DNA from: Candidatus Eiseniibacteriota bacterium
GTDB taxonomy: Bacteria; Orphanbacterota; Orphanbacteria; Orphanbacterales; Orphanbacteraceae
Assembly: GCA_043809585.1 (NCBI GenBank)
Contig: JBDROZ010000081.1
Location: 1-49,730, forward strand
Length of the DNA stretch: 49,730 nucleotides
Direction: 5' to 3'
Below the pieces are notes generated by a model. It was given only the letters and a program-made list of their open reading frames with translations. It was not told the origin of the DNA and did no database searches. Below, in pieces: positions 1 through 49,730 of the stretch. Made by a program: the position numbers and the translations under genes. How positions within the stretch are numbered: the stretch's first letter is position 1; the number at the start of each line of letters is the position of its first letter.

Positions 1-53
1 CTCCGGCCAATATTCAAAAGGGACGCCCGAGCAGCCCCCCTCCCCCGCCCAAA

Positions 54-141
54 TGGCGGAGGGAGTGGGATTCGAACCCACGGACCCTTGCGGGTCAGCG
101 GTTTTCAAGACCGCCGCCTTCAACCACTCGGCCATCCCTCC
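54..141 (-). tRNA. tRNA-Ser (anticodon UGA)
   Basis: Reverse complement reads GGAGGGATGGCCGAGTGGTTGAAGGCGGCGGTCTTGAAAACCGCTGACCCGCAAGGGTCCGTGGGTTCGAATCCCACTCCCTCCGCCA: 7-bp acceptor stem, GCGGT/ACCGC anticodon stem with TGA, long variable arm, GTTCGAATC T-loop and encoded CCA. Confidence 0.97.
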
Positions 142-282
142 CACCCTACGTCGTCGCTGTTGATTCTAGAGCACCTTGTCCTGTGAATGAAACATGTTAT
201 TCGTCCCGAAGCAACAGCTCCTTGCCATTCCTGCGACCGTTCTTTCTGGGGACGAGCCGACCAGCGGGCAAGGCAATTGGAA

Positions 283-1272
283 TCAGCCCTTCCTCCCGTC
301 ACGTTCCGGACGGGCTGCCCGCCCAGCATGTTCGGTTGCGTTCTTCGCCTTCCAGAGGAGCACTGGATGCTGCTGCAGGCGTTCGGCCAGTTCCGCGTCC
401 TCGGGAAAAAGCAATTGGGGCTGGAAGTCCCCGGACTGAAGTCTGTCAATGTACTCCCGCTCGGCGGGTGTCAAGTCGAGGAAGGGGCGCACCACCGCCC
501 ACGCCTTCTCCACAAGTTCCTCTGATCTCGGGCGGTGCCCTGAGCGCAACATAGGATGAAGCCGCCGCTGGATCTCCTTCTCGTCAAGACGTTCAATCCG
601 AGACCGGTCGTAGGCATGGAGGGGATGGGGTAATGCCCCTGAAAACGCCACAAAGATCGAACGTAGTCGATCTCCCGGCCACGGGTTAGTCGACAGAGTG
701 GGAATCCGTGCTACGTCCCACGCGTCTCTCGGCGCCACGCGATCGAGCAGTGCCAGCAGCTTCCCCGCAGCAATCTCTTCGAAAGAGAGCAGGGGGAACC
801 GCAGCTCGGGCTCCTCGCCCGGACGCCAGATGGAACGCTCCTCGACTGGAAGCAAGCATATCCTGTACATGTAGTTTACGTCGATTTCGACACGGTCATC
901 CAGTCCATCGAAACGACTGTAGTCGAGGTAGAACTTCCTACCGGCGTGCGCATCACCTGACAGTTGGACGCCGTACCCCTGCGCCCGGACAATCTCCACA
1001 AGGGCCCGCTCAATGAGCGGCCGCTCTCGAAGCATCGCCTCCCGCTCCAGGCTGCGAACGTAGTTGAAGTCGAGATCCACCGAGAGTCGTTCGGGCGGAC
1101 CAAAGAAGAGGTTCAGCGCGCTTCCCCCTTTGAGTACCAGTGAATCGCCAAGACGAGGATGCTTGTGGATATCCGCGAGAACCTCTGTAAGACGAAGCAC
1201 CTTCTCCAGGCTAGGCGCCAGGAAACCAGTTTTCGCGGCAAGAGCTTGGAGTCGACTACGCCTCGGGTGCAT
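283..1272 (-). CDS. abiEii: AbiEii/AbiGii-family nucleotidyltransferase toxin (type IV TA)
   Basis: Motifs LEKVLRL, LVLKGGSALNLF, RLSVDLDF, EEIAAGKLLAL and RDAWD are typical of the family. Overlaps the 3' end of the upstream antitoxin gene. Confidence 0.9.
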   Translation of the reverse strand: MHPRRSRLQALAAKTGFLAPSLEKVLRLTEVLADIHKHPRLGDSLVLKGGSALNLFFGPPERLSVDLDFNYVRSLEREAMLRERPLIERALVEIVRAQGYGVQLSGDAHAGRKFYLDYSRFDGLDDRVEIDVNYMYRICLLPVEERSIWRPGEEPELRFPLLSFEEIAAGKLLALLDRVAPRDAWDVARIPTLSTNPWPGDRLRSIFVAFSGALPHPLHAYDRSRIERLDEKEIQRRLHPMLRSGHRPRSEELVEKAWAVVRPFLDLTPAEREYIDRLQSGDFQPQLLFPEDAELAERLQQHPVLLWKAKNATEHAGRAARPERDGRKG

Positions 1273-2077
1273 GACCTTCGAACCCTCGTGTCAGGTGCTC
1301 GGGGAGGATCAAGTTCCATGTCGAGACCAGACGTCCCCCCCGCTGACCACGCAGGAGGTACTGGTGGCGTCGGGGACGTCTCGCCCTGCAGAGCTCGAGG
1401 AAATCGGACGGCGGAAGCCATCGTTCCCTCTGAGAGTCAACGAACCATCCGACCGCGGCCCACACGGAACGTTGACCATAGGCGTCCAGAACCTGCTCCA
1501 GGAGTGCAAAGTCGATGAGCGCGAAGCCAGAGGCCGACTCCACCAGCTCGTCGAGTCCCCCCACACGGTGGGGATGTCGAAATCCTTCTACAAGAGTACG
1601 TTCCGGGCCGGTCACCCGAAGACGGCGGCCATGGTGCTCGATCTCACGTACCCCAAGAGACTCGCGACCCGCCCGGCGCAGAGGTGCCGGTGTTTCCAGA
1701 AAGACGACCCGGATCGCATCAAGCCGAATCGGCGATCGGCGGCTGTCACAGAGCACGGTGCAGTGGTTCCAAACCGAATGCGCCGCTCCCAGCAACTCGA
1801 GTGCCGCATGGTAGCAGAAGACTCCCTCCGGACGGGCGGCTGCCGCGACCAGGTAGCGATCTGGCTGGAAGCCTCCAGGCAGAATTCCCGGAGGCACAAC
1901 GGCGAACAGGCCGCGAGCCACTGCCTTGACCCTCCCCCGCCGTATATGGTGCTTCAGCTGATTACGGGCGGATGGAAGATCACGCTCCTCTCCCCGCGCC
2001 TTGGCGAACTCGGCCAGTGAAAACACTGGATAGGCCGCCAGGAACTCCTCGAAACTCAGTTGACGTTTTGTGCCCAT
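1256..2077 (-). CDS. abiEi: AbiEi-family antitoxin / transcriptional regulator (type IV TA)
   Basis: N-terminal winged-helix-like segment (VFSLAEF...VARGLF), YHAALELLG and RVTGPERTLVE...GGLDE motifs. Directly upstream of the AbiEii gene. Confidence 0.85.
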   Translation of the reverse strand: MGTKRQLSFEEFLAAYPVFSLAEFAKARGEERDLPSARNQLKHHIRRGRVKAVARGLFAVVPPGILPGGFQPDRYLVAAAARPEGVFCYHAALELLGAAHSVWNHCTVLCDSRRSPIRLDAIRVVFLETPAPLRRAGRESLGVREIEHHGRRLRVTGPERTLVEGFRHPHRVGGLDELVESASGFALIDFALLEQVLDAYGQRSVWAAVGWFVDSQRERWLPPSDFLELCRARRPRRHQYLLRGQRGGRLVSTWNLILPEHLTRGFEGHAPEA

Positions 2078-2087
2078 ACGGGTAAGA

Positions 2088-2116
2088 AAACTACCCGTTT
2101 CTCAACTGATTGTCAA
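2088..2116 (-). promoter_or_regulatory. sigma-70 promoter of the abiE operon with overlapping operator repeats
   Basis: Minus strand TTGACA-17 nt-TAGTTT, 10 nt before the ATG. Inverted repeat ACGGGTA/TACCCGT (2078-2098) and TCAACTGA repeats overlap it. Confidence 0.7.
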
Positions 2117-2131
2117 CTGACTCTTTTCCAT

Positions 2132-2345
2132 CTCGTTGGGGAAGTGGGCGGGCGTGTGGCAGGTCCCGGTGAATACCGGCGAATCCAGGACTACGTGATC
2201 AACTCGGCCACGGGCGAGGTAGTTCACACACACCCCCCTCGACGTGCCGATTCTCATGCAGGAACTGGTCGAGTGCTTGAACACGGAGAAGAAAACTTAT
2301 CCGGTCCTGGAAAGCGGGATCGCCCAGTTCCAGATCGTCCATACC
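2132..2345 (+). pseudogene. Fic-domain protein fragment (frameshifted, truncated)
   Basis: One frame gives PGEYRRIQDYVINSATGEVVHT. After a shift near 2235 another gives DVPILMQELVECLN...PVLESGIAQFQIVH. This is the segment preceding the Fic HPFxxGNGR motif, which is absent. Confidence 0.7.
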
Positions 2346-2469
2346 GGGCCGGATCCGCCCCCCGATGGAACCGCCTGTGTTCCAGGAAGAAGTGCTCCTC
2401 TGCAGCAAGGATTCGCTCGACAAAGGTAAAGCAATATGTTGCTTTTCTCGGATGAAGCATGAGAGCGTG

Positions 2470-2504
2470 AGGTCGACGAAACCGAGACAGAATGATGAAC
2501 GATC
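2470..2504 (+). repeat. 35-bp direct repeat, copy 1 (spans helicase start codon)
   Basis: AGGTCGACGAAACCGAGACAGAATGATGAACGATC, 33/35 identical to 6628-6662. Confidence 0.85.
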
Positions 2505-4975
2505 GTAGACGCGACGCCTCCTTTGAAGAGCTGAAGCGAGAGGAAGCACGGTTAGCAGAACTCGATGCGGAGCGCGACCAAGCGCGGCAGCGGATCGCTC
2601 GGCTGCAAGCCGAGTTGTCTTCGCTCGAGGAATCAGGGCACGCTGAGCAGCGGCGTGACATTCAGGACGGAGGAGCGCCGAGAGCCCCCAGTGAGAAAAT
2701 CGCTTTATTCCGTCAGCTGTTTCGCGGGCGCACGGATGTCTTCCCGAAACGCTGGATGAATGTAAAGAACGGCACTGCGGGGTACTCGCCGGCCTGCGCC
2801 AAGGAATGGGTTCGGGGCCTGTGCGACAAACCCCGCGTCAAGTGCAGCGAGTGTCCGAACCAGGCCTTCATCCCCGTCAGTGACCAAGTACTCCTCGACC
2901 ATTTCCTGGGGCGGCACGTCGTGGGCCTCTATCCCCTTTTGGAAGATGAGACGTGTTGGCTTCTGGCCATCGACTTCGACAAGGGGATGTGGAAGGAAGA
3001 CGTATCCGCCTTCATAGAGATCTGCCAGGAGACGAACATGCCGGTGGCAGTTGAGCGTTCGCGGTCGGGCGATGGCGCTCACGTTTGGTTCTTCTTCAAA
3101 TCGCCCATGTTTGCGAGCGCTGCACGGAAAATGGGCTGCTATCTGATCACGCGGGCGATGGCACGCCGCCATGAGTTACCGATGAGATCCTATGATCGCC
3201 TCTTTCCGAACCAAGATACGATGCCTCGTGGTGGTTTCGGCAACCTCATCGCCCTGCCGTTTCAAGACGGTCCGCGACAGCAAGGCAACTCGGTCTTCGT
3301 CGATACCCAATGGATCCCATACTCCGACCAATGGGAATACCTGGCCTCGCTTCGACGTATTGAGCCCGCTGAGGTTGAGTCGCTCGCACAAGAAGCATCC
3401 GAAAGGAGCCTCGTGATCGGTGTGGGGATGGGAGAGGCGGTCGACAACGACGATTGTACTCGTCCATGGTCGCGATCGCCCTCACGCCGTGGTCCCCAAC
3501 CAGTCATGTCAGGACCACTCCCGAAGCAAGTTCGGGCTGTTCTGGCACAGCTCCTGTATGTGGAGAAAGCTGATTTGCCTTCTCCGCTCTTGGATCAGAT
3601 AAAGCGTTGCGCGGCGTTCCAGAATCCCGAGTTCTATAAGAAGCAATCGATGAGACTCTCCACAGCGTTGACGCCACGAGTGATCAGTTGTGCCGAGGAT
3701 TTCCCCCAGCACATCGCCTTGCCGAGGGGATGCGTTGACGATCTTCGGGAGTTGCTTGCCTCATTGGGCGTTGCTTTGGAGATCAAGGACAGTCGCTGTC
3801 TGGGTCAACCCCTTGATGTTCAGTTCCACGGCGAGTTGACACAGATTCAAAAGGAGGCCGTGCGCGCATTGCTTGCGAATGAAACCGGTGTTTTGGTCGC
3901 GCCGCCTGGTTCGGGCAAGACGGTCGTGGGGATACATCTCGTAGCACAGCGGGCCCGTAGCACTATGATCCTCGTGCATCGAACGCCGCTGCTGGACCAG
4001 TGGATCACTCAGCTATCCACGTTCCTGGATCTCAACCCCAAGGAGATCGGCCAAATCGGGGGCGGAAAGCGCAAACCCAATGGCAGCTTGGACGTCGCCA
4101 TGATCCAGAGCCTCGTGCGCCATGACAGGATCGACGACATCGTTGCCACTTACGGCCAGGTCATCGTGGACGAGTGTCATCATGTTCCGGCTGTCTCCTT
4201 CGAGCGTGTCCTGCGTGAAGTCCGGGCGCGGTACGTCAACGGTCTCACAGCAACACCGCGCCGTCGAGACGGCCATCACCCCATTCTCCAACTTCAGATT
4301 GGGCCAGTACGTTTCTCAATCGACCCCAAGAACCAGGCGGCGCAGCAGCACTTCAAACACCGACTCATCGTGCGAGAAACCAGCTTCCGGTTGGCGCATT
4401 TGACTAAAGACATCGGAATTCAGGAGATCTATAACCAGCTGGCGCTGGACGAGGACCGGAATACACTCATCCTCGATGATGTCATACGAGCTCTTGAAGA
4501 GGGCCGATCTCCTATTCTGCTTACGGAACGACGAGACCACCTCGCGTTCTTCACGAAGCGCCTCCAAGGCGTAGCTCGCAACCTCGTTGTTCTTCGAGGC
4601 GGAATGAGAAGCAAGGAACGGCGTGCCGCTGCCGAGAAGCTAGCAAGTATACCGGACACCGAAGAGCGCCTGTTGTTGGCAACGGGGCGCTTCATTGGGG
4701 AAGGCTTCGACGATACCCGCTTGGACACGCTCTTCCTCGCGATGCCTGTCTCATGGAGAGGCACGCTTGTGCAGTATGCGGGACGTCTTCACCGCCAGCA
4801 CCACGCGAAGACAGAAGTCCACATTTTGGATTATGCGGATCGCCATGTCCCCGTGCTGGCCAGAATGTTCGAAAGACGCGCACGCGGATACCGCGCAATG
4901 GGCTACCTTCTTGGCGCGTACGCAGATTCGTATGGTAAGGAGAGTGAAGATTGCGTTATCGAGTATGATGAATAG
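2492..4975 (+). CDS. TOTE-type archaeo-eukaryotic primase domain fused to an SF2 (DExH/ResIII-like) helicase
   Basis: N-terminal coiled coil. AEP-like motifs LFRGRTDVF, LLAIDFD, ERSRSGDGAHVW and SYDRLFPNQD...GNLIALP. Helicase motifs APPGSGKT, DECHH, LTATP, GEGFD and QYAGRLHR. Confidence 0.85.
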   Translation: MMNDRRRDASFEELKREEARLAELDAERDQARQRIARLQAELSSLEESGHAEQRRDIQDGGAPRAPSEKIALFRQLFRGRTDVFPKRWMNVKNGTAGYSPACAKEWVRGLCDKPRVKCSECPNQAFIPVSDQVLLDHFLGRHVVGLYPLLEDETCWLLAIDFDKGMWKEDVSAFIEICQETNMPVAVERSRSGDGAHVWFFFKSPMFASAARKMGCYLITRAMARRHELPMRSYDRLFPNQDTMPRGGFGNLIALPFQDGPRQQGNSVFVDTQWIPYSDQWEYLASLRRIEPAEVESLAQEASERSLVIGVGMGEAVDNDDCTRPWSRSPSRRGPQPVMSGPLPKQVRAVLAQLLYVEKADLPSPLLDQIKRCAAFQNPEFYKKQSMRLSTALTPRVISCAEDFPQHIALPRGCVDDLRELLASLGVALEIKDSRCLGQPLDVQFHGELTQIQKEAVRALLANETGVLVAPPGSGKTVVGIHLVAQRARSTMILVHRTPLLDQWITQLSTFLDLNPKEIGQIGGGKRKPNGSLDVAMIQSLVRHDRIDDIVATYGQVIVDECHHVPAVSFERVLREVRARYVNGLTATPRRRDGHHPILQLQIGPVRFSIDPKNQAAQQHFKHRLIVRETSFRLAHLTKDIGIQEIYNQLALDEDRNTLILDDVIRALEEGRSPILLTERRDHLAFFTKRLQGVARNLVVLRGGMRSKERRAAAEKLASIPDTEERLLLATGRFIGEGFDDTRLDTLFLAMPVSWRGTLVQYAGRLHRQHHAKTEVHILDYADRHVPVLARMFERRARGYRAMGYLLGAYADSYGKESEDCVIEYDE

Positions 4976-5142
4976 GTCGTCCCCTTGCTCCACAATAGAC
5001 CCGAGACCACGGCAAAGGATCGGAGATTGAAGGAAGAACAGCAAGACGCCCCAGCGGCGTAAACCGTTGGGGCGCAAGTTACTAACTAGGATGGTGTCAC
5101 TTCGGCAGTCGGTGCGATTTAATGCAGTACATTCCTTATAAC

Positions 5143-5183
5143 GTTTTCAAGACCACCCCCTTCAACCACTCGGCCATTTCTCC
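5143..5183 (-). repeat. Partial copy of the tRNA-Ser 5' half (putative att-site relic)
   Basis: GTTTTCAAGACCACCCCCTTCAACCACTCGGCCATTTCTCC matches 101-141 at 37/41 positions in the same orientation. Similarity starts just 3' of the anticodon loop. Confidence 0.85.
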
Positions 5184-5353
5184 GGGCGACCGTTGGCATT
5201 CTCACAACGGAGTCAAGGGGCGAGCGTCTGTTTTCGCCAGGAACCGCTTCGTGCGCGCATTTGTGCGCACTCCCGTGCCCACTTCCGGCTTTGCGGCCAC
5301 CGGCCGGCATTCCGAGATTCCCTCCAGGCGCTGAGGCACCCTGAAAAAAGAAC

Positions 5354-5381
5354 GTGACATATTCGATTTTCATGGTATGCT
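5354..5381 (+). promoter_or_regulatory. Putative sigma-70 promoter giving a leaderless mRNA
   Basis: GTGACA-16 nt-TATGCT with an extended -10 TG. The ATG begins 7 nt downstream and no Shine-Dalgarno is visible. Confidence 0.45.
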
Positions 5382-5387
5382 CCGGCC

Positions 5388-6581
5388 ATGATTGATAGGC
5401 CTCGATTGCTGAATACGATTCGTCGGGCGCTAAGGCGCAGTCGTGTGGTGGCCCTGATTGGGCCACGGCAATCCGGCAAGACGACGGCAGCACGCCGGAT
5501 CATCGACGCTGAGTCGCCGAACTACTTCGATCTCGAAGACCCGGCGAGCTTGGCGCGACTTGCCGAACCGATGACGGCGCTCGCACCCCTGCGAGGTGTG
5601 GTCGTCATCGACGAGGTGCAGAGGCGGTCGGATCTCTTTCCGGTGCTCCGCGTTTTAGCGGACCGGAAACCTCTGCGCGGGCGCTTCCTCATCCTCGGCA
5701 GTGCTTCGCCGGCGCTCCTACGGCAGTCCTCGGAGTCCCTCGCCGGCCGGCTGGAGACGATTACGCTCACAGGTTTCAACTTGGAGGAGTTAGGCGGAGA
5801 AGCGCTACCGCGCCACTGGCGTCGCGGCGGCTTCCCATTGGCCTACGTTGCCCGCTCGGAAGTCGACAGCTTCCATTGGCGAAGCCAGTTCATCCAGACA
5901 TTCCTGGAGCGCGATCTCCCGCAACTCGGAATCAGCATCCCCGCCCCAACCATGCTGCGGTTCTGGACAATGCTGGCACATTATCATGGCAATGTCTGGA
6001 ACGCGGCGGAGCCAGCTCGTTCGTTGGGCGTGAGCCAGCCTACCGTGCGCCGGTATCTCGACCTGCTCACGAACCTTTTCATCGTAAGACAACTGGCGCC
6101 TTGGCACGAGAACCTCAAGAAGCGACAGATCAGGTCACCCAAGATCTACCTTCGTGATAGCGGACTTCTGCATCAGCTTCTCGGCATCCGCACCGACAGA
6201 GACCTTCTCTCCCATCCCAAATCTGGGGCGTCTTGGGAAGGATACGCCATCGAAGCGACACTGAAGCTGATCGAGCCAGACGAGGCTTACTTCTGGAGAA
6301 CACACACAGGGGCCGAACTGGATCTCCTGCTCTTCAAGAACGGCCGTCGCTTTGGTGTCGAGATAAAGCGGCAGGACGGACCGAGTCTATCACCCTCGAT
6401 GCGCGTCGCGCTCTCCGATCTTCGACTTGACCATCTGACGGTCCTCTATCCGGGCGAGCACGGCTACAAGCTTGCCGAGCGCGTCACTGTGGTGCCGCTT
6501 GTAGAGCTTGCCGGCGGCGATCCGAGAGTGGTTATTCCTCAGATCCGTCGCTCTCCTACACGCCGGGGCGCCGGAAGTTGA
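5388..6581 (+). CDS. AAA+ ATPase (AAA_14) with C-terminal DUF4143 / PD-(D/E)xK-like domain
   Basis: Walker A GPRQSGKTT, Walker B VIDEVQ, LGSAS, SESLAGR, GGFP, SPKIYLRDSGL and FWRT..GAELDLL...VEIK. Confidence 0.9.
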   Translation: MIDRPRLLNTIRRALRRSRVVALIGPRQSGKTTAARRIIDAESPNYFDLEDPASLARLAEPMTALAPLRGVVVIDEVQRRSDLFPVLRVLADRKPLRGRFLILGSASPALLRQSSESLAGRLETITLTGFNLEELGGEALPRHWRRGGFPLAYVARSEVDSFHWRSQFIQTFLERDLPQLGISIPAPTMLRFWTMLAHYHGNVWNAAEPARSLGVSQPTVRRYLDLLTNLFIVRQLAPWHENLKKRQIRSPKIYLRDSGLLHQLLGIRTDRDLLSHPKSGASWEGYAIEATLKLIEPDEAYFWRTHTGAELDLLLFKNGRRFGVEIKRQDGPSLSPSMRVALSDLRLDHLTVLYPGEHGYKLAERVTVVPLVELAGGDPRVVIPQIRRSPTRRGAGS

Positions 6582-6627
6582 ATGAACGAATCAGCCCAGA
6601 GCTTCGGTCTTGGGATATGGAAAGGTC

Positions 6628-6662
6628 AGGCCGACGGAACCGAGACAGAATGATGAACGATC
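6628..6662 (+). repeat. 35-bp direct repeat, copy 2 (possible relic of a second helicase 5' end)
   Basis: AGGCCGACGGAACCGAGACAGAATGATGAACGATC, 33/35 identical to 2470-2504. Confidence 0.85.
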
Positions 6663-7260
6663 TCGGTGTGATTTCCGTGATTCGAGAGGAGGAGAACATC
6701 GCACCGGGACCGGATCAGAAACCCCTGGCCCTTTTCGAGCCGGAGGTCTGCGGCAATTCAGGGACATGAGATTCAGTCTCGACGGGAATTCACCCGGCCA
6801 CTTGGGTTTGCGTCCGCCTATCGGGAGAGAATGGGACGGGCGAGGAGTCAAAGAATCTGCCGGATGAGAGTCGCGGGATAGGCTTGCATCGGACCCCGCG
6901 GGCCCGGACACTCCCCCATCCGCCGACACCCAAACATCTTGCCGCATCATAGGTTCGGGCGTCCGCGCCCCACGGGAATTGTGCCAGCGGGCCGGTGGTG
7001 GAAGACTGATCCCTCCCCCTCTCCCTTCCTTCTTCGCCACTCGGCGGATTACATAGTACAATGAAAACTAGAGAGACCGGAATGGTCGATCGGTGGAGAA
7101 TTCCCCAGCGAAGATGATTCGAGAGGCGGCGGGGCCGTCGGAGGGAGTGCCTATGGGTCGATCTGCCTAGGATTGGAGGGTTTGTGCTCTTTGAGCCCGG
7201 CCCCCATGGGGAGTGCCCGGAGTGAAACCCGGCAAGTCCGATGAAGGGAGGAACGAGCCC

Positions 7261-9483
7261 ATGCGTCGAAGTCTTCCGATAACTATCTTCTTACTCGCGC
7301 TCATCTCGGCCGCGCCGGCCTTGGCGGACTGGGACGTGAACGATCCGTACAAGTGGCTCCAGCGCCCCGATCTCACGCCGATGGGCATCGACGTCAACTG
7401 CTCGATGGGCGCGACCGGTCAGGGCTTCATCCTGGCCGATGATTTCAGGTGCACCGAATCGGGCCTGATCACGGGTGTCCACCTTTGGATGTCCTGGCTG
7501 AACGACTACGTTCCCCACGGGTTCGATCCGACGGACGTAACGTTTATTCTCAGTTTCCATTTTGATATTCCCGATTCGGAGAGCACGACCGGCTACAGCA
7601 TGCCGGGGAACGTGATCTGGTACCGCGCCTTTCAGCCGGGCGAGTTCACCGCACGCATCTGGCAGGAGGGGAGTCCCGAGGGGTGGATGAATCCGCCCGA
7701 GGAGTACTGGTTCCCCGCCGACTATACATGCTGGCAGTACAACTTCCCCATGGGCCCGGCGGGGGGATTCTTCCAGGAGGGAACGCCGGACAACCCGGTC
7801 GTCTACTGGCTCGATGTCCAGGCGATCCCGGGCGACCCGGAGGCCCGCCTCGGGTGGAAGACCTCCATCCAGCACTGGAACGACGACGCCGTTTGGGGAA
7901 TCGGCAATGAGCCTTACTTTGGACCGTGGGGCGAGCTGATCTACCCGCCGAACCACGAGATGTACGGCCAGTCGATCGATCTCGCCTTCGTCATCCAGAG
8001 CGAGGCCCAGCCCCCGGAATTCGACTTCGGTGACGCCCCCGACGGCGTCGCCGCTCCGGGGTACCCGACCTACCTCGCGAACAACGGCGCCCGGCACGTC
8101 ATCGGCGGGCCGTGGCTCGGCGACGCCTCCGACTCCCCCGACGGAGAAGCGGACGGCCAGGCCGATCCGAACGCCCTCGGCGACGATCTCCTCGACGGGA
8201 ACGACGACGAGGACGGCGTCGTCATCCCGGTCATGACTCCGGGCCAGGTCGCGACGATCCAGCTCGAGGTGAACGGCGGCGGCGGCGTGGTCGAGGCGTG
8301 GATCGACTGGACCGGCGACCAGGTCTGGACGGCGGCGGAGCAGGTCTTCGCCGGCTTCCTCGCCGACGGCTTCCACTCGTTCAACGTCGTCCCGCCCGCC
8401 TCGACCCCCCTCGGCCAGACCTTCGCCCGATTCCGTATCAGCACGGGCGGCGGTCTCTCCCCCGCCGGCCCCGCCACGGACGGAGAGGTCGAGGACTACG
8501 AGGTCCTCATCGAAGAGGAACAGGCGTGCAAGTGGATCCAGCGGCCCGACCTCGCGACGACGGGAATCGACGTGAACGACACCTATCCGCACATCCTGGC
8601 CGACGACTTCCTCTGCACCCAGACCGGCCTCGTCACCGAGATCTGGGTGTGGGCGTCGTGGATGAACGACTGGCTTCCCTTCGGACTGCAACCGGACGCC
8701 GTCGACTTCACGCTCAGCCTCCACGGGGATGTTCCCGACTCCCTCAGCCCGACCGGTTACAGCATGCCGGCCGATCCCCTCTGGATCTACCACGTCCCCA
8801 CGGGCGGCTTCACGGTGGAGGTCTGGCGGGACGGGATCGAGGAAGGGTGGATGACCCCGCCCGACTCCTACTTCTTCCCCGGCGACACGGTTTGCTGGGT
8901 GTACAAGTTCCGCATCCCCAACGATCTGGCGTTCGAGCAGCTCGGCACCGAGACCGAGCCGATCGTCTACTGGCTCGACGTGCAGGCCCAGCCCCACGAT
9001 CCGGACGCCTGGTTCGGATGGAAGTCGTCGTGGGAGCACTGGAACGACGACGCCGTGTGGGGGCTCGGTCCGGAGCCGTACTTCGGCCCCTGGTACGAGC
9101 TGATCTATCCGCCCCAGCACCCGTACTGGGGAGAGTCGATGGACCTGGCGTTCCTCATCCAGAGCGACATCGACACCCGGGCGCCGTCCGGTGAAGTCCC
9201 GGACCGGTTCGGCCTCGACCAGAACGTGCCGAACCCGTTCAACCCGACGACCACGATCCGCTTCGAGATTCCGAACGAGGGGGCCCGCGCCACCCTGAAG
9301 ATCTACGACGTGGCCGGGCGTCACGTTCGGACCCTCGTGGACGGCCCGGTCCCGGCGGGCGCGAACGTCGCCGCCTGGAACGGAACGGACGAGAGCGGGC
9401 GGGATCTCCCGTCGGGCGTCTACTTCTACCGTCTCCGGACGGGCGAGCGTGAGACGACCCGGAAGATGCTGCTCTTGAAATAA
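7261..9483 (+). CDS. Secreted modular protein: signal peptide, two copies of a ~215-aa Trp/Asp-rich domain, GEVED domain, C-terminal FlgD-Ig/T9SS-like sorting domain
   Basis: Signal peptide MRRSLPITIFLLALISAAPALA after a GGAGG RBS. KWxQRPDL...ADDFxC...WNDDAVWG occurs twice. DFGDAP...GEVEDY and PNPFNPTTTIRF...SGVYFYRL...KMLLLK are present. Confidence 0.85.
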   Translation: MRRSLPITIFLLALISAAPALADWDVNDPYKWLQRPDLTPMGIDVNCSMGATGQGFILADDFRCTESGLITGVHLWMSWLNDYVPHGFDPTDVTFILSFHFDIPDSESTTGYSMPGNVIWYRAFQPGEFTARIWQEGSPEGWMNPPEEYWFPADYTCWQYNFPMGPAGGFFQEGTPDNPVVYWLDVQAIPGDPEARLGWKTSIQHWNDDAVWGIGNEPYFGPWGELIYPPNHEMYGQSIDLAFVIQSEAQPPEFDFGDAPDGVAAPGYPTYLANNGARHVIGGPWLGDASDSPDGEADGQADPNALGDDLLDGNDDEDGVVIPVMTPGQVATIQLEVNGGGGVVEAWIDWTGDQVWTAAEQVFAGFLADGFHSFNVVPPASTPLGQTFARFRISTGGGLSPAGPATDGEVEDYEVLIEEEQACKWIQRPDLATTGIDVNDTYPHILADDFLCTQTGLVTEIWVWASWMNDWLPFGLQPDAVDFTLSLHGDVPDSLSPTGYSMPADPLWIYHVPTGGFTVEVWRDGIEEGWMTPPDSYFFPGDTVCWVYKFRIPNDLAFEQLGTETEPIVYWLDVQAQPHDPDAWFGWKSSWEHWNDDAVWGLGPEPYFGPWYELIYPPQHPYWGESMDLAFLIQSDIDTRAPSGEVPDRFGLDQNVPNPFNPTTTIRFEIPNEGARATLKIYDVAGRHVRTLVDGPVPAGANVAAWNGTDESGRDLPSGVYFYRLRTGERETTRKMLLLK

Positions 9484-9494
9484 CCCTACCCCGT

Positions 9495-9528
9495 GCCGCC
9501 CGGTCCGCTTCGTCGCGGGCCGGGCGGC
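9495..9528. terminator. GC-rich hairpin between convergent genes (possible terminator)
   Basis: GCCGCCCGGTCCGC-TTCGTC-GCGGGCCGGGCGGC, a 14-bp stem with one G-U pair and no clear U tract. Confidence 0.5.
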
Positions 9529-9587
9529 CTCTGATGATGAGCCCAACGTCCGCCCGCCCGGAAGAACCGCCGCCCGTTGGCGCGTTC

Positions 9588-12185
9588 TCACCGAATGAGC
9601 ACGACCCGCCCGGTCACCCGTTCGGAACCGCTCGAGAGGAGGAGGAGATAGGTACCCGAGGCGGCGGGTTCGCCTTGATCGCTCCGTCCGTCCCAGACGA
9701 CACTCCCCGAACCCGCCGTCACCGGTCGGTCGAAGAGGGTCCGGACGAGCGCCCCCGAGACGTTGTAGATCCGGAGGGACGCGAGTCCACTCCGCGGGAT
9801 CTCGTAGGAGATCCATGTCGAGGGGTTGAACGGGTTCGGGCGCCCGGCGAGGGGGCGCGTCTCCCGCCCGGGGGGCGGCCCGGCCTCCGCGACGAGCGTC
9901 GGGACCGGGGCTCCGCAGCCGCTCACCCAGAAGTCGTCATACCATGCGTTGATGTAGTCCGTCGCGGAGCCGTGATCCCGGAAGCTGAGCGACGCCGACG
10001 GCGTGAAGCTCGCGTTGTACGTCGCCGTGCCGACATACGTCCCCCCGAGCGAGACGGAATACTCCCTCGCGCCCGGATCGACCGAGATCTCGACTTTCCC
10101 CCACGTGTTCGCCGGGATATAGCTCTGGAAGGAAGAGCCGAGGCTTGTGAGGCCGGACCAGTCTCCGTTCTTGTCGTACTTGATCGGATAGGAGGGGTAA
10201 TCGAGGATGATCCCGACGTGGCCGAAGAGGACGAGCCTCGCCCAGTGGAACGAGCTCCAGCGGATCCAGAACGAGATCGTGTATGGATCGCCCAGGTCGA
10301 CATAGGGAAAGGGGGGAGAGGTGAGATCGGGTGAGGCGGCCGTCGCCCCGTCTCCCGAGCCCGACCCGCCCGCGACATAGAAGCTCCAAGGCGCGCTGTG
10401 CGACTGGGTACCGTCGAGAGAGAGGCTCGATGCGCCGGTCGTCGAGATCGTCCAGTCCGAGGCATCCCCGTCGTCCAGGCTGTCGACCCAGAGGAACGCG
10501 CTCGCCATGGCGATCGTGTCGGCGGCCACCGCGCTGTAGAGACCGCGTGAGTTCCGCGCCCTCACCTCGATGACCGATCTCCTTCCCTCCTGGAGGCCGG
10601 GAGCGAAGCTGTAGCTCTCGTCCGCTTCGTCCCAAGCGCCGTCAACGGGCGTCGCGGGCTGCCACGCCCCCCCGTCCAGCCGGTACTCGACGAGGGCGAC
10701 GCTGTTGACCGAGATGCTGTCGCCGGACGAGGATCCGGTGGATTCGCGCATCGGATTCAGGTTCGGCTCCACCTCGGGGACCACGCCGCCGGTGTAGATC
10801 GGCACGACGCCGCAGAGAACCGAATCGGCCGAACTGCCGAGCGAGAGGATCGGCGGATGATCCACGATGTCGGGGATCGAGTCCCCGTCCGTGTCCCGCC
10901 ACCCGATCTGATCCCGCGAGTACTCGCAGACCGCCCCGTTCGTGTACTCGCTCCTCCAGTAGTTCGCCATGATGCAGAGGACCGTGTCTTCGGGCCCCGC
11001 CTCGCAGTTCCCGTTCAGCGCGTTCAGATACCCCGCCCTCTGGGAATCGGAACAGCCGGACGCCGCGTACTCGTCGAGCGCGTAGAACGTGTGCCCCGTC
11101 TCGTGGGCGCACAGGTAGTCGGTGTCGTCGTTCCCCCACGGTCCGTTGTCCCAGGTCATCACGAGGAACGGCCCGCCGAAGTAGGAGTAGTCGAACTTCT
11201 TCACCCCCAGCCCGTCTGCGGCGAACCGCCCGTCGCCGTCGTTCTTCGAGTTGACGATGAAGAGCGTGTTGAACCACGTCTCGTTCGCGGAGACGAGGTA
11301 GTTATTGTCGAAGGACCGGACCTTCGAGAAGTAGTTGGCCCCGCCGTAGCCGAGCGTGTCCATCAGGTCATCGACCCAGATCGACTCGAAGTTCCAAGGG
11401 TGGGTGATCGGCTCCCACGGGGTGGGCACCTCCCAGGTGGTCGCCGCGACGACCGAGATGCGGGCGGGGCCGTACCGGGCCGCCCACCACTCGATCCCCT
11501 CGAGGCACTCGACGAGCATGGTCGTCATGTCGGCCTGCAACCAGTCCTCGCTGCTCGCGTCGATGTCCCCGTTCGATTCGGGAAAAACGAAGTTCACGTG
11601 GAATCTCTCGTGGCGGCTGTTCGCTCCGTCCAGGATGAAGTACTCGCTCGTCGAGTGGAACGTCGCGCCGTACCCCTTCTTCTCCGCGGAGAAGGCCTCA
11701 CTCCGATACTCGGCGGGCACGGCGATGCCGCAGGCGTAGTCCCGTTGCGGCGCCGGCTCGACGCCGGGCGGCGGCTCCTGGTTCCCGATCCCCAGGTAGA
11801 GCCTGTTCCAGATCTCGATCCCCGCCTCCCGGTCCCGGTCGAGAGGGCCGTACGAGCCCCGCTCCGCCGGCCCGTACCGGATATCGAGCACTTCCGGCAT
11901 CGAGCGGATCCGCTCCGCCTTCTCCTCCGGGAGGAACGCGAAGAGCGCGGCCGGGCGGAAGACGGAGGCGACACGGCCCCCTTCTCCCTCCACCGCCTTC
12001 TCGACGGCCAGACAAGACGGGAGGGTCGTCTGCGAGAGAAGAATAAGAGCCCGCGGCCCTTCCGGCGCGGTCCGGTCGGGCGTGAAAGCGTTCGCGTCCC
12101 CGGCGGCGAGAACGGCGCACAGAACCAACCACACCGCGAACGCCGGGCGTGTGATCAGACGGACGGCGAATCTCCTCGTCTTCAT
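9588..12185 (-). CDS. Secreted zinc metallopeptidase-like protein (HExxH...D) with C-terminal FlgD-Ig/T9SS-like domain
   Basis: Start MKTRR after a GGAGG RBS, signal peptide, AHETGHTFYALDEY zinc motif, CIMAN possible Met-turn, and PNPFNPSTWISY...WDGRSDQG C-terminus. Confidence 0.8.
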   Translation of the reverse strand: MKTRRFAVRLITRPAFAVWLVLCAVLAAGDANAFTPDRTAPEGPRALILLSQTTLPSCLAVEKAVEGEGGRVASVFRPAALFAFLPEEKAERIRSMPEVLDIRYGPAERGSYGPLDRDREAGIEIWNRLYLGIGNQEPPPGVEPAPQRDYACGIAVPAEYRSEAFSAEKKGYGATFHSTSEYFILDGANSRHERFHVNFVFPESNGDIDASSEDWLQADMTTMLVECLEGIEWWAARYGPARISVVAATTWEVPTPWEPITHPWNFESIWVDDLMDTLGYGGANYFSKVRSFDNNYLVSANETWFNTLFIVNSKNDGDGRFAADGLGVKKFDYSYFGGPFLVMTWDNGPWGNDDTDYLCAHETGHTFYALDEYAASGCSDSQRAGYLNALNGNCEAGPEDTVLCIMANYWRSEYTNGAVCEYSRDQIGWRDTDGDSIPDIVDHPPILSLGSSADSVLCGVVPIYTGGVVPEVEPNLNPMRESTGSSSGDSISVNSVALVEYRLDGGAWQPATPVDGAWDEADESYSFAPGLQEGRRSVIEVRARNSRGLYSAVAADTIAMASAFLWVDSLDDGDASDWTISTTGASSLSLDGTQSHSAPWSFYVAGGSGSGDGATAASPDLTSPPFPYVDLGDPYTISFWIRWSSFHWARLVLFGHVGIILDYPSYPIKYDKNGDWSGLTSLGSSFQSYIPANTWGKVEISVDPGAREYSVSLGGTYVGTATYNASFTPSASLSFRDHGSATDYINAWYDDFWVSGCGAPVPTLVAEAGPPPGRETRPLAGRPNPFNPSTWISYEIPRSGLASLRIYNVSGALVRTLFDRPVTAGSGSVVWDGRSDQGEPAASGTYLLLLSSGSERVTGRVVLIR

Positions 12186-12613
12186 CGTACCTCCCCCTCT
12201 TTCCTTCCGGCGCGCTCCGCGCCTCTTCCGATCTCTCCCCGGCCGGCCGCGAGCGCGTCCACGACTTCGAGGAGACGCGCCGGGTCGAACGGTTTTGTCA
12301 GGTACCCCTCCACGCCGCGGCCCTCCAGATCCCGCCTCACCTCCGGGCTCTCGTCGGCGGTCAAGACCACGACAGGCACGGCGGGGAAGCGTTCCCGGAG
12401 AAGGCGGTGAATGCGAACCCCCTCGCTCGGAGAGTCGGGCTCCGGGGGGAGATGAAGATCGAGCAGCACGAGGTCGACCGGCCCGGCGGCGGCCGCTTCG
12501 GCCGCCTCGCGGAAATCGCCCGCCTCGCGGATGTCGTAGCGGCTCCGGAGGGCATGGCACACGAGACTCCGGGCTTCCTTCTGGTCGTCCACGACAAGCA
12601 CCGTCTTCCTCAT
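12182..12613 (-). CDS. Single-domain response regulator (REC)
   Basis: VLVVDD, DLVLLDLHLPP, VVVLTA and YLTKPF motifs. Confidence 0.88.
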   Translation of the reverse strand: MRKTVLVVDDQKEARSLVCHALRSRYDIREAGDFREAAEAAAAGPVDLVLLDLHLPPEPDSPSEGVRIHRLLRERFPAVPVVVLTADESPEVRRDLEGRGVEGYLTKPFDPARLLEVVDALAAGRGEIGRGAERAGRKEGEVR

Positions 12614-12686
12614 GATCTTGGTCTCTCCGAGGTCGATCCCTCCGGCAGCTTTCTCGGGGCCGAAGGGACGTTCTCCTTCCCCCCTG

Positions 12687-12702
12687 AGCAGCCGGCGTGC
12701 CA
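12687..12702 (-). promoter_or_regulatory. sigma-54 (-24/-12) promoter
   Basis: TGGCAC-GCCGG-CTGCT on the minus strand, with an IHF-like TAACTCATTGAAA at 12721-12733. Lies directly downstream of an enhancer-binding protein gene. Confidence 0.65.
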
Positions 12703-12876
12703 CCGAAGAACCCGCACCCATAACTCATTGAAAATCAAGGTAATCGGTGGGTAGGACCGACCGCGCGACGGGGAGGGGCGCTGAATTTTCCGTCCTCGGC
12801 CCGTGAGAAATCGAGGGGATGCCGTGAGTTTGTCAAGGCCCCGCCCGAAGAGACCCCGAGCGCGCTATCCGAGCGG

Positions 12877-14289
12877 TCAACCGATCCGGTGCTTCCGGCA
12901 GAGGTAGTGGATCTGATTCTCGTCGAGGCCGAGGAGGCGCCCGGCGGCCGCCTTGCTTCCGCCGCTCTTTTCGAGGGCATCCTCGATGAGCCTCCGCTCG
13001 AAAACGGCGACCTTCCCCTTGAAGTCGGAAGGAGTCTCCGGCGCCGAGGCCCCGGCGGCGGGGGCCCCCTCCTCACCCTTCCCTCCCCCGAGCCCGGGAG
13101 CCGGAGGGGGAGGAAGGACGAGATCGGAGGCGTCGAGGAGGTCCCCCTCGGCCAGGACGAGGGAGCTTTCGAGAACGTGCTTCAGCTGGCGGACGTTCCC
13201 CGGCCAATCGTACCCTTCGAGAAGAGAGAGGGCCCCTTGGGTCAGGCGGGCCGCCCCCCGGTTCATCTCCCGGCCGATGCGGAGGAGGAGATGCTGGGCG
13301 AGGGGCGCGATGTCCTCCCGCCGCCCGCGCAGGGGGGGGATCTCCACCGTCGCGACTTGGATCCGGTAGAGGAGGTCGGCCCGGAAATCGCCCGACCGAA
13401 CGAGCCGTCCGAGGTCCTCGTTCGTCGCGGCGACGAGGCGAACGTCGACATGCACTTCGTCGTTCGAGCCGACCGGCGTGTACGAGCGGTTATCGAGAAA
13501 GAGGAGCAGCTTGCTCTGAGCGGCGAGGCTCAGGTTCCCGATTTCGTCGAGGAAGAGGGTTCCCCCGTCCGCCATTTCGATCCGGCCTCTCTTCGCCGCC
13601 TCCGCGCCTGTATACGCCCCGCGCACATGGCCGAACAGCTCGCTCTCGATCAGCGAATCGGGGATCGCCGCCCCGTCGACCACGACGAAGGGGCCCCCCT
13701 CCCTCGGGCTTCCGTTGTGGATCGCCCGGGCGACCGCGCTCTTCCCGGTGCCGCTCTCCCCGAGAAGGAGGACCGAGGCGGTCGAGGACGCGAGTCTTTC
13801 GAGCTTCCGGAAGAGCCGGCGCATCACCCGGCTCTCGCCGACGAGATTGCCGAAGGAGTACCGCTCCCGGAGGGCGCTTCGGAGGCTCACGAGCTCGCTC
13901 TCCAGGCGGGCCCGCTCGAGCGCCCGAGAAACGACGATCCGGAGAACCTCCGGTTCGATCGGCTTGACCAGAAAATCGGCGACCCCCCGGCCGACCATCT
14001 CGAGCGCCGGCTCCTTCTCCCGGTCGCCGGTCACGACCACCACCGGGAGGTGCGGCCTCCGTGCGCGAATCTCCCCTTCGAGCCTGATCCCTTCGGCCGC
14101 GCTCCCCGTGTCGGGAGGCAGGTGGAGATCGAGAAGGACCAGATCGACCTCCTCGCCGGACACGCACCGGAGGGCCTCGTCCGCGTCCCCCGCTTCGAGC
14201 ACCCTGTACTCCCCCTTCAGCGCGAAGTAGAGGAGGCGGCGCGCCGTCTCCTCATCGTCGACAATCAGCACTGTCTTCGCATGTGTCAT
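12877..14289 (-). CDS. sigma-54-dependent response regulator (NtrC family, PrsR-like)
   Basis: REC with LDLHLPPD..S..EG, AAA+ motifs GESGTGKS, ESELFGHVRGAYTGA, GGTLFLDEIG and WPGNVRQL, and a C-terminal Fis-type HTH. Confidence 0.93.
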   Translation of the reverse strand: MTHAKTVLIVDDEETARRLLYFALKGEYRVLEAGDADEALRCVSGEEVDLVLLDLHLPPDTGSAAEGIRLEGEIRARRPHLPVVVVTGDREKEPALEMVGRGVADFLVKPIEPEVLRIVVSRALERARLESELVSLRSALRERYSFGNLVGESRVMRRLFRKLERLASSTASVLLLGESGTGKSAVARAIHNGSPREGGPFVVVDGAAIPDSLIESELFGHVRGAYTGAEAAKRGRIEMADGGTLFLDEIGNLSLAAQSKLLLFLDNRSYTPVGSNDEVHVDVRLVAATNEDLGRLVRSGDFRADLLYRIQVATVEIPPLRGRREDIAPLAQHLLLRIGREMNRGAARLTQGALSLLEGYDWPGNVRQLKHVLESSLVLAEGDLLDASDLVLPPPPAPGLGGGKGEEGAPAAGASAPETPSDFKGKVAVFERRLIEDALEKSGGSKAAAGRLLGLDENQIHYLCRKHRIG

Positions 14290-16118
14290 CGATATCGAGC
14301 CTCTTGCGAGGGAGTGCGCCCGAACGTGACCCGAACCCGGGTGCCGGCCCCCACCTCGCTGTTCACCTCGATCCGCCCCCCCAACCGCACGACCGCCAGC
14401 CTGGCATGGTACATCCCGAGGCCGAGACCCTTCGGCTTCGTCGTGACGAAGGGACGGAAGAGCTTCTCCCGCACGAACTCCTCGCTCATCCCCACCCCTC
14501 GGTCCATCACCTCGAGGAAGTGGGTCGGACCGCCCTCCTTCCCCCGGCCCGGCCCGGCGAGGAGACCGGCGCGGACGACGATCTCCCCCCGTCCCCCCAT
14601 CGCGTCGGCGGCGTTCGCCACGAGGTTTTCCACCACCTCCCGGAGGAGTTCCCGATTCGCGAATACCGTCGCATCCCGATCGAGTTCGACTCGGAAGGCG
14701 ATCTCCGGCCACGTCCCGCCGTACGTCTCGACGAGGGGGCGGAGGAGCCCGCCGAGATCGACAGGCTCCCACACCGTCTCCTCCCCCTCCTCCCGCTTCC
14801 GGAGAAGGAGGGTGAGCGACTCGATCTGGTGCGCCAGACCGCCCAGGAGATCGACCGCCTCGGCGCGGAACTCCGGATCACCGATCCTCTCCTTTAGATT
14901 ATAAATGAGAAGATTCATTTGCGAGGCGACCCCTTTCAGATCGTGGATCACCTTGGCGCTCACCCTCGCGATCGACCTCGACTCGGCCGTCAAGATCAAC
15001 TCGCGCGCCATCTCGTTCAGATGCGATGCGATCGAACCGAATTCGTCATTCCGCTCCAGCCGGATCGTACGCTCCAGATCCCCGCGCGCGATCGCTTCGA
15101 CGCCGTCCGCGATCTCCTCCACCGACCGGCCGATCCCCCGGGTGACGTAGAGGATCCCCCCGACGACGAGGATCGCCATCAGGCCGACGAGGAGAAGGGC
15201 GATGCCGAGGTTCTCCCGGATCCGCTCCTGGTCGGGAGAGAGGGAGAGGGAGGCGCCGATGAACCAGCCTGTGCCGGGATGAATGCCGCCTCCGGAGAGG
15301 AGATCCCCTTTCCGCTCGAACGCCCACCCCCCCTGATCGGCGGCCTGCGACGGGGAGAGCGCTTCTACCGTGGGAGACCCTTCCCCCTCCCCGCGGAGAC
15401 CGATCCGTGGGAGATCCGTGTGGTAGAGAAAAGACCAGCCCGATGTCTCGGTTTCCGGCGCGGCGGCCCATCGGACGTCGGGGACCGTCGACCGGGAACC
15501 TTCGAGAAGCGGCTCGAGGAGAGGGAAGACGGTGAGCTCTTCGACGAGCACCCTCCCGGCGCTCCCCGCCCGCCCGGCCACGGGGACGCCGAGGGCGAGC
15601 CGCGCCCCCCTCGGCCCGAGGAAGGTGACCGGCCCGAGCCGGTCGGAGAAACCCCCGCCGGGAGACGGGCGAAGAACCTGGTAAGGCGGGGGGAGCGATT
15701 CGGCCGGAATCCAACCGGCCACGGTGGCGACCCGACCATCCTCGGTCGGGATCCCCCGGATCTCCAAGGCCGAATCCCCCCCTTCCGGGAGAAGGAGGAT
15801 GCGGGAGACGACGCACGGGTCCTCCTCGAAGCGGGCGACGATCAGTCGGTGCCGGACGATCCATTCGGAAAAGTCGATAGGCCGCTCCGGATCACATGAA
15901 TCGGACCACTCGGCGGCGACCATGCCGAGAAAGATCCTCTCGGTCCCCAGCCTCCTCTCGATCCTCTCCGAAACCGCGTCGAGGTATGATCCGAGCCTCG
16001 ACACGCCCTGCCGTTCCGCCAGGCGATATGTGCCGACAAGGATGCCCCCCGCCACGATTCCGATCGGGAGAACCGCGAGGGCCAAGAAGACCAGGAGGAG
16101 TTTTCGCCGGATCGTCAT
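14286..16118 (-). CDS. Membrane sensor histidine kinase (HAMP, PrsK-like kinase core)
   Basis: Two TM helices, periplasmic domain, HAMP (RNDEFG), H-box HDLK, NLVANAADA and DRGVGMSEEFVREKLFRPFVTTK..GLGLG. Confidence 0.9.
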   Translation of the reverse strand: MTIRRKLLLVFLALAVLPIGIVAGGILVGTYRLAERQGVSRLGSYLDAVSERIERRLGTERIFLGMVAAEWSDSCDPERPIDFSEWIVRHRLIVARFEEDPCVVSRILLLPEGGDSALEIRGIPTEDGRVATVAGWIPAESLPPPYQVLRPSPGGGFSDRLGPVTFLGPRGARLALGVPVAGRAGSAGRVLVEELTVFPLLEPLLEGSRSTVPDVRWAAAPETETSGWSFLYHTDLPRIGLRGEGEGSPTVEALSPSQAADQGGWAFERKGDLLSGGGIHPGTGWFIGASLSLSPDQERIRENLGIALLLVGLMAILVVGGILYVTRGIGRSVEEIADGVEAIARGDLERTIRLERNDEFGSIASHLNEMARELILTAESRSIARVSAKVIHDLKGVASQMNLLIYNLKERIGDPEFRAEAVDLLGGLAHQIESLTLLLRKREEGEETVWEPVDLGGLLRPLVETYGGTWPEIAFRVELDRDATVFANRELLREVVENLVANAADAMGGRGEIVVRAGLLAGPGRGKEGGPTHFLEVMDRGVGMSEEFVREKLFRPFVTTKPKGLGLGMYHARLAVVRLGGRIEVNSEVGAGTRVRVTFGRTPSQEARYR

Positions 16119-16128
16119 CGTCTTCGGC

Positions 16129-17820
16129 TCATCGGTCGGCGTTCCTCACGCGGACCCGTTCGTAGAAACAGATGTTGAGCGGGTTCGTGCAGTTCGGCTC
16201 CCAATCCCCCACCCGGGGCGAGACGATCTGGCTCTCTCGCTCATGATGGAGGAAGATCGCCGCCTCGTCCCGAACGAGCATCTTCTCCAGCCTCCGGGCG
16301 ATCAGGGTCCGCTCCTCCTGCTCCCGGGTGTCACAGAAGAGGTGGAAGAGCGAGTCGTACGCCTCGTCCCGGTACCGCCCGAAGTTCTCGGAGGAGCGGG
16401 AGTAGAACAGCTTGAGAAAGGTGAGCGGTTCCGGGTAGTCCGCGATCCACCCGGCCCGGAAGAGGTCCGGCCCGCCCTCCCCGATGAGCGCGTAGTACGC
16501 CGCCGGAGTGTAGGTGGCGAACTCGACGGGAACGCCGATCTCCCGCACTGCCGCGGCGACGGCGTTCCCCACACCGGCGTCCCAAGACGGCCAGGCGATC
16601 CGGAGGGGAGGAAGACCCTTCCCTTCCGGACACCCCGCTTCCCGAAGGAGTTCCCGGGCCCTCTCCAGATCCTGCCCCTGCCCCTCCAGCTCCGGGTCGT
16701 ACCCGGGAAGGCCGGGCGGAAAGAGACCGCGGGCCGGGAGCGGCATTCGGCCGAGCGGCCTCGGGATGGCGCAGCCCAGAGCCTCACGAAGCGTGCGTCT
16801 CCGGACCGCGGGATGGCCGGAGCGGAAATCGAACGCGATGAAGATCGTGTTGAGGCGCGGCACGAAGAAGACCTGTTCCACTTGCCGCGGCGGCGGGAAT
16901 TCCGGCCCGCCCATCCCCTCCTCCCCCGGAATCGGCCGCGCGGCGGAGCGGACGTAGCTCGACATCATGTCGATCCTCCCCTCGGCATAGAGACGGACGC
17001 CGTCGCCGCGCCAGACCGGGACGAAGCGGAGCGCATCGACGTACGGGAGGCGCTCGCCGTCTTCATCTCTCCGCCAGTACCCCCTGTTCCGCACGAGAAG
17101 GATCCCCGAGAGAGGGTCCCACGAGGCGAGCCGGAACGGGCCGCTCCCCGCGGCCCGGATTCGGAGCTCCTCTCCGTAGCTCTCGACCGCCTCCCGGGGG
17201 ACGATGCGGAAACGGATGTGGGCGATCTCGTGCAGAAGGGTCGGGTTCGGCCGGAGAAGGCGAATCACGAGGGTCGAGGGGGAGAGCGCCTCGATTCCGC
17301 GGACGTGGTCGCTCTCGCCGGCGAGATACTCCCCGACCCCCACGACCGTGGAGAGCTCCCTCTCGGCGGCGGTCGCGCCCGGCGCCTTCAGGCCCCTCTC
17401 CATCGAGTATTTGGCGTCGGCCGCCTCGACCTCGCGGCCCTTTCCTCCGGGGAAGCAAGGATCATCCACAAAGCGAACGCCCCGGTGCAGCAAGAAGGTC
17501 CATTCGAGACCGGCTTCGGCGACGGACCATTCCTCGGCGATCCGGGGAACGACCGCGAGGGTGTTCGGATCGTAATCGACGAGCCCCTCGTAGAGCTGCC
17601 GGACGACGTTGTAGGTCAGGATTTCGCCTCCCTCGACGGGGTCGAGGCTTCGAATGTCCCGGGGGAGGGGAACCCGAAGTTCAGCGCACCCGCTCTCCGG
17701 CGGGCGTGAGTCAGGGGAGCAGGAGATGAAACACACCGTCCCGGGAATCATGAGAAGAAGCAAGATCCGGAACCGCGCTCGGCCAGCGAGCGCCCGTGAG
17801 GAAGGATCGGCGCCGTGCAT
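16129..17820 (-). CDS. ABC-type substrate-binding lipoprotein, family 5 (peptide/nickel-like)
   Basis: Lipobox-like FISC, SLDP, QLYEGLV, PRIAEEW, GVRF.DDPCFPGGKGREV, GSGPFRL and GWIADYPEP motifs. Start codon is uncertain. Confidence 0.88.
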   Translation of the reverse strand: MHGADPSSRALAGRARFRILLLLMIPGTVCFISCSPDSRPPESGCAELRVPLPRDIRSLDPVEGGEILTYNVVRQLYEGLVDYDPNTLAVVPRIAEEWSVAEAGLEWTFLLHRGVRFVDDPCFPGGKGREVEAADAKYSMERGLKAPGATAAERELSTVVGVGEYLAGESDHVRGIEALSPSTLVIRLLRPNPTLLHEIAHIRFRIVPREAVESYGEELRIRAAGSGPFRLASWDPLSGILLVRNRGYWRRDEDGERLPYVDALRFVPVWRGDGVRLYAEGRIDMMSSYVRSAARPIPGEEGMGGPEFPPPRQVEQVFFVPRLNTIFIAFDFRSGHPAVRRRTLREALGCAIPRPLGRMPLPARGLFPPGLPGYDPELEGQGQDLERARELLREAGCPEGKGLPPLRIAWPSWDAGVGNAVAAAVREIGVPVEFATYTPAAYYALIGEGGPDLFRAGWIADYPEPLTFLKLFYSRSSENFGRYRDEAYDSLFHLFCDTREQEERTLIARRLEKMLVRDEAAIFLHHERESQIVSPRVGDWEPNCTNPLNICFYERVRVRNADR

Positions 17821-17867
17821 CGGGTGGTTCTCCTCGGCCGGGGTGCCCTTGAACTCCCGCGTGCCCT

Positions 17868-17896
17868 ATCCTACACCCTCCGGAGCAGGCGGCCAA
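17868..17896 (-). promoter_or_regulatory. Putative sigma-70 promoter for the SBP-kinase-regulator operon
   Basis: TTGGCC-17 nt-TAGGAT on the minus strand, 47 nt upstream of the SBP ORF. Confidence 0.35.
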
Positions 17897-18169
17897 GCCC
17901 GCTCGCTCGGAGACCGTCGCCGGAAAACCCGGGCTCCCGACGGCGATCTCGAGGAGGCCGGGCATGAACCCGTGGAACCTCTCCGGGCCGGACGATCGGG
18001 GCCGGGCGGTCAAGCCTTGATTCTCCATGAGATCTCGGCCGGCCCGCCCGGGTGATGATCCGGCTCTCGGGCGCGGGCCCCACGCTGTGCGGCGGGGCGG
18101 CTCGATGCCGGGGCCGGCGCGCGAGAGCTGTTTGAGCAAGCCGGCCCTGATCCCCCGGCTCCCCCGAGA

Positions 18170-18598
18170 TCAGCTCATGATGTACTTTTCGAGTTCCTGG
18201 ATCGTGAACTCATGGTCGGAGATGACCTTCTTGACCACATCGCCGATGCTGACGATGCCGACGAGCTTCTTCCCTTCCACGACCGGGAGATGGCGGATCT
18301 TGGAGTTCGTCATGATCTGCATGCACGTGTCGATCGAGTCATCGGGACTGATGCAGTAAATCCGGGAGGTCATCATCTCCCGGACCGGCGAACTCTTGGA
18401 CGACTTGCCGTGGAGAACCACTTTGCGGGCGTAGTCCCGCTCCGAGAAGATACCGACCACCTTGTCTCCCTCCACGACGGGGAGGGCGCCCACGTTCTTC
18501 TCCGCCATCATCTGGAGGGCGTCGTAGACGAGGACGTCGGGGGCGATGAACCAGATATCCTTCCCCTTGGCATTCAATAGTAGTCGGACGTTGGGCAT
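18170..18598 (-). CDS. CBS-domain protein
   Basis: Tandem CBS pair: NVGALPVV..GIFSERDYARKV and IRHLPVV..GIVSIGDVVK. Confidence 0.93.
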   Translation of the reverse strand: MPNVRLLLNAKGKDIWFIAPDVLVYDALQMMAEKNVGALPVVEGDKVVGIFSERDYARKVVLHGKSSKSSPVREMMTSRIYCISPDDSIDTCMQIMTNSKIRHLPVVEGKKLVGIVSIGDVVKKVISDHEFTIQELEKYIMS

Positions 18599-18687
18599 GG
18601 TCTTCTCCTTCCCCCCGGGTTTCCGGCCCGCGGCGCGGGGGGGGCGGACCTTACCGCATCCCCGCCCCGCGGACCGGCCTTTGTATA

Positions 18688-18716
18688 ACTATGAACGGTG
18701 GAGGGCGCCGGGTCAA
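18688..18716 (-). promoter_or_regulatory. Putative sigma-70 promoter of the CBS gene
   Basis: TTGACC-17 nt-CATAGT on the minus strand, in an AT-rich patch. Confidence 0.35.
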
Positions 18717-18762
18717 CGGCGGGGTTCGGCCTTGATAAGGTGAGGGCGGTGTTCCCGACCGG

Positions 18763-19632
18763 TCAGGCGAGAGCCAGCAGAAGCTCCGATTTCTCGGCCT
18801 TCTCACGGATCTGCTCCACCACCTCGGGGATGTCGGCCACCGTGAGGCCGAGGCGTTTCCAGACCTCGTGATCATAGGCGGGAGCGCCGTCCCCGCTGCG
18901 GGCGAGCCCCTCCAGGTTGCAGATGTAGTTGGCCGTGTGGACCATTTCCACGAGATCCCGGTGCTCGGCGTCGGCCGACCGGGTTTCGTGATGCCACCGG
19001 ATGACCTGGATCAGGTCGGGGGAGAGATTCCACCGGATGCCGAGCCATGAGCCGACTTCGGCGTGGTTCGCTCCGATGACCCGCTCCTCGGCGGTCTGGA
19101 GCGGAATGCTCTCGGCCCGCGAGATGCCGAGGGCCGAGACGAATTCATCGTGGAAGAAGCCGTCCAGGACGATCTTGCCCATGTCGTGAAGCAGGCCGGC
19201 CAAGTGCAGGACGTCCCTCCCGTAGAGCCCGGCGAGATGGTCCTGGGCCCGATCGTAGATTACCATGGCGCCGATGCCGGTGATGATCGAGTGCCTCCAG
19301 AACTCCTCGCGCTCCGAGGGACCTCCCGGTCCTTCACCGAAGGCGCCGAAGACGGAGGTGGAGATCGCCACGTTGTGGACCGCGTTCATTCCCATGCGGG
19401 CCACCGCTTCCCGAACCGAGGAGATCGGCCTGCTCCCGGCGTAGAAGACGGAGTTCACCGTTTTCAGTACCCGGGCGGTGATGGCCGGGTCGTCCTCGAT
19501 GATCCGGGAGACCCGGCGGGCGTCCGAGTTCGGGTCCCTGATCACGCACCCGAGCCTCTCGATCACCGCCGGGAGGGTGGGCAGTCTGTCGATCGCCTGG
19601 AGTTCCCGGAATATGTCTCGCCGGTCCTTCAT
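18763..19632 (-). CDS. HDOD-domain protein
   Basis: LPTLP, DPAITARVLK.VNS, FWRHS, GLLHDMGK, H.EVG.WL..RW and RWHH motifs. Confidence 0.92.
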   Translation of the reverse strand: MKDRRDIFRELQAIDRLPTLPAVIERLGCVIRDPNSDARRVSRIIEDDPAITARVLKTVNSVFYAGSRPISSVREAVARMGMNAVHNVAISTSVFGAFGEGPGGPSEREEFWRHSIITGIGAMVIYDRAQDHLAGLYGRDVLHLAGLLHDMGKIVLDGFFHDEFVSALGISRAESIPLQTAEERVIGANHAEVGSWLGIRWNLSPDLIQVIRWHHETRSADAEHRDLVEMVHTANYICNLEGLARSGDGAPAYDHEVWKRLGLTVADIPEVVEQIREKAEKSELLLALA

Positions 19633-19694
19633 GGTGCTCCACCTGTCGCGGGGGGCCCCCGGTTCACTCGCCGTGAGAAACGCTTACCTCCCAA

Positions 19695-19721
19695 GTATCG
19701 TCCGGTCCGCCTAGAAATTGA
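19695..19721 (-). promoter_or_regulatory. Putative sigma-28 (FliA) promoter for the HDOD gene
   Basis: TCAA-15 nt-GACGATAC against the consensus TAAA-N15-GCCGATAA. Confidence 0.5.
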
Positions 19722-19766
19722 GGGGCCTCGGCCGCCCCCCTGCGCCGGACCGGGCGCCCCACAGGG

Positions 19767-19793
19767 TAAAGTTTCCGGGATAAATGCCGATAG
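19767..19793 (+). promoter_or_regulatory. sigma-28 (FliA) promoter for cheD-HDOD
   Basis: TAAAGTTTCCGGGATAAATGCCGATAG, a near-perfect TAAAGTTT-N11-GCCGATAA match. Confidence 0.85.
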
Positions 19794-19856
19794 CCGGAGT
19801 AGGTCGTGACCGTGCCATCGCCGGCGCATCGGGGCCCGGCGCTCCGGGGACCGAAC

Positions 19857-20435
19857 ATGGGAATCGGGAAACAGGAGCCGACGGCCCTTCGAACAAATGG
19901 TTCGAAGGGGATTCCGAATCCCCGAACCGCGTCGGGGCCGCCCTCGCTCGTGGGCGGGAACATCCTCACCGTCCACATCTCCAACCTCAAGGTGAGCAAC
20001 GACCCCAAAGACGTGCTGGTCACGTACGCCCTCGGATCGTGCATCGCCGTGGTCATTCACGACCCCGTCCGAGTGGCGGGCGGGATGATCCACTTCATGC
20101 TCCCCCGGTCGGGCGTCTCCCCCGCCAAGGCGGTGGCGAACCCGGCCATGTATGCCGACACCGGCGTCCCCCTCCTCTTCCGGCGCATGTACGAGCTCGG
20201 ATCGGCCCGGGAAGACCTGGTGGTCAAGGTCGTCGGCGGAGGCAATCTGTACGATCCGGAGGGGACCTACAACATCGGGGAGCGGAATTACGGGGCCCTC
20301 CGGGAGGTCTTCGAGAAGCACGGCATCCCGATCGCCGCCGAAGACGTGGGCGGATCGGAATCCCGAACGGCCCGGCTTCACGTCGGGACCGGCATCGTCG
20401 TCGTTCGATCCCGGGGGAGAGAGGTGGAGCTGTGA
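19857..20435 (+). CDS. cheD: Chemoreceptor glutamine deamidase CheD
   Basis: LVTYALGSCIAV..HDP, GGMIHFMLP, YADTG, VKVVGGG, IGERN and EDVGG..SRT motifs. Start codon is uncertain. Confidence 0.92.
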   Translation: MGIGKQEPTALRTNGSKGIPNPRTASGPPSLVGGNILTVHISNLKVSNDPKDVLVTYALGSCIAVVIHDPVRVAGGMIHFMLPRSGVSPAKAVANPAMYADTGVPLLFRRMYELGSAREDLVVKVVGGGNLYDPEGTYNIGERNYGALREVFEKHGIPIAAEDVGGSESRTARLHVGTGIVVVRSRGREVEL

Positions 20436-21295
20436 GTCCCGTCGACGACATTTTGAAAGAGGTCCGGGACCTGCCGACCCTCCCTTCCGCGATCGCCCGC
20501 CTCTCCGCCCTCGTCGGCGACCCTTCGGCCAACGCGGACGACTTCGAGGCGGTGATCCGCCCCGACCCGTCCCTCACGGCGAACCTCCTCCGCCTGGCCA
20601 ACTCCGCCTATTTCGGGCTCCCCCGGGAGGTGGGATCGGTCCGCCAGGCGGTGATCCTCCTGGGGATCAAGCGGGTCTTCGAGCTGGCCGCGGGCGCCTC
20701 GTTCACCGGCGTGATTCCGGAGCGCATCCCGGGCTACGGCATCAACGCCACCGACTTCTGGCAGCACTCGCTCGCCGTGGCGGCCCTCTCGGAGAGGCTG
20801 GCCTCGGACCTTCGGGTTCAGGTCCCGGACATGACCTTCACGGCCGGCCTCCTCCACGACATCGGCAAGATCGCCGTCGGCGCCTACCTTCAGGGGCGGC
20901 CCGAGGCGCTCGGCGACGAAGCCCGCAAAGAGGGGGTGTTCCTGATCGACGCGGAGCGGGCCTTGATGGGCTTCGACCACGGGGAGGTCGGCGAGACGGT
21001 CGGCGAGCAATGGTCGTTGCCCCCCGCCATCGTCCAGGGCGCCCGGTGGCACCACGCGCCCGGGGACGCTCCTCCCGGCGCGGACCGGACCATGATCGAC
21101 CTGATCCACGCCGCCGACGGCCTCGCCCACGCGCTCGGTCTCGGCGCCGACGTGGGTGAACTCTCGCGGCGGGTCGACGGGGGCGTGATCGAGAGGCTCG
21201 GCATCGGGGTCCAGCGGCTCGAGCGCGTGGCGGGCGAGACGGTCGACGACATCCGCGCCATGGGCGAACTCTTGGCCTCGGGGGCGGCGGTCTAG
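20432..21295 (+). CDS. HDOD-domain protein
   Basis: GTG start overlaps the cheD stop (GTGA). LPTLP, DPSLTANLLRLANSAYFG, FWQHS, GLLHDIGK and RWHH motifs. Confidence 0.92.
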   Translation: MSPVDDILKEVRDLPTLPSAIARLSALVGDPSANADDFEAVIRPDPSLTANLLRLANSAYFGLPREVGSVRQAVILLGIKRVFELAAGASFTGVIPERIPGYGINATDFWQHSLAVAALSERLASDLRVQVPDMTFTAGLLHDIGKIAVGAYLQGRPEALGDEARKEGVFLIDAERALMGFDHGEVGETVGEQWSLPPAIVQGARWHHAPGDAPPGADRTMIDLIHAADGLAHALGLGADVGELSRRVDGGVIERLGIGVQRLERVAGETVDDIRAMGELLASGAAV

Positions 21296-21325
21296 GCGCC
21301 CGGGCCGGCTCTTTCCGAACGAGAG

Positions 21326-21356
21326 AACGCCCGCGATTCCGGGGGTCGCGGGCGTT
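21326..21356. terminator. Hairpin between convergent transcription units
   Basis: AACGCCCGCGA...TCGCGGGCGTT, an 11-bp perfect stem followed by TCCTGTTT on the + strand. Confidence 0.55.
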
Positions 21357-21379
21357 TCCTGTTTCCGGGGGATCTTCGA

Positions 21380-22924
21380 TCAGACCGCCGAAGGCGCCGG
21401 AGCGCTTTCCGCCGGTACCGCCGAACCGGCCCCCGTCCCTCCCCCCCGCGGGGTCAGCCGGTCGGCCAGGCGGGTCAGCTCCCGAGAGACGGCGTTCTCG
21501 GTCCGGATCTCGGCGAAGGGGATGAAGGAGAGCTTCTCGGCGAGCACGGCCGGCATGAACGGGCCCCGTCCCTCCCCGAGCCCCTCGGCGACACCCCACG
21601 CCATCCGCCGGGCCAGGGCGATGTCCTGATTGTTCGGGAGGGCGCCCCGGAGAGACCGGGAGAAGGGCTCGGCCACGATCTTCTTGTTCGACTCGATCCC
21701 GGTCTCCCGGAGAAGGCGGACGAAATGCTCCGCCGCGTTCTCCCCCCGCTCTTTCCGGGACGGATCGTCGGCGGCGAATCCCTCGGCGACGGCGATGACC
21801 CCGTAGTCCCTCCGGTTCAGCTCCTCCATGACGGTCCCGAAGTCCGGTTTCGAGGAGGGGAGCACGGCCATGTGGGCCCGGGCGCCGAGGCAGGAGTAGA
21901 GGGCGTGGAAGCCCCCCCGGGCGCCCATGAACTCGACCACGTAGACCCGCTTGTGGGTCCGGGCGTCGGCCATGTAGCGACGCAGCTTGTCGGCGCCGTA
22001 CTCGACGCCCGTGTGCTGGCCGATGCACTCGGTCCCGGAGACGTCGCTGTCCACGGTCACGGGAACGAAGGCGCAGCGCACGTGCGAGGGGAGACGGCTC
22101 GCGAGTTCCCGGACGCCCATCAGCGTCCCGTTCCCCCCCACCCCGACCAGCGCCCGGACACCCCGGCCGAGAAGGTTCTTTACGGCCCTCATCTGGTTCT
22201 CGGGGTCCTCGAACTCCCGGTAGCGTTCGCTCCGGAACTGGGCGCCCGCCGAGTCGTTCAGGAACGCGGCGTTGAACACGCCGGGGACGTTCTCGATCCG
22301 CCGGTGCTCTCTCTGATCGTAGACGAGACGGGCGAAGTCCCCGTCCCCGCCCGACACGAGCGACCGGAAGCCCTCCCGGGCCGCGTACACCCTCCGGCCC
22401 CGCCGCTCCAGCTCATCGGTCAGAAAGGCCGTGACCGGGTTGTACCCGGGCGCGCAGCCCCCATCCTGAACGACGAGGACGTCCATTTCCCGGTACATCT
22501 GGCGCCGCTGCAGTTCGGGGCCCCGGGAACGGAGCAGCCGCCTTTCCGCCACCTGCAGGAAGGCGGCGAGAACGGCCGGCACGACCGGTTTCCCGAGATA
22601 CCCGTCGGCCCCCCGGGCGAGGGCGTCCCTTTCCCCGTCCCCTCCCGCGCCGGCGACCAGGAAGAAGATGTCCGCCGATTCGGGGCTCGACTTCAGGCGG
22701 GAGCAGATGTCGAAGGCGGAAACGCCCTCCACCGACTCGTCGCAGAGAACGATATCCGGCGTCGTGCGGCGGATCTCGCCGAGCGCCTCCTCGCCGTCCG
22801 CCGAACAGCGCACCTCGTAGTCCCGTCTCTGGAGTTCCCGGCAGAGCCGGAACTGAACTTCCAGATCCGGGTCCACCACGAGAATCCGGAATGGCCGCAT
22901 CACGCCCCCGTCCGCGCTCCCCAT
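21380..22924 (-). CDS. Response-regulator receiver domain fused to a PfkA-family 6-phosphofructokinase-like domain
   Basis: N-terminal ILVVDPD, PDIVLCD and GADGYLGKP. C-terminal DGGCAPGYN, EGFRSL, GVGGNGT, PVTVDSD, VYVVEFMG, IAVAEGF and LRGALP line up with the PfkA motifs GGDAPG, GGDG, PxTIDND, EVMGR, vAEG and QRGG.P. Confidence 0.85.
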   Translation of the reverse strand: MGSADGGVMRPFRILVVDPDLEVQFRLCRELQRRDYEVRCSADGEEALGEIRRTTPDIVLCDESVEGVSAFDICSRLKSSPESADIFFLVAGAGGDGERDALARGADGYLGKPVVPAVLAAFLQVAERRLLRSRGPELQRRQMYREMDVLVVQDGGCAPGYNPVTAFLTDELERRGRRVYAAREGFRSLVSGGDGDFARLVYDQREHRRIENVPGVFNAAFLNDSAGAQFRSERYREFEDPENQMRAVKNLLGRGVRALVGVGGNGTLMGVRELASRLPSHVRCAFVPVTVDSDVSGTECIGQHTGVEYGADKLRRYMADARTHKRVYVVEFMGARGGFHALYSCLGARAHMAVLPSSKPDFGTVMEELNRRDYGVIAVAEGFAADDPSRKERGENAAEHFVRLLRETGIESNKKIVAEPFSRSLRGALPNNQDIALARRMAWGVAEGLGEGRGPFMPAVLAEKLSFIPFAEIRTENAVSRELTRLADRLTPRGGGTGAGSAVPAESAPAPSAV

Positions 22925-22941
22925 GGCCGAACCTCCCCGTC

Positions 22942-24474
22942 TCAAGGCCGCTTCGGCAGTCGAATGGTGAAGACGGCCCCCCGGCCCTCCGCGGTGCCGA
23001 GAGCGATCTCCCCCCCGTGCTCTTCGATGATCTTCTTCGTCACCGCGAGACCGAGTCCGGTCCCCTTGCTCCCCTTGGTCGTGTAGAGGGCGTCGAACAC
23101 GTGCTCCCGGTGCTCCGGCTTCACGCCGGGGCCGTCGTCGCTCACCGTGATCCGGACCGACGGTTCGCCGGGGGCCCATTCGGTGCGTATCTCCACGTCT
23201 CCGCCGTTGTCGACGGCTTCCACGGCATTCGTGATCAGATTGGACAGGCACCGGTAGATGCCGGTCGAGTCGACCGGCACCGGCTCCATCGACTCGTCGA
23301 GAACGAGCCTCGATTCGAACCCCTTCGCCGCCGCGGCCGGCTGCATGGCCGTCGTGATCTCCGTGACGAGCACGTTCAGGTCCTGAGGCTCCCGGGTCGG
23401 CTTTCGGCTCTTCGAGTAATCGAGCATGTCGAGAGTGAACGATGAGATCCGGTCCATGGCGGAGCTGAAAAGCGGGTACGCCCTGCGAACCGCCTCCATG
23501 TCGTCCCGCTGCACGCCCTGCTCGAGAAGGAACCGGGCGCCCCGCATGCTCTGAAGCATGTTCTTGATGTCGTGGGAGAGGCCGGCCATCACCTGGCCGA
23601 TCGTGGCGAGGCGCTCCCGCTGCACCACTTCGCGGTGAAGGAGGGCGTTCTCCACGGCGGTGGCGGCGAGCTGGCAGATTTCGCCCGCCGCCTCGAGCTT
23701 CGGGGAGTCGTGACTCTCCACCGCCGGATTCGCCACCTGCATCACGCCGACCACCCGGGTGCGGCTGACGAGGGGGAGGAACAGAAGGCACTCGAGGTCG
23801 ATCCCCGCCGCCGCCGGGGGGAGGTGGCTCACGTCGGGGTTCTTGAGGAGCAGGGGCTCCCCGACCTCGGCGACCAGTTCTCCCACCGGCCTTCCTTCGA
23901 GAACGATCGCCCCCGTGACCTCTTCGGGGAGGCCGAGGGAAACGGAAGTCACGAACCGGTTGCCGTCCCACTGAAGGACCGATCCGACGTCGCTCCCCAC
24001 GACCTTCATCACCTGTTCCACCGCCCGGGCGAGAACGTACTCGACGTCGAAGCCCCCCACCACGGCGCTCATGGACCGGAGGACCTCCCGGTCGATGAGC
24101 CGGCGGCGCGCCTCCTCTTCCGCCTCGTTCCAGAGGCTCAGCTTGACGAGGGCCGCGGCGAGGTGATCGCCGACGATCTCCAGTTCGTCGGCATCCACGG
24201 GGACGCCGATGCCGAACTCGCCCACCGGATCGCCCCGGAAACGGAGCACCGCCGTCGCCCCCCCCCGCGGCTCCGGCGCGCCGTCCCTACCGGTCCGGGC
24301 GCCGACGCCTCCGAGGCACCTCTCCCCCTCGCCGGGAAGGATCAGCCGCCACGGCACGGGTCCGGCGAGCGCCTCGACCAGATCGCCGCAGGCCCGCTCC
24401 AGCTCCGCCTCGTCGAGGGCGCCGTGCACCGCGGCCAGAGCGCCGGCCCACTCGTTCGTCTTCGTCTCACTCAT
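22942..24474 (-). CDS. Cytoplasmic GAF-domain sensor histidine kinase
   Basis: GAF (LPL....VVGVMQVAN, AVENALL), H-box SHDIKNML, NLITNAVEA, DDGPG, YTTK and GTGLGL. No TM segment seen. Confidence 0.92.
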   Translation of the reverse strand: MSETKTNEWAGALAAVHGALDEAELERACGDLVEALAGPVPWRLILPGEGERCLGGVGARTGRDGAPEPRGGATAVLRFRGDPVGEFGIGVPVDADELEIVGDHLAAALVKLSLWNEAEEEARRRLIDREVLRSMSAVVGGFDVEYVLARAVEQVMKVVGSDVGSVLQWDGNRFVTSVSLGLPEEVTGAIVLEGRPVGELVAEVGEPLLLKNPDVSHLPPAAAGIDLECLLFLPLVSRTRVVGVMQVANPAVESHDSPKLEAAGEICQLAATAVENALLHREVVQRERLATIGQVMAGLSHDIKNMLQSMRGARFLLEQGVQRDDMEAVRRAYPLFSSAMDRISSFTLDMLDYSKSRKPTREPQDLNVLVTEITTAMQPAAAAKGFESRLVLDESMEPVPVDSTGIYRCLSNLITNAVEAVDNGGDVEIRTEWAPGEPSVRITVSDDGPGVKPEHREHVFDALYTTKGSKGTGLGLAVTKKIIEEHGGEIALGTAEGRGAVFTIRLPKRP

Positions 24475-24481
24475 CGGTCCC

Positions 24482-25447
24482 TCATTTCAAGCCCGTGAAG
24501 AGATCCCTCACGTTCTCCACTTTTTCCGTGTAGCCGCCGGTGATCTCGAGATAGCGTTCCCCGGAGATGCCGAGGGCTTCGAGCATCGCCGTCTCCCCCG
24601 CTTCGTTCACCGCGGCTTCCCGGAAGCCGACCCCGAGCCGGTGGGCGGCGAGGTTCGCCAGTCCGACGAGGCGGACCGCCCGGATCGTGGACGGATCGGC
24701 CCCGCCCGGCGCGTGATGGTGGCGGACGGAGGCGGCCGTCACGGGGGCGAGCCGCCACTTCTCGGCGAGCCGGCCGCCGACGTCGCAGTGGTTCAGATCC
24801 GCGACCCGCCGCTCCCAATCGACGATCGCCGCGGCCTCTTCGGGCCGGGGCTCCTCCGACGGGTCCCGGATCAAACCCTCGAGGATCGGACCGAGCACGA
24901 TCTTGCCGATGTCGTGGAGGAGGCCGCCGACGTAGACGGCGTCCTGGCCGTCTTGGTCCTCCTTCGCCTCTCGAGCGAACTCCCGCGCGAGCTCGGCCGT
25001 GGCGTAGGAGTGCATCCAGAGGCCGCCCGGAAAGATCCCGTATGCGTGGAGATCGGCCCCCAGGAACTTCAGCGTCGCGGCGGCCATGGCCAGGCTGCGC
25101 ACGGAGAGGAACCCGAGCATCACCACCGCCTGCTGCACCGACGCCACCGGGACCGTAGGGGAGTAGAACGCCGAGTTGGCCAGCTTCAAGATTCGGGCGG
25201 TGAGGACCGCGTCCTTCTCGATGCACCTCCGGAGATCGTCGGCGGCGGACGTGTCGCTTTTCGTCAGGCCGACCAGCTCGGTCAGCACTGTCGGGAAGGG
25301 GGGCAGGTTTTCCATCCGAGAGTCCACTTCCTTGAGGACCCGGACCCGGCGGACGCCGAAGGGTTGATCGGCGCCCCGGGTGCTCTTCGCTCCGGTTCCC
25401 TCCTGGGGCCCTCCCCCTCTTCTCACCCAGATCACCTGCTGGGACAA
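24482..25447 (-). CDS. HDOD-domain protein
   Basis: LPPFP, DAVLTARILKLANSAFY, LWMHS, GLLHDIGK and RHHH motifs. TTG start is uncertain. Confidence 0.9.
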   Translation of the reverse strand: MSQQVIWVRRGGGPQEGTGAKSTRGADQPFGVRRVRVLKEVDSRMENLPPFPTVLTELVGLTKSDTSAADDLRRCIEKDAVLTARILKLANSAFYSPTVPVASVQQAVVMLGFLSVRSLAMAAATLKFLGADLHAYGIFPGGLWMHSYATAELAREFAREAKEDQDGQDAVYVGGLLHDIGKIVLGPILEGLIRDPSEEPRPEEAAAIVDWERRVADLNHCDVGGRLAEKWRLAPVTAASVRHHHAPGGADPSTIRAVRLVGLANLAAHRLGVGFREAAVNEAGETAMLEALGISGERYLEITGGYTEKVENVRDLFTGLK

Positions 25448-25460
25448 GGCTCTCTCCTTT

Positions 25461-26282
25461 CTACGGGCTCGGGGGCCCGGTCCACTCTTCGCCCGGGACC
25501 TCGAATACGTGCCCTCGGGTCGGCCCCGTGGGGCTGAACCACGTGTCTTCCGCTTCCCCGCTCTTCTTTTCCTCCGCCGTCCCGGAGGTGAAACAATCGA
25601 GGGAGATTTCCACTCTCCGGTTCATGGCGCGGTGCTCCGGCGTGTCGTTGGCGACGATCGGCCGGCTCGCCCCCCTCCCCTCGGCGAGGAGGCGGCGTCC
25701 GTCGAGCCCGGACCGCTCGAAGAAACGGACGATGTCGACCGCCCGGGCCATCGAGAGCTCCCAGTTCGACGGGTAACGGGCCGTCCGGATCGGCATGTCG
25801 TCGGAATGCCCGGTGACCCTGATCCCCCCCGGCCAATCCCCGAGGAACCGCGCCACTTCGTCCATGACCGGTATCGCGTCCTGTTTCAGGCCCGCGCTTC
25901 CGGGGTCGAAGAGAACGAGGCTCCCGAGGGTGAGCGAAAAGCCCGGTTCCGTCTCGTCGATCCGGACCAGGTTCGCCGCGTCCTTCCCGAGAAGCTGCTC
26001 GAGGGCCATTCGCAGCTTCTCCGCCTCCTTCCGGATATCCCCCCGCGATTGGGTAAGAACGCCGGGACCTCCGCTGCTGATCAGGTTCGTCTGGTCGGCG
26101 CTCCGGAGGAGGGAGAAGGCGCCCCGAACGGAACCGATGGCCGAGCGGAAGCGTGGCCCCTGCACCTGGGCGAGGGAGACCATGATCACCATGAAGCAAA
26201 AAAGGAGGAGCATCAGGGAGATGAACGTCATCTCCTGAGTCTCGTCCGCCGCCTCCTTGCGCGGCTTCCGCCTACCCACCAC
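25461..26282 (-). CDS. motB: MotB-like stator protein 2 (OmpA domain; TM helix lacks the conserved Asp)
   Basis: TM MTFISLMLLLFCFMVIMVSL, then F...IGSV..AF, LFDPGSA, GHSDD.P, YPSNWELSMARA and NRRVEI. Confidence 0.85.
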   Translation of the reverse strand: MVGRRKPRKEAADETQEMTFISLMLLLFCFMVIMVSLAQVQGPRFRSAIGSVRGAFSLLRSADQTNLISSGGPGVLTQSRGDIRKEAEKLRMALEQLLGKDAANLVRIDETEPGFSLTLGSLVLFDPGSAGLKQDAIPVMDEVARFLGDWPGGIRVTGHSDDMPIRTARYPSNWELSMARAVDIVRFFERSGLDGRRLLAEGRGASRPIVANDTPEHRAMNRRVEISLDCFTSGTAEEKKSGEAEDTWFSPTGPTRGHVFEVPGEEWTGPPSP

Positions 26283-26300
26283 CGGGCAACCCTCCCGCCT

Positions 26301-27035
26301 CTACCGGAAGTCGAGACGGATCTCGACCCGCCGGTTCCGGCGCCGGTGTTCTTCGTCCTCGTTCGGGACGAGGGGGAAGAACTCTCCTCTCGCCCGGGGG
26401 ACGATCGACGCCTCGCCGAGGCCCTCCGCCTCGAGATAGCGGACGACACTCGCCGCCCGCGCCCCCGACAATTGCCAGTTCGACCCGTACCGTCCGGCCC
26501 GGGTCGGGAGATCGCACGTGTGCCCGTCCACCGAGACATCCACGGGACCCGCCCTGATGATCCGCCCGATCGGCTCGAGGAGGAGGGCCGCTTCGGGGAT
26601 CAGGTCGGCGCTCCCCGGCGCGAACGCCACGGGCTCGGCGAGGCGAAAGATGAAACCCTCCCCTGCGGTCTCCACTTCGACCTCGCCGTAAAACCTGGAG
26701 GAGCCCGCCAGGCCCAGGAACTCCTCCATGCCGCCCACCGCTTCCTTGGCGGCGATCCCGAAAGATCCGCCCATGGAAGCCAGGAGCGGGATCACCCCCG
26801 TGTTGCCGTTCAGCGCTCCGTCGCCGCTGGCCGCCATGATGGCGTCGGCCGACTTCCCCGCGACGAGGCCGAGCATCCGATCGATCGCCCCCCGGGCCGT
26901 CTCCCATTCGCCCGGCTGATAGGTCGACGAGGCGTAGATCAGCACGTAGAAGGTGAGAAGGAGGGTGGCGAGGTCGCCGAACGTCGCCAGCCAAGACGCC
27001 GGTTCCTCCTGTTCGGGCCGCGGTTTCTTGCTCAT
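26301..27035 (-). CDS. motB: Flagellar motor stator protein MotB
   Basis: WLATFGDLATLLLTFYVL, GHTCD, SNWQLSGARA and RNRRVEI. Start overlaps the motA stop. Confidence 0.92.
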   Translation of the reverse strand: MSKKPRPEQEEPASWLATFGDLATLLLTFYVLIYASSTYQPGEWETARGAIDRMLGLVAGKSADAIMAASGDGALNGNTGVIPLLASMGGSFGIAAKEAVGGMEEFLGLAGSSRFYGEVEVETAGEGFIFRLAEPVAFAPGSADLIPEAALLLEPIGRIIRAGPVDVSVDGHTCDLPTRAGRYGSNWQLSGARAASVVRYLEAEGLGEASIVPRARGEFFPLVPNEDEEHRRRNRRVEIRLDFR

Positions 27036-27811
27036 TTCGCGCCTTCGAGCACTTTCAGCTCGTCGCGCCGCCCCGGAGGCAGGAACGTCTTCAGTTTTCT
27101 CTCCACGAGCCTCGGGTTGTCTCCGGTCTGGATCGCGCGGATCCCCTCGAGCATCAACTCCTTCACGAGCATCTCGTTCTCCGAGATGGTCTCGAGCTTG
27201 CCCGCGAGAGGCAGGAAGACCATGTTCGCCAAGAGGGTGCCGTAGAACGTGGTGATCAACGCAACCGCCATCCCCGGCCCGATCGCGGAGGGATCGTTCA
27301 CGTTCTGAAGCATCTGGATAAGGCCGATCAGGGTTCCCATCATCCCGAAGGCGGGGGCGTATTTCGCCATCTGCTTGAACATGTCCCGACCCCGCCGGTG
27401 CCTCTCCGAAAGCAGCGTCAGCTCCATGGTCATGAGAGAGTTGATTCGGTCCAGATCCATGCCGTCGATGGCGAGTTCCATGCCGTTCTTGAGGAATGTG
27501 TCGTCCACCTCTTTCAGATCCCCCTCCAAGGCGAGAAGACCGTCCCTCCGCGCCTTCTCGGCGAATCTGACGAGGGTACGTATCGTCTCCTCGGGAGTGA
27601 ACGCCTTGTTCATGAAGGCGTTCTTCACGATCCGCATGACGCCGAGGAAATCGGTCAGGGGATAGTTGATCAGGGTGGCGCAGACGGTGCCGACCACGAC
27701 GATGAGGATCGAGGGAACGTTGATGAACGATCCGACCCCACCCCCCATGAGAATGGAGCCGAGGAGAACCGCGAAACCGGCCGCGATCCCGATGACGGTC
27801 GCGAGATCCAT
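27032..27811 (-). CDS. motA: Flagellar motor stator protein MotA (PomA-like)
   Basis: MDLATVIG, ARRDGLLALE, APAFGMMGTLIGLIQML, GPGMAVALITTFYG and GDNPR motifs. Confidence 0.95.
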   Translation of the reverse strand: MDLATVIGIAAGFAVLLGSILMGGGVGSFINVPSILIVVVGTVCATLINYPLTDFLGVMRIVKNAFMNKAFTPEETIRTLVRFAEKARRDGLLALEGDLKEVDDTFLKNGMELAIDGMDLDRINSLMTMELTLLSERHRRGRDMFKQMAKYAPAFGMMGTLIGLIQMLQNVNDPSAIGPGMAVALITTFYGTLLANMVFLPLAGKLETISENEMLVKELMLEGIRAIQTGDNPRLVERKLKTFLPPGRRDELKVLEGAK

Positions 27812-27847
27812 GATCTATGAAAACCCTTTCCCCCGAGAGGATCGGGA

Positions 27848-28045
27848 TCAGACGTTTCGCGCCCGGGCCCGGGTGCCCCGGGTGTACTCCTCCACCATGC
27901 GGGCGACGTCCGGGACCGACTCGCGAACGACGATCTTCTTTCCCGTCGTCAGCGTGATGACCGTGTCGGGGGTGGCCTCGAGGCTCTCGATCAGATCGGC
28001 GTTGAGGACGATCTTCTCGCCCTTCAGATGAGTCAAGGTGATCAT
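27848..28045 (-). CDS. flbD: Flagellar FlbD-family protein
   Basis: MITLT.L.G....LNADLIE..EATPDTVITLTTG.KIVVRES, located just upstream of motA. Confidence 0.93.
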   Translation of the reverse strand: MITLTHLKGEKIVLNADLIESLEATPDTVITLTTGKKIVVRESVPDVARMVEEYTRGTRARARNV

Positions 28046-28105
28046 CGGCCGTCGTTCCCTTTCCTCTCCGATCGCCCCGGAGCCGGCGGCCCGCGTCGGC
28101 GCGGG

Positions 28106-28408
28106 CTAGAAGCCGAAGGCGAGCATCAGCTCGTCGACGAGCGCCTCGATCGCCTCCGACGAGTCGTAGTACCCGCTGTCCAGTCTGTTCATGATCCGCT
28201 CCATCCGCGCATCCGGGGCTTGGCCGGAGGGCCCCGTCTTGGGCGCCCGGCCCGCTTGGAGATCCCGGGCTTCCAGGGAGATCTGAACCCGGTCCTCGTC
28301 GCCGGCGAATCTCCGTGACCCGTCGGCCGCTTTTCCGGTGCGCCGGTCCCCCCCCGCGCCGTTCTCTCTCGCCGGATTGACGTGCGGAGCTCCGTGTTCT
28401 ACCCGCAT
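28106..28408 (-). CDS. flgM: Probable anti-sigma-28 factor FlgM
   Basis: About 100 aa with DRVQIS..AR and RMERI..R..SGYY motifs, in flagellar context. Confidence 0.7.
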   Translation of the reverse strand: MRVEHGAPHVNPARENGAGGDRRTGKAADGSRRFAGDEDRVQISLEARDLQAGRAPKTGPSGQAPDARMERIMNRLDSGYYDSSEAIEALVDELMLAFGF

Positions 28409-28465
28409 GTCCTCTTTCCTTGGATCGAGTCTTGGTTCCCCGCGCCGTCCGCTTTGGACGGCCCC

Positions 28466-29878
28466 CTAGATCAAGCCGCTGTACAAGAAGTTCACGATTC
28501 CCTGGAGGCTCTGGGACATGGACATCGCCTCCTGGAGAGCGCCGTACTGCCTGATCAGCTCGGCTTCTTCCATATCCTGCAACCGTCCGAGCCTGTCGAT
28601 GCGGCCGTCCAGGAGTTCCCGGCGGCTCGAAATCGAATTCTCGCTTCCGTGGATGATTCCGGATGCCGACACGTACTGATCGAGAAGTCCCTCGAGCCGG
28701 CCCGCGATTCCGTCCGCCGAATTGAACAGATCCTCCACGGCGCCCAGATGGTTCGCCAGCGCTTCCTCGAAATCCTCCGTGTCGCTTATCGAAAAGCTCC
28801 CGGTAGAATTCGAGGTGATCCCGATCTGCGAGAGGGCGTAGAAGATTCCCCCTTCGACGGTGGAAACCGAGCCGGCCAGTGCGGTCCTCATGTTCTGCCA
28901 TAGGTTCACGTACGGGTAGTCGCCGGCGAGGTCGCCCCGGGCGTACGTCGTCTTGTCGACCGAGACCTTGCCGCGGAGGTATCCGAACGCCTCGTTGTAG
29001 GCGGTAAGGAACTCCTGCACCTTGGCGGTGATCGCCTCTGTGTCGACCGACACGTCGATGGTCACGTCCGCGTCCGCTTCGAGCTGGGCCGAGTTCAACT
29101 CCAGAGTGACTCCGGTCAAGACCCCGGTCACCGAATTCGAGGAGTGGGTGATGGCGATGCCGTCGACCGTGAGGCCGGCGTCGAGCTCCTCGTCGGCGTA
29201 GATGTAGCCCCCGGTGGTCTCCGTGGCGAGGACCCCGGCACTCACTCCGATCGCCGCGAGCAGGCCGTCGGTGTCGGTGAAGGAGATCTTGTTTTCGAGC
29301 CCGGTCTCCGCGCTGAAGAGGGAGAGTTTCACGGTGGTGCTCGAATCGGCGATCTTCGAAGCGCCGGCGGCGAGGTCGCTCGCGTCGTTCACCGCCGTCG
29401 CGATCTTCGCGAGAACCTCTTCGTTCGTCTCCCCCGCCACGATATCGACGCTGATGTCGTGGGTCTCGCCGTCCACGGTGATGGAGAAGCCCTTCGTCCC
29501 CTCGTGGGCCGCGGAAAGGGTGGTGTCGGCCGCCGTGATCCGATCGGAGACGACCGAGTACGCCCTCGCGAGCTGGTGTACGTGAATGGTGTGGCCCATG
29601 GAGAGAGCGCCCGAACCTGCCGTGGCGGTCACCACCGAATCGTTCGTCGACGTCGCGCTCTTCGCTCCGAAAGCGGAACTGCCGCCGATCCCGCCCAGTT
29701 CCTCGGCGAGGTCCTTCAGCGTCCGCAGCTGCGTCTTGAGGTCGCCGTAGACGCCCGTCCTGACATCGAGCGCGTCCCGCTGCGCTTCCACCCGCTGAAT
29801 GCGGTTCCTGGAAACCGTCATATAGGTATTCAGAAACTGCAGTAGTTCCGCGGAATAGACTCTCTCGGTTCGAATCAT
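28466..29878 (-). CDS. fliD: Flagellar filament cap protein FliD
   Basis: ATS....VTATA, VHQLARA, VDGI.IT.SSN.VT.VL.GVTL.L, F..AYN, LSQIGI and C-terminal L..QY.AL motifs. Confidence 0.92.
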   Translation of the reverse strand: MIRTERVYSAELLQFLNTYMTVSRNRIQRVEAQRDALDVRTGVYGDLKTQLRTLKDLAEELGGIGGSSAFGAKSATSTNDSVVTATAGSGALSMGHTIHVHQLARAYSVVSDRITAADTTLSAAHEGTKGFSITVDGETHDISVDIVAGETNEEVLAKIATAVNDASDLAAGASKIADSSTTVKLSLFSAETGLENKISFTDTDGLLAAIGVSAGVLATETTGGYIYADEELDAGLTVDGIAITHSSNSVTGVLTGVTLELNSAQLEADADVTIDVSVDTEAITAKVQEFLTAYNEAFGYLRGKVSVDKTTYARGDLAGDYPYVNLWQNMRTALAGSVSTVEGGIFYALSQIGITSNSTGSFSISDTEDFEEALANHLGAVEDLFNSADGIAGRLEGLLDQYVSASGIIHGSENSISSRRELLDGRIDRLGRLQDMEEAELIRQYGALQEAMSMSQSLQGIVNFLYSGLI

Positions 29879-30228
29879 CTCGTTCCCGCCGGGCGCCCCG
29901 TTTCGACTTCGTCGACGACCTGGGCCCACGAGCTCCGGAGCTCGGAGAGGAGACCCATCACTTCCTCGAACCGCTTCTCCCGGTTCGCGTCCAGGCAGTA
30001 CTCGTAGATCCGCCAGAGAGGACCCGCGATTTCCAGATGCTCGAGGTCGAGGCCCTTCATCAACTCGACGATCCCCTTGTTCGCGCGGACCCAGTCGGAT
30101 CTCCGGCAACAGGCGATGATGTAGTCGTAGGTCTGCAGGACGAGCTGCCCCGGCGTCGACCCTTCCACCTTATTCGTGACGTAGGTGGCGATGGCCGAAC
30201 TCGTATCTGTAGGACTCTCGATGGCCAT
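29875..30228 (-). CDS. fliS: Flagellin export chaperone FliS
   Basis: Y..N.V...TPGQLVL..YD, I.EL...LD, L.RIYEY and L.ELR.SW motifs. Confidence 0.9.
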   Translation of the reverse strand: MAIESPTDTSSAIATYVTNKVEGSTPGQLVLQTYDYIIACCRRSDWVRANKGIVELMKGLDLEHLEIAGPLWRIYEYCLDANREKRFEEVMGLLSELRSSWAQVVDEVETGRPAGTR

Positions 30229-30369
30229 TGGTTCCTCGTTTTATGAGCGGTGAACTTCCTTCGTCCGTCGCCCTCGGCCCGGGAGCCGGCCCGCTCCGAT
30301 TCGATTCGGCGGCGCGGCCGGACTGCGTCCGGGGAGCGGTGCCCCCCGGACGCGAAGGCCCCGGGCTCT

Positions 30370-31212
30370 CTACCCAAAAATCAGTTGCAATACCGACTGG
30401 GGCGCGTTGTTCGCCTGGGCGAGCATCGCGATCGCCGTCTGCTGCAACATCGAGTACTTGACCAGGTTCATCTGCTCTTCCGCCATGTCGGCGTTGAAGA
30501 CCCGGCTGTGCGCCGCGAGCTGGTTGTTGATGGCCACCGAAATGTTGGCCTCCTTGATGCCGACCCGGAACTGCGTCGAGCCGAGGGTCTGGAGGCTGGT
30601 GTTCAGCGTGCTGATCGCCGTGTTGACGTTCGAGAGCGACGTCGACGCGGCGGCGGAGGTGGTCACGTCCAGATCGCCGTCCGCGACGGTGAGGCCCGCG
30701 GCGGTGTGGCTCTGGGAGATCCCGAAGGAGAAGGTATCCGTGGAAGCCTCGCCGACCTGGAACTGCTTGCCCGTGAACGTGCCGTCCAGAAGGACGTTGC
30801 TGCCCCACGTCGTCGTCGTCACGATGTCGTTGATTTCGGCGGCAAGGTCGTCGAGCTGACTCTCGACCGCCGCCCGCTCTTCGCTGCCGATCGTGTCGTT
30901 GGCCGCCTGGAGGATCTTCTCCTTCATGGTGAGAAGAATCTCGCTGATGTCCTGGAGGCCGCCCTCGGCGGTGGCGATCAGGTTCTGAGCGTCACCGACG
31001 TTGTTCCGGGCCGTTTCGAGGCCCCGGATGCGGGACTCGAGCCGCTTCGCGAAGACGAGACCGGCCGGGTCGTCCCCCGCCGAGTTGATCCGCTTGCCGG
31101 TCGCCAGCCGGAGCTGGTGGACCGTCAGCTTCGAGTTGGTGTCCCGAAGCGCCTTGAGAGCGTTCAGGGCCGACATATTGGTGTTGATGCGCGACAGGTC
31201 AGCGCCCGCCAT
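30370..31212 (-). CDS. fliC: Flagellin
   Basis: RINTNMSALNA, RLATGKRINSAGDDPAG, TAEGGL and C-terminal ADMAEE....K..MLQQ...AMLAQAN..PQSVLQL. Confidence 0.97.
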   Translation of the reverse strand: MAGADLSRINTNMSALNALKALRDTNSKLTVHQLRLATGKRINSAGDDPAGLVFAKRLESRIRGLETARNNVGDAQNLIATAEGGLQDISEILLTMKEKILQAANDTIGSEERAAVESQLDDLAAEINDIVTTTTWGSNVLLDGTFTGKQFQVGEASTDTFSFGISQSHTAAGLTVADGDLDVTTSAAASTSLSNVNTAISTLNTSLQTLGSTQFRVGIKEANISVAINNQLAAHSRVFNADMAEEQMNLVKYSMLQQTAIAMLAQANNAPQSVLQLIFG

Positions 31213-31417
31213 GTTCTAGCTCCTTTCCCGATGGTACACGTCCGGCATCCTTGCCACACATCCCGATCGACCGTCCTTGATCAACCGGCTTCCCTTGCGC
31301 GGGGAATGGGGAAGCGTGTTCCCGCTCTCGAAGTTCCCGGCCACCTCCTTTCGCGGCCATCCGCTTGGAGTCAAAACGAATTCCTCCCGATTACTCTTGT
31401 GAAACCTCTGGTCTCTG
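31213..31417 (-). promoter_or_regulatory. Long flagellin 5' leader with multiple CsrA-type GGA sites
   Basis: 13 GGA triplets between 31221 and 31387, including the hairpin GGCA-AGGA-TGCC and the AAGGAG RBS. csrA and fliW are in the same cluster. Confidence 0.7.
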
Positions 31418-31422
31418 TGGAG

Positions 31423-32989
31423 CTAATCGCGAGTGGCGGCCGGAACTTTAGTTTCCCCGGGCACTTTTTTCGCCGGTCCATCGTACGGTTTTCGGCCGGT
31501 TTCCTCCTCCCCTTCCTCGATTTCGCGCCATCGGGCCAAAGCACTTGAAGCTTCGTCGTTTCTTCCCGTTTTGCGGTAAAGTCCCGCGAGTTTTCTCAGT
31601 GATTCCCCGGAATGGGGGTTTATGGTCAAGGCTTCTTCGTACGATTCGATCGCGCCCTCGAGATCGCCCGCGCCGATTCGGAGGTAGCCGCGGCAAAGCT
31701 GGAGAGTCTCCGAGGGTCCATGGCGGAGCCCCTCCTCCACCGCTTCCTCGGCGGCCGCCCGGTCCCCCCGCGCCGAGCGAGGCGAAGACGAGGTCGCGCC
31801 AGGCGTCGGTCCGCTCCGGCTCGATTTCGAGAGCGCTCCGGAACCGGAGCCGGGCCTCGTCGAAGCGTCTCTCCGCCAGGGCGATGCGTCCGAGAAGCCG
31901 GGGGCCCGCCGCGGAGTCGGGCATCGCGAGGGCGGCCTTCGCCCCGTCCCGGGCCGCCCCGTCCAGGCGCCCGAGCCGGAGAAGCGCCTCGGCCCGGATG
32001 AGCCGGGCCTTCCCCGGATCGGGTTCGTGCCGGATCAGGCGGTCCCTCTTTCCCTCGAGGCGGCGGGTCCTCCCGAGATAGCGGTCCACTTCGGCGACCG
32101 CCCGCTCGTTCTCCCCCCTTCGCACGTTCGCGGAGGCCAAGACGAGGAGGGCGGGCAGGGCGTCCCGGTCCTCATTCAGCACCCTCTCCGCCTCGGCCGC
32201 CGCACCGTCGAGGTCCCCGCTCTTGAGGAGGGCGGCGGCGATTCCGAGCCGAGCCGCCGACCCCTGCTCGGCGGGGAGGCCGGAGGCGCGAAGGGCCTTC
32301 CGGTAGCATTCCACCGCCTTCCCGGGGTCGCCCAGGAGGGAATGGGTTTCACCCAGATGAAAGAGGACGAGGCTGTCTTCCGGGCGGTCTTCGTGATCTT
32401 CGAGGAGGAGACGGAGATTGCGCCGCAGTTTTTCCTCGGCGAATCTCCGCTCCACGGCGTACCCCTCGTGCTCGATCAGGAGGTTTCCGTGACGAACCCG
32501 CGCCCCCGCCTCGGCGAGCGCGGGGATGATCTGCTCGTGGACCCGGCCCCGGAATCGGTGGGCCGGCCTGTTGCGGAAGAGCCGGGGATACCGGTGCTCG
32601 TAGATCCGGCCCCCGGCGAGGGGACTCCGGATCCGCACGAACCAGGCGTCCGCTTCCCCCTCGAGCAGGCGCCGGAGCGTCTTCTCCTGCCCGGCGCCGA
32701 GCCGTTCGTCGGCGTCGAGGGAGAGGACCCAGTCCCCTCCCGCGGCGCCCAGACCCTCGTTCCGGGCGGCGGAGAAGTCGCCGGTCCACGGCCTCTCGAT
32801 CACCACACCGCCGGCGCCCCGGGCGATCTCGATCGTCCGGTCCTCCGACCCGGTGTCGACCACCACGATCTCGTCCGCCGCCGAGCGAACGCTCTCCAGC
32901 GCGCCGGGCAGGCGTTCCTCTTCGTTCCGGACGATCAGGCAGACCGAGAGCCGCGAATCTCGGCCCGTCCTCTTCCTATTCCCGCCCAT
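31423..32989 (-). CDS. GT2 glycosyltransferase with TPR repeats (apparent frameshift at the G6 run, 31764-31769)
   Basis: LSVCLIVRNEE, VDTGSEDRT, DFSAARN, LDADE, RLFRN and GRVHEQ, followed by TPRs. The final TPR lies in another frame (31423-31740). Confidence 0.85.
31424..31450 (-). promoter_or_regulatory. sigma-28 promoter of flagellin
   Basis: TAAAGTT-CCGGCCGCCACT-CGCGATTA, i.e. TAAA-N15-nnCGATnA. Confidence 0.7.
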
Positions 32990-35900
32990 CGCGGGTCGCT
33001 CCCACGGCCGCCTCTTCGAGCGCGGCGAGCCGTTTCTTCGCCTCTTCGTGGTCCGGCGATTTCTCGAGGGCCTGTCGGTACCATTCGGCGGCCCCGCCCT
33101 GATCGCCGAGCCGCTCGTACCAGCCGCCGAGATCGACGTAGACCGAGGGGTCGTCCGGAGTTCTTCGCACGATGTCCCGGTAGACCCGGAGCGCCTCCTC
33201 CACACGGCCGACGCTGAAGAAGAGGTCGCCGAGATTCCGCGCGACGTCCGCGCTCCCCGGTTCGTCGGCGAGGGCCCGGCGGAAGTGCTCTTCCGCCTCC
33301 ACGGCGTTCCCCTGCTCGAAGGCGAAGCAGCCGAGACTGTTCCGGGCGGGCACGAACCGCGGGTTCGACTCGAGGGCGGTCCGGAGATCGTCCTCCGCCT
33401 CCCTCATCCGCCCTTCGCCCGCCAGAAGAAGGGCCCGCCAGTAGAGGGCGTAGGCGTAGTCGGGTTTTCGCCGGAGAGACTCCTCGACGCGTTCGAGCGC
33501 GGCCGGGCCGTTCCCCTCGACGTGGAGACGGTTCGATTCGACCAGGAACCGGACGGCTTCCCGCTCCTTCGGCTCCCATTCCGAGACCCCTTCCCGAGCC
33601 GGGCAGAGGTGGACATAGGCGCCCGGGGCGATGCCCGATTCCCACCTCCGGTCGGCCATGCGCGCCGCGAGATCGACCCAGCCGGCGCCGGAGCGGAACT
33701 CCGTCTGGAAACCGCCCGACTCGACGTAGGCGTCCTTCCGGATCAGAAGGACGGCGCCGTCCTGGTCGGCCGTCTCCGTGAAGGCGTCCCGGTTCTCTTC
33801 GCGGAGCCGGGAGGCGAAGTCGTCGAGCCCCCTCTTCGGGGAGGCGTAATCGGGATGCACCGTGCGGGCGGGGGGGCCTTCATTGGCCCGAGGCGAAACG
33901 ACGGCCGCCCGCTCGCGCCCCGCGGCGGCGGCGGCCAGGGTCTCGACGAACCCGGCCGGCGCCCGCACCCGGGAGGAGAGGAGCAACACCCACGGGGTCG
34001 ACGCGCTCCTGATCTCCCGGTCGAGCCTCTTCCAAAGATCCCCCCGGGGCACCCCCTGCACCGGGATCCCCTCCGCGCGGAAGGGTCGGAACTTGGACGG
34101 TTCCTCGGAGAGGATCCGGCCGTTCGTTCCCGGCGGCAGGGCGCGCAAGGTCTCCCGGATCCGGCCGCCGCTGACCTCCCGGCCGTCCTGGTAGAGGAGG
34201 ACCGTGAGGGAGGACGCCCCCTCCGCCGGGGCGGGCCGCACGGCCCCGGGAGCGCCCAGGAAGGACCACTTGCGGAGGTAGACCTTCGAGTTCTCCTCGA
34301 GAAGGGCCTTGTAGTCGACGTCCATCAGGCGGAACGTGGCGCCCCCCTCGTGGTGGACGTAGACGTCCCGGGCGCAGACCACCTTGTATCCCGCCATGCG
34401 GATCCGGAGACAGTAGTCGTCGTCCTCGAAGTTGCCGATGCCGAACCGCTCGTCGAAGAGACCCACCTCCTCGATCACCCTCCGGGGCAAGACCATGCAC
34501 ATGCCCACGACCTTGTTCATCTCCTCCCGCCGTCCCCGGTTCTTCCTGTATAGACGGTCGCTGAACTTGTAGAGCCCCGTCTCGTCCCGGTATTCCGCGG
34601 CGACCCGCTGGCCCGTGCTCGCGTAGTTCGTCTGGGGGGCGACGACGCCGATCGACGGATCCTCCTCGAGATGGGCGATCATCCGCTCGAGCCACCCCGG
34701 GGTCACGATGCAGTCGTTGTTCAGGATCACCACGTAGTCGCTCCAGACGGCGCGGATCCCCTGATTCACGGCCGCCGCGAAGCCGAGGTTCTTCTCGTTC
34801 CGGATGACGCGGAAGTTGTTCTGCTCCGCGTCGTAGGCGACCGGTTCCGTCGAGCCGTTGTCGACGATCACGAGGTCGAAAGGCGTCTTCGTGTTCTTCC
34901 GTATGCTGGTCCAGCAGTTGACCGTGAGCCTGAGATTGTTCCAGACGGGGATGACGATGCCCGCTTTCGGGACCATGGCGGGTCGCCGCTCGAGGCGGCG
35001 GTAGTCGCCGCCGCCGGGCGTCTCGGTCCCCTTCTCCGCGCGCCTTCCCCGCCCGATCGCCTCGAAGACTTCCTCCCAGTAGCGGGCGGCGTTCTCGGCG
35101 CTGTAGCGCTCCGCCGCGAGCTCCCGGGCGTTCGAGGCGATCCGCTTTTGGAGGTCTTCATCCTGGTAGAGGCGGACGACCTCGGCGGCGAACGCCTCCG
35201 ACCCGTCGGCGATCAGGATGTCCCTGCCGTGGCTGAGCCCCATCCCCTCGGCGCCGATCCGGGTCGACACCTGGGGAATCCCGGCGGCCATCGCCTGGCC
35301 CACTTTCCCCTTCAATCCCGCGCCGTACCGGAGCGGCACCACGCAGACCCGGCACTCCCGGAGCCAGGGGAGGATGTCCGGGACGTATCCGGTCACGTTC
35401 ACGCGCTTCCCCGCCAGGGCGCTCACCGCCGGCGTGGGGTTGTTGCCGACGATGTGGAACCTCACGTCCGGCAGCTTCTCGTGCACGAGAGGAAGGACAT
35501 GGTTCACGAAGTGAACGACGGCGTCCTCGTTCGGCTGGTGGTTGTAGTTCCCGATGAAGACGAGGTCCTTCCTCTCCCCGCTCCACTCGAAGGGGGGCAC
35601 GGGATGGATGTCCGTCGAGATGCCGACCCGGAGCGACCGGTCCTCGGCGAGAAGCACTTCCCGGTCCTGCTCGGTCACGGTGAGCACCATGTCCGCCTTG
35701 CGGTACCAGGAAAGTTCGATCCGGCGGGTCTCCTCGGCGCGCCAGAAGTCCTCGTCCTTCCCCGTGACCTCCGCTTTTCGTCGTTCCCGGAGAAAGGCGA
35801 CGTCGTAGGAATCGATGACGAGGAGGCTCTCCGGCGAGTGTTCCCGGATCTCCTTGTGGTACTGGGCGGCCATGTGATAGAAACCGACGATCACCGCCCG

Positions 35901-36974
35901 GAAGTCGTTCATGCGGAGCAGCTCGGGGAAATCGATCCAGACCGGCCCGACCCCTTCGAAGCCGAGGGCCCGGAGCTTCTCCGTGTCCGTGTGGAACACC
36001 GTGACGCCCCACTCCTCGAGGGGGTTGATGTAGCGGACGCCGTCCCGGCCGTTCCGGGCGAGGAAGACCACCTGATAGCGCTCGGCGAGGATCTTCAGCG
36101 TGTGGAACCACCGCATCTCGCCGGCCGCCTTGTCGTACACCGGAAGGAAGGGAAGGATGACGAGGATCTTCTCCTTGCCCGGCGCCCGCGGGATCTCGTA
36201 GACGTTTTCCCGTTGCTTCGTGAGTTCCTTCGCCCACTTGGCGACGAACTTCGGCTTGTTCCTCGCCTGGAGCTCGCTCGACACGGACCGGGTTCCCGGC
36301 CCGCCGAAGCTCCCCCCCTCGTGATGAACCACGATCGAGCGGGGTTCGTAGACGACCCGGAAGCCGGCCTTCCGGGCCGAGAAGCAGAGGTCCGTGTCCT
36401 CCCAGTAGGCGGGGGCGAACCGCAAGTCGAAATATCCGGTCCTTTCGAGGGTCTCGCGCTTCACGTAGAGGCACGCGCCGGAGACGTAGTCGACGTCCGC
36501 GGCCTGATTGTAGATCCACCGGTCCGGGTCGTCGTGCTTCCCGATCTCCCGCCCCGACGCGTCCGAGTAGATCTCGCACCCCGCCGCCTGGAGCCGGCCG
36601 TCCGGATAGACCAGCTTCCCGCCGACGACGCCGATCTTCCCGTCCGACTCCGCCCGCTCCACGAGCGCGCCGAGCCACCCCTCGGTCACGACCGTGTCGT
36701 TGTTGAGGAGGACCATGTCCCGGTCGCCGTATCGCTCCATGACCCGGTTGTTGCCGCGGACGAACCCGAGGTTCTCCTCCGGGGAGATCCGGTCGATCCT
36801 GTCGCCCAGTTTCTCGAGGTAGTTCTTCGTGCCGTCCGTCGACGCCTGGTCGACCACGCAGACCCGGCAGGGGTGTTTCGTCAGCTCGAACACACTCTCG
36901 AGGCAGCGTTTCAGGAGGTCTACCTTGTTCCAACTCAGGATGGCGATCACCGGTTCGCGCGCCCGTGCGGTCAT
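32976..36974 (-). CDS. Large multidomain glycosyltransferase (GT2-GT4-GT2-degenerate GT2-TPR)
   Basis: Two GT2 modules (VDQAS/VDNGS, LLNNDT/ILNNDC, AYWEDTD/NFEDDD), a GT4 module (HQPNEDAV, PLRYGAGLKGKV..AMAAG.P) and C-terminal TPRs. Confidence 0.9.
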   Translation of the reverse strand: MTARAREPVIAILSWNKVDLLKRCLESVFELTKHPCRVCVVDQASTDGTKNYLEKLGDRIDRISPEENLGFVRGNNRVMERYGDRDMVLLNNDTVVTEGWLGALVERAESDGKIGVVGGKLVYPDGRLQAAGCEIYSDASGREIGKHDDPDRWIYNQAADVDYVSGACLYVKRETLERTGYFDLRFAPAYWEDTDLCFSARKAGFRVVYEPRSIVVHHEGGSFGGPGTRSVSSELQARNKPKFVAKWAKELTKQRENVYEIPRAPGKEKILVILPFLPVYDKAAGEMRWFHTLKILAERYQVVFLARNGRDGVRYINPLEEWGVTVFHTDTEKLRALGFEGVGPVWIDFPELLRMNDFRAVIVGFYHMAAQYHKEIREHSPESLLVIDSYDVAFLRERRKAEVTGKDEDFWRAEETRRIELSWYRKADMVLTVTEQDREVLLAEDRSLRVGISTDIHPVPPFEWSGERKDLVFIGNYNHQPNEDAVVHFVNHVLPLVHEKLPDVRFHIVGNNPTPAVSALAGKRVNVTGYVPDILPWLRECRVCVVPLRYGAGLKGKVGQAMAAGIPQVSTRIGAEGMGLSHGRDILIADGSEAFAAEVVRLYQDEDLQKRIASNARELAAERYSAENAARYWEEVFEAIGRGRRAEKGTETPGGGDYRRLERRPAMVPKAGIVIPVWNNLRLTVNCWTSIRKNTKTPFDLVIVDNGSTEPVAYDAEQNNFRVIRNEKNLGFAAAVNQGIRAVWSDYVVILNNDCIVTPGWLERMIAHLEEDPSIGVVAPQTNYASTGQRVAAEYRDETGLYKFSDRLYRKNRGRREEMNKVVGMCMVLPRRVIEEVGLFDERFGIGNFEDDDYCLRIRMAGYKVVCARDVYVHHEGGATFRLMDVDYKALLEENSKVYLRKWSFLGAPGAVRPAPAEGASSLTVLLYQDGREVSGGRIRETLRALPPGTNGRILSEEPSKFRPFRAEGIPVQGVPRGDLWKRLDREIRSASTPWVLLLSSRVRAPAGFVETLAAAAAGRERAAVVSPRANEGPPARTVHPDYASPKRGLDDFASRLREENRDAFTETADQDGAVLLIRKDAYVESGGFQTEFRSGAGWVDLAARMADRRWESGIAPGAYVHLCPAREGVSEWEPKEREAVRFLVESNRLHVEGNGPAALERVEESLRRKPDYAYALYWRALLLAGEGRMREAEDDLRTALESNPRFVPARNSLGCFAFEQGNAVEAEEHFRRALADEPGSADVARNLGDLFFSVGRVEEALRVYRDIVRRTPDDPSVYVDLGGWYERLGDQGGAAEWYRQALEKSPDHEEAKKRLAALEEAAVGATRDGRE

Positions 36975-38044
36975 CGATCGTTTCCTCCGCTCCCGTCCCG
37001 GGACGGTCCCCCCGCGGCCGGGGCGGCGCCCGCCCCCCACGCCCGCAGACTTTCGATGAGCCGCTCCTGATCACGGACCTTCCGGTCCAGCTCGAGGGCC
37101 CAGGTGGATCGTTCTTCGAACTCTCTTTGAAGCCGGCGGATCGTGTCGTCCCGCTCGGCCACTCGGGACTCCAACGCCTTCGCCCAGCGGGTGCGGTCCT
37201 CCAGCTCTCTCTCGAGCCGCGCCGCGGCCTCGTTCATCTCACGGGCCGTTCGCGTCCAGCGGTCGGCGCCGGCGCCGAGATCGGTCTCGTTCGTGAAGAG
37301 CCCGGGGACGAGACCCCGGCCGTCGACCTTCCCCGCCGGGGAGACGGCCGCCACGAAGTAGGCGCATCCCCCGGCGCGCGAGTGGACCGGGCCCGGCTCC
37401 CCCCAGAGCGATCGAGGGGGAAGGAGCAAGGGGCGAATCTCCGCGGCGAGGGCGGTCCGATCCGGATCGGGCTCTCCGGCCGGCACGATGCCGAGCCCCG
37501 TTAGGGGCGCCTGGGTCCAGAGCCGGACCGAGCGGAACCGGGGCTCGAGGAGCGCGAGGAACTCGCCGGCCCCGTACTCTCTTATATGGAACGGGTTCTT
37601 CCCGTCCGGCCCGCCCGCCCCGTAGGTGGCCGCGTTCGGCGTGGAGACGAGGAGGACGCCTTCCGGATCGAGAACGCGGATCATCTCGTCGAGGAACCGC
37701 TCCGGATCCTCGAGGTGCTCGAAGACTTCGAAGGCGACCGCCCGATCGAAGGAGGCGGCGGCGAAGGAGGGGGCCGTGACGTCCCCCACGGCAAAGGCCA
37801 GTCCGTCGTGGCGAAAGCGTTCGCGGGCGTAGGCAATCGCCTCCCCCGAAAGGTCGACGCCCGTGACCGACGCGGCGCCGCTCCGGGCGAGGTGGTAGCT
37901 CCCGTACCCGCACCCGCAGGCCGCGTCGAGAACGCGCGCTCCGCGCGCGAGGGGAGCGGCGAAGGCGTACCTCGCGGCATGCTCCAGAAACAAGTCGTCC
38001 CACCCCTCCGCGGTGGGCACCAATCGCTCTCCGGTGAACTCCAT
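36971..38044 (-). CDS. Class I SAM-dependent methyltransferase with C-terminal coiled coil
   Basis: EFTGERLVP, H.ARY.FA, VLDAACGCGYG, FEVFEHL, STPN and NPFH.RE, followed by a heptad-rich tail. Confidence 0.9.
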   Translation of the reverse strand: MEFTGERLVPTAEGWDDLFLEHAARYAFAAPLARGARVLDAACGCGYGSYHLARSGAASVTGVDLSGEAIAYARERFRHDGLAFAVGDVTAPSFAAASFDRAVAFEVFEHLEDPERFLDEMIRVLDPEGVLLVSTPNAATYGAGGPDGKNPFHIREYGAGEFLALLEPRFRSVRLWTQAPLTGLGIVPAGEPDPDRTALAAEIRPLLLPPRSLWGEPGPVHSRAGGCAYFVAAVSPAGKVDGRGLVPGLFTNETDLGAGADRWTRTAREMNEAAARLERELEDRTRWAKALESRVAERDDTIRRLQREFEERSTWALELDRKVRDQERLIESLRAWGAGAAPAAGGPSRDGSGGNDR

Positions 38045-38054
38045 CGAGAATCTC

Positions 38055-39215
38055 CTACCGGCCGGCCCGTCCCGCGAGGGCGTGCGCCATCCCGTGGCCC
38101 GTCCCCTCGAGGAACGGGAGGAGGGCGTCCATCACCCTTTCCGGGAGAACGGCGTCCATGCAGTCGGGCCGCTTCGAACAGTTCGTGAGATAGCAGCAGA
38201 GACAGTCCATCTCGGGCGTGATCCGGACGCCCCGGCCGTAGAGGTCGACCTCGTGGGAAGAGGTCGGCCCGAAGAGGGCGACCACGGGGGTCCCGAGGGC
38301 GAGCGCGCCGTGGAGGCCGAGGGTGTCCCCGGTCACCACGGCGTCGGAGCGCCCGAGAAGGGCGAGGTAGATCCGCAGGGGATGATTCGAGCCGGCGTCG
38401 ACGGCCCAGCCTCCCGTTCTCCCCTCGATCCACCGGTTGCGCTCCGCCTCGAGAGGGCCTCCGAGCAGAACGACCCGGGCGCGGCTCCCCTCCCGAATCC
38501 GGCGGGCGAGATCGACGTAGCTCTCCTTGGGCCACCGCTTTTTCGGCCACCGGGAACTCGAACCGGTGTTGAAGCCGATCACCGGCGCGCCGCCCACGAG
38601 GCCCTTCGCCGCGAAGATCCGCTCCGCCTCGAGGCGCTCCTCCCCGGTCAGGCAAAGGACGATCTCCTGCCCCCGCGCGTCCAGCCCGCAGATCCGGTGG
38701 AGGTGATCCTGGTATGTCTTCCGGTTCGCCTTCTTGAGATCGTCGCGGCCGCCGAGGACGAGCCACTCCTCCCCGTCTTCGTTCCACGGCCGCACCTGGC
38801 CGTCCCCCCCGAGGCGGTAGCCCCGCTTCACCCTCCCTCGTGCCAGGGATCCGAGGGCGGCGCTCTTCTTCGACGCGTCGGGAGCGAGCACGAGGTCGAA
38901 CTCCTCCACCGCCAGGCGGGCGAAGCCTTCGGCGTCGTAGAAGAGAATCTCGTCGATGTGCGGGTTGTTCCGGAGCACCGGCTCGGCGCCCGGGAGGGTC
39001 AGCCACGTCACGTGGGCGTCCGGATGGTCCCGCCGGAGGGCGGGAAGAACCGAGGTCGTCCGGAGCACGTCCCCGAGGGCGTCGAGCTTGATCACCAGGA
39101 CCCGGAAACCCGGCGGGGCGAAGACCGCGCACCCCTCGCACCGTGCGCCGGTCTCCTTGTGGAGACGGCAGGGACGGTCCCCGGGAAAGTGCCTACAGTT
39201 CAGGTCGAGTTCCAT
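38055..39215 (-). CDS. GT9 (ADP-heptose:LPS heptosyltransferase-like) glycosyltransferase
   Basis: N-terminal CRHF.GDRPC, IKLDALGDVLRTT, K.WP, TGDTLGLH.ALALG..VVALFGPT and C-terminal C.CCY...C. Confidence 0.9.
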   Translation of the reverse strand: MELDLNCRHFPGDRPCRLHKETGARCEGCAVFAPPGFRVLVIKLDALGDVLRTTSVLPALRRDHPDAHVTWLTLPGAEPVLRNNPHIDEILFYDAEGFARLAVEEFDLVLAPDASKKSAALGSLARGRVKRGYRLGGDGQVRPWNEDGEEWLVLGGRDDLKKANRKTYQDHLHRICGLDARGQEIVLCLTGEERLEAERIFAAKGLVGGAPVIGFNTGSSSRWPKKRWPKESYVDLARRIREGSRARVVLLGGPLEAERNRWIEGRTGGWAVDAGSNHPLRIYLALLGRSDAVVTGDTLGLHGALALGTPVVALFGPTSSHEVDLYGRGVRITPEMDCLCCYLTNCSKRPDCMDAVLPERVMDALLPFLEGTGHGMAHALAGRAGR

Positions 39216-39423
39216 CGGGCTCTCCCGGGAACTGCGCCTCCGGATCCACGTCGTCCACATCCTCGAAAAAGACGTCCGTCTCCAGTTCGGCCCGGGTGAT
39301 CCGGACCGACGAGGGGGCCGATACGGACAGCTGGACCCGTTTCCCCTGGATTTGGTGGACGATAATCGTGATGTGTCGTCCGATCCGAAGCGCTTCTCCC
39401 ACTTTACGTGCGATCACCAACAT
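39193..39423 (-). CDS. csrA: Carbon storage regulator CsrA
   Basis: MLVIARKVGE.L.IG..I.I.V..I.G.RV.L...AP..V.I.R.EL, directly after fliW. Confidence 0.93.
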   Translation of the reverse strand: MLVIARKVGEALRIGRHITIIVHQIQGKRVQLSVSAPSSVRITRAELETDVFFEDVDDVDPEAQFPGEPDGTRPEL

Positions 39424-39429
39424 CGGGCG

Positions 39430-39891
39430 TCACTCACCTCCCGGGATTCCGTCCCGGCGGCGGCCGACCGCGTCCATCACGCGAAGCCGGGCGGGGTATT
39501 CCTCTCCGAGGAGGATGACCTGGCGCCCGAGCCCTTTCGCGGGGTGAATCACGATCGGTCCCTTCATGTTCGCGGTCATGTCGTTCGGATCCGCGGGGAT
39601 GCCCACGACGACCATGACGGTGAGATCCGTCTCACCGGTCCACTCCAAGGCCATGCGGTCTTCGCCGCCCAGCACGAATCGGTACTCCGGATCGAGGATA
39701 AAGGGATCGATGACGGCGAAGACCGGCTCCGCCCCCTCCGCCGCCCGCAGCACCCGGAGCGGCGATCCGTCCCGGAGCGGCCGGAGGATGAACGCGTCCA
39801 CGTCCTCGAAGCCGAAGATTCCCCGGTCGAATTCGAGACGGCGCCCTTCCGCGGCGTCCACCGGTCCGGTCCGTTCTCTGACGACCATCAT
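39430..39891 (-). CDS. fliW: Flagellar assembly factor FliW
   Basis: F.RGIFGFE, FAVIDPF...PEY and MTANMKGPIVI......GRQVIL motifs. Confidence 0.93.
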   Translation of the reverse strand: MMVVRERTGPVDAAEGRRLEFDRGIFGFEDVDAFILRPLRDGSPLRVLRAAEGAEPVFAVIDPFILDPEYRFVLGGEDRMALEWTGETDLTVMVVVGIPADPNDMTANMKGPIVIHPAKGLGRQVILLGEEYPARLRVMDAVGRRRDGIPGGE

Positions 39892-39920
39892 GTCCCTGCC
39901 GCCTCCCCGCGGGCCTGCGT

Positions 39921-41030
39921 CTAGATGAACCTCATCAGGTTGAGTTTGTAGAGCCGGGAGGCCGCCGTGAGCGCGGCCTCGTACCCCATTTCCTCTCCCT
40001 GCAGCTGGATCAGGACCTCCGGAAGATCCGCACCTTCGATTCCTCCGATCAAGCTCTCGAGAAACAGGTCCGTCGACTCCAGCTCCGATACCCGGGACTC
40101 GAGGCTCTCCGCGCGGGTCCCGATGATGCCGAGCTTCTGGGTCGCGCCGTCCAAGGCCCCGTCCACCTTGTCCATGAGCGCCCGCACCGCTTCCCCGTCG
40201 TTTTTCCAAAGCGCGTTCTTCAGATCGATGGCGAGCTGGAAGAGATCGACCCCGTCGGTGAACACCTCGCTCCCGAGCATGTTCACCTTGATCTGCCGGT
40301 CGTCGCCCATCCGGCGGAGCATGTCGCCGGTCATCGGCACCGCGACCTCCACGGAACTGACCGTGGTCGTCTCGTACTCCGCGACGTACGTCTCCCCTTC
40401 GGTCATGGATCCGCCCGCCAGAATCGAGACCCGGCCGGTATCATGGTCGACGGTGTAGTCGACGCCCTCGGTGTAGGTCACGGTCCCCGCCTCGTTCCGG
40501 ATCGTCACCGTGCCGGACGCGATCCGGGCGTGGATCAGGTCCGCCTCCTCTCCCGCGGCGGCGGCGGCGAAGGAATCGCCCGTCACCTCGCGGCTCGGCG
40601 TGAACGGGGCGGTCGAGGTGTCGTGGCCCGAAAAGATGTACCGGTCGCCGAGCGTCGTCGATGCCATGTCGAGGAACTCCTCGAGCACCTGGTCGATCGT
40701 GAAGCCGAGGGACGGACGGACGTCCGGCGTGTCGTCGCTCCCCTGGACCGCGATCTCCTTGACCGTCATCATGCCGTCCACCAGCGACTGGAGGGCCCCT
40801 TCGGTGGTCGTGGTCCACCGGAGGCCGTCGGTGATGTTCCTTTGGAACTGCTGATTCGCGTCCTGGGAGCGGCGATACGAGAGCATCCGAAACGTCCCCG
40901 TCGGATCGTCGGACGGTTTCAACAGCCGCTTCCCCGTGGCGATCTCGGTTTGGAGCCGTGAGATCCGGGTAAGGGAGCGCTGGAGCGTGTGGATCATCTG
41001 ACTCTGGATCAGATTGCTCGGTACGCGCAT
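39921..41030 (-). CDS. flgL: Flagellar hook-associated protein 3 FlgL
   Basis: MRV, IATGKR..KPSDDP, RYIFSG and C-terminal AD.......L......YEAAL.......L.L..FI. Confidence 0.93.
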   Translation of the reverse strand: MRVPSNLIQSQMIHTLQRSLTRISRLQTEIATGKRLLKPSDDPTGTFRMLSYRRSQDANQQFQRNITDGLRWTTTTEGALQSLVDGMMTVKEIAVQGSDDTPDVRPSLGFTIDQVLEEFLDMASTTLGDRYIFSGHDTSTAPFTPSREVTGDSFAAAAAGEEADLIHARIASGTVTIRNEAGTVTYTEGVDYTVDHDTGRVSILAGGSMTEGETYVAEYETTTVSSVEVAVPMTGDMLRRMGDDRQIKVNMLGSEVFTDGVDLFQLAIDLKNALWKNDGEAVRALMDKVDGALDGATQKLGIIGTRAESLESRVSELESTDLFLESLIGGIEGADLPEVLIQLQGEEMGYEAALTAASRLYKLNLMRFI

Positions 41031-41053
41031 GGTCTTCCTCCTCCGTCCCTTCC

Positions 41054-42433
41054 CTAGACCATGTCGATGAGCGCCACGGTCATCTCGTCGATGGCGGCCG
41101 TGACGCGGATCATCGCCTCGTAGGCGTGCTGGTAGCTCATCAGAAACGACATCTCCTCGTCGAGGGAGACGCCGCTCACCTGCATGCGCCGGTTCTCCAC
41201 GTCGAGGAGGAGCGTTTCCTCCGCCTCCATGAACGACCCGGCCTCCCGGCTGTCGAGACCGATCCGTCCGGTCAGGGAGTTGTAGTAAGTCGAGAAGGTG
41301 GCCCTCCCTCCGTTCATCGTCATGGCCGTACGGAGGCCGGCGATGGCCGCGGCGTTCTGACCGTCTCCTTCGGCCCCCCCGCCGGAGGCGGCGATGGCGG
41401 AAAGGTTCGCCACGATCCCGTCGTCCAGCCTGATGTCGCCGGCCGTGACCTTATCGGGATCGAAGAAGTTGTTGCCCGTCGACCCGTCCAGGCCGAAGCC
41501 CGCCGCGTGGGCGGAGTTGATCCGGGAGACCATCCCCGACGCGAGGGAGTCGAGATCATCGATGTAACCCTGGATGTAGACGTCCCGGGCCTCCACGTAG
41601 CCTTTCAGCAGCCCGCCCCCCGCCCTCACCTCGAAGTCGGTTCCCTCCCAGGTGATCCGGGTCGATTCCGCGGCGCGCTGCAGCCCGGTCTCGACCTCGA
41701 GGTGGCGCCCCGTCGTGTCCTGGACGAGCACCTGGGACCCGATCATGACGGTCACCGATCCCCTACCGTCCTCGTTCACCTGGATGTCGAAGATCTCCGA
41801 GAGCTCGTCGATCAGGTTGTCCCGCTCGTCCCGGAGCCCGCTCGCCTCGATCCCACCGAACTCGCCCTGCGTCACCATGCGGTTCAGTTCCGCCAGGCGG
41901 TCGGCGATCCGGTTCGTGCGCCCCACTTCGCCGACGATCTGTTCGGTCAGGTTCTGCTGGAGCTCCCGGAACCGGGAGTCGAGGCGGTGGAAGATGTTCG
42001 TCAGCTGCTCGCCCACGCCCCGGAGCTGGTCCCGCACGGGCATGCTCTCCGGCTCATTCGACAGGTCCTCCCACCCGGCCCAGAAGGCGCCGAGGGCTTC
42101 CGAGAGTCCGCCGCCGTCCGGCTCTCCGAGCACCGATTCGACCTGGGAGAGATAGCTCTGCAAGGCGAAGTACCGCCCCGCGCTTCCGTTGTGCTCCCGG
42201 AACATGCCGTCCAGGATCTCGTCCCGGGCCCGTCGAATGTTCGATACGTCGACGCCGGTGCCGATCATGCCGGGGCCGATCTTCAGGTCCCGGGCGGTCT
42301 CGAAGATGACCTGGCGGCGCGAGTATCCCGGCGTGTTCACGTTGGCGATGTTCGTGCCCACCACGCTCATGGCGAGCTGATGGGTCTGCAGCGCCCTCCG
42401 GGCGACTTCCATTTGACTGCTCAGACTGATCAT
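41054..42433 (-). CDS. flgK: Flagellar hook-associated protein 1 FlgK
   Basis: NIANVNTPGYSRRQV, GTGV, W.DLSN.PE, LRDERD.L.DELS and SGVSLDEEM motifs. Confidence 0.95.
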   Translation of the reverse strand: MISLSSQMEVARRALQTHQLAMSVVGTNIANVNTPGYSRRQVIFETARDLKIGPGMIGTGVDVSNIRRARDEILDGMFREHNGSAGRYFALQSYLSQVESVLGEPDGGGLSEALGAFWAGWEDLSNEPESMPVRDQLRGVGEQLTNIFHRLDSRFRELQQNLTEQIVGEVGRTNRIADRLAELNRMVTQGEFGGIEASGLRDERDNLIDELSEIFDIQVNEDGRGSVTVMIGSQVLVQDTTGRHLEVETGLQRAAESTRITWEGTDFEVRAGGGLLKGYVEARDVYIQGYIDDLDSLASGMVSRINSAHAAGFGLDGSTGNNFFDPDKVTAGDIRLDDGIVANLSAIAASGGGAEGDGQNAAAIAGLRTAMTMNGGRATFSTYYNSLTGRIGLDSREAGSFMEAEETLLLDVENRRMQVSGVSLDEEMSFLMSYQHAYEAMIRVTAAIDEMTVALIDMV

Positions 42434-42459
42434 TTCTCCACCTCTCGCTCCGCTTTAGG

Positions 42460-42960
42460 TCACGTGGTCTTGTCGACCAGCGTTCGAATCTGGTCCCGCG
42501 GTTTCAGGTCCCCCGAAGGCGTATAGGTCCGTCCGGACGGCCGCCGCCCCCGAAGGGCGCCCAGCATGTCGTGAACGAACTCGAGAGAGCGTTCGATGAG
42601 CCGGCGGTTCTCGCGGTTCACCCGGCCCACCTTCTCGAGGGTCTCCCGCGCCGCCTCGGCGGTGGCCCGCAGTTCCCTTCCCACGTCAGGGTCGAGACTG
42701 TCCGATATCTTCCGGATCGTCGCGTCCGCCGGGGCGATGCCGAGATGGCCGGCCAACCCGCGCACGAGGCGGAGCCGGCTCTCCTCCATGCGCTGAATGC
42801 GCTTCAGGTATTCTTCTTGGGTCGAGATGCTCCGGACGATTCCGGGAACGTCCCGCTTCACGAGACAATCCCGCTGCTCTCCCAGAACCTCTTCCAAGGT
42901 CTTCAGGCTCTCGACCTGGCGGGCGAGGAGGGTCCTCAGATCGTTCAACAACGCTTCCAC
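42460..42960 (-). CDS. flgN: Flagellar export chaperone FlgN
   Basis: Helical protein with N.ENRRLI..SL.F and TY...G, directly upstream of flgK. Confidence 0.85.
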   Translation of the reverse strand: MEALLNDLRTLLARQVESLKTLEEVLGEQRDCLVKRDVPGIVRSISTQEEYLKRIQRMEESRLRLVRGLAGHLGIAPADATIRKISDSLDPDVGRELRATAEAARETLEKVGRVNRENRRLIERSLEFVHDMLGALRGRRPSGRTYTPSGDLKPRDQIRTLVDKTT

Positions 42961-42985
42961 TCACTCCCCTCCCGAGGCCTCGGCC

Positions 42986-43801
42986 TCATCCATCGACGCG
43001 GTCCCGAGGGCCCCGTTCGCCTTCCTTTTCCAGGCGGCCGATCACGCCCTCCACATACCGTTCCGTTTCCGGATAGGGCGGAACTCCCCCGTGCCGTTCC
43101 ACGGCGGCGGGCCCCGCGTTGTACGAGGCGACGGCCAGCTCCAGATCCCCGCCGAACCGATCGAGGAGGCTCCGGAGATAACGGGCGCCTCCGAAGACGT
43201 TCTGTTCGGGATCGAAGGGGTCCCGAACGCCCATCTCCCGGGCGGTTCCGTCCATGAGCTGCATGAGTCCCTTCGCCCCCTTGGGCGAGACGGCGCCGGG
43301 CCGGCCCGCCGACTCCTCCGCGATGACCGCCCGGAGGAGGTCCGGATCGAGGTCGAAGCGCTTCGCCGCCCGCGCGACGATACCCTCGACGCCGCCGGCG
43401 GCCCCCGCGGGCGAAGACCGTGACGGGACCGAAGTCCGCGGAGGAACGCCTTCGTGGCTGACCGCGGCGGCGCCCGGTCCCCCTTCGGGCAGGAGCCTCT
43501 CCCGGAGCATGCGGGCGAGGCCGAGCCCGCCCCCCCGGGCGATGGCGACGGCGAGCTGCTCGTCGGCGAACTCGCTCATCATCCCGGACCCCGTCTCCTC
43601 CTCGTCGTCGCCGAACATCTCCGCCGACGAGCGCATCGACTTGAGGATGTGCGTGAGGAGAAGGGCCTCGAAGTCGGAGGCCGCCTTCCCGAGCTTCTTC
43701 GCCCGGACCGAAGCCTCTCCCCCGCCGGCCGCCCCGGTTCCTTCCGCGCGCCCGGAGAGGGGGAAGAACTTCGCGCCGCCGATGGCTTCCGCGCCGTGCA
43801 T
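42986..43801 (-). CDS. flgJ: FlgJ-like rod-binding domain fused to an SLT-family lytic transglycosylase
   Basis: Rod-binding motif FEALLL..ILKSMR...GGLGLA.ML, then AVI.EES, AVSPKGAKGLMQLM, YNAGP and PPY.ET..YV. Confidence 0.85.
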   Translation of the reverse strand: MHGAEAIGGAKFFPLSGRAEGTGAAGGGEASVRAKKLGKAASDFEALLLTHILKSMRSSAEMFGDDEEETGSGMMSEFADEQLAVAIARGGGLGLARMLRERLLPEGGPGAAAVSHEGVPPRTSVPSRSSPAGAAGGVEGIVARAAKRFDLDPDLLRAVIAEESAGRPGAVSPKGAKGLMQLMDGTAREMGVRDPFDPEQNVFGGARYLRSLLDRFGGDLELAVASYNAGPAAVERHGGVPPYPETERYVEGVIGRLEKEGERGPRDRVDG

Positions 43802-43803
43802 CG

Positions 43804-44928
43804 TTAGATGATCCTCAGCTCGGCGCGAAGCGCGCCCGCTTCCTTCAATGCCTGGAAGATGGCGATCATGTCCCTCGGGGTCACGCCGAGGGCGTTCAGC
43901 GCCCGGGCGAGATCACCGACATTCGCCGATTCCTCGAGGGCGACGAGCCGCGTCCCCTCGGTTTCCACGCGGATCTGTGTGTCCTCGGTCGCCACCGTCT
44001 CCCCCTGGGAGAAAGGGGCGGGCTGGGAGATGACCGGCCGCCCCCGGATCTCGACGGAGAGGTTGCCGTGGGCGATGGCGACGGCCGCGAGCGTCACGTG
44101 CTGGCCGGCCACGATGGTTCCGGTCTTCTCGTTCACCACGACCCGGGCCGTGGCGTCCGGATCCACCTCGAGCATCTCGATCCGCGAGAGGAGCGCCACC
44201 CGGTCGTCCTTGAGGTCCGGGGGGGGCTCGAAGGTGATCATCGCCGCGTCGAGCGCCTTCGCCGTCCCCTCGCCCAGTTCTTCGTTGATCGCCTCCGCCA
44301 CCCGGCGGGCCGTCGTGTAGTCCGGATCGGCGATCAGAACCGTCACGGCTTCGTCGCCGCGGCGGTTCTTCCACTCCCGTTCCACGATGCCGCCCCCCGG
44401 AACGCGGCCGACGAGCACGTAGTTCTGACTCGACTCGTCGCTCCCCGATCCTGAAACGCTGAAGCCCCCGACCGAAACGGCCCCCTGGGCGGTGACGAAG
44501 ACCGTACCGTCCGGCGTCGCGAGGGGCGTGTTCAGGAGCGTTCCCCCCTCGAGGCTCGACGCGTCTCCCACGGAGGAGACGGTCACGTCGATGGTGGCCC
44601 CCTTCCGGTGGAATTGCCCGATCTTGGCGACCACCATCACCGCCGCGGCGTTCTTCGCCCGGACCTTGCTCTCCGGAACGGTGACGCCGAGGCGGGTCAG
44701 CATGTTCGCGATCGACTGCATGGTGAAGACGGACGACTTGGAATCGCCGGTCCCGTCGAGGCCGACCACGAGCCCGTAACCGATCAACTGGCCTTCCCCA
44801 CCGAGGTCGATGCGGGCGATGTCTTTCAATCGGGCCGCGGAGGCTTCTCCGCCCGAAGCGGCGAGGGCGATCATGACCGCGGCCGCCATGCGGGCCCGCG
44901 CGAGGATTCGGAACGAGTTCCCTCTCAT
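43804..44928 (-). CDS. flgI: Flagellar P-ring protein FlgI
   Basis: RLKDIA, LIGYGLVVGLDGTGD, KNAAAVMV, GDASSLEGGTLL and ALNALGVTPRD.I.I.QALK.AGAL.A motifs. Confidence 0.96.
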   Translation of the reverse strand: MRGNSFRILARARMAAAVMIALAASGGEASAARLKDIARIDLGGEGQLIGYGLVVGLDGTGDSKSSVFTMQSIANMLTRLGVTVPESKVRAKNAAAVMVVAKIGQFHRKGATIDVTVSSVGDASSLEGGTLLNTPLATPDGTVFVTAQGAVSVGGFSVSGSGSDESSQNYVLVGRVPGGGIVEREWKNRRGDEAVTVLIADPDYTTARRVAEAINEELGEGTAKALDAAMITFEPPPDLKDDRVALLSRIEMLEVDPDATARVVVNEKTGTIVAGQHVTLAAVAIAHGNLSVEIRGRPVISQPAPFSQGETVATEDTQIRVETEGTRLVALEESANVGDLARALNALGVTPRDMIAIFQALKEAGALRAELRII

Positions 44929-44939
44929 TGAAACCCCCG

Positions 44940-45536
44940 TTAGAAGAACCACGAAAGAATACGCACGAAGATGTTCGGACGGCTGCCGCTCGTCACGGCA
45001 CCTTTCCCCTTGTACTCGATGCTGGCGTTCGCGATGTTCGAGGAGTAGACCAGGTTGTCCGACCCGATGTCCTCGGGACGGACGATGCCTCGAAGAGTCA
45101 GGATTTCCTTCTCCTCGTTGATGCCCACTTCCCGCTCCCCTTCGATCACCAGGTCGCCGTTCGGAAGGACCTCCACGACCGTCGCCGCCACGGTGGCCGT
45201 CAGACGGCCCTGCCGGGAGAGCTGCCCCGATCCGGTGTGCTGCCGGCCCCAGTCGGCGGACGCCCCCGTTTGTTCGATGAAATCGAGGGGGCCGACCCCG
45301 TCGGGCGCCTGCACGTTGAACTTCGTGCTCTTGTTCGTGTTCAGCGACGACGAGTTGCTGCCGCTCGCCCGCTCCACCACCGCCACGGTCACGATGTCCC
45401 CGACGTCCCGCGCCTTCAGGTCCGCGTAGAGCGACACCTGGCGGATCGTCTGGGCCGTCCCCTCCCCGGGCGGGAACGCCAGGGCCGCCGCGAGCGCCAG
45501 GAGCGACGCGGCGCCGATCGTCTTCTTCCTCGTCAT
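44940..45536 (-). CDS. flgH: Flagellar L-ring protein FlgH
   Basis: LYAD.KARDVGDIVTV, VLPNG.L.IEG, GIVRPEDI..DN and IANA.IEY.GKG motifs. Confidence 0.95.
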   Translation of the reverse strand: MTRKKTIGAASLLALAAALAFPPGEGTAQTIRQVSLYADLKARDVGDIVTVAVVERASGSNSSSLNTNKSTKFNVQAPDGVGPLDFIEQTGASADWGRQHTGSGQLSRQGRLTATVAATVVEVLPNGDLVIEGEREVGINEEKEILTLRGIVRPEDIGSDNLVYSSNIANASIEYKGKGAVTSGSRPNIFVRILSWFF

Positions 45537-46300
45537 CCTTTGATGCCTCCCGGCCGGGCTTCCCCGTCCACCCTGACGAGACCCTCCGCCACGACGACGC
45601 CGTAAAGCCGCCGTCCGCTTCGTTCGTTCTTCACCCGGATCACGTCGCCGCTCACCCCGTCGTCGAGGGCTTTCGCCACCGCCGAGACGGTGATTCCCCC
45701 GTAGGAGACCGTGAGCATGACCCGCTCGCCCCGGCGGACCAGCGGAACCGGCTCCACGTCGTCACGCTTGACGATGACCCCGTCGCCGAGCATGCGGCGC
45801 GTCCGCATCCCCTCGAGAGCCGTCGCGGCGCCGAACACGTCGTCGGCGACGGTGCGGATCTCGCGGCGTTCGAGGCGGAGGTCCCCGGAGTCCACCGTTT
45901 CATGACGGTCGAGCCGCCGGTCGGTCACGACCACGTCCCGCCACACCCGGACCCGGGCGCTGACGACGCGCCTTTCCAAGACCCGGTCCCCGTCCAGGAA
46001 CTCCACGGAGAGAACCACGGGGCCGTAGGTGGTGATGGGCCGGGTCGGTTTCGCCCGGATCGTGAGGTCTTTCCCTTCGACGCCGTCCAGCCGCGCCGCG
46101 CCGGTCCATTCGATCTCGACGTCTCCGGCGGCGCCGAGGGCGCCCCGAAGCACCCGCTCCGCCTCGTTCAGGACGGCCGCATCGGTGACGGTCTCCGGGG
46201 CCCCGGCCGACGGCAGGAGGAGAATGGCGAGAGCGATCGCTCCGATCCCTCGGGCCGTCCGTATGCGGGTTCCTTCCCTGACGGTTCGCTTCACTTTCAT
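45533..46300 (-). CDS. flgA: Flagellar P-ring formation chaperone FlgA
   Basis: SAF-like domain with PLVRRGERV and A.AL.DG..GD.IRVKN..SGR, located between flgG and flgH. Confidence 0.9.
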   Translation of the reverse strand: MKVKRTVREGTRIRTARGIGAIALAILLLPSAGAPETVTDAAVLNEAERVLRGALGAAGDVEIEWTGAARLDGVEGKDLTIRAKPTRPITTYGPVVLSVEFLDGDRVLERRVVSARVRVWRDVVVTDRRLDRHETVDSGDLRLERREIRTVADDVFGAATALEGMRTRRMLGDGVIVKRDDVEPVPLVRRGERVMLTVSYGGITVSAVAKALDDGVSGDVIRVKNERSGRRLYGVVVAEGLVRVDGEARPGGIKG

Positions 46301-46325
46301 CTCCCGATCAGAGGTTCATGCTCCA

Positions 46326-47114
46326 TTACCGAGACAGGTTGTTCGCCTGGGTCATCATCTCTTCCGAAGTCTTGATCGCCTTCGAGTTGATCTCGTACGC
46401 CCGCTGGGCGGTGATCAGCGCGATCATCTCCTCCACGATGTCCACGTTCGAAACCTCGATATAGCCCTGGGCCACCTGGCCGAGACCGTCCTGCCCCGGC
46501 GTCCCCGGCAGCGCCTCGCCGGAAGCGGGCGTCACGCCGAAGAGGTTCTGCCCGAGGGCGGTGAGGCCGGCGGGATTGATGAACCGGACCAGCTCGATCT
46601 GGCCGACCGCCTGGGGCGTCGAATCGCCGCTCACGGAGACGGCCACGGCGCCGTCGGGGGAGATGCTCACCTGGGTCGTGTCTTCCGGAATGGTGATGTC
46701 CGGATCGAGGAGGTAACCGTCGGTGTTCATCAGACGCCCTTCGGACGTGATCTTGAAACTGCCGTCCCGGGTGTAGCCGTAGGTCCCGTCGGGCAGAACG
46801 AGCCGAAAGAAGCCGTCCCCTTTGATCGCGATGTCGAGGGGGCTGTCCGTGGAGATCAGCTCGCCCTGGCTGAAGAGGCGCTGGGTCGACACGGGAGTGG
46901 TCCCGTAGCCGATCTCGAGATTGGCCGGCGATTCGCCCCCCGAGGCGGAAGGGTTGCCCGCCACCTTCATCTGCTGATAGAAGAGATCCTGGAACTCGAT
47001 CCGGCTCTTCTTGAAGCCGGCGGTGTTCACGTTCGCCAGGTTGTGGGCGATGTTGTCCACGTTCAATTGCTGGGCCTTCATGCCCGTCGCCGCCGTTCGC
47101 ATCGCTCGTATCAT
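46326..47114 (-). CDS. flgG: Flagellar basal-body distal rod protein FlgG
   Basis: AATGM.AQQ, NLANVNT.GFKK.R.EFQDL.YQ, YTRDGSF and SNV.IVEEM..LI.AQRAYEINSK motifs. Confidence 0.97.
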   Translation of the reverse strand: MIRAMRTAATGMKAQQLNVDNIAHNLANVNTAGFKKSRIEFQDLFYQQMKVAGNPSASGGESPANLEIGYGTTPVSTQRLFSQGELISTDSPLDIAIKGDGFFRLVLPDGTYGYTRDGSFKITSEGRLMNTDGYLLDPDITIPEDTTQVSISPDGAVAVSVSGDSTPQAVGQIELVRFINPAGLTALGQNLFGVTPASGEALPGTPGQDGLGQVAQGYIEVSNVDIVEEMIALITAQRAYEINSKAIKTSEEMMTQANNLSR

Positions 47115-47131
47115 TCGAGGCTACCCTCCCT

Positions 47132-47854
47132 CTATCCTTGGATCAGTTCGTTCACGACCCGGCCGAGGGCCTGGCTCTGGCTCTGCACCGCCCGCTGGCT
47201 CGATTCGTATTCCCGGAGCAGGATCATCATCTGCATCATTTCGCTACTGGGGTTCACATTGGACGACTCGAGGCTCCCCTGGAGGACCCTGTACTCCCCC
47301 TCCGCCGGCCGGAGGTCCGCCCCGCGCCGGGGGCCGAAGAGCCCGTTCTCCTTCCGCTCCAGGCCTTGGAGCTCCGTGAAGTGGACGATCTGGAGCCCGC
47401 CGACCCGGCGGCCGTCGACGAAGAGCCCGCCCGTTTCGTCCACTTCCAGGTTCCCCCCCGGCGGCAGTTCGACCGGGCCCTGCTCTCCGAGCACCCCATA
47501 GCCTTGGCCGGTCACGAGCCGTCCTTCGCCGTCCATGGAGAAGTTGCCGCTCCGCGTGTAGAGCGGTCCGCTCGGCGTCTCGACGGTGAAGAACCCGTCG
47601 CCGTCGATCGCCAGGTCGAGAGACCGCCCGGTCGATTGGAACTCCCCTTGAGAGAAATCGATGTAAAGGGTCTGATTGGACGCCGCCCGCCGAACCGTGT
47701 CGGCGCCCCCTTCCACTTCCTCGAGAACTTTCGCGAAGACCCGGCCCGCCTTGAAACCGGGCGTGTTCAGGTTGGCCAGGTTATTGGTCAGCGCTTCCTG
47801 GGGATATTGCCGGGACACCATCGCCGCACCCGCCAGGTAAATACCGTTGGACAT
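47132..47854 (-). CDS. flgF: Flagellar basal-body rod protein FlgF
   Basis: NNLAN.NTPGFK, DFSQG....TGR.LDLAI.GDGFF, YTRSGNF and QG.LE.SNVN motifs, directly upstream of flgG. Confidence 0.9.
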   Translation of the reverse strand: MSNGIYLAGAAMVSRQYPQEALTNNLANLNTPGFKAGRVFAKVLEEVEGGADTVRRAASNQTLYIDFSQGEFQSTGRSLDLAIDGDGFFTVETPSGPLYTRSGNFSMDGEGRLVTGQGYGVLGEQGPVELPPGGNLEVDETGGLFVDGRRVGGLQIVHFTELQGLERKENGLFGPRRGADLRPAEGEYRVLQGSLESSNVNPSSEMMQMMILLREYESSQRAVQSQSQALGRVVNELIQG

Positions 47855-47906
47855 CGTTTCCTTCCTCTCCGGTCCCCCCCGCGGGAACCGCGTCCGCCGT
47901 CCTTAG

Positions 47907-47922
47907 CGCAAGGCCCGTGCCA
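47907..47922 (-). promoter_or_regulatory. sigma-54 promoter of the flgF operon
   Basis: TGGCAC-GGGCC-TTGCG on the minus strand, 52 nt before the flgF ATG, with an AT-rich (IHF-like) tract at about 47945-47977. Confidence 0.8.
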
Positions 47923-48079
47923 TCGGAGACGGGCGCCGGGGTCGTTTTCTTAACTTTATTCATTACAGTCGGTTATGTCGGCTCAATCGAGAGAGAGGGC
48001 CGGGAGATAGGGGAAGGCCGGAGAGGCCGGGAGGGAAGAGAGGAAAACCTTTCCCGCACGGGGGGAGAAGTTTCTTCTT

Positions 48080-48325
48080 CTATCCGTGTCCCCCCCGAGA
48101 GGGCGGATCCTCGGCGATGGAGGGCGACGGGAGAAGGACGCCCGCCGACTCCAGGACCACGGCCTGGAGGAGCGCGCCGACCCGGGCGAGGGCCTCCCTC
48201 GAAGCGGGCGACGGGTCGGCGAAGGGGTCGCGGGCGGCGAGGGCGCGAAAGAGGGGAGCGTCCCTCCGCTCCGCTTCCCACCAATCCGGATCGCCGTCGC
48301 GCCACCAGATTCTCTCGTCCATCAC
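48080..48325 (-). CDS. Small hypothetical protein, possibly a degenerate FlhB C-terminal-like (FlhX/YlqH) protein
   Basis: GAGGTG RBS. RDAPLFRALA..DP..D.SP.S.EALA.V..LL loosely parallels the FlhB-C motif ENPPLARAL....G..IP...Y.AVAEVL. Follows a fliK-like gene. Confidence 0.4.
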   Translation of the reverse strand: MMDERIWWRDGDPDWWEAERRDAPLFRALAARDPFADPSPASREALARVGALLQAVVLESAGVLLPSPSIAEDPPSRGGHG

Positions 48326-48332
48326 CTCGTCC

Positions 48333-49547
48333 TCACAGTACGAAGTCGACCCGGGGGACGGAGCCCCCTTCGCCCCCGACCCGGACCGCCACCACCCCCG
48401 GGTCGTCCCGGAGCGCGCGGGCGATGCGCGCGCCGTCGACGGCCCGTCCCGCGCGGTTCCCCCCGGTGGGGAGGTGGACCGTCAGGGGCCCCCCTTCCGC
48501 GCCGACCCGGAGGGAGAGGACCTCCCGGCCCCCCAGATCGAGCCAGACCCGGGACTCTCCGGTCCGGAGAAGAAGGAACAAGGTTCCCCGCTCCCCCGAG
48601 ATCGAAACGGGAACCTGCCAGGCCGTTTCGCCCGCACCCCCCGTTCCGCCCAGGTTGTTCACCTGGATCGACTCGATGGTGTCGAGGGTCCGGCCCGCCC
48701 AAGCCGAGGCCCGGAAGACGCCCCGGCGGGCGGGGCCGCTCCGCCGGGGAAGGTCCCGGGAGGAGAGGGTCCGGAGCCATCGGTCGAGATCGATCAGTTC
48801 GCCTTTCAGGTCGCCGGCACCTGGGTCCTCCTCTCCCCACCCGTCACGGCCCGACGCCGCGAGACGCGCTTCGTAGCCGTACCCGCACCGGCAGAGGGCG
48901 CGAAGGAGCGCCTCCCCTTCCCCCGCGCCGGTGAGATCGAGAAAGTACGAATCGAGCCGCCGGGCCCGGCGGGCCGCTTCCCGGCAGGAAGCTCCCCGGA
49001 GAAGATGCTCCAGCCCGGCGAGTTCGTCGACGAGCCTGCCGAGGGCCCGACCCATCCGTGCGCCGCCCCCGGAGCGGAGGGCCGCGAGAGCGCGACGGGA
49101 CGACGGAAGACCGCGGACACGCGCCGCGAGGAGCGTGGCGATCTCGTCCCGCAGGCGGAGGAGAGGGACCGGTTCCTTTTCGAGGGCGGGTATCGTCTCC
49201 CGGAGCGCCCGGATCACTTCCCGGGGCGGCGCCTCTTCGCGGCGAAGGCCGAACTCCGCGGCGGTGGAGGCGATCAGGGATTCGAGGGTTTCCGTGGAGG
49301 GTCCGCTCCCGGCCCCACCACTCTTCTTCCCCCCCCCTTCCCCGTCCCGCACCCGGAGCATCGGACCCTCCCCGGAGTCCTCCAGAACGGCGGTCACGAC
49401 CCGCCCGATCGCGAGGGGGAGATCGGTCCAGGCCACGACGGTCCGCCCTTCCAGGTCGAGGAGCGCCTTGCGGCCCGGAAGGAATCCGAGGACCCTCGCG
49501 CGCACCCGGTCGCCGGGTTTTAGATTCTTCATCGGCTTCGATCTCAT
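48333..49547 (-). CDS. Hypothetical protein, FliK-like hook-length-control-associated
   Basis: LKPGDRV.ARV N-terminus, GYEARLA, DLKG.L, L..IESIQ.NN, Q.P and C-terminal VDF, as seen in FliK-associated proteins. The frame is open upstream to the window end, so the start is uncertain. Confidence 0.5.
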   Translation of the reverse strand: MRSKPMKNLKPGDRVRARVLGFLPGRKALLDLEGRTVVAWTDLPLAIGRVVTAVLEDSGEGPMLRVRDGEGGGKKSGGAGSGPSTETLESLIASTAAEFGLRREEAPPREVIRALRETIPALEKEPVPLLRLRDEIATLLAARVRGLPSSRRALAALRSGGGARMGRALGRLVDELAGLEHLLRGASCREAARRARRLDSYFLDLTGAGEGEALLRALCRCGYGYEARLAASGRDGWGEEDPGAGDLKGELIDLDRWLRTLSSRDLPRRSGPARRGVFRASAWAGRTLDTIESIQVNNLGGTGGAGETAWQVPVSISGERGTLFLLLRTGESRVWLDLGGREVLSLRVGAEGGPLTVHLPTGGNRAGRAVDGARIARALRDDPGVVAVRVGGEGGSVPRVDFVL

Positions 49548-49730
49548 CGGTCGTTCTCGGCGTGGACGATACGAGAGGGGGGTCGGGGAGGAACTAGCCT
49601 GGATTATGCACAAATCTCCTACTGCGATCTCGGATCGCCGCCTGCGAAGCCTCCTTTCCGTCGCCGCCTCCTCGACGTAGTGCATGACTACGCCTCCGGT
49701 GGCGGCTCGTCCAAGTCGGCTTCTCGTCAG

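Follow-up and report, generated by a model that had tools for sequence, protein, structure and literature searches.

Phosphofructokinase (PFK) is the textbook case of small-molecule allostery. Besides metabolite allostery, a signalling kinase can govern a bacterial PFK: according to a passage of PMC6791715 that cites Nariya and Inouye 2003, the PfkA of Myxococcus xanthus is phosphorylated and activated by the Ser/Thr kinase Pkn4, a control exerted in trans on a separate enzyme. Response regulators with enzymatic outputs (CheB, PleD/WspR, RpfG and PP2C) combine an N-terminal receiver (PF00072), a linker and a C-terminal enzyme domain with an adjoining histidine kinase gene, and an excerpt of PMC5847659 recognises receivers attached to standard metabolic enzymes as a class of narrow phyletic distribution. 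The gene reported here, a fusion of a receiver to a PFK-family domain (REC-PFK), is built on the same plan, and the existence of this class makes its metabolic-enzyme output less exceptional than a preliminary description of the locus had implied. It differs from these regulators in its output, since a PFK-family domain in this role goes unmentioned in the portions of the literature covered by our search, and in its receiver, which is without the usual Thr/Ser and, by strand register, the second acid of the DD pair (DD2). Unlike M. xanthus PfkA, it is proposed here to be controlled by a fused receiver and a histidine kinase.

The fusion lies in a window of 49.7 kb (the whole stretch of DNA analysed), which holds no glycolytic genes, within a large flagellar cluster comprising flgF/G/A/H/I/J/N/K/L, fliW, glycosyltransferases, flagellin, fliS, fliD and flbD; between fliW and flagellin are found a GT9 (heptosyltransferase family) gene, a 1354-aa GT4+GT2+TPR protein, a GT2+TPR protein and a methyltransferase. 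The 3′ end of the cluster is a run of six minus-strand genes in the order motA, motB, motB2, HDOD, GAF histidine kinase and REC-PFK, with successive junctions of −4, 18, 13, 7 and 17 nt. The preliminary description had given this order with overlaps or gaps below 20 nt, had placed a GAF histidine kinase beside REC-PFK and had named no characterised REC-PFK; these statements stand, the kinase being soluble and directly upstream, and no description of a REC-PFK was found in the literature searched. Co-orientation and tight, operon-like packing with motA and motB inside a flagellar cluster mark the run as a probable stator operon, and the REC-PFK gene probably shares a transcript with motA-motB-motB2. 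Downstream, a candidate bidirectional terminator hairpin (21327..21355, assigned to neither strand; GC-rich, with a 10-bp stem, a 9-nt loop and T-rich tails on both strands) was recognised in the sequence itself, where it separates the REC-PFK stop from a convergent cheD-HDOD pair. It was not reported by the terminator consensus scan, and terminator-like sites in 20400-31500 showed no excess over chance (6 observed against 6.8 ± 2.4 expected).

The first gene, motA (27032..27811, minus strand; 259 aa), encodes the stator A subunit (Pfam MotA_ExbB, 3.3e-29, and MotA_N), and its best NCBIfam matches, PomA (281.6 bits against 341) and MotP (278.6 against 394), both fall under their cut-offs. It overlaps by 4 nt with motB (26301..27035, minus strand; 244 aa; Pfam MotB_plug 9.7e-11, OmpA 1.7e-13), which retains the transmembrane Asp (TFGDL). 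After 18 nt comes the MotB paralogue motB2 (25461..26282, minus strand; 273 aa; OmpA 1.6e-16), which is 31% identical to motB (BLASTP 1e-33), has one TM-like segment and matches MotB_plug weakly (22.5 bits, under the cut-off of 24); in the BLASTP alignment a Ser occupies the position of the motB transmembrane Asp. A gap of 13 nt separates it from a stand-alone HDOD protein (24482..25447, minus strand; 321 aa; Pfam HDOD 5.4e-46, HD 1.2e-08; TIGR00277 HDIG, 34 bits against a cut-off of 27.6), whose gene starts with TTG behind the ribosome-binding site AAGGAG. Seven nucleotides further lies the sensor histidine kinase (22942..24474, minus strand; 510 aa), which comprises a GAF domain (residues 144-275; 32.7 bits), a HisKA domain (293-357; 23.8 bits, under the Pfam cut-off of 26.9, with a His present within an SHDIKN stretch) and HATPase_c (402-509; 96.1 bits). 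Its best NCBIfam match is the C-terminal half of AtoS (177.5 bits), its N-terminal residues 1-140 match no Pfam family at E<=1, and it is a soluble protein with no TM-like window. Adjacent to REC-PFK, co-oriented with it and equipped with both H-box and ATPase, this kinase forms with it the arrangement of a two-component pair.

REC-PFK closes the run (21380..22924, minus strand; 514 aa; Pfam Response_reg and PFK). Its ATG is preceded by GGGAGG, and third-position GC is 0.80-0.97 in each 40-codon block of the reading frame, linker included. The linker (residues 122-148; 22481..22561, minus strand), defined from the translation and the junction DNA, has a GC3 of 0.85 in its block and contains no in-frame stop, frame change or ribosome-binding site ahead of M146; in a low-confidence model it continues the last helix of the receiver up to a Gly-Pro break, after which the usual PFK N-terminus begins. 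The protein ends in a low-complexity tail of 25 residues. An identical 514-aa sequence, possibly from the same sample, is contained in the ESM Atlas (model pLDDT 0.82, pTM 0.68). None of the 360 matching plasmid records covers at least 80% of REC-PFK, and one limited genome scan with exact peptide patterns yielded a single relative among 48 candidate stretches, matching the receiver only, and no fusion. Judged from its sequence, REC-PFK looks like a genuine and previously undescribed single-ORF fusion, both halves of which have lost key residues.

The receiver (residues 14-121; 22562..22885, minus strand; Pfam Response_reg 1.3e-12, 48.3 bits against a cut-off of 30.2) is atypical. Its residues were mapped by alignment with PDB structures (3t6k, PleD) and by MAFFT with two canonical receivers. 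D62 and K112 occupy the places of the phospho-accepting Asp and the conserved Lys seen in 3t6k, PleD and the two other receivers, and the Tyr at K-3 (Y109) is retained. At the conserved Thr/Ser position, which is Thr in 3t6k, PleD, the window's sigma-54 regulator and L001, REC-PFK has A91. Where the DD pair is expected it reads D18-P19-D20; the strand register puts Pro19 at DD2, and the alternative from MAFFT and the PleD alignment makes P19 an insertion and D20 the second acid. By strand register two of the five active-site residues are thus changed (P19 at DD2, A91 for Thr/Ser). Pro and Gly, expected at D+4 and D+8 respectively, are also missing. [quoted passage not shown] The loss of Pro at D+4 and Gly at D+8 is likewise shared with pseudo-receivers (PsR/atypical regulators, for example FrzS and CmrT), whereas in the REC-PFK receiver the acceptor Asp, Lys and K-3 Tyr are intact and a kinase gene adjoins its own; section 5 of the same preprint counts only 2 of the 20 atypical regulators it discusses as non-orphan. 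Here the preliminary description does not carry over unchanged: the receiver is non-canonical, and with A91 and P19 in place a simple transfer from histidine kinase to Asp with normal Y-T coupling cannot be assumed.

The C-terminal part is a divergent PFK-family domain, with a Pfam span of residues 149-446 (21587..22480, minus strand) and a fold that reaches approximately residue 490. The preliminary description, which had proposed a receiver fused to a complete PfkA-like fold and a check against PFK profiles, was right about the single-gene fusion and the full-length fold: Pfam PFK (PF00365) matches at 2.7e-42 (145.5 bits against a cut-off of 30.9) over profile positions 2-274 of 277, the alignment with PRK03202 spans positions 5-320 of 323, and the PFK part matches ESM Atlas PFK clusters with TM values of 0.79-0.90. 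Completeness did not extend beyond the fold, since GGNG, MGA and the R243/H249 equivalents depart from PfkA and the scores stay far below the NCBIfam ATP-PFK cut-offs (PRK03202, 126.2 against 253; TIGR02482, 99.9 against 371.35; TIGR02483, 107.5 against 430.55). That the fusion switches a glycolytic gate, as the preliminary description had proposed, is accordingly put here no higher than a possibility. With bacterial PfkA (E. coli/Bacillus; PDB 4a3s, 3pfk and 1pfk) the domain has in common its fold, its length, the TxDxD core and 11 of 15 catalytic or substrate positions (G11, R72, G104, T125, D127, D129, R162, M169, G170, E222 and R252 in E. coli/Bacillus numbering). It differs in its low identity to four annotated pfkA genes (26-29%), in insertions of ~17 and 4 residues, in the N-terminal receiver and C-terminal tail, and in its effector site.

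Within the motifs GGNG, TVDSD, MGA and AEG, the TxDxD core is intact (the columns of T290, D292 and D294 do not vary in alignment A1, with which the HMMER alignments to Bacillus PFKs concur). The Mg-binding Asp of GGDG (D103) is replaced by Asn265, and the Arg of MGR (R171) by Ala335 (M333-G334-A335), with Arg336 one position on. In the E. coli and Bacillus PFKs, R162, R243, H249 and R252 are the sugar 6-phosphate ligands, together with E222. Retained sugar-site residues are R326 (R162), R426 (R252) and E381 (E222), and the other two 6-phosphate ligands differ: R243 corresponds to Asn413, and H249 to Glu419 (MAFFT) or Arg423 (HMMER), beside the 4-residue insertion. The classical PEP/ADP allosteric site, which consists of R21, R25, R154 and E187, keeps none of its four residues (R21 to A166, R25 to D170, R154 to M318 and E187 to H351), whereas R21, R25 and E187 are kept in all four reference pfkA genes and R154 is Arg in three and Lys in one. 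The role of the GGDG Asp and the PPi-type motifs (GGDD and the KTID Lys) are treated in part of a preprint (10.64898/2026.03.28.715000). A PPi-dependent PFK was considered and ruled out by the Gly at position 104 (GGNG) and by V289, not Lys, at position 124 (VTVD).

Among Atlas clusters, the nearest by features is a 391-aa PFK family, mostly from Myxococcota (score 0.94). Analogous in architecture is an uncharacterised cluster of 72 members (498 aa; cNMP_binding in 97%; most members of known phylum from Calditrichota), which likewise joins an N-terminal input domain to a PFK of similar size (TM 0.90 when queried with the PFK part), the input being a cyclic-nucleotide-binding domain instead of a receiver. 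This cluster shows that input-domain fusions to such a PFK recur.

Our preferred reading, held tentatively and at somewhat less than an even chance, is that REC-PFK is a response regulator with a PFK-family kinase output, paired with the GAF histidine kinase encoded 17 nt upstream, in which allostery has moved to the input domain. We infer that the kinase would detect an intracellular ligand through its GAF domain and N-terminal region and would act on the receiver through phosphorylation of Asp62 or, since the active site is atypical, through binding. The receiver and helical linker would then alter the PFK-like domain in its oligomeric state or its conformation; this domain would need residues of a neighbouring subunit for a complete sugar-phosphate site, and the switch would control a phosphorylation of ATP type, with fructose-6-phosphate or a sugar phosphate close to it as substrate. 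Since the classical PEP/ADP pocket is gone, control may have moved to the fused input domain; the replacement of all four allosteric residues fits regulation by that domain. Probable co-transcription with motA-motB-motB2 suggests that the cell would adjust this metabolic step in concert with the making of stators.

On the side of a signal-controlled kinase stand the uninterrupted reading frame, uniform GC3, a good ribosome-binding site, the full-domain PFK match, the 11 of 15 positions, an adjacent soluble kinase with a HATPase_c of 96 bits, the recurrence of input-domain fusions in the cNMP-PFK cluster, and, as far as the excerpted sources go, the precedents of REC-metabolic enzymes and Pkn4. 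On the other side stand N265, A335, N413 and E419/R423, the NCBIfam scores below cut-off, a receiver changed at 2 of 5 residues, a HisKA below cut-off, the lack of a fusion-bearing relative in the plasmid records and the limited genome scan and the lack of glycolytic genes in the window.

The main rival, to which we give a somewhat lower probability, is that the protein is a non-catalytic sensor or adaptor, in which the PFK-like domain would only bind a sugar phosphate or adenine nucleotide and the pseudo-receiver would contact the kinase, the HDOD protein or the stator/rotor, reporting metabolic state to the motor with flux unchanged. The C-terminal half of eukaryotic PFK, a duplicated catalytic domain turned allosteric site, offers an analogy. 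Of the 15 catalytic or substrate positions four deviate, among them those of the Mg ligand and the MGR Arg, the receiver satisfies the published pseudo-receiver definition, and the gene sits in a stator operon near an HDOD protein and a MotB paralogue with Ser at the ion-coupling Asp. Furthermore, deletion or overexpression of a stand-alone HDOD protein lowers swimming in P. syringae, as stated in a passage of PMC11813219, and Bacillus subtilis EpsE, described in part of PMC3000366 as both a glycosyltransferase and a flagellar clutch, shows by precedent that a protein of an enzyme family can act on the motor as well; EpsE, however, is of another family and its gene lies in an EPS operon, whereas for REC-PFK, in its stator operon, contact with a motor protein would be hypothetical. 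A pure binding module would moreover not be expected to retain the catalytic base Asp, its flanking Thr and Asp, R72, R162, E222 and R252, and since an annotated Meiothermus plasmid pfkA has GGGG in place of GGDG, the loss of that Asp does not by itself decide the matter.

Less probable still is a kinase of shifted substrate that serves a flagellar glycan. PFK-family enzymes accepting heptulose phosphates are known, and a 6-phosphate pocket altered at two of four ligands beside a retained catalytic core might take, for example, a heptulose or other ketose phosphate, the product feeding the glycosyltransferases of the same cluster; the GT9, GT4+GT2+TPR, GT2+TPR and methyltransferase genes, however, lie 9-17 kb off, beyond flagellin, fliS, fliD, flbD and mot, and no sugar-nucleotide synthesis genes are adjacent. 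Equally improbable in our estimate is a stator-control module in which the PFK-like domain would read fructose-6-phosphate or adenylate, the GAF kinase would set the receiver, and a complex of REC-PFK, HDOD and the Asp-less MotB2 would pick the partner of MotA, ion-conducting MotB or non-conducting MotB2; if true, it would provide a direct physical link between central carbon status and torque, none such being known so far. An artefact, in which an assembly or sequencing error joined separate receiver and pfk genes by removing a stop or shifting the frame, is very improbable: M146 stands just ahead of the first PFK strand, like the start of a free-standing pfk, and the fusion was not found in a second genome (360 plasmid records and the one limited scan), but the uninterrupted junction DNA, the steady GC3 of the linker, the receiver helix modelled at low confidence as extending into it, the same sequence in the Atlas and the natural N-terminal fusions of the cNMP-PFK cluster all speak against it.

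Only one instance of REC-PFK is at hand, and the significance of the finding therefore hinges on finding relatives. Should both halves prove non-catalytic, this would be an unusual double pseudo-enzyme signalling protein. If the reading of a signal-controlled kinase is true, REC-PFK would be a natural PFK that has exchanged its lost allosteric pocket for a two-component receiver, a replacement of allostery by modular signal input of which the cNMP-binding-PFK cluster would be a sibling case, and it would offer a compact, engineerable switch on a committed step of glycolysis. That REC-PFK closes a stator operon raises the question of whether sugar-phosphate metabolism, or its sensing, is coupled to motor output in some bacteria.

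The gene encoding REC-PFK, a 514-aa fusion of a receiver with a phosphofructokinase-family domain (21380–22924, minus strand), forms together with five upstream genes the 3' end of a long flagellar cluster. Pfam families were matched by 29 of the 34 candidate ORFs scanned in the window (GC ~66%), and the minus-strand cluster was found to comprise flgF, flgG, flgA, flgH, flgI, flgJ, flgN, flgK, flgL and fliW, then glycosyltransferases and a methyltransferase, followed by flagellin, fliS, fliD and flbD. The terminal run consists of motA (27032–27811), motB (26301–27035), a second motB gene, motB2 (25461–26282), a stand-alone HDOD protein (24482–25447), a 510-aa kinase with GAF, HisKA and HATPase_c domains (22942–24474) and REC-PFK. 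The preliminary description had placed these six genes on the minus strand with overlaps or gaps of less than 20 nt, and this was borne out: Pfam assignments agreed for all six, and the junctions are, in order, a 4-nt overlap and gaps of 18, 13, 7 and 17 nt. The TTG start of the HDOD gene and the ATG start of REC-PFK each have a plausible ribosome-binding site in front of them, and a GC-rich hairpin with a 10-bp stem (21327–21355) lies directly after the REC-PFK stop codon, before a convergent plus-strand cheD–HDOD pair. The tight junctions and the 3' hairpin make the packing look like one predicted operon ending with REC-PFK. Terminator-like and promoter-like sites were not enriched in consensus scans of 20400–31500 (sigma-70 and terminator matches were at chance level); for sigma-28, the full promoter consensus gave no match and the -10 core gave 3 matches versus 6.65 expected, none of them near the operon. 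Rfam detected no riboswitch near the operon, its sole match being a tRNA at 57–141. Between fliD and flbD, a 100-aa ORF (28106–28408, minus strand) showed a sub-threshold match to the anti-sigma-28 factor FlgM (E = 0.061; 14 bits versus a cut-off of 25).

Signalling genes are dense at 18170–21295, and three stand-alone HDOD proteins are encoded within 7 kb. Just beyond the operon, cheD (19806–20435) and an HDOD gene (20432–21295) overlap by 4 nt on the plus strand; farther along, the minus strand carries another HDOD gene (18763–19632) and a gene for a CBS-pair protein (18170–18598). Between flagellin and fliW (31448–39260, minus strand) lie genes for a 1354-aa GT4, GT2 and TPR protein, a 585-aa GT2 and TPR protein, a methyltransferase and a GT9-family protein, which probably make up an unusually large flagellin glycosylation machinery. 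At the opposite end, positions 1–8000 have a GC content of 0.575–0.616 versus ~0.68 elsewhere, begin at the tRNA gene (minus strand) and contain an AbiEii toxin-family gene (283–1272) and a gene for an 827-aa TOTE-system protein with AEP primase and helicase domains (2492–4975); this region resembles a defence island inserted at a tRNA gene. Two large secreted-type proteins (7213–9483, plus strand; 9588–12728, minus strand), one of them also with DUF7901 and GEVED domains, have C-terminal FlgD_ig or T9SS-sorting-like domains, which hints at a lineage using such sorting tags.

To characterize the PFK-family domain, we mapped it by HMMER to Bacillus PFK structures and by MAFFT to four annotated plasmid pfkA genes (B. 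methanolicus, Meiothermus, Parabacteroides and Aeromonas), with which it shares 26–29% identity. Eleven of the 15 catalytic or substrate positions are kept (E. coli/Bacillus residue first, REC-PFK residue second: G11=G156, R72=R234, G104=G266, T125=T290, D127=D292, D129=D294, R162=R326, M169=M333, G170=G334, E222=E381 and R252=R426), the roles of the individual Arg and His positions being those given in the E. coli/Bacillus PFK literature. The remaining positions are D103, replaced by N265 in a GGNG motif; R171, replaced by A335 with R336 adjoining; R243, replaced by N413; and H249, for which the alignments give E419 or R423, next to an insertion of 4 residues. Passages of a preprint on TvPPi-PFK assign Mg binding to the first Asp of GGDx, proton transfer to the Asp of TID, and catalytic or substrate roles to the MGR and Glu motifs (10.64898/2026.03.28.715000). 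The plasmid pfkA of Meiothermus taiwanensis pMtWR-220 (325–1293), which adjoins a type II GAPDH gene, has GGGG for GGDG and also lacks the Mg-binding Asp, so the single D103 change is no proof of inactivity. At the level of motifs, a PPi-type enzyme is disfavoured by a Gly at the fourth position of GGxG and a Val where TxD would be preceded by Lys. At the classical PEP/ADP allosteric site, each of the four residues is replaced (R21 by A, R25 by D, R154 by M and E187 by H); the four reference genes keep them, with Lys for R154 in one of the four. The domain, described earlier as a complete PfkA-like fold, does match the family profile over its full length, but it is divergent, with 4 of the 15 positions changed and all curated NCBIfam PFK cut-offs missed widely.

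The receiver was compared with the PDB receivers 3t6k and PleD and aligned by MAFFT with two canonical receivers, one from a sigma-54 regulator in the window and one from a comparison sequence (L001). The REC-PFK receiver retains D62 as phospho-acceptor Asp, K112 as the conserved Lys and Y109 as the aromatic residue at K-3; the universally conserved Thr/Ser is replaced by Ala91, the D+4 and D+8 positions are Glu66 and Ala70 instead of the usual Pro and Gly, and the acidic pair reads D18-P19-D20, so that, by strand register, the metal-binding DD2 is probably a Pro. CheY variants with Thr changed to Ala are still phosphorylatable; phosphorylation of D62 may be possible, yet is not to be assumed. 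The Thr/Ser is reported as 100% conserved across the true-receiver set of a recent preprint and, by the definition stated there, the REC-PFK receiver is, judged from its residues, a pseudo-receiver (10.1101/2025.06.23.661182); it is unusual among these because the acceptor Asp is kept and a kinase is encoded beside it. The sigma-54 regulator used as internal reference (REC/sigma-54-activator/HTH_8; 12877–14772) carries a receiver in which the Thr and the DD pair are canonical and forms, with a HAMP kinase (14286–16118), a separate minus-strand two-component system (12877–16118), which adjoins an SBP_bac_5 solute-binding protein gene (16129–17820).

Our preferred reading, plausible although short of probable, is that REC-PFK is a signal-controlled PFK-family kinase. 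The neighbouring histidine kinase has no TM-like segment, as expected of a soluble protein, and no Pfam family was found for its first 140 residues at E≤1. It would sense a cytoplasmic ligand and determine which state the fused receiver adopts; together with a predicted helical linker, the receiver would in turn change how the PFK-like domain, whose sugar-phosphate site would be completed across a subunit interface, assembles or which conformation it takes. Control may have passed to the fused input domain, in keeping with the lost allosteric pocket for metabolites. A precedent for such control is Myxococcus Pkn4, presented in PMC6791715 as a signalling kinase regulating a bacterial PfkA.

The main alternative, which we consider possible but doubtful, is a protein with no catalytic activity in either half, which would inform the motor or the kinase about sugar-phosphate or adenylate status. 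Some weight comes from the motor context, as motB2 has Ser at the position of the motB transmembrane Asp (TFISL versus TFGDL). The MotB_plug match of motB2 is below the Pfam cut-off. The transmembrane Asp of MotB has an essential role in ion coupling; provided that this applies here, MotB2 would be unable to conduct ions and may serve the stator as a regulatory or structural partner. Also in its favour, the family of the adjacent HDOD protein has a stand-alone member described as affecting swimming when deleted or overexpressed (PMC11813219), and EpsE is described as an enzyme-family protein acting on the rotor (PMC3000366). Among the papers listed by a full-text search for PFK together with the flagellar motor or FliG, none mentions phosphofructokinase. 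A substrate-shifted kinase serving flagellin glycosylation is a minor and improbable alternative. Least likely is an assembly artefact, as the ORF is continuous, the junction DNA has no in-frame stop, and third-position GC is even (0.80–0.97 across all 40-codon blocks, linker included), which at the sequence level speaks against a misjoined or frameshifted gene pair.

The fusion itself was confirmed at the sequence level: the Pfam receiver match covers residues 14–121 and the PFK match residues 149–446 (profile positions 2–274 of 277), and the NCBIfam ATP-PFK model aligned over positions 5–320 of 323. An identical 514-aa sequence is present in the ESM Atlas with a confident model (pLDDT 0.82), the PFK part of REC-PFK reaching TM scores of 0.79–0.90 against Atlas PFK clusters; because this record possibly stems from the same sample, the identity is no independent proof of the fusion. 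Single-sequence AlphaFold2 gave a mean pLDDT of 36.8 and a pTM of 0.28, too low for structural conclusions from that model.

Relatives were sought at several levels. A scan of genome contigs with exact back-translated peptides, a pattern type that reaches close relatives only, confirmed 1 of 48 candidate stretches; this match, in an Acidobacteriota MAG with KaiB/KaiC-like genes nearby, covers receiver residues 3–128 in an ORF that ends right after the receiver, and was rejected as a relative of the fusion. By tblastn, none of 360 plasmid records covered at least 80% of REC-PFK, the records matching one domain or the other. In the Atlas feature search with the PFK part, the nearest 30 clusters all had PFK as the sole named family; the top-scoring one (0.94) is a 391-aa cluster drawn mostly from Myxococcota. 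The structural comparison placed closest a cluster of 72 members (498 aa) that combines PFK with cNMP_binding (97% of members); this would be an equivalent solution in which cNMP_binding, rather than a receiver, supplies the input. Beyond REC-PFK, the Response_reg and PFK architecture came up neither in the close-relative scan, nor in plasmid records at 80% coverage, nor among the searchable Atlas clusters, which have at least 50 members.

In agreement with the preliminary description, which knew of no characterised REC-PFK, full-text searches under several phrasings gave no description of a receiver– or regulator–PFK fusion among the papers listed; PMC4106842, considered as a precedent for PFK fusions, was rejected, as the relevant part deals with trypanosome GAPDH-like and PGK-like proteins. 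Galperin and colleagues note multiple instances of bacterial REC domains attached to standard metabolic enzymes, each narrowly distributed (PMC5847659), so the general kind is already known. The proposal of an undescribed system therefore holds for the PFK output domain, which is new, and not for the general kind, response regulators whose output is a metabolic enzyme. The original interpretation is supported in part: the gene order, spacing and fusion on which it was built stand, but both halves have degenerate key residues. This degeneracy and its place as the last gene of a predicted stator operon are the two noteworthy features of REC-PFK, which is known from a single instance and is an intriguing and testable case.
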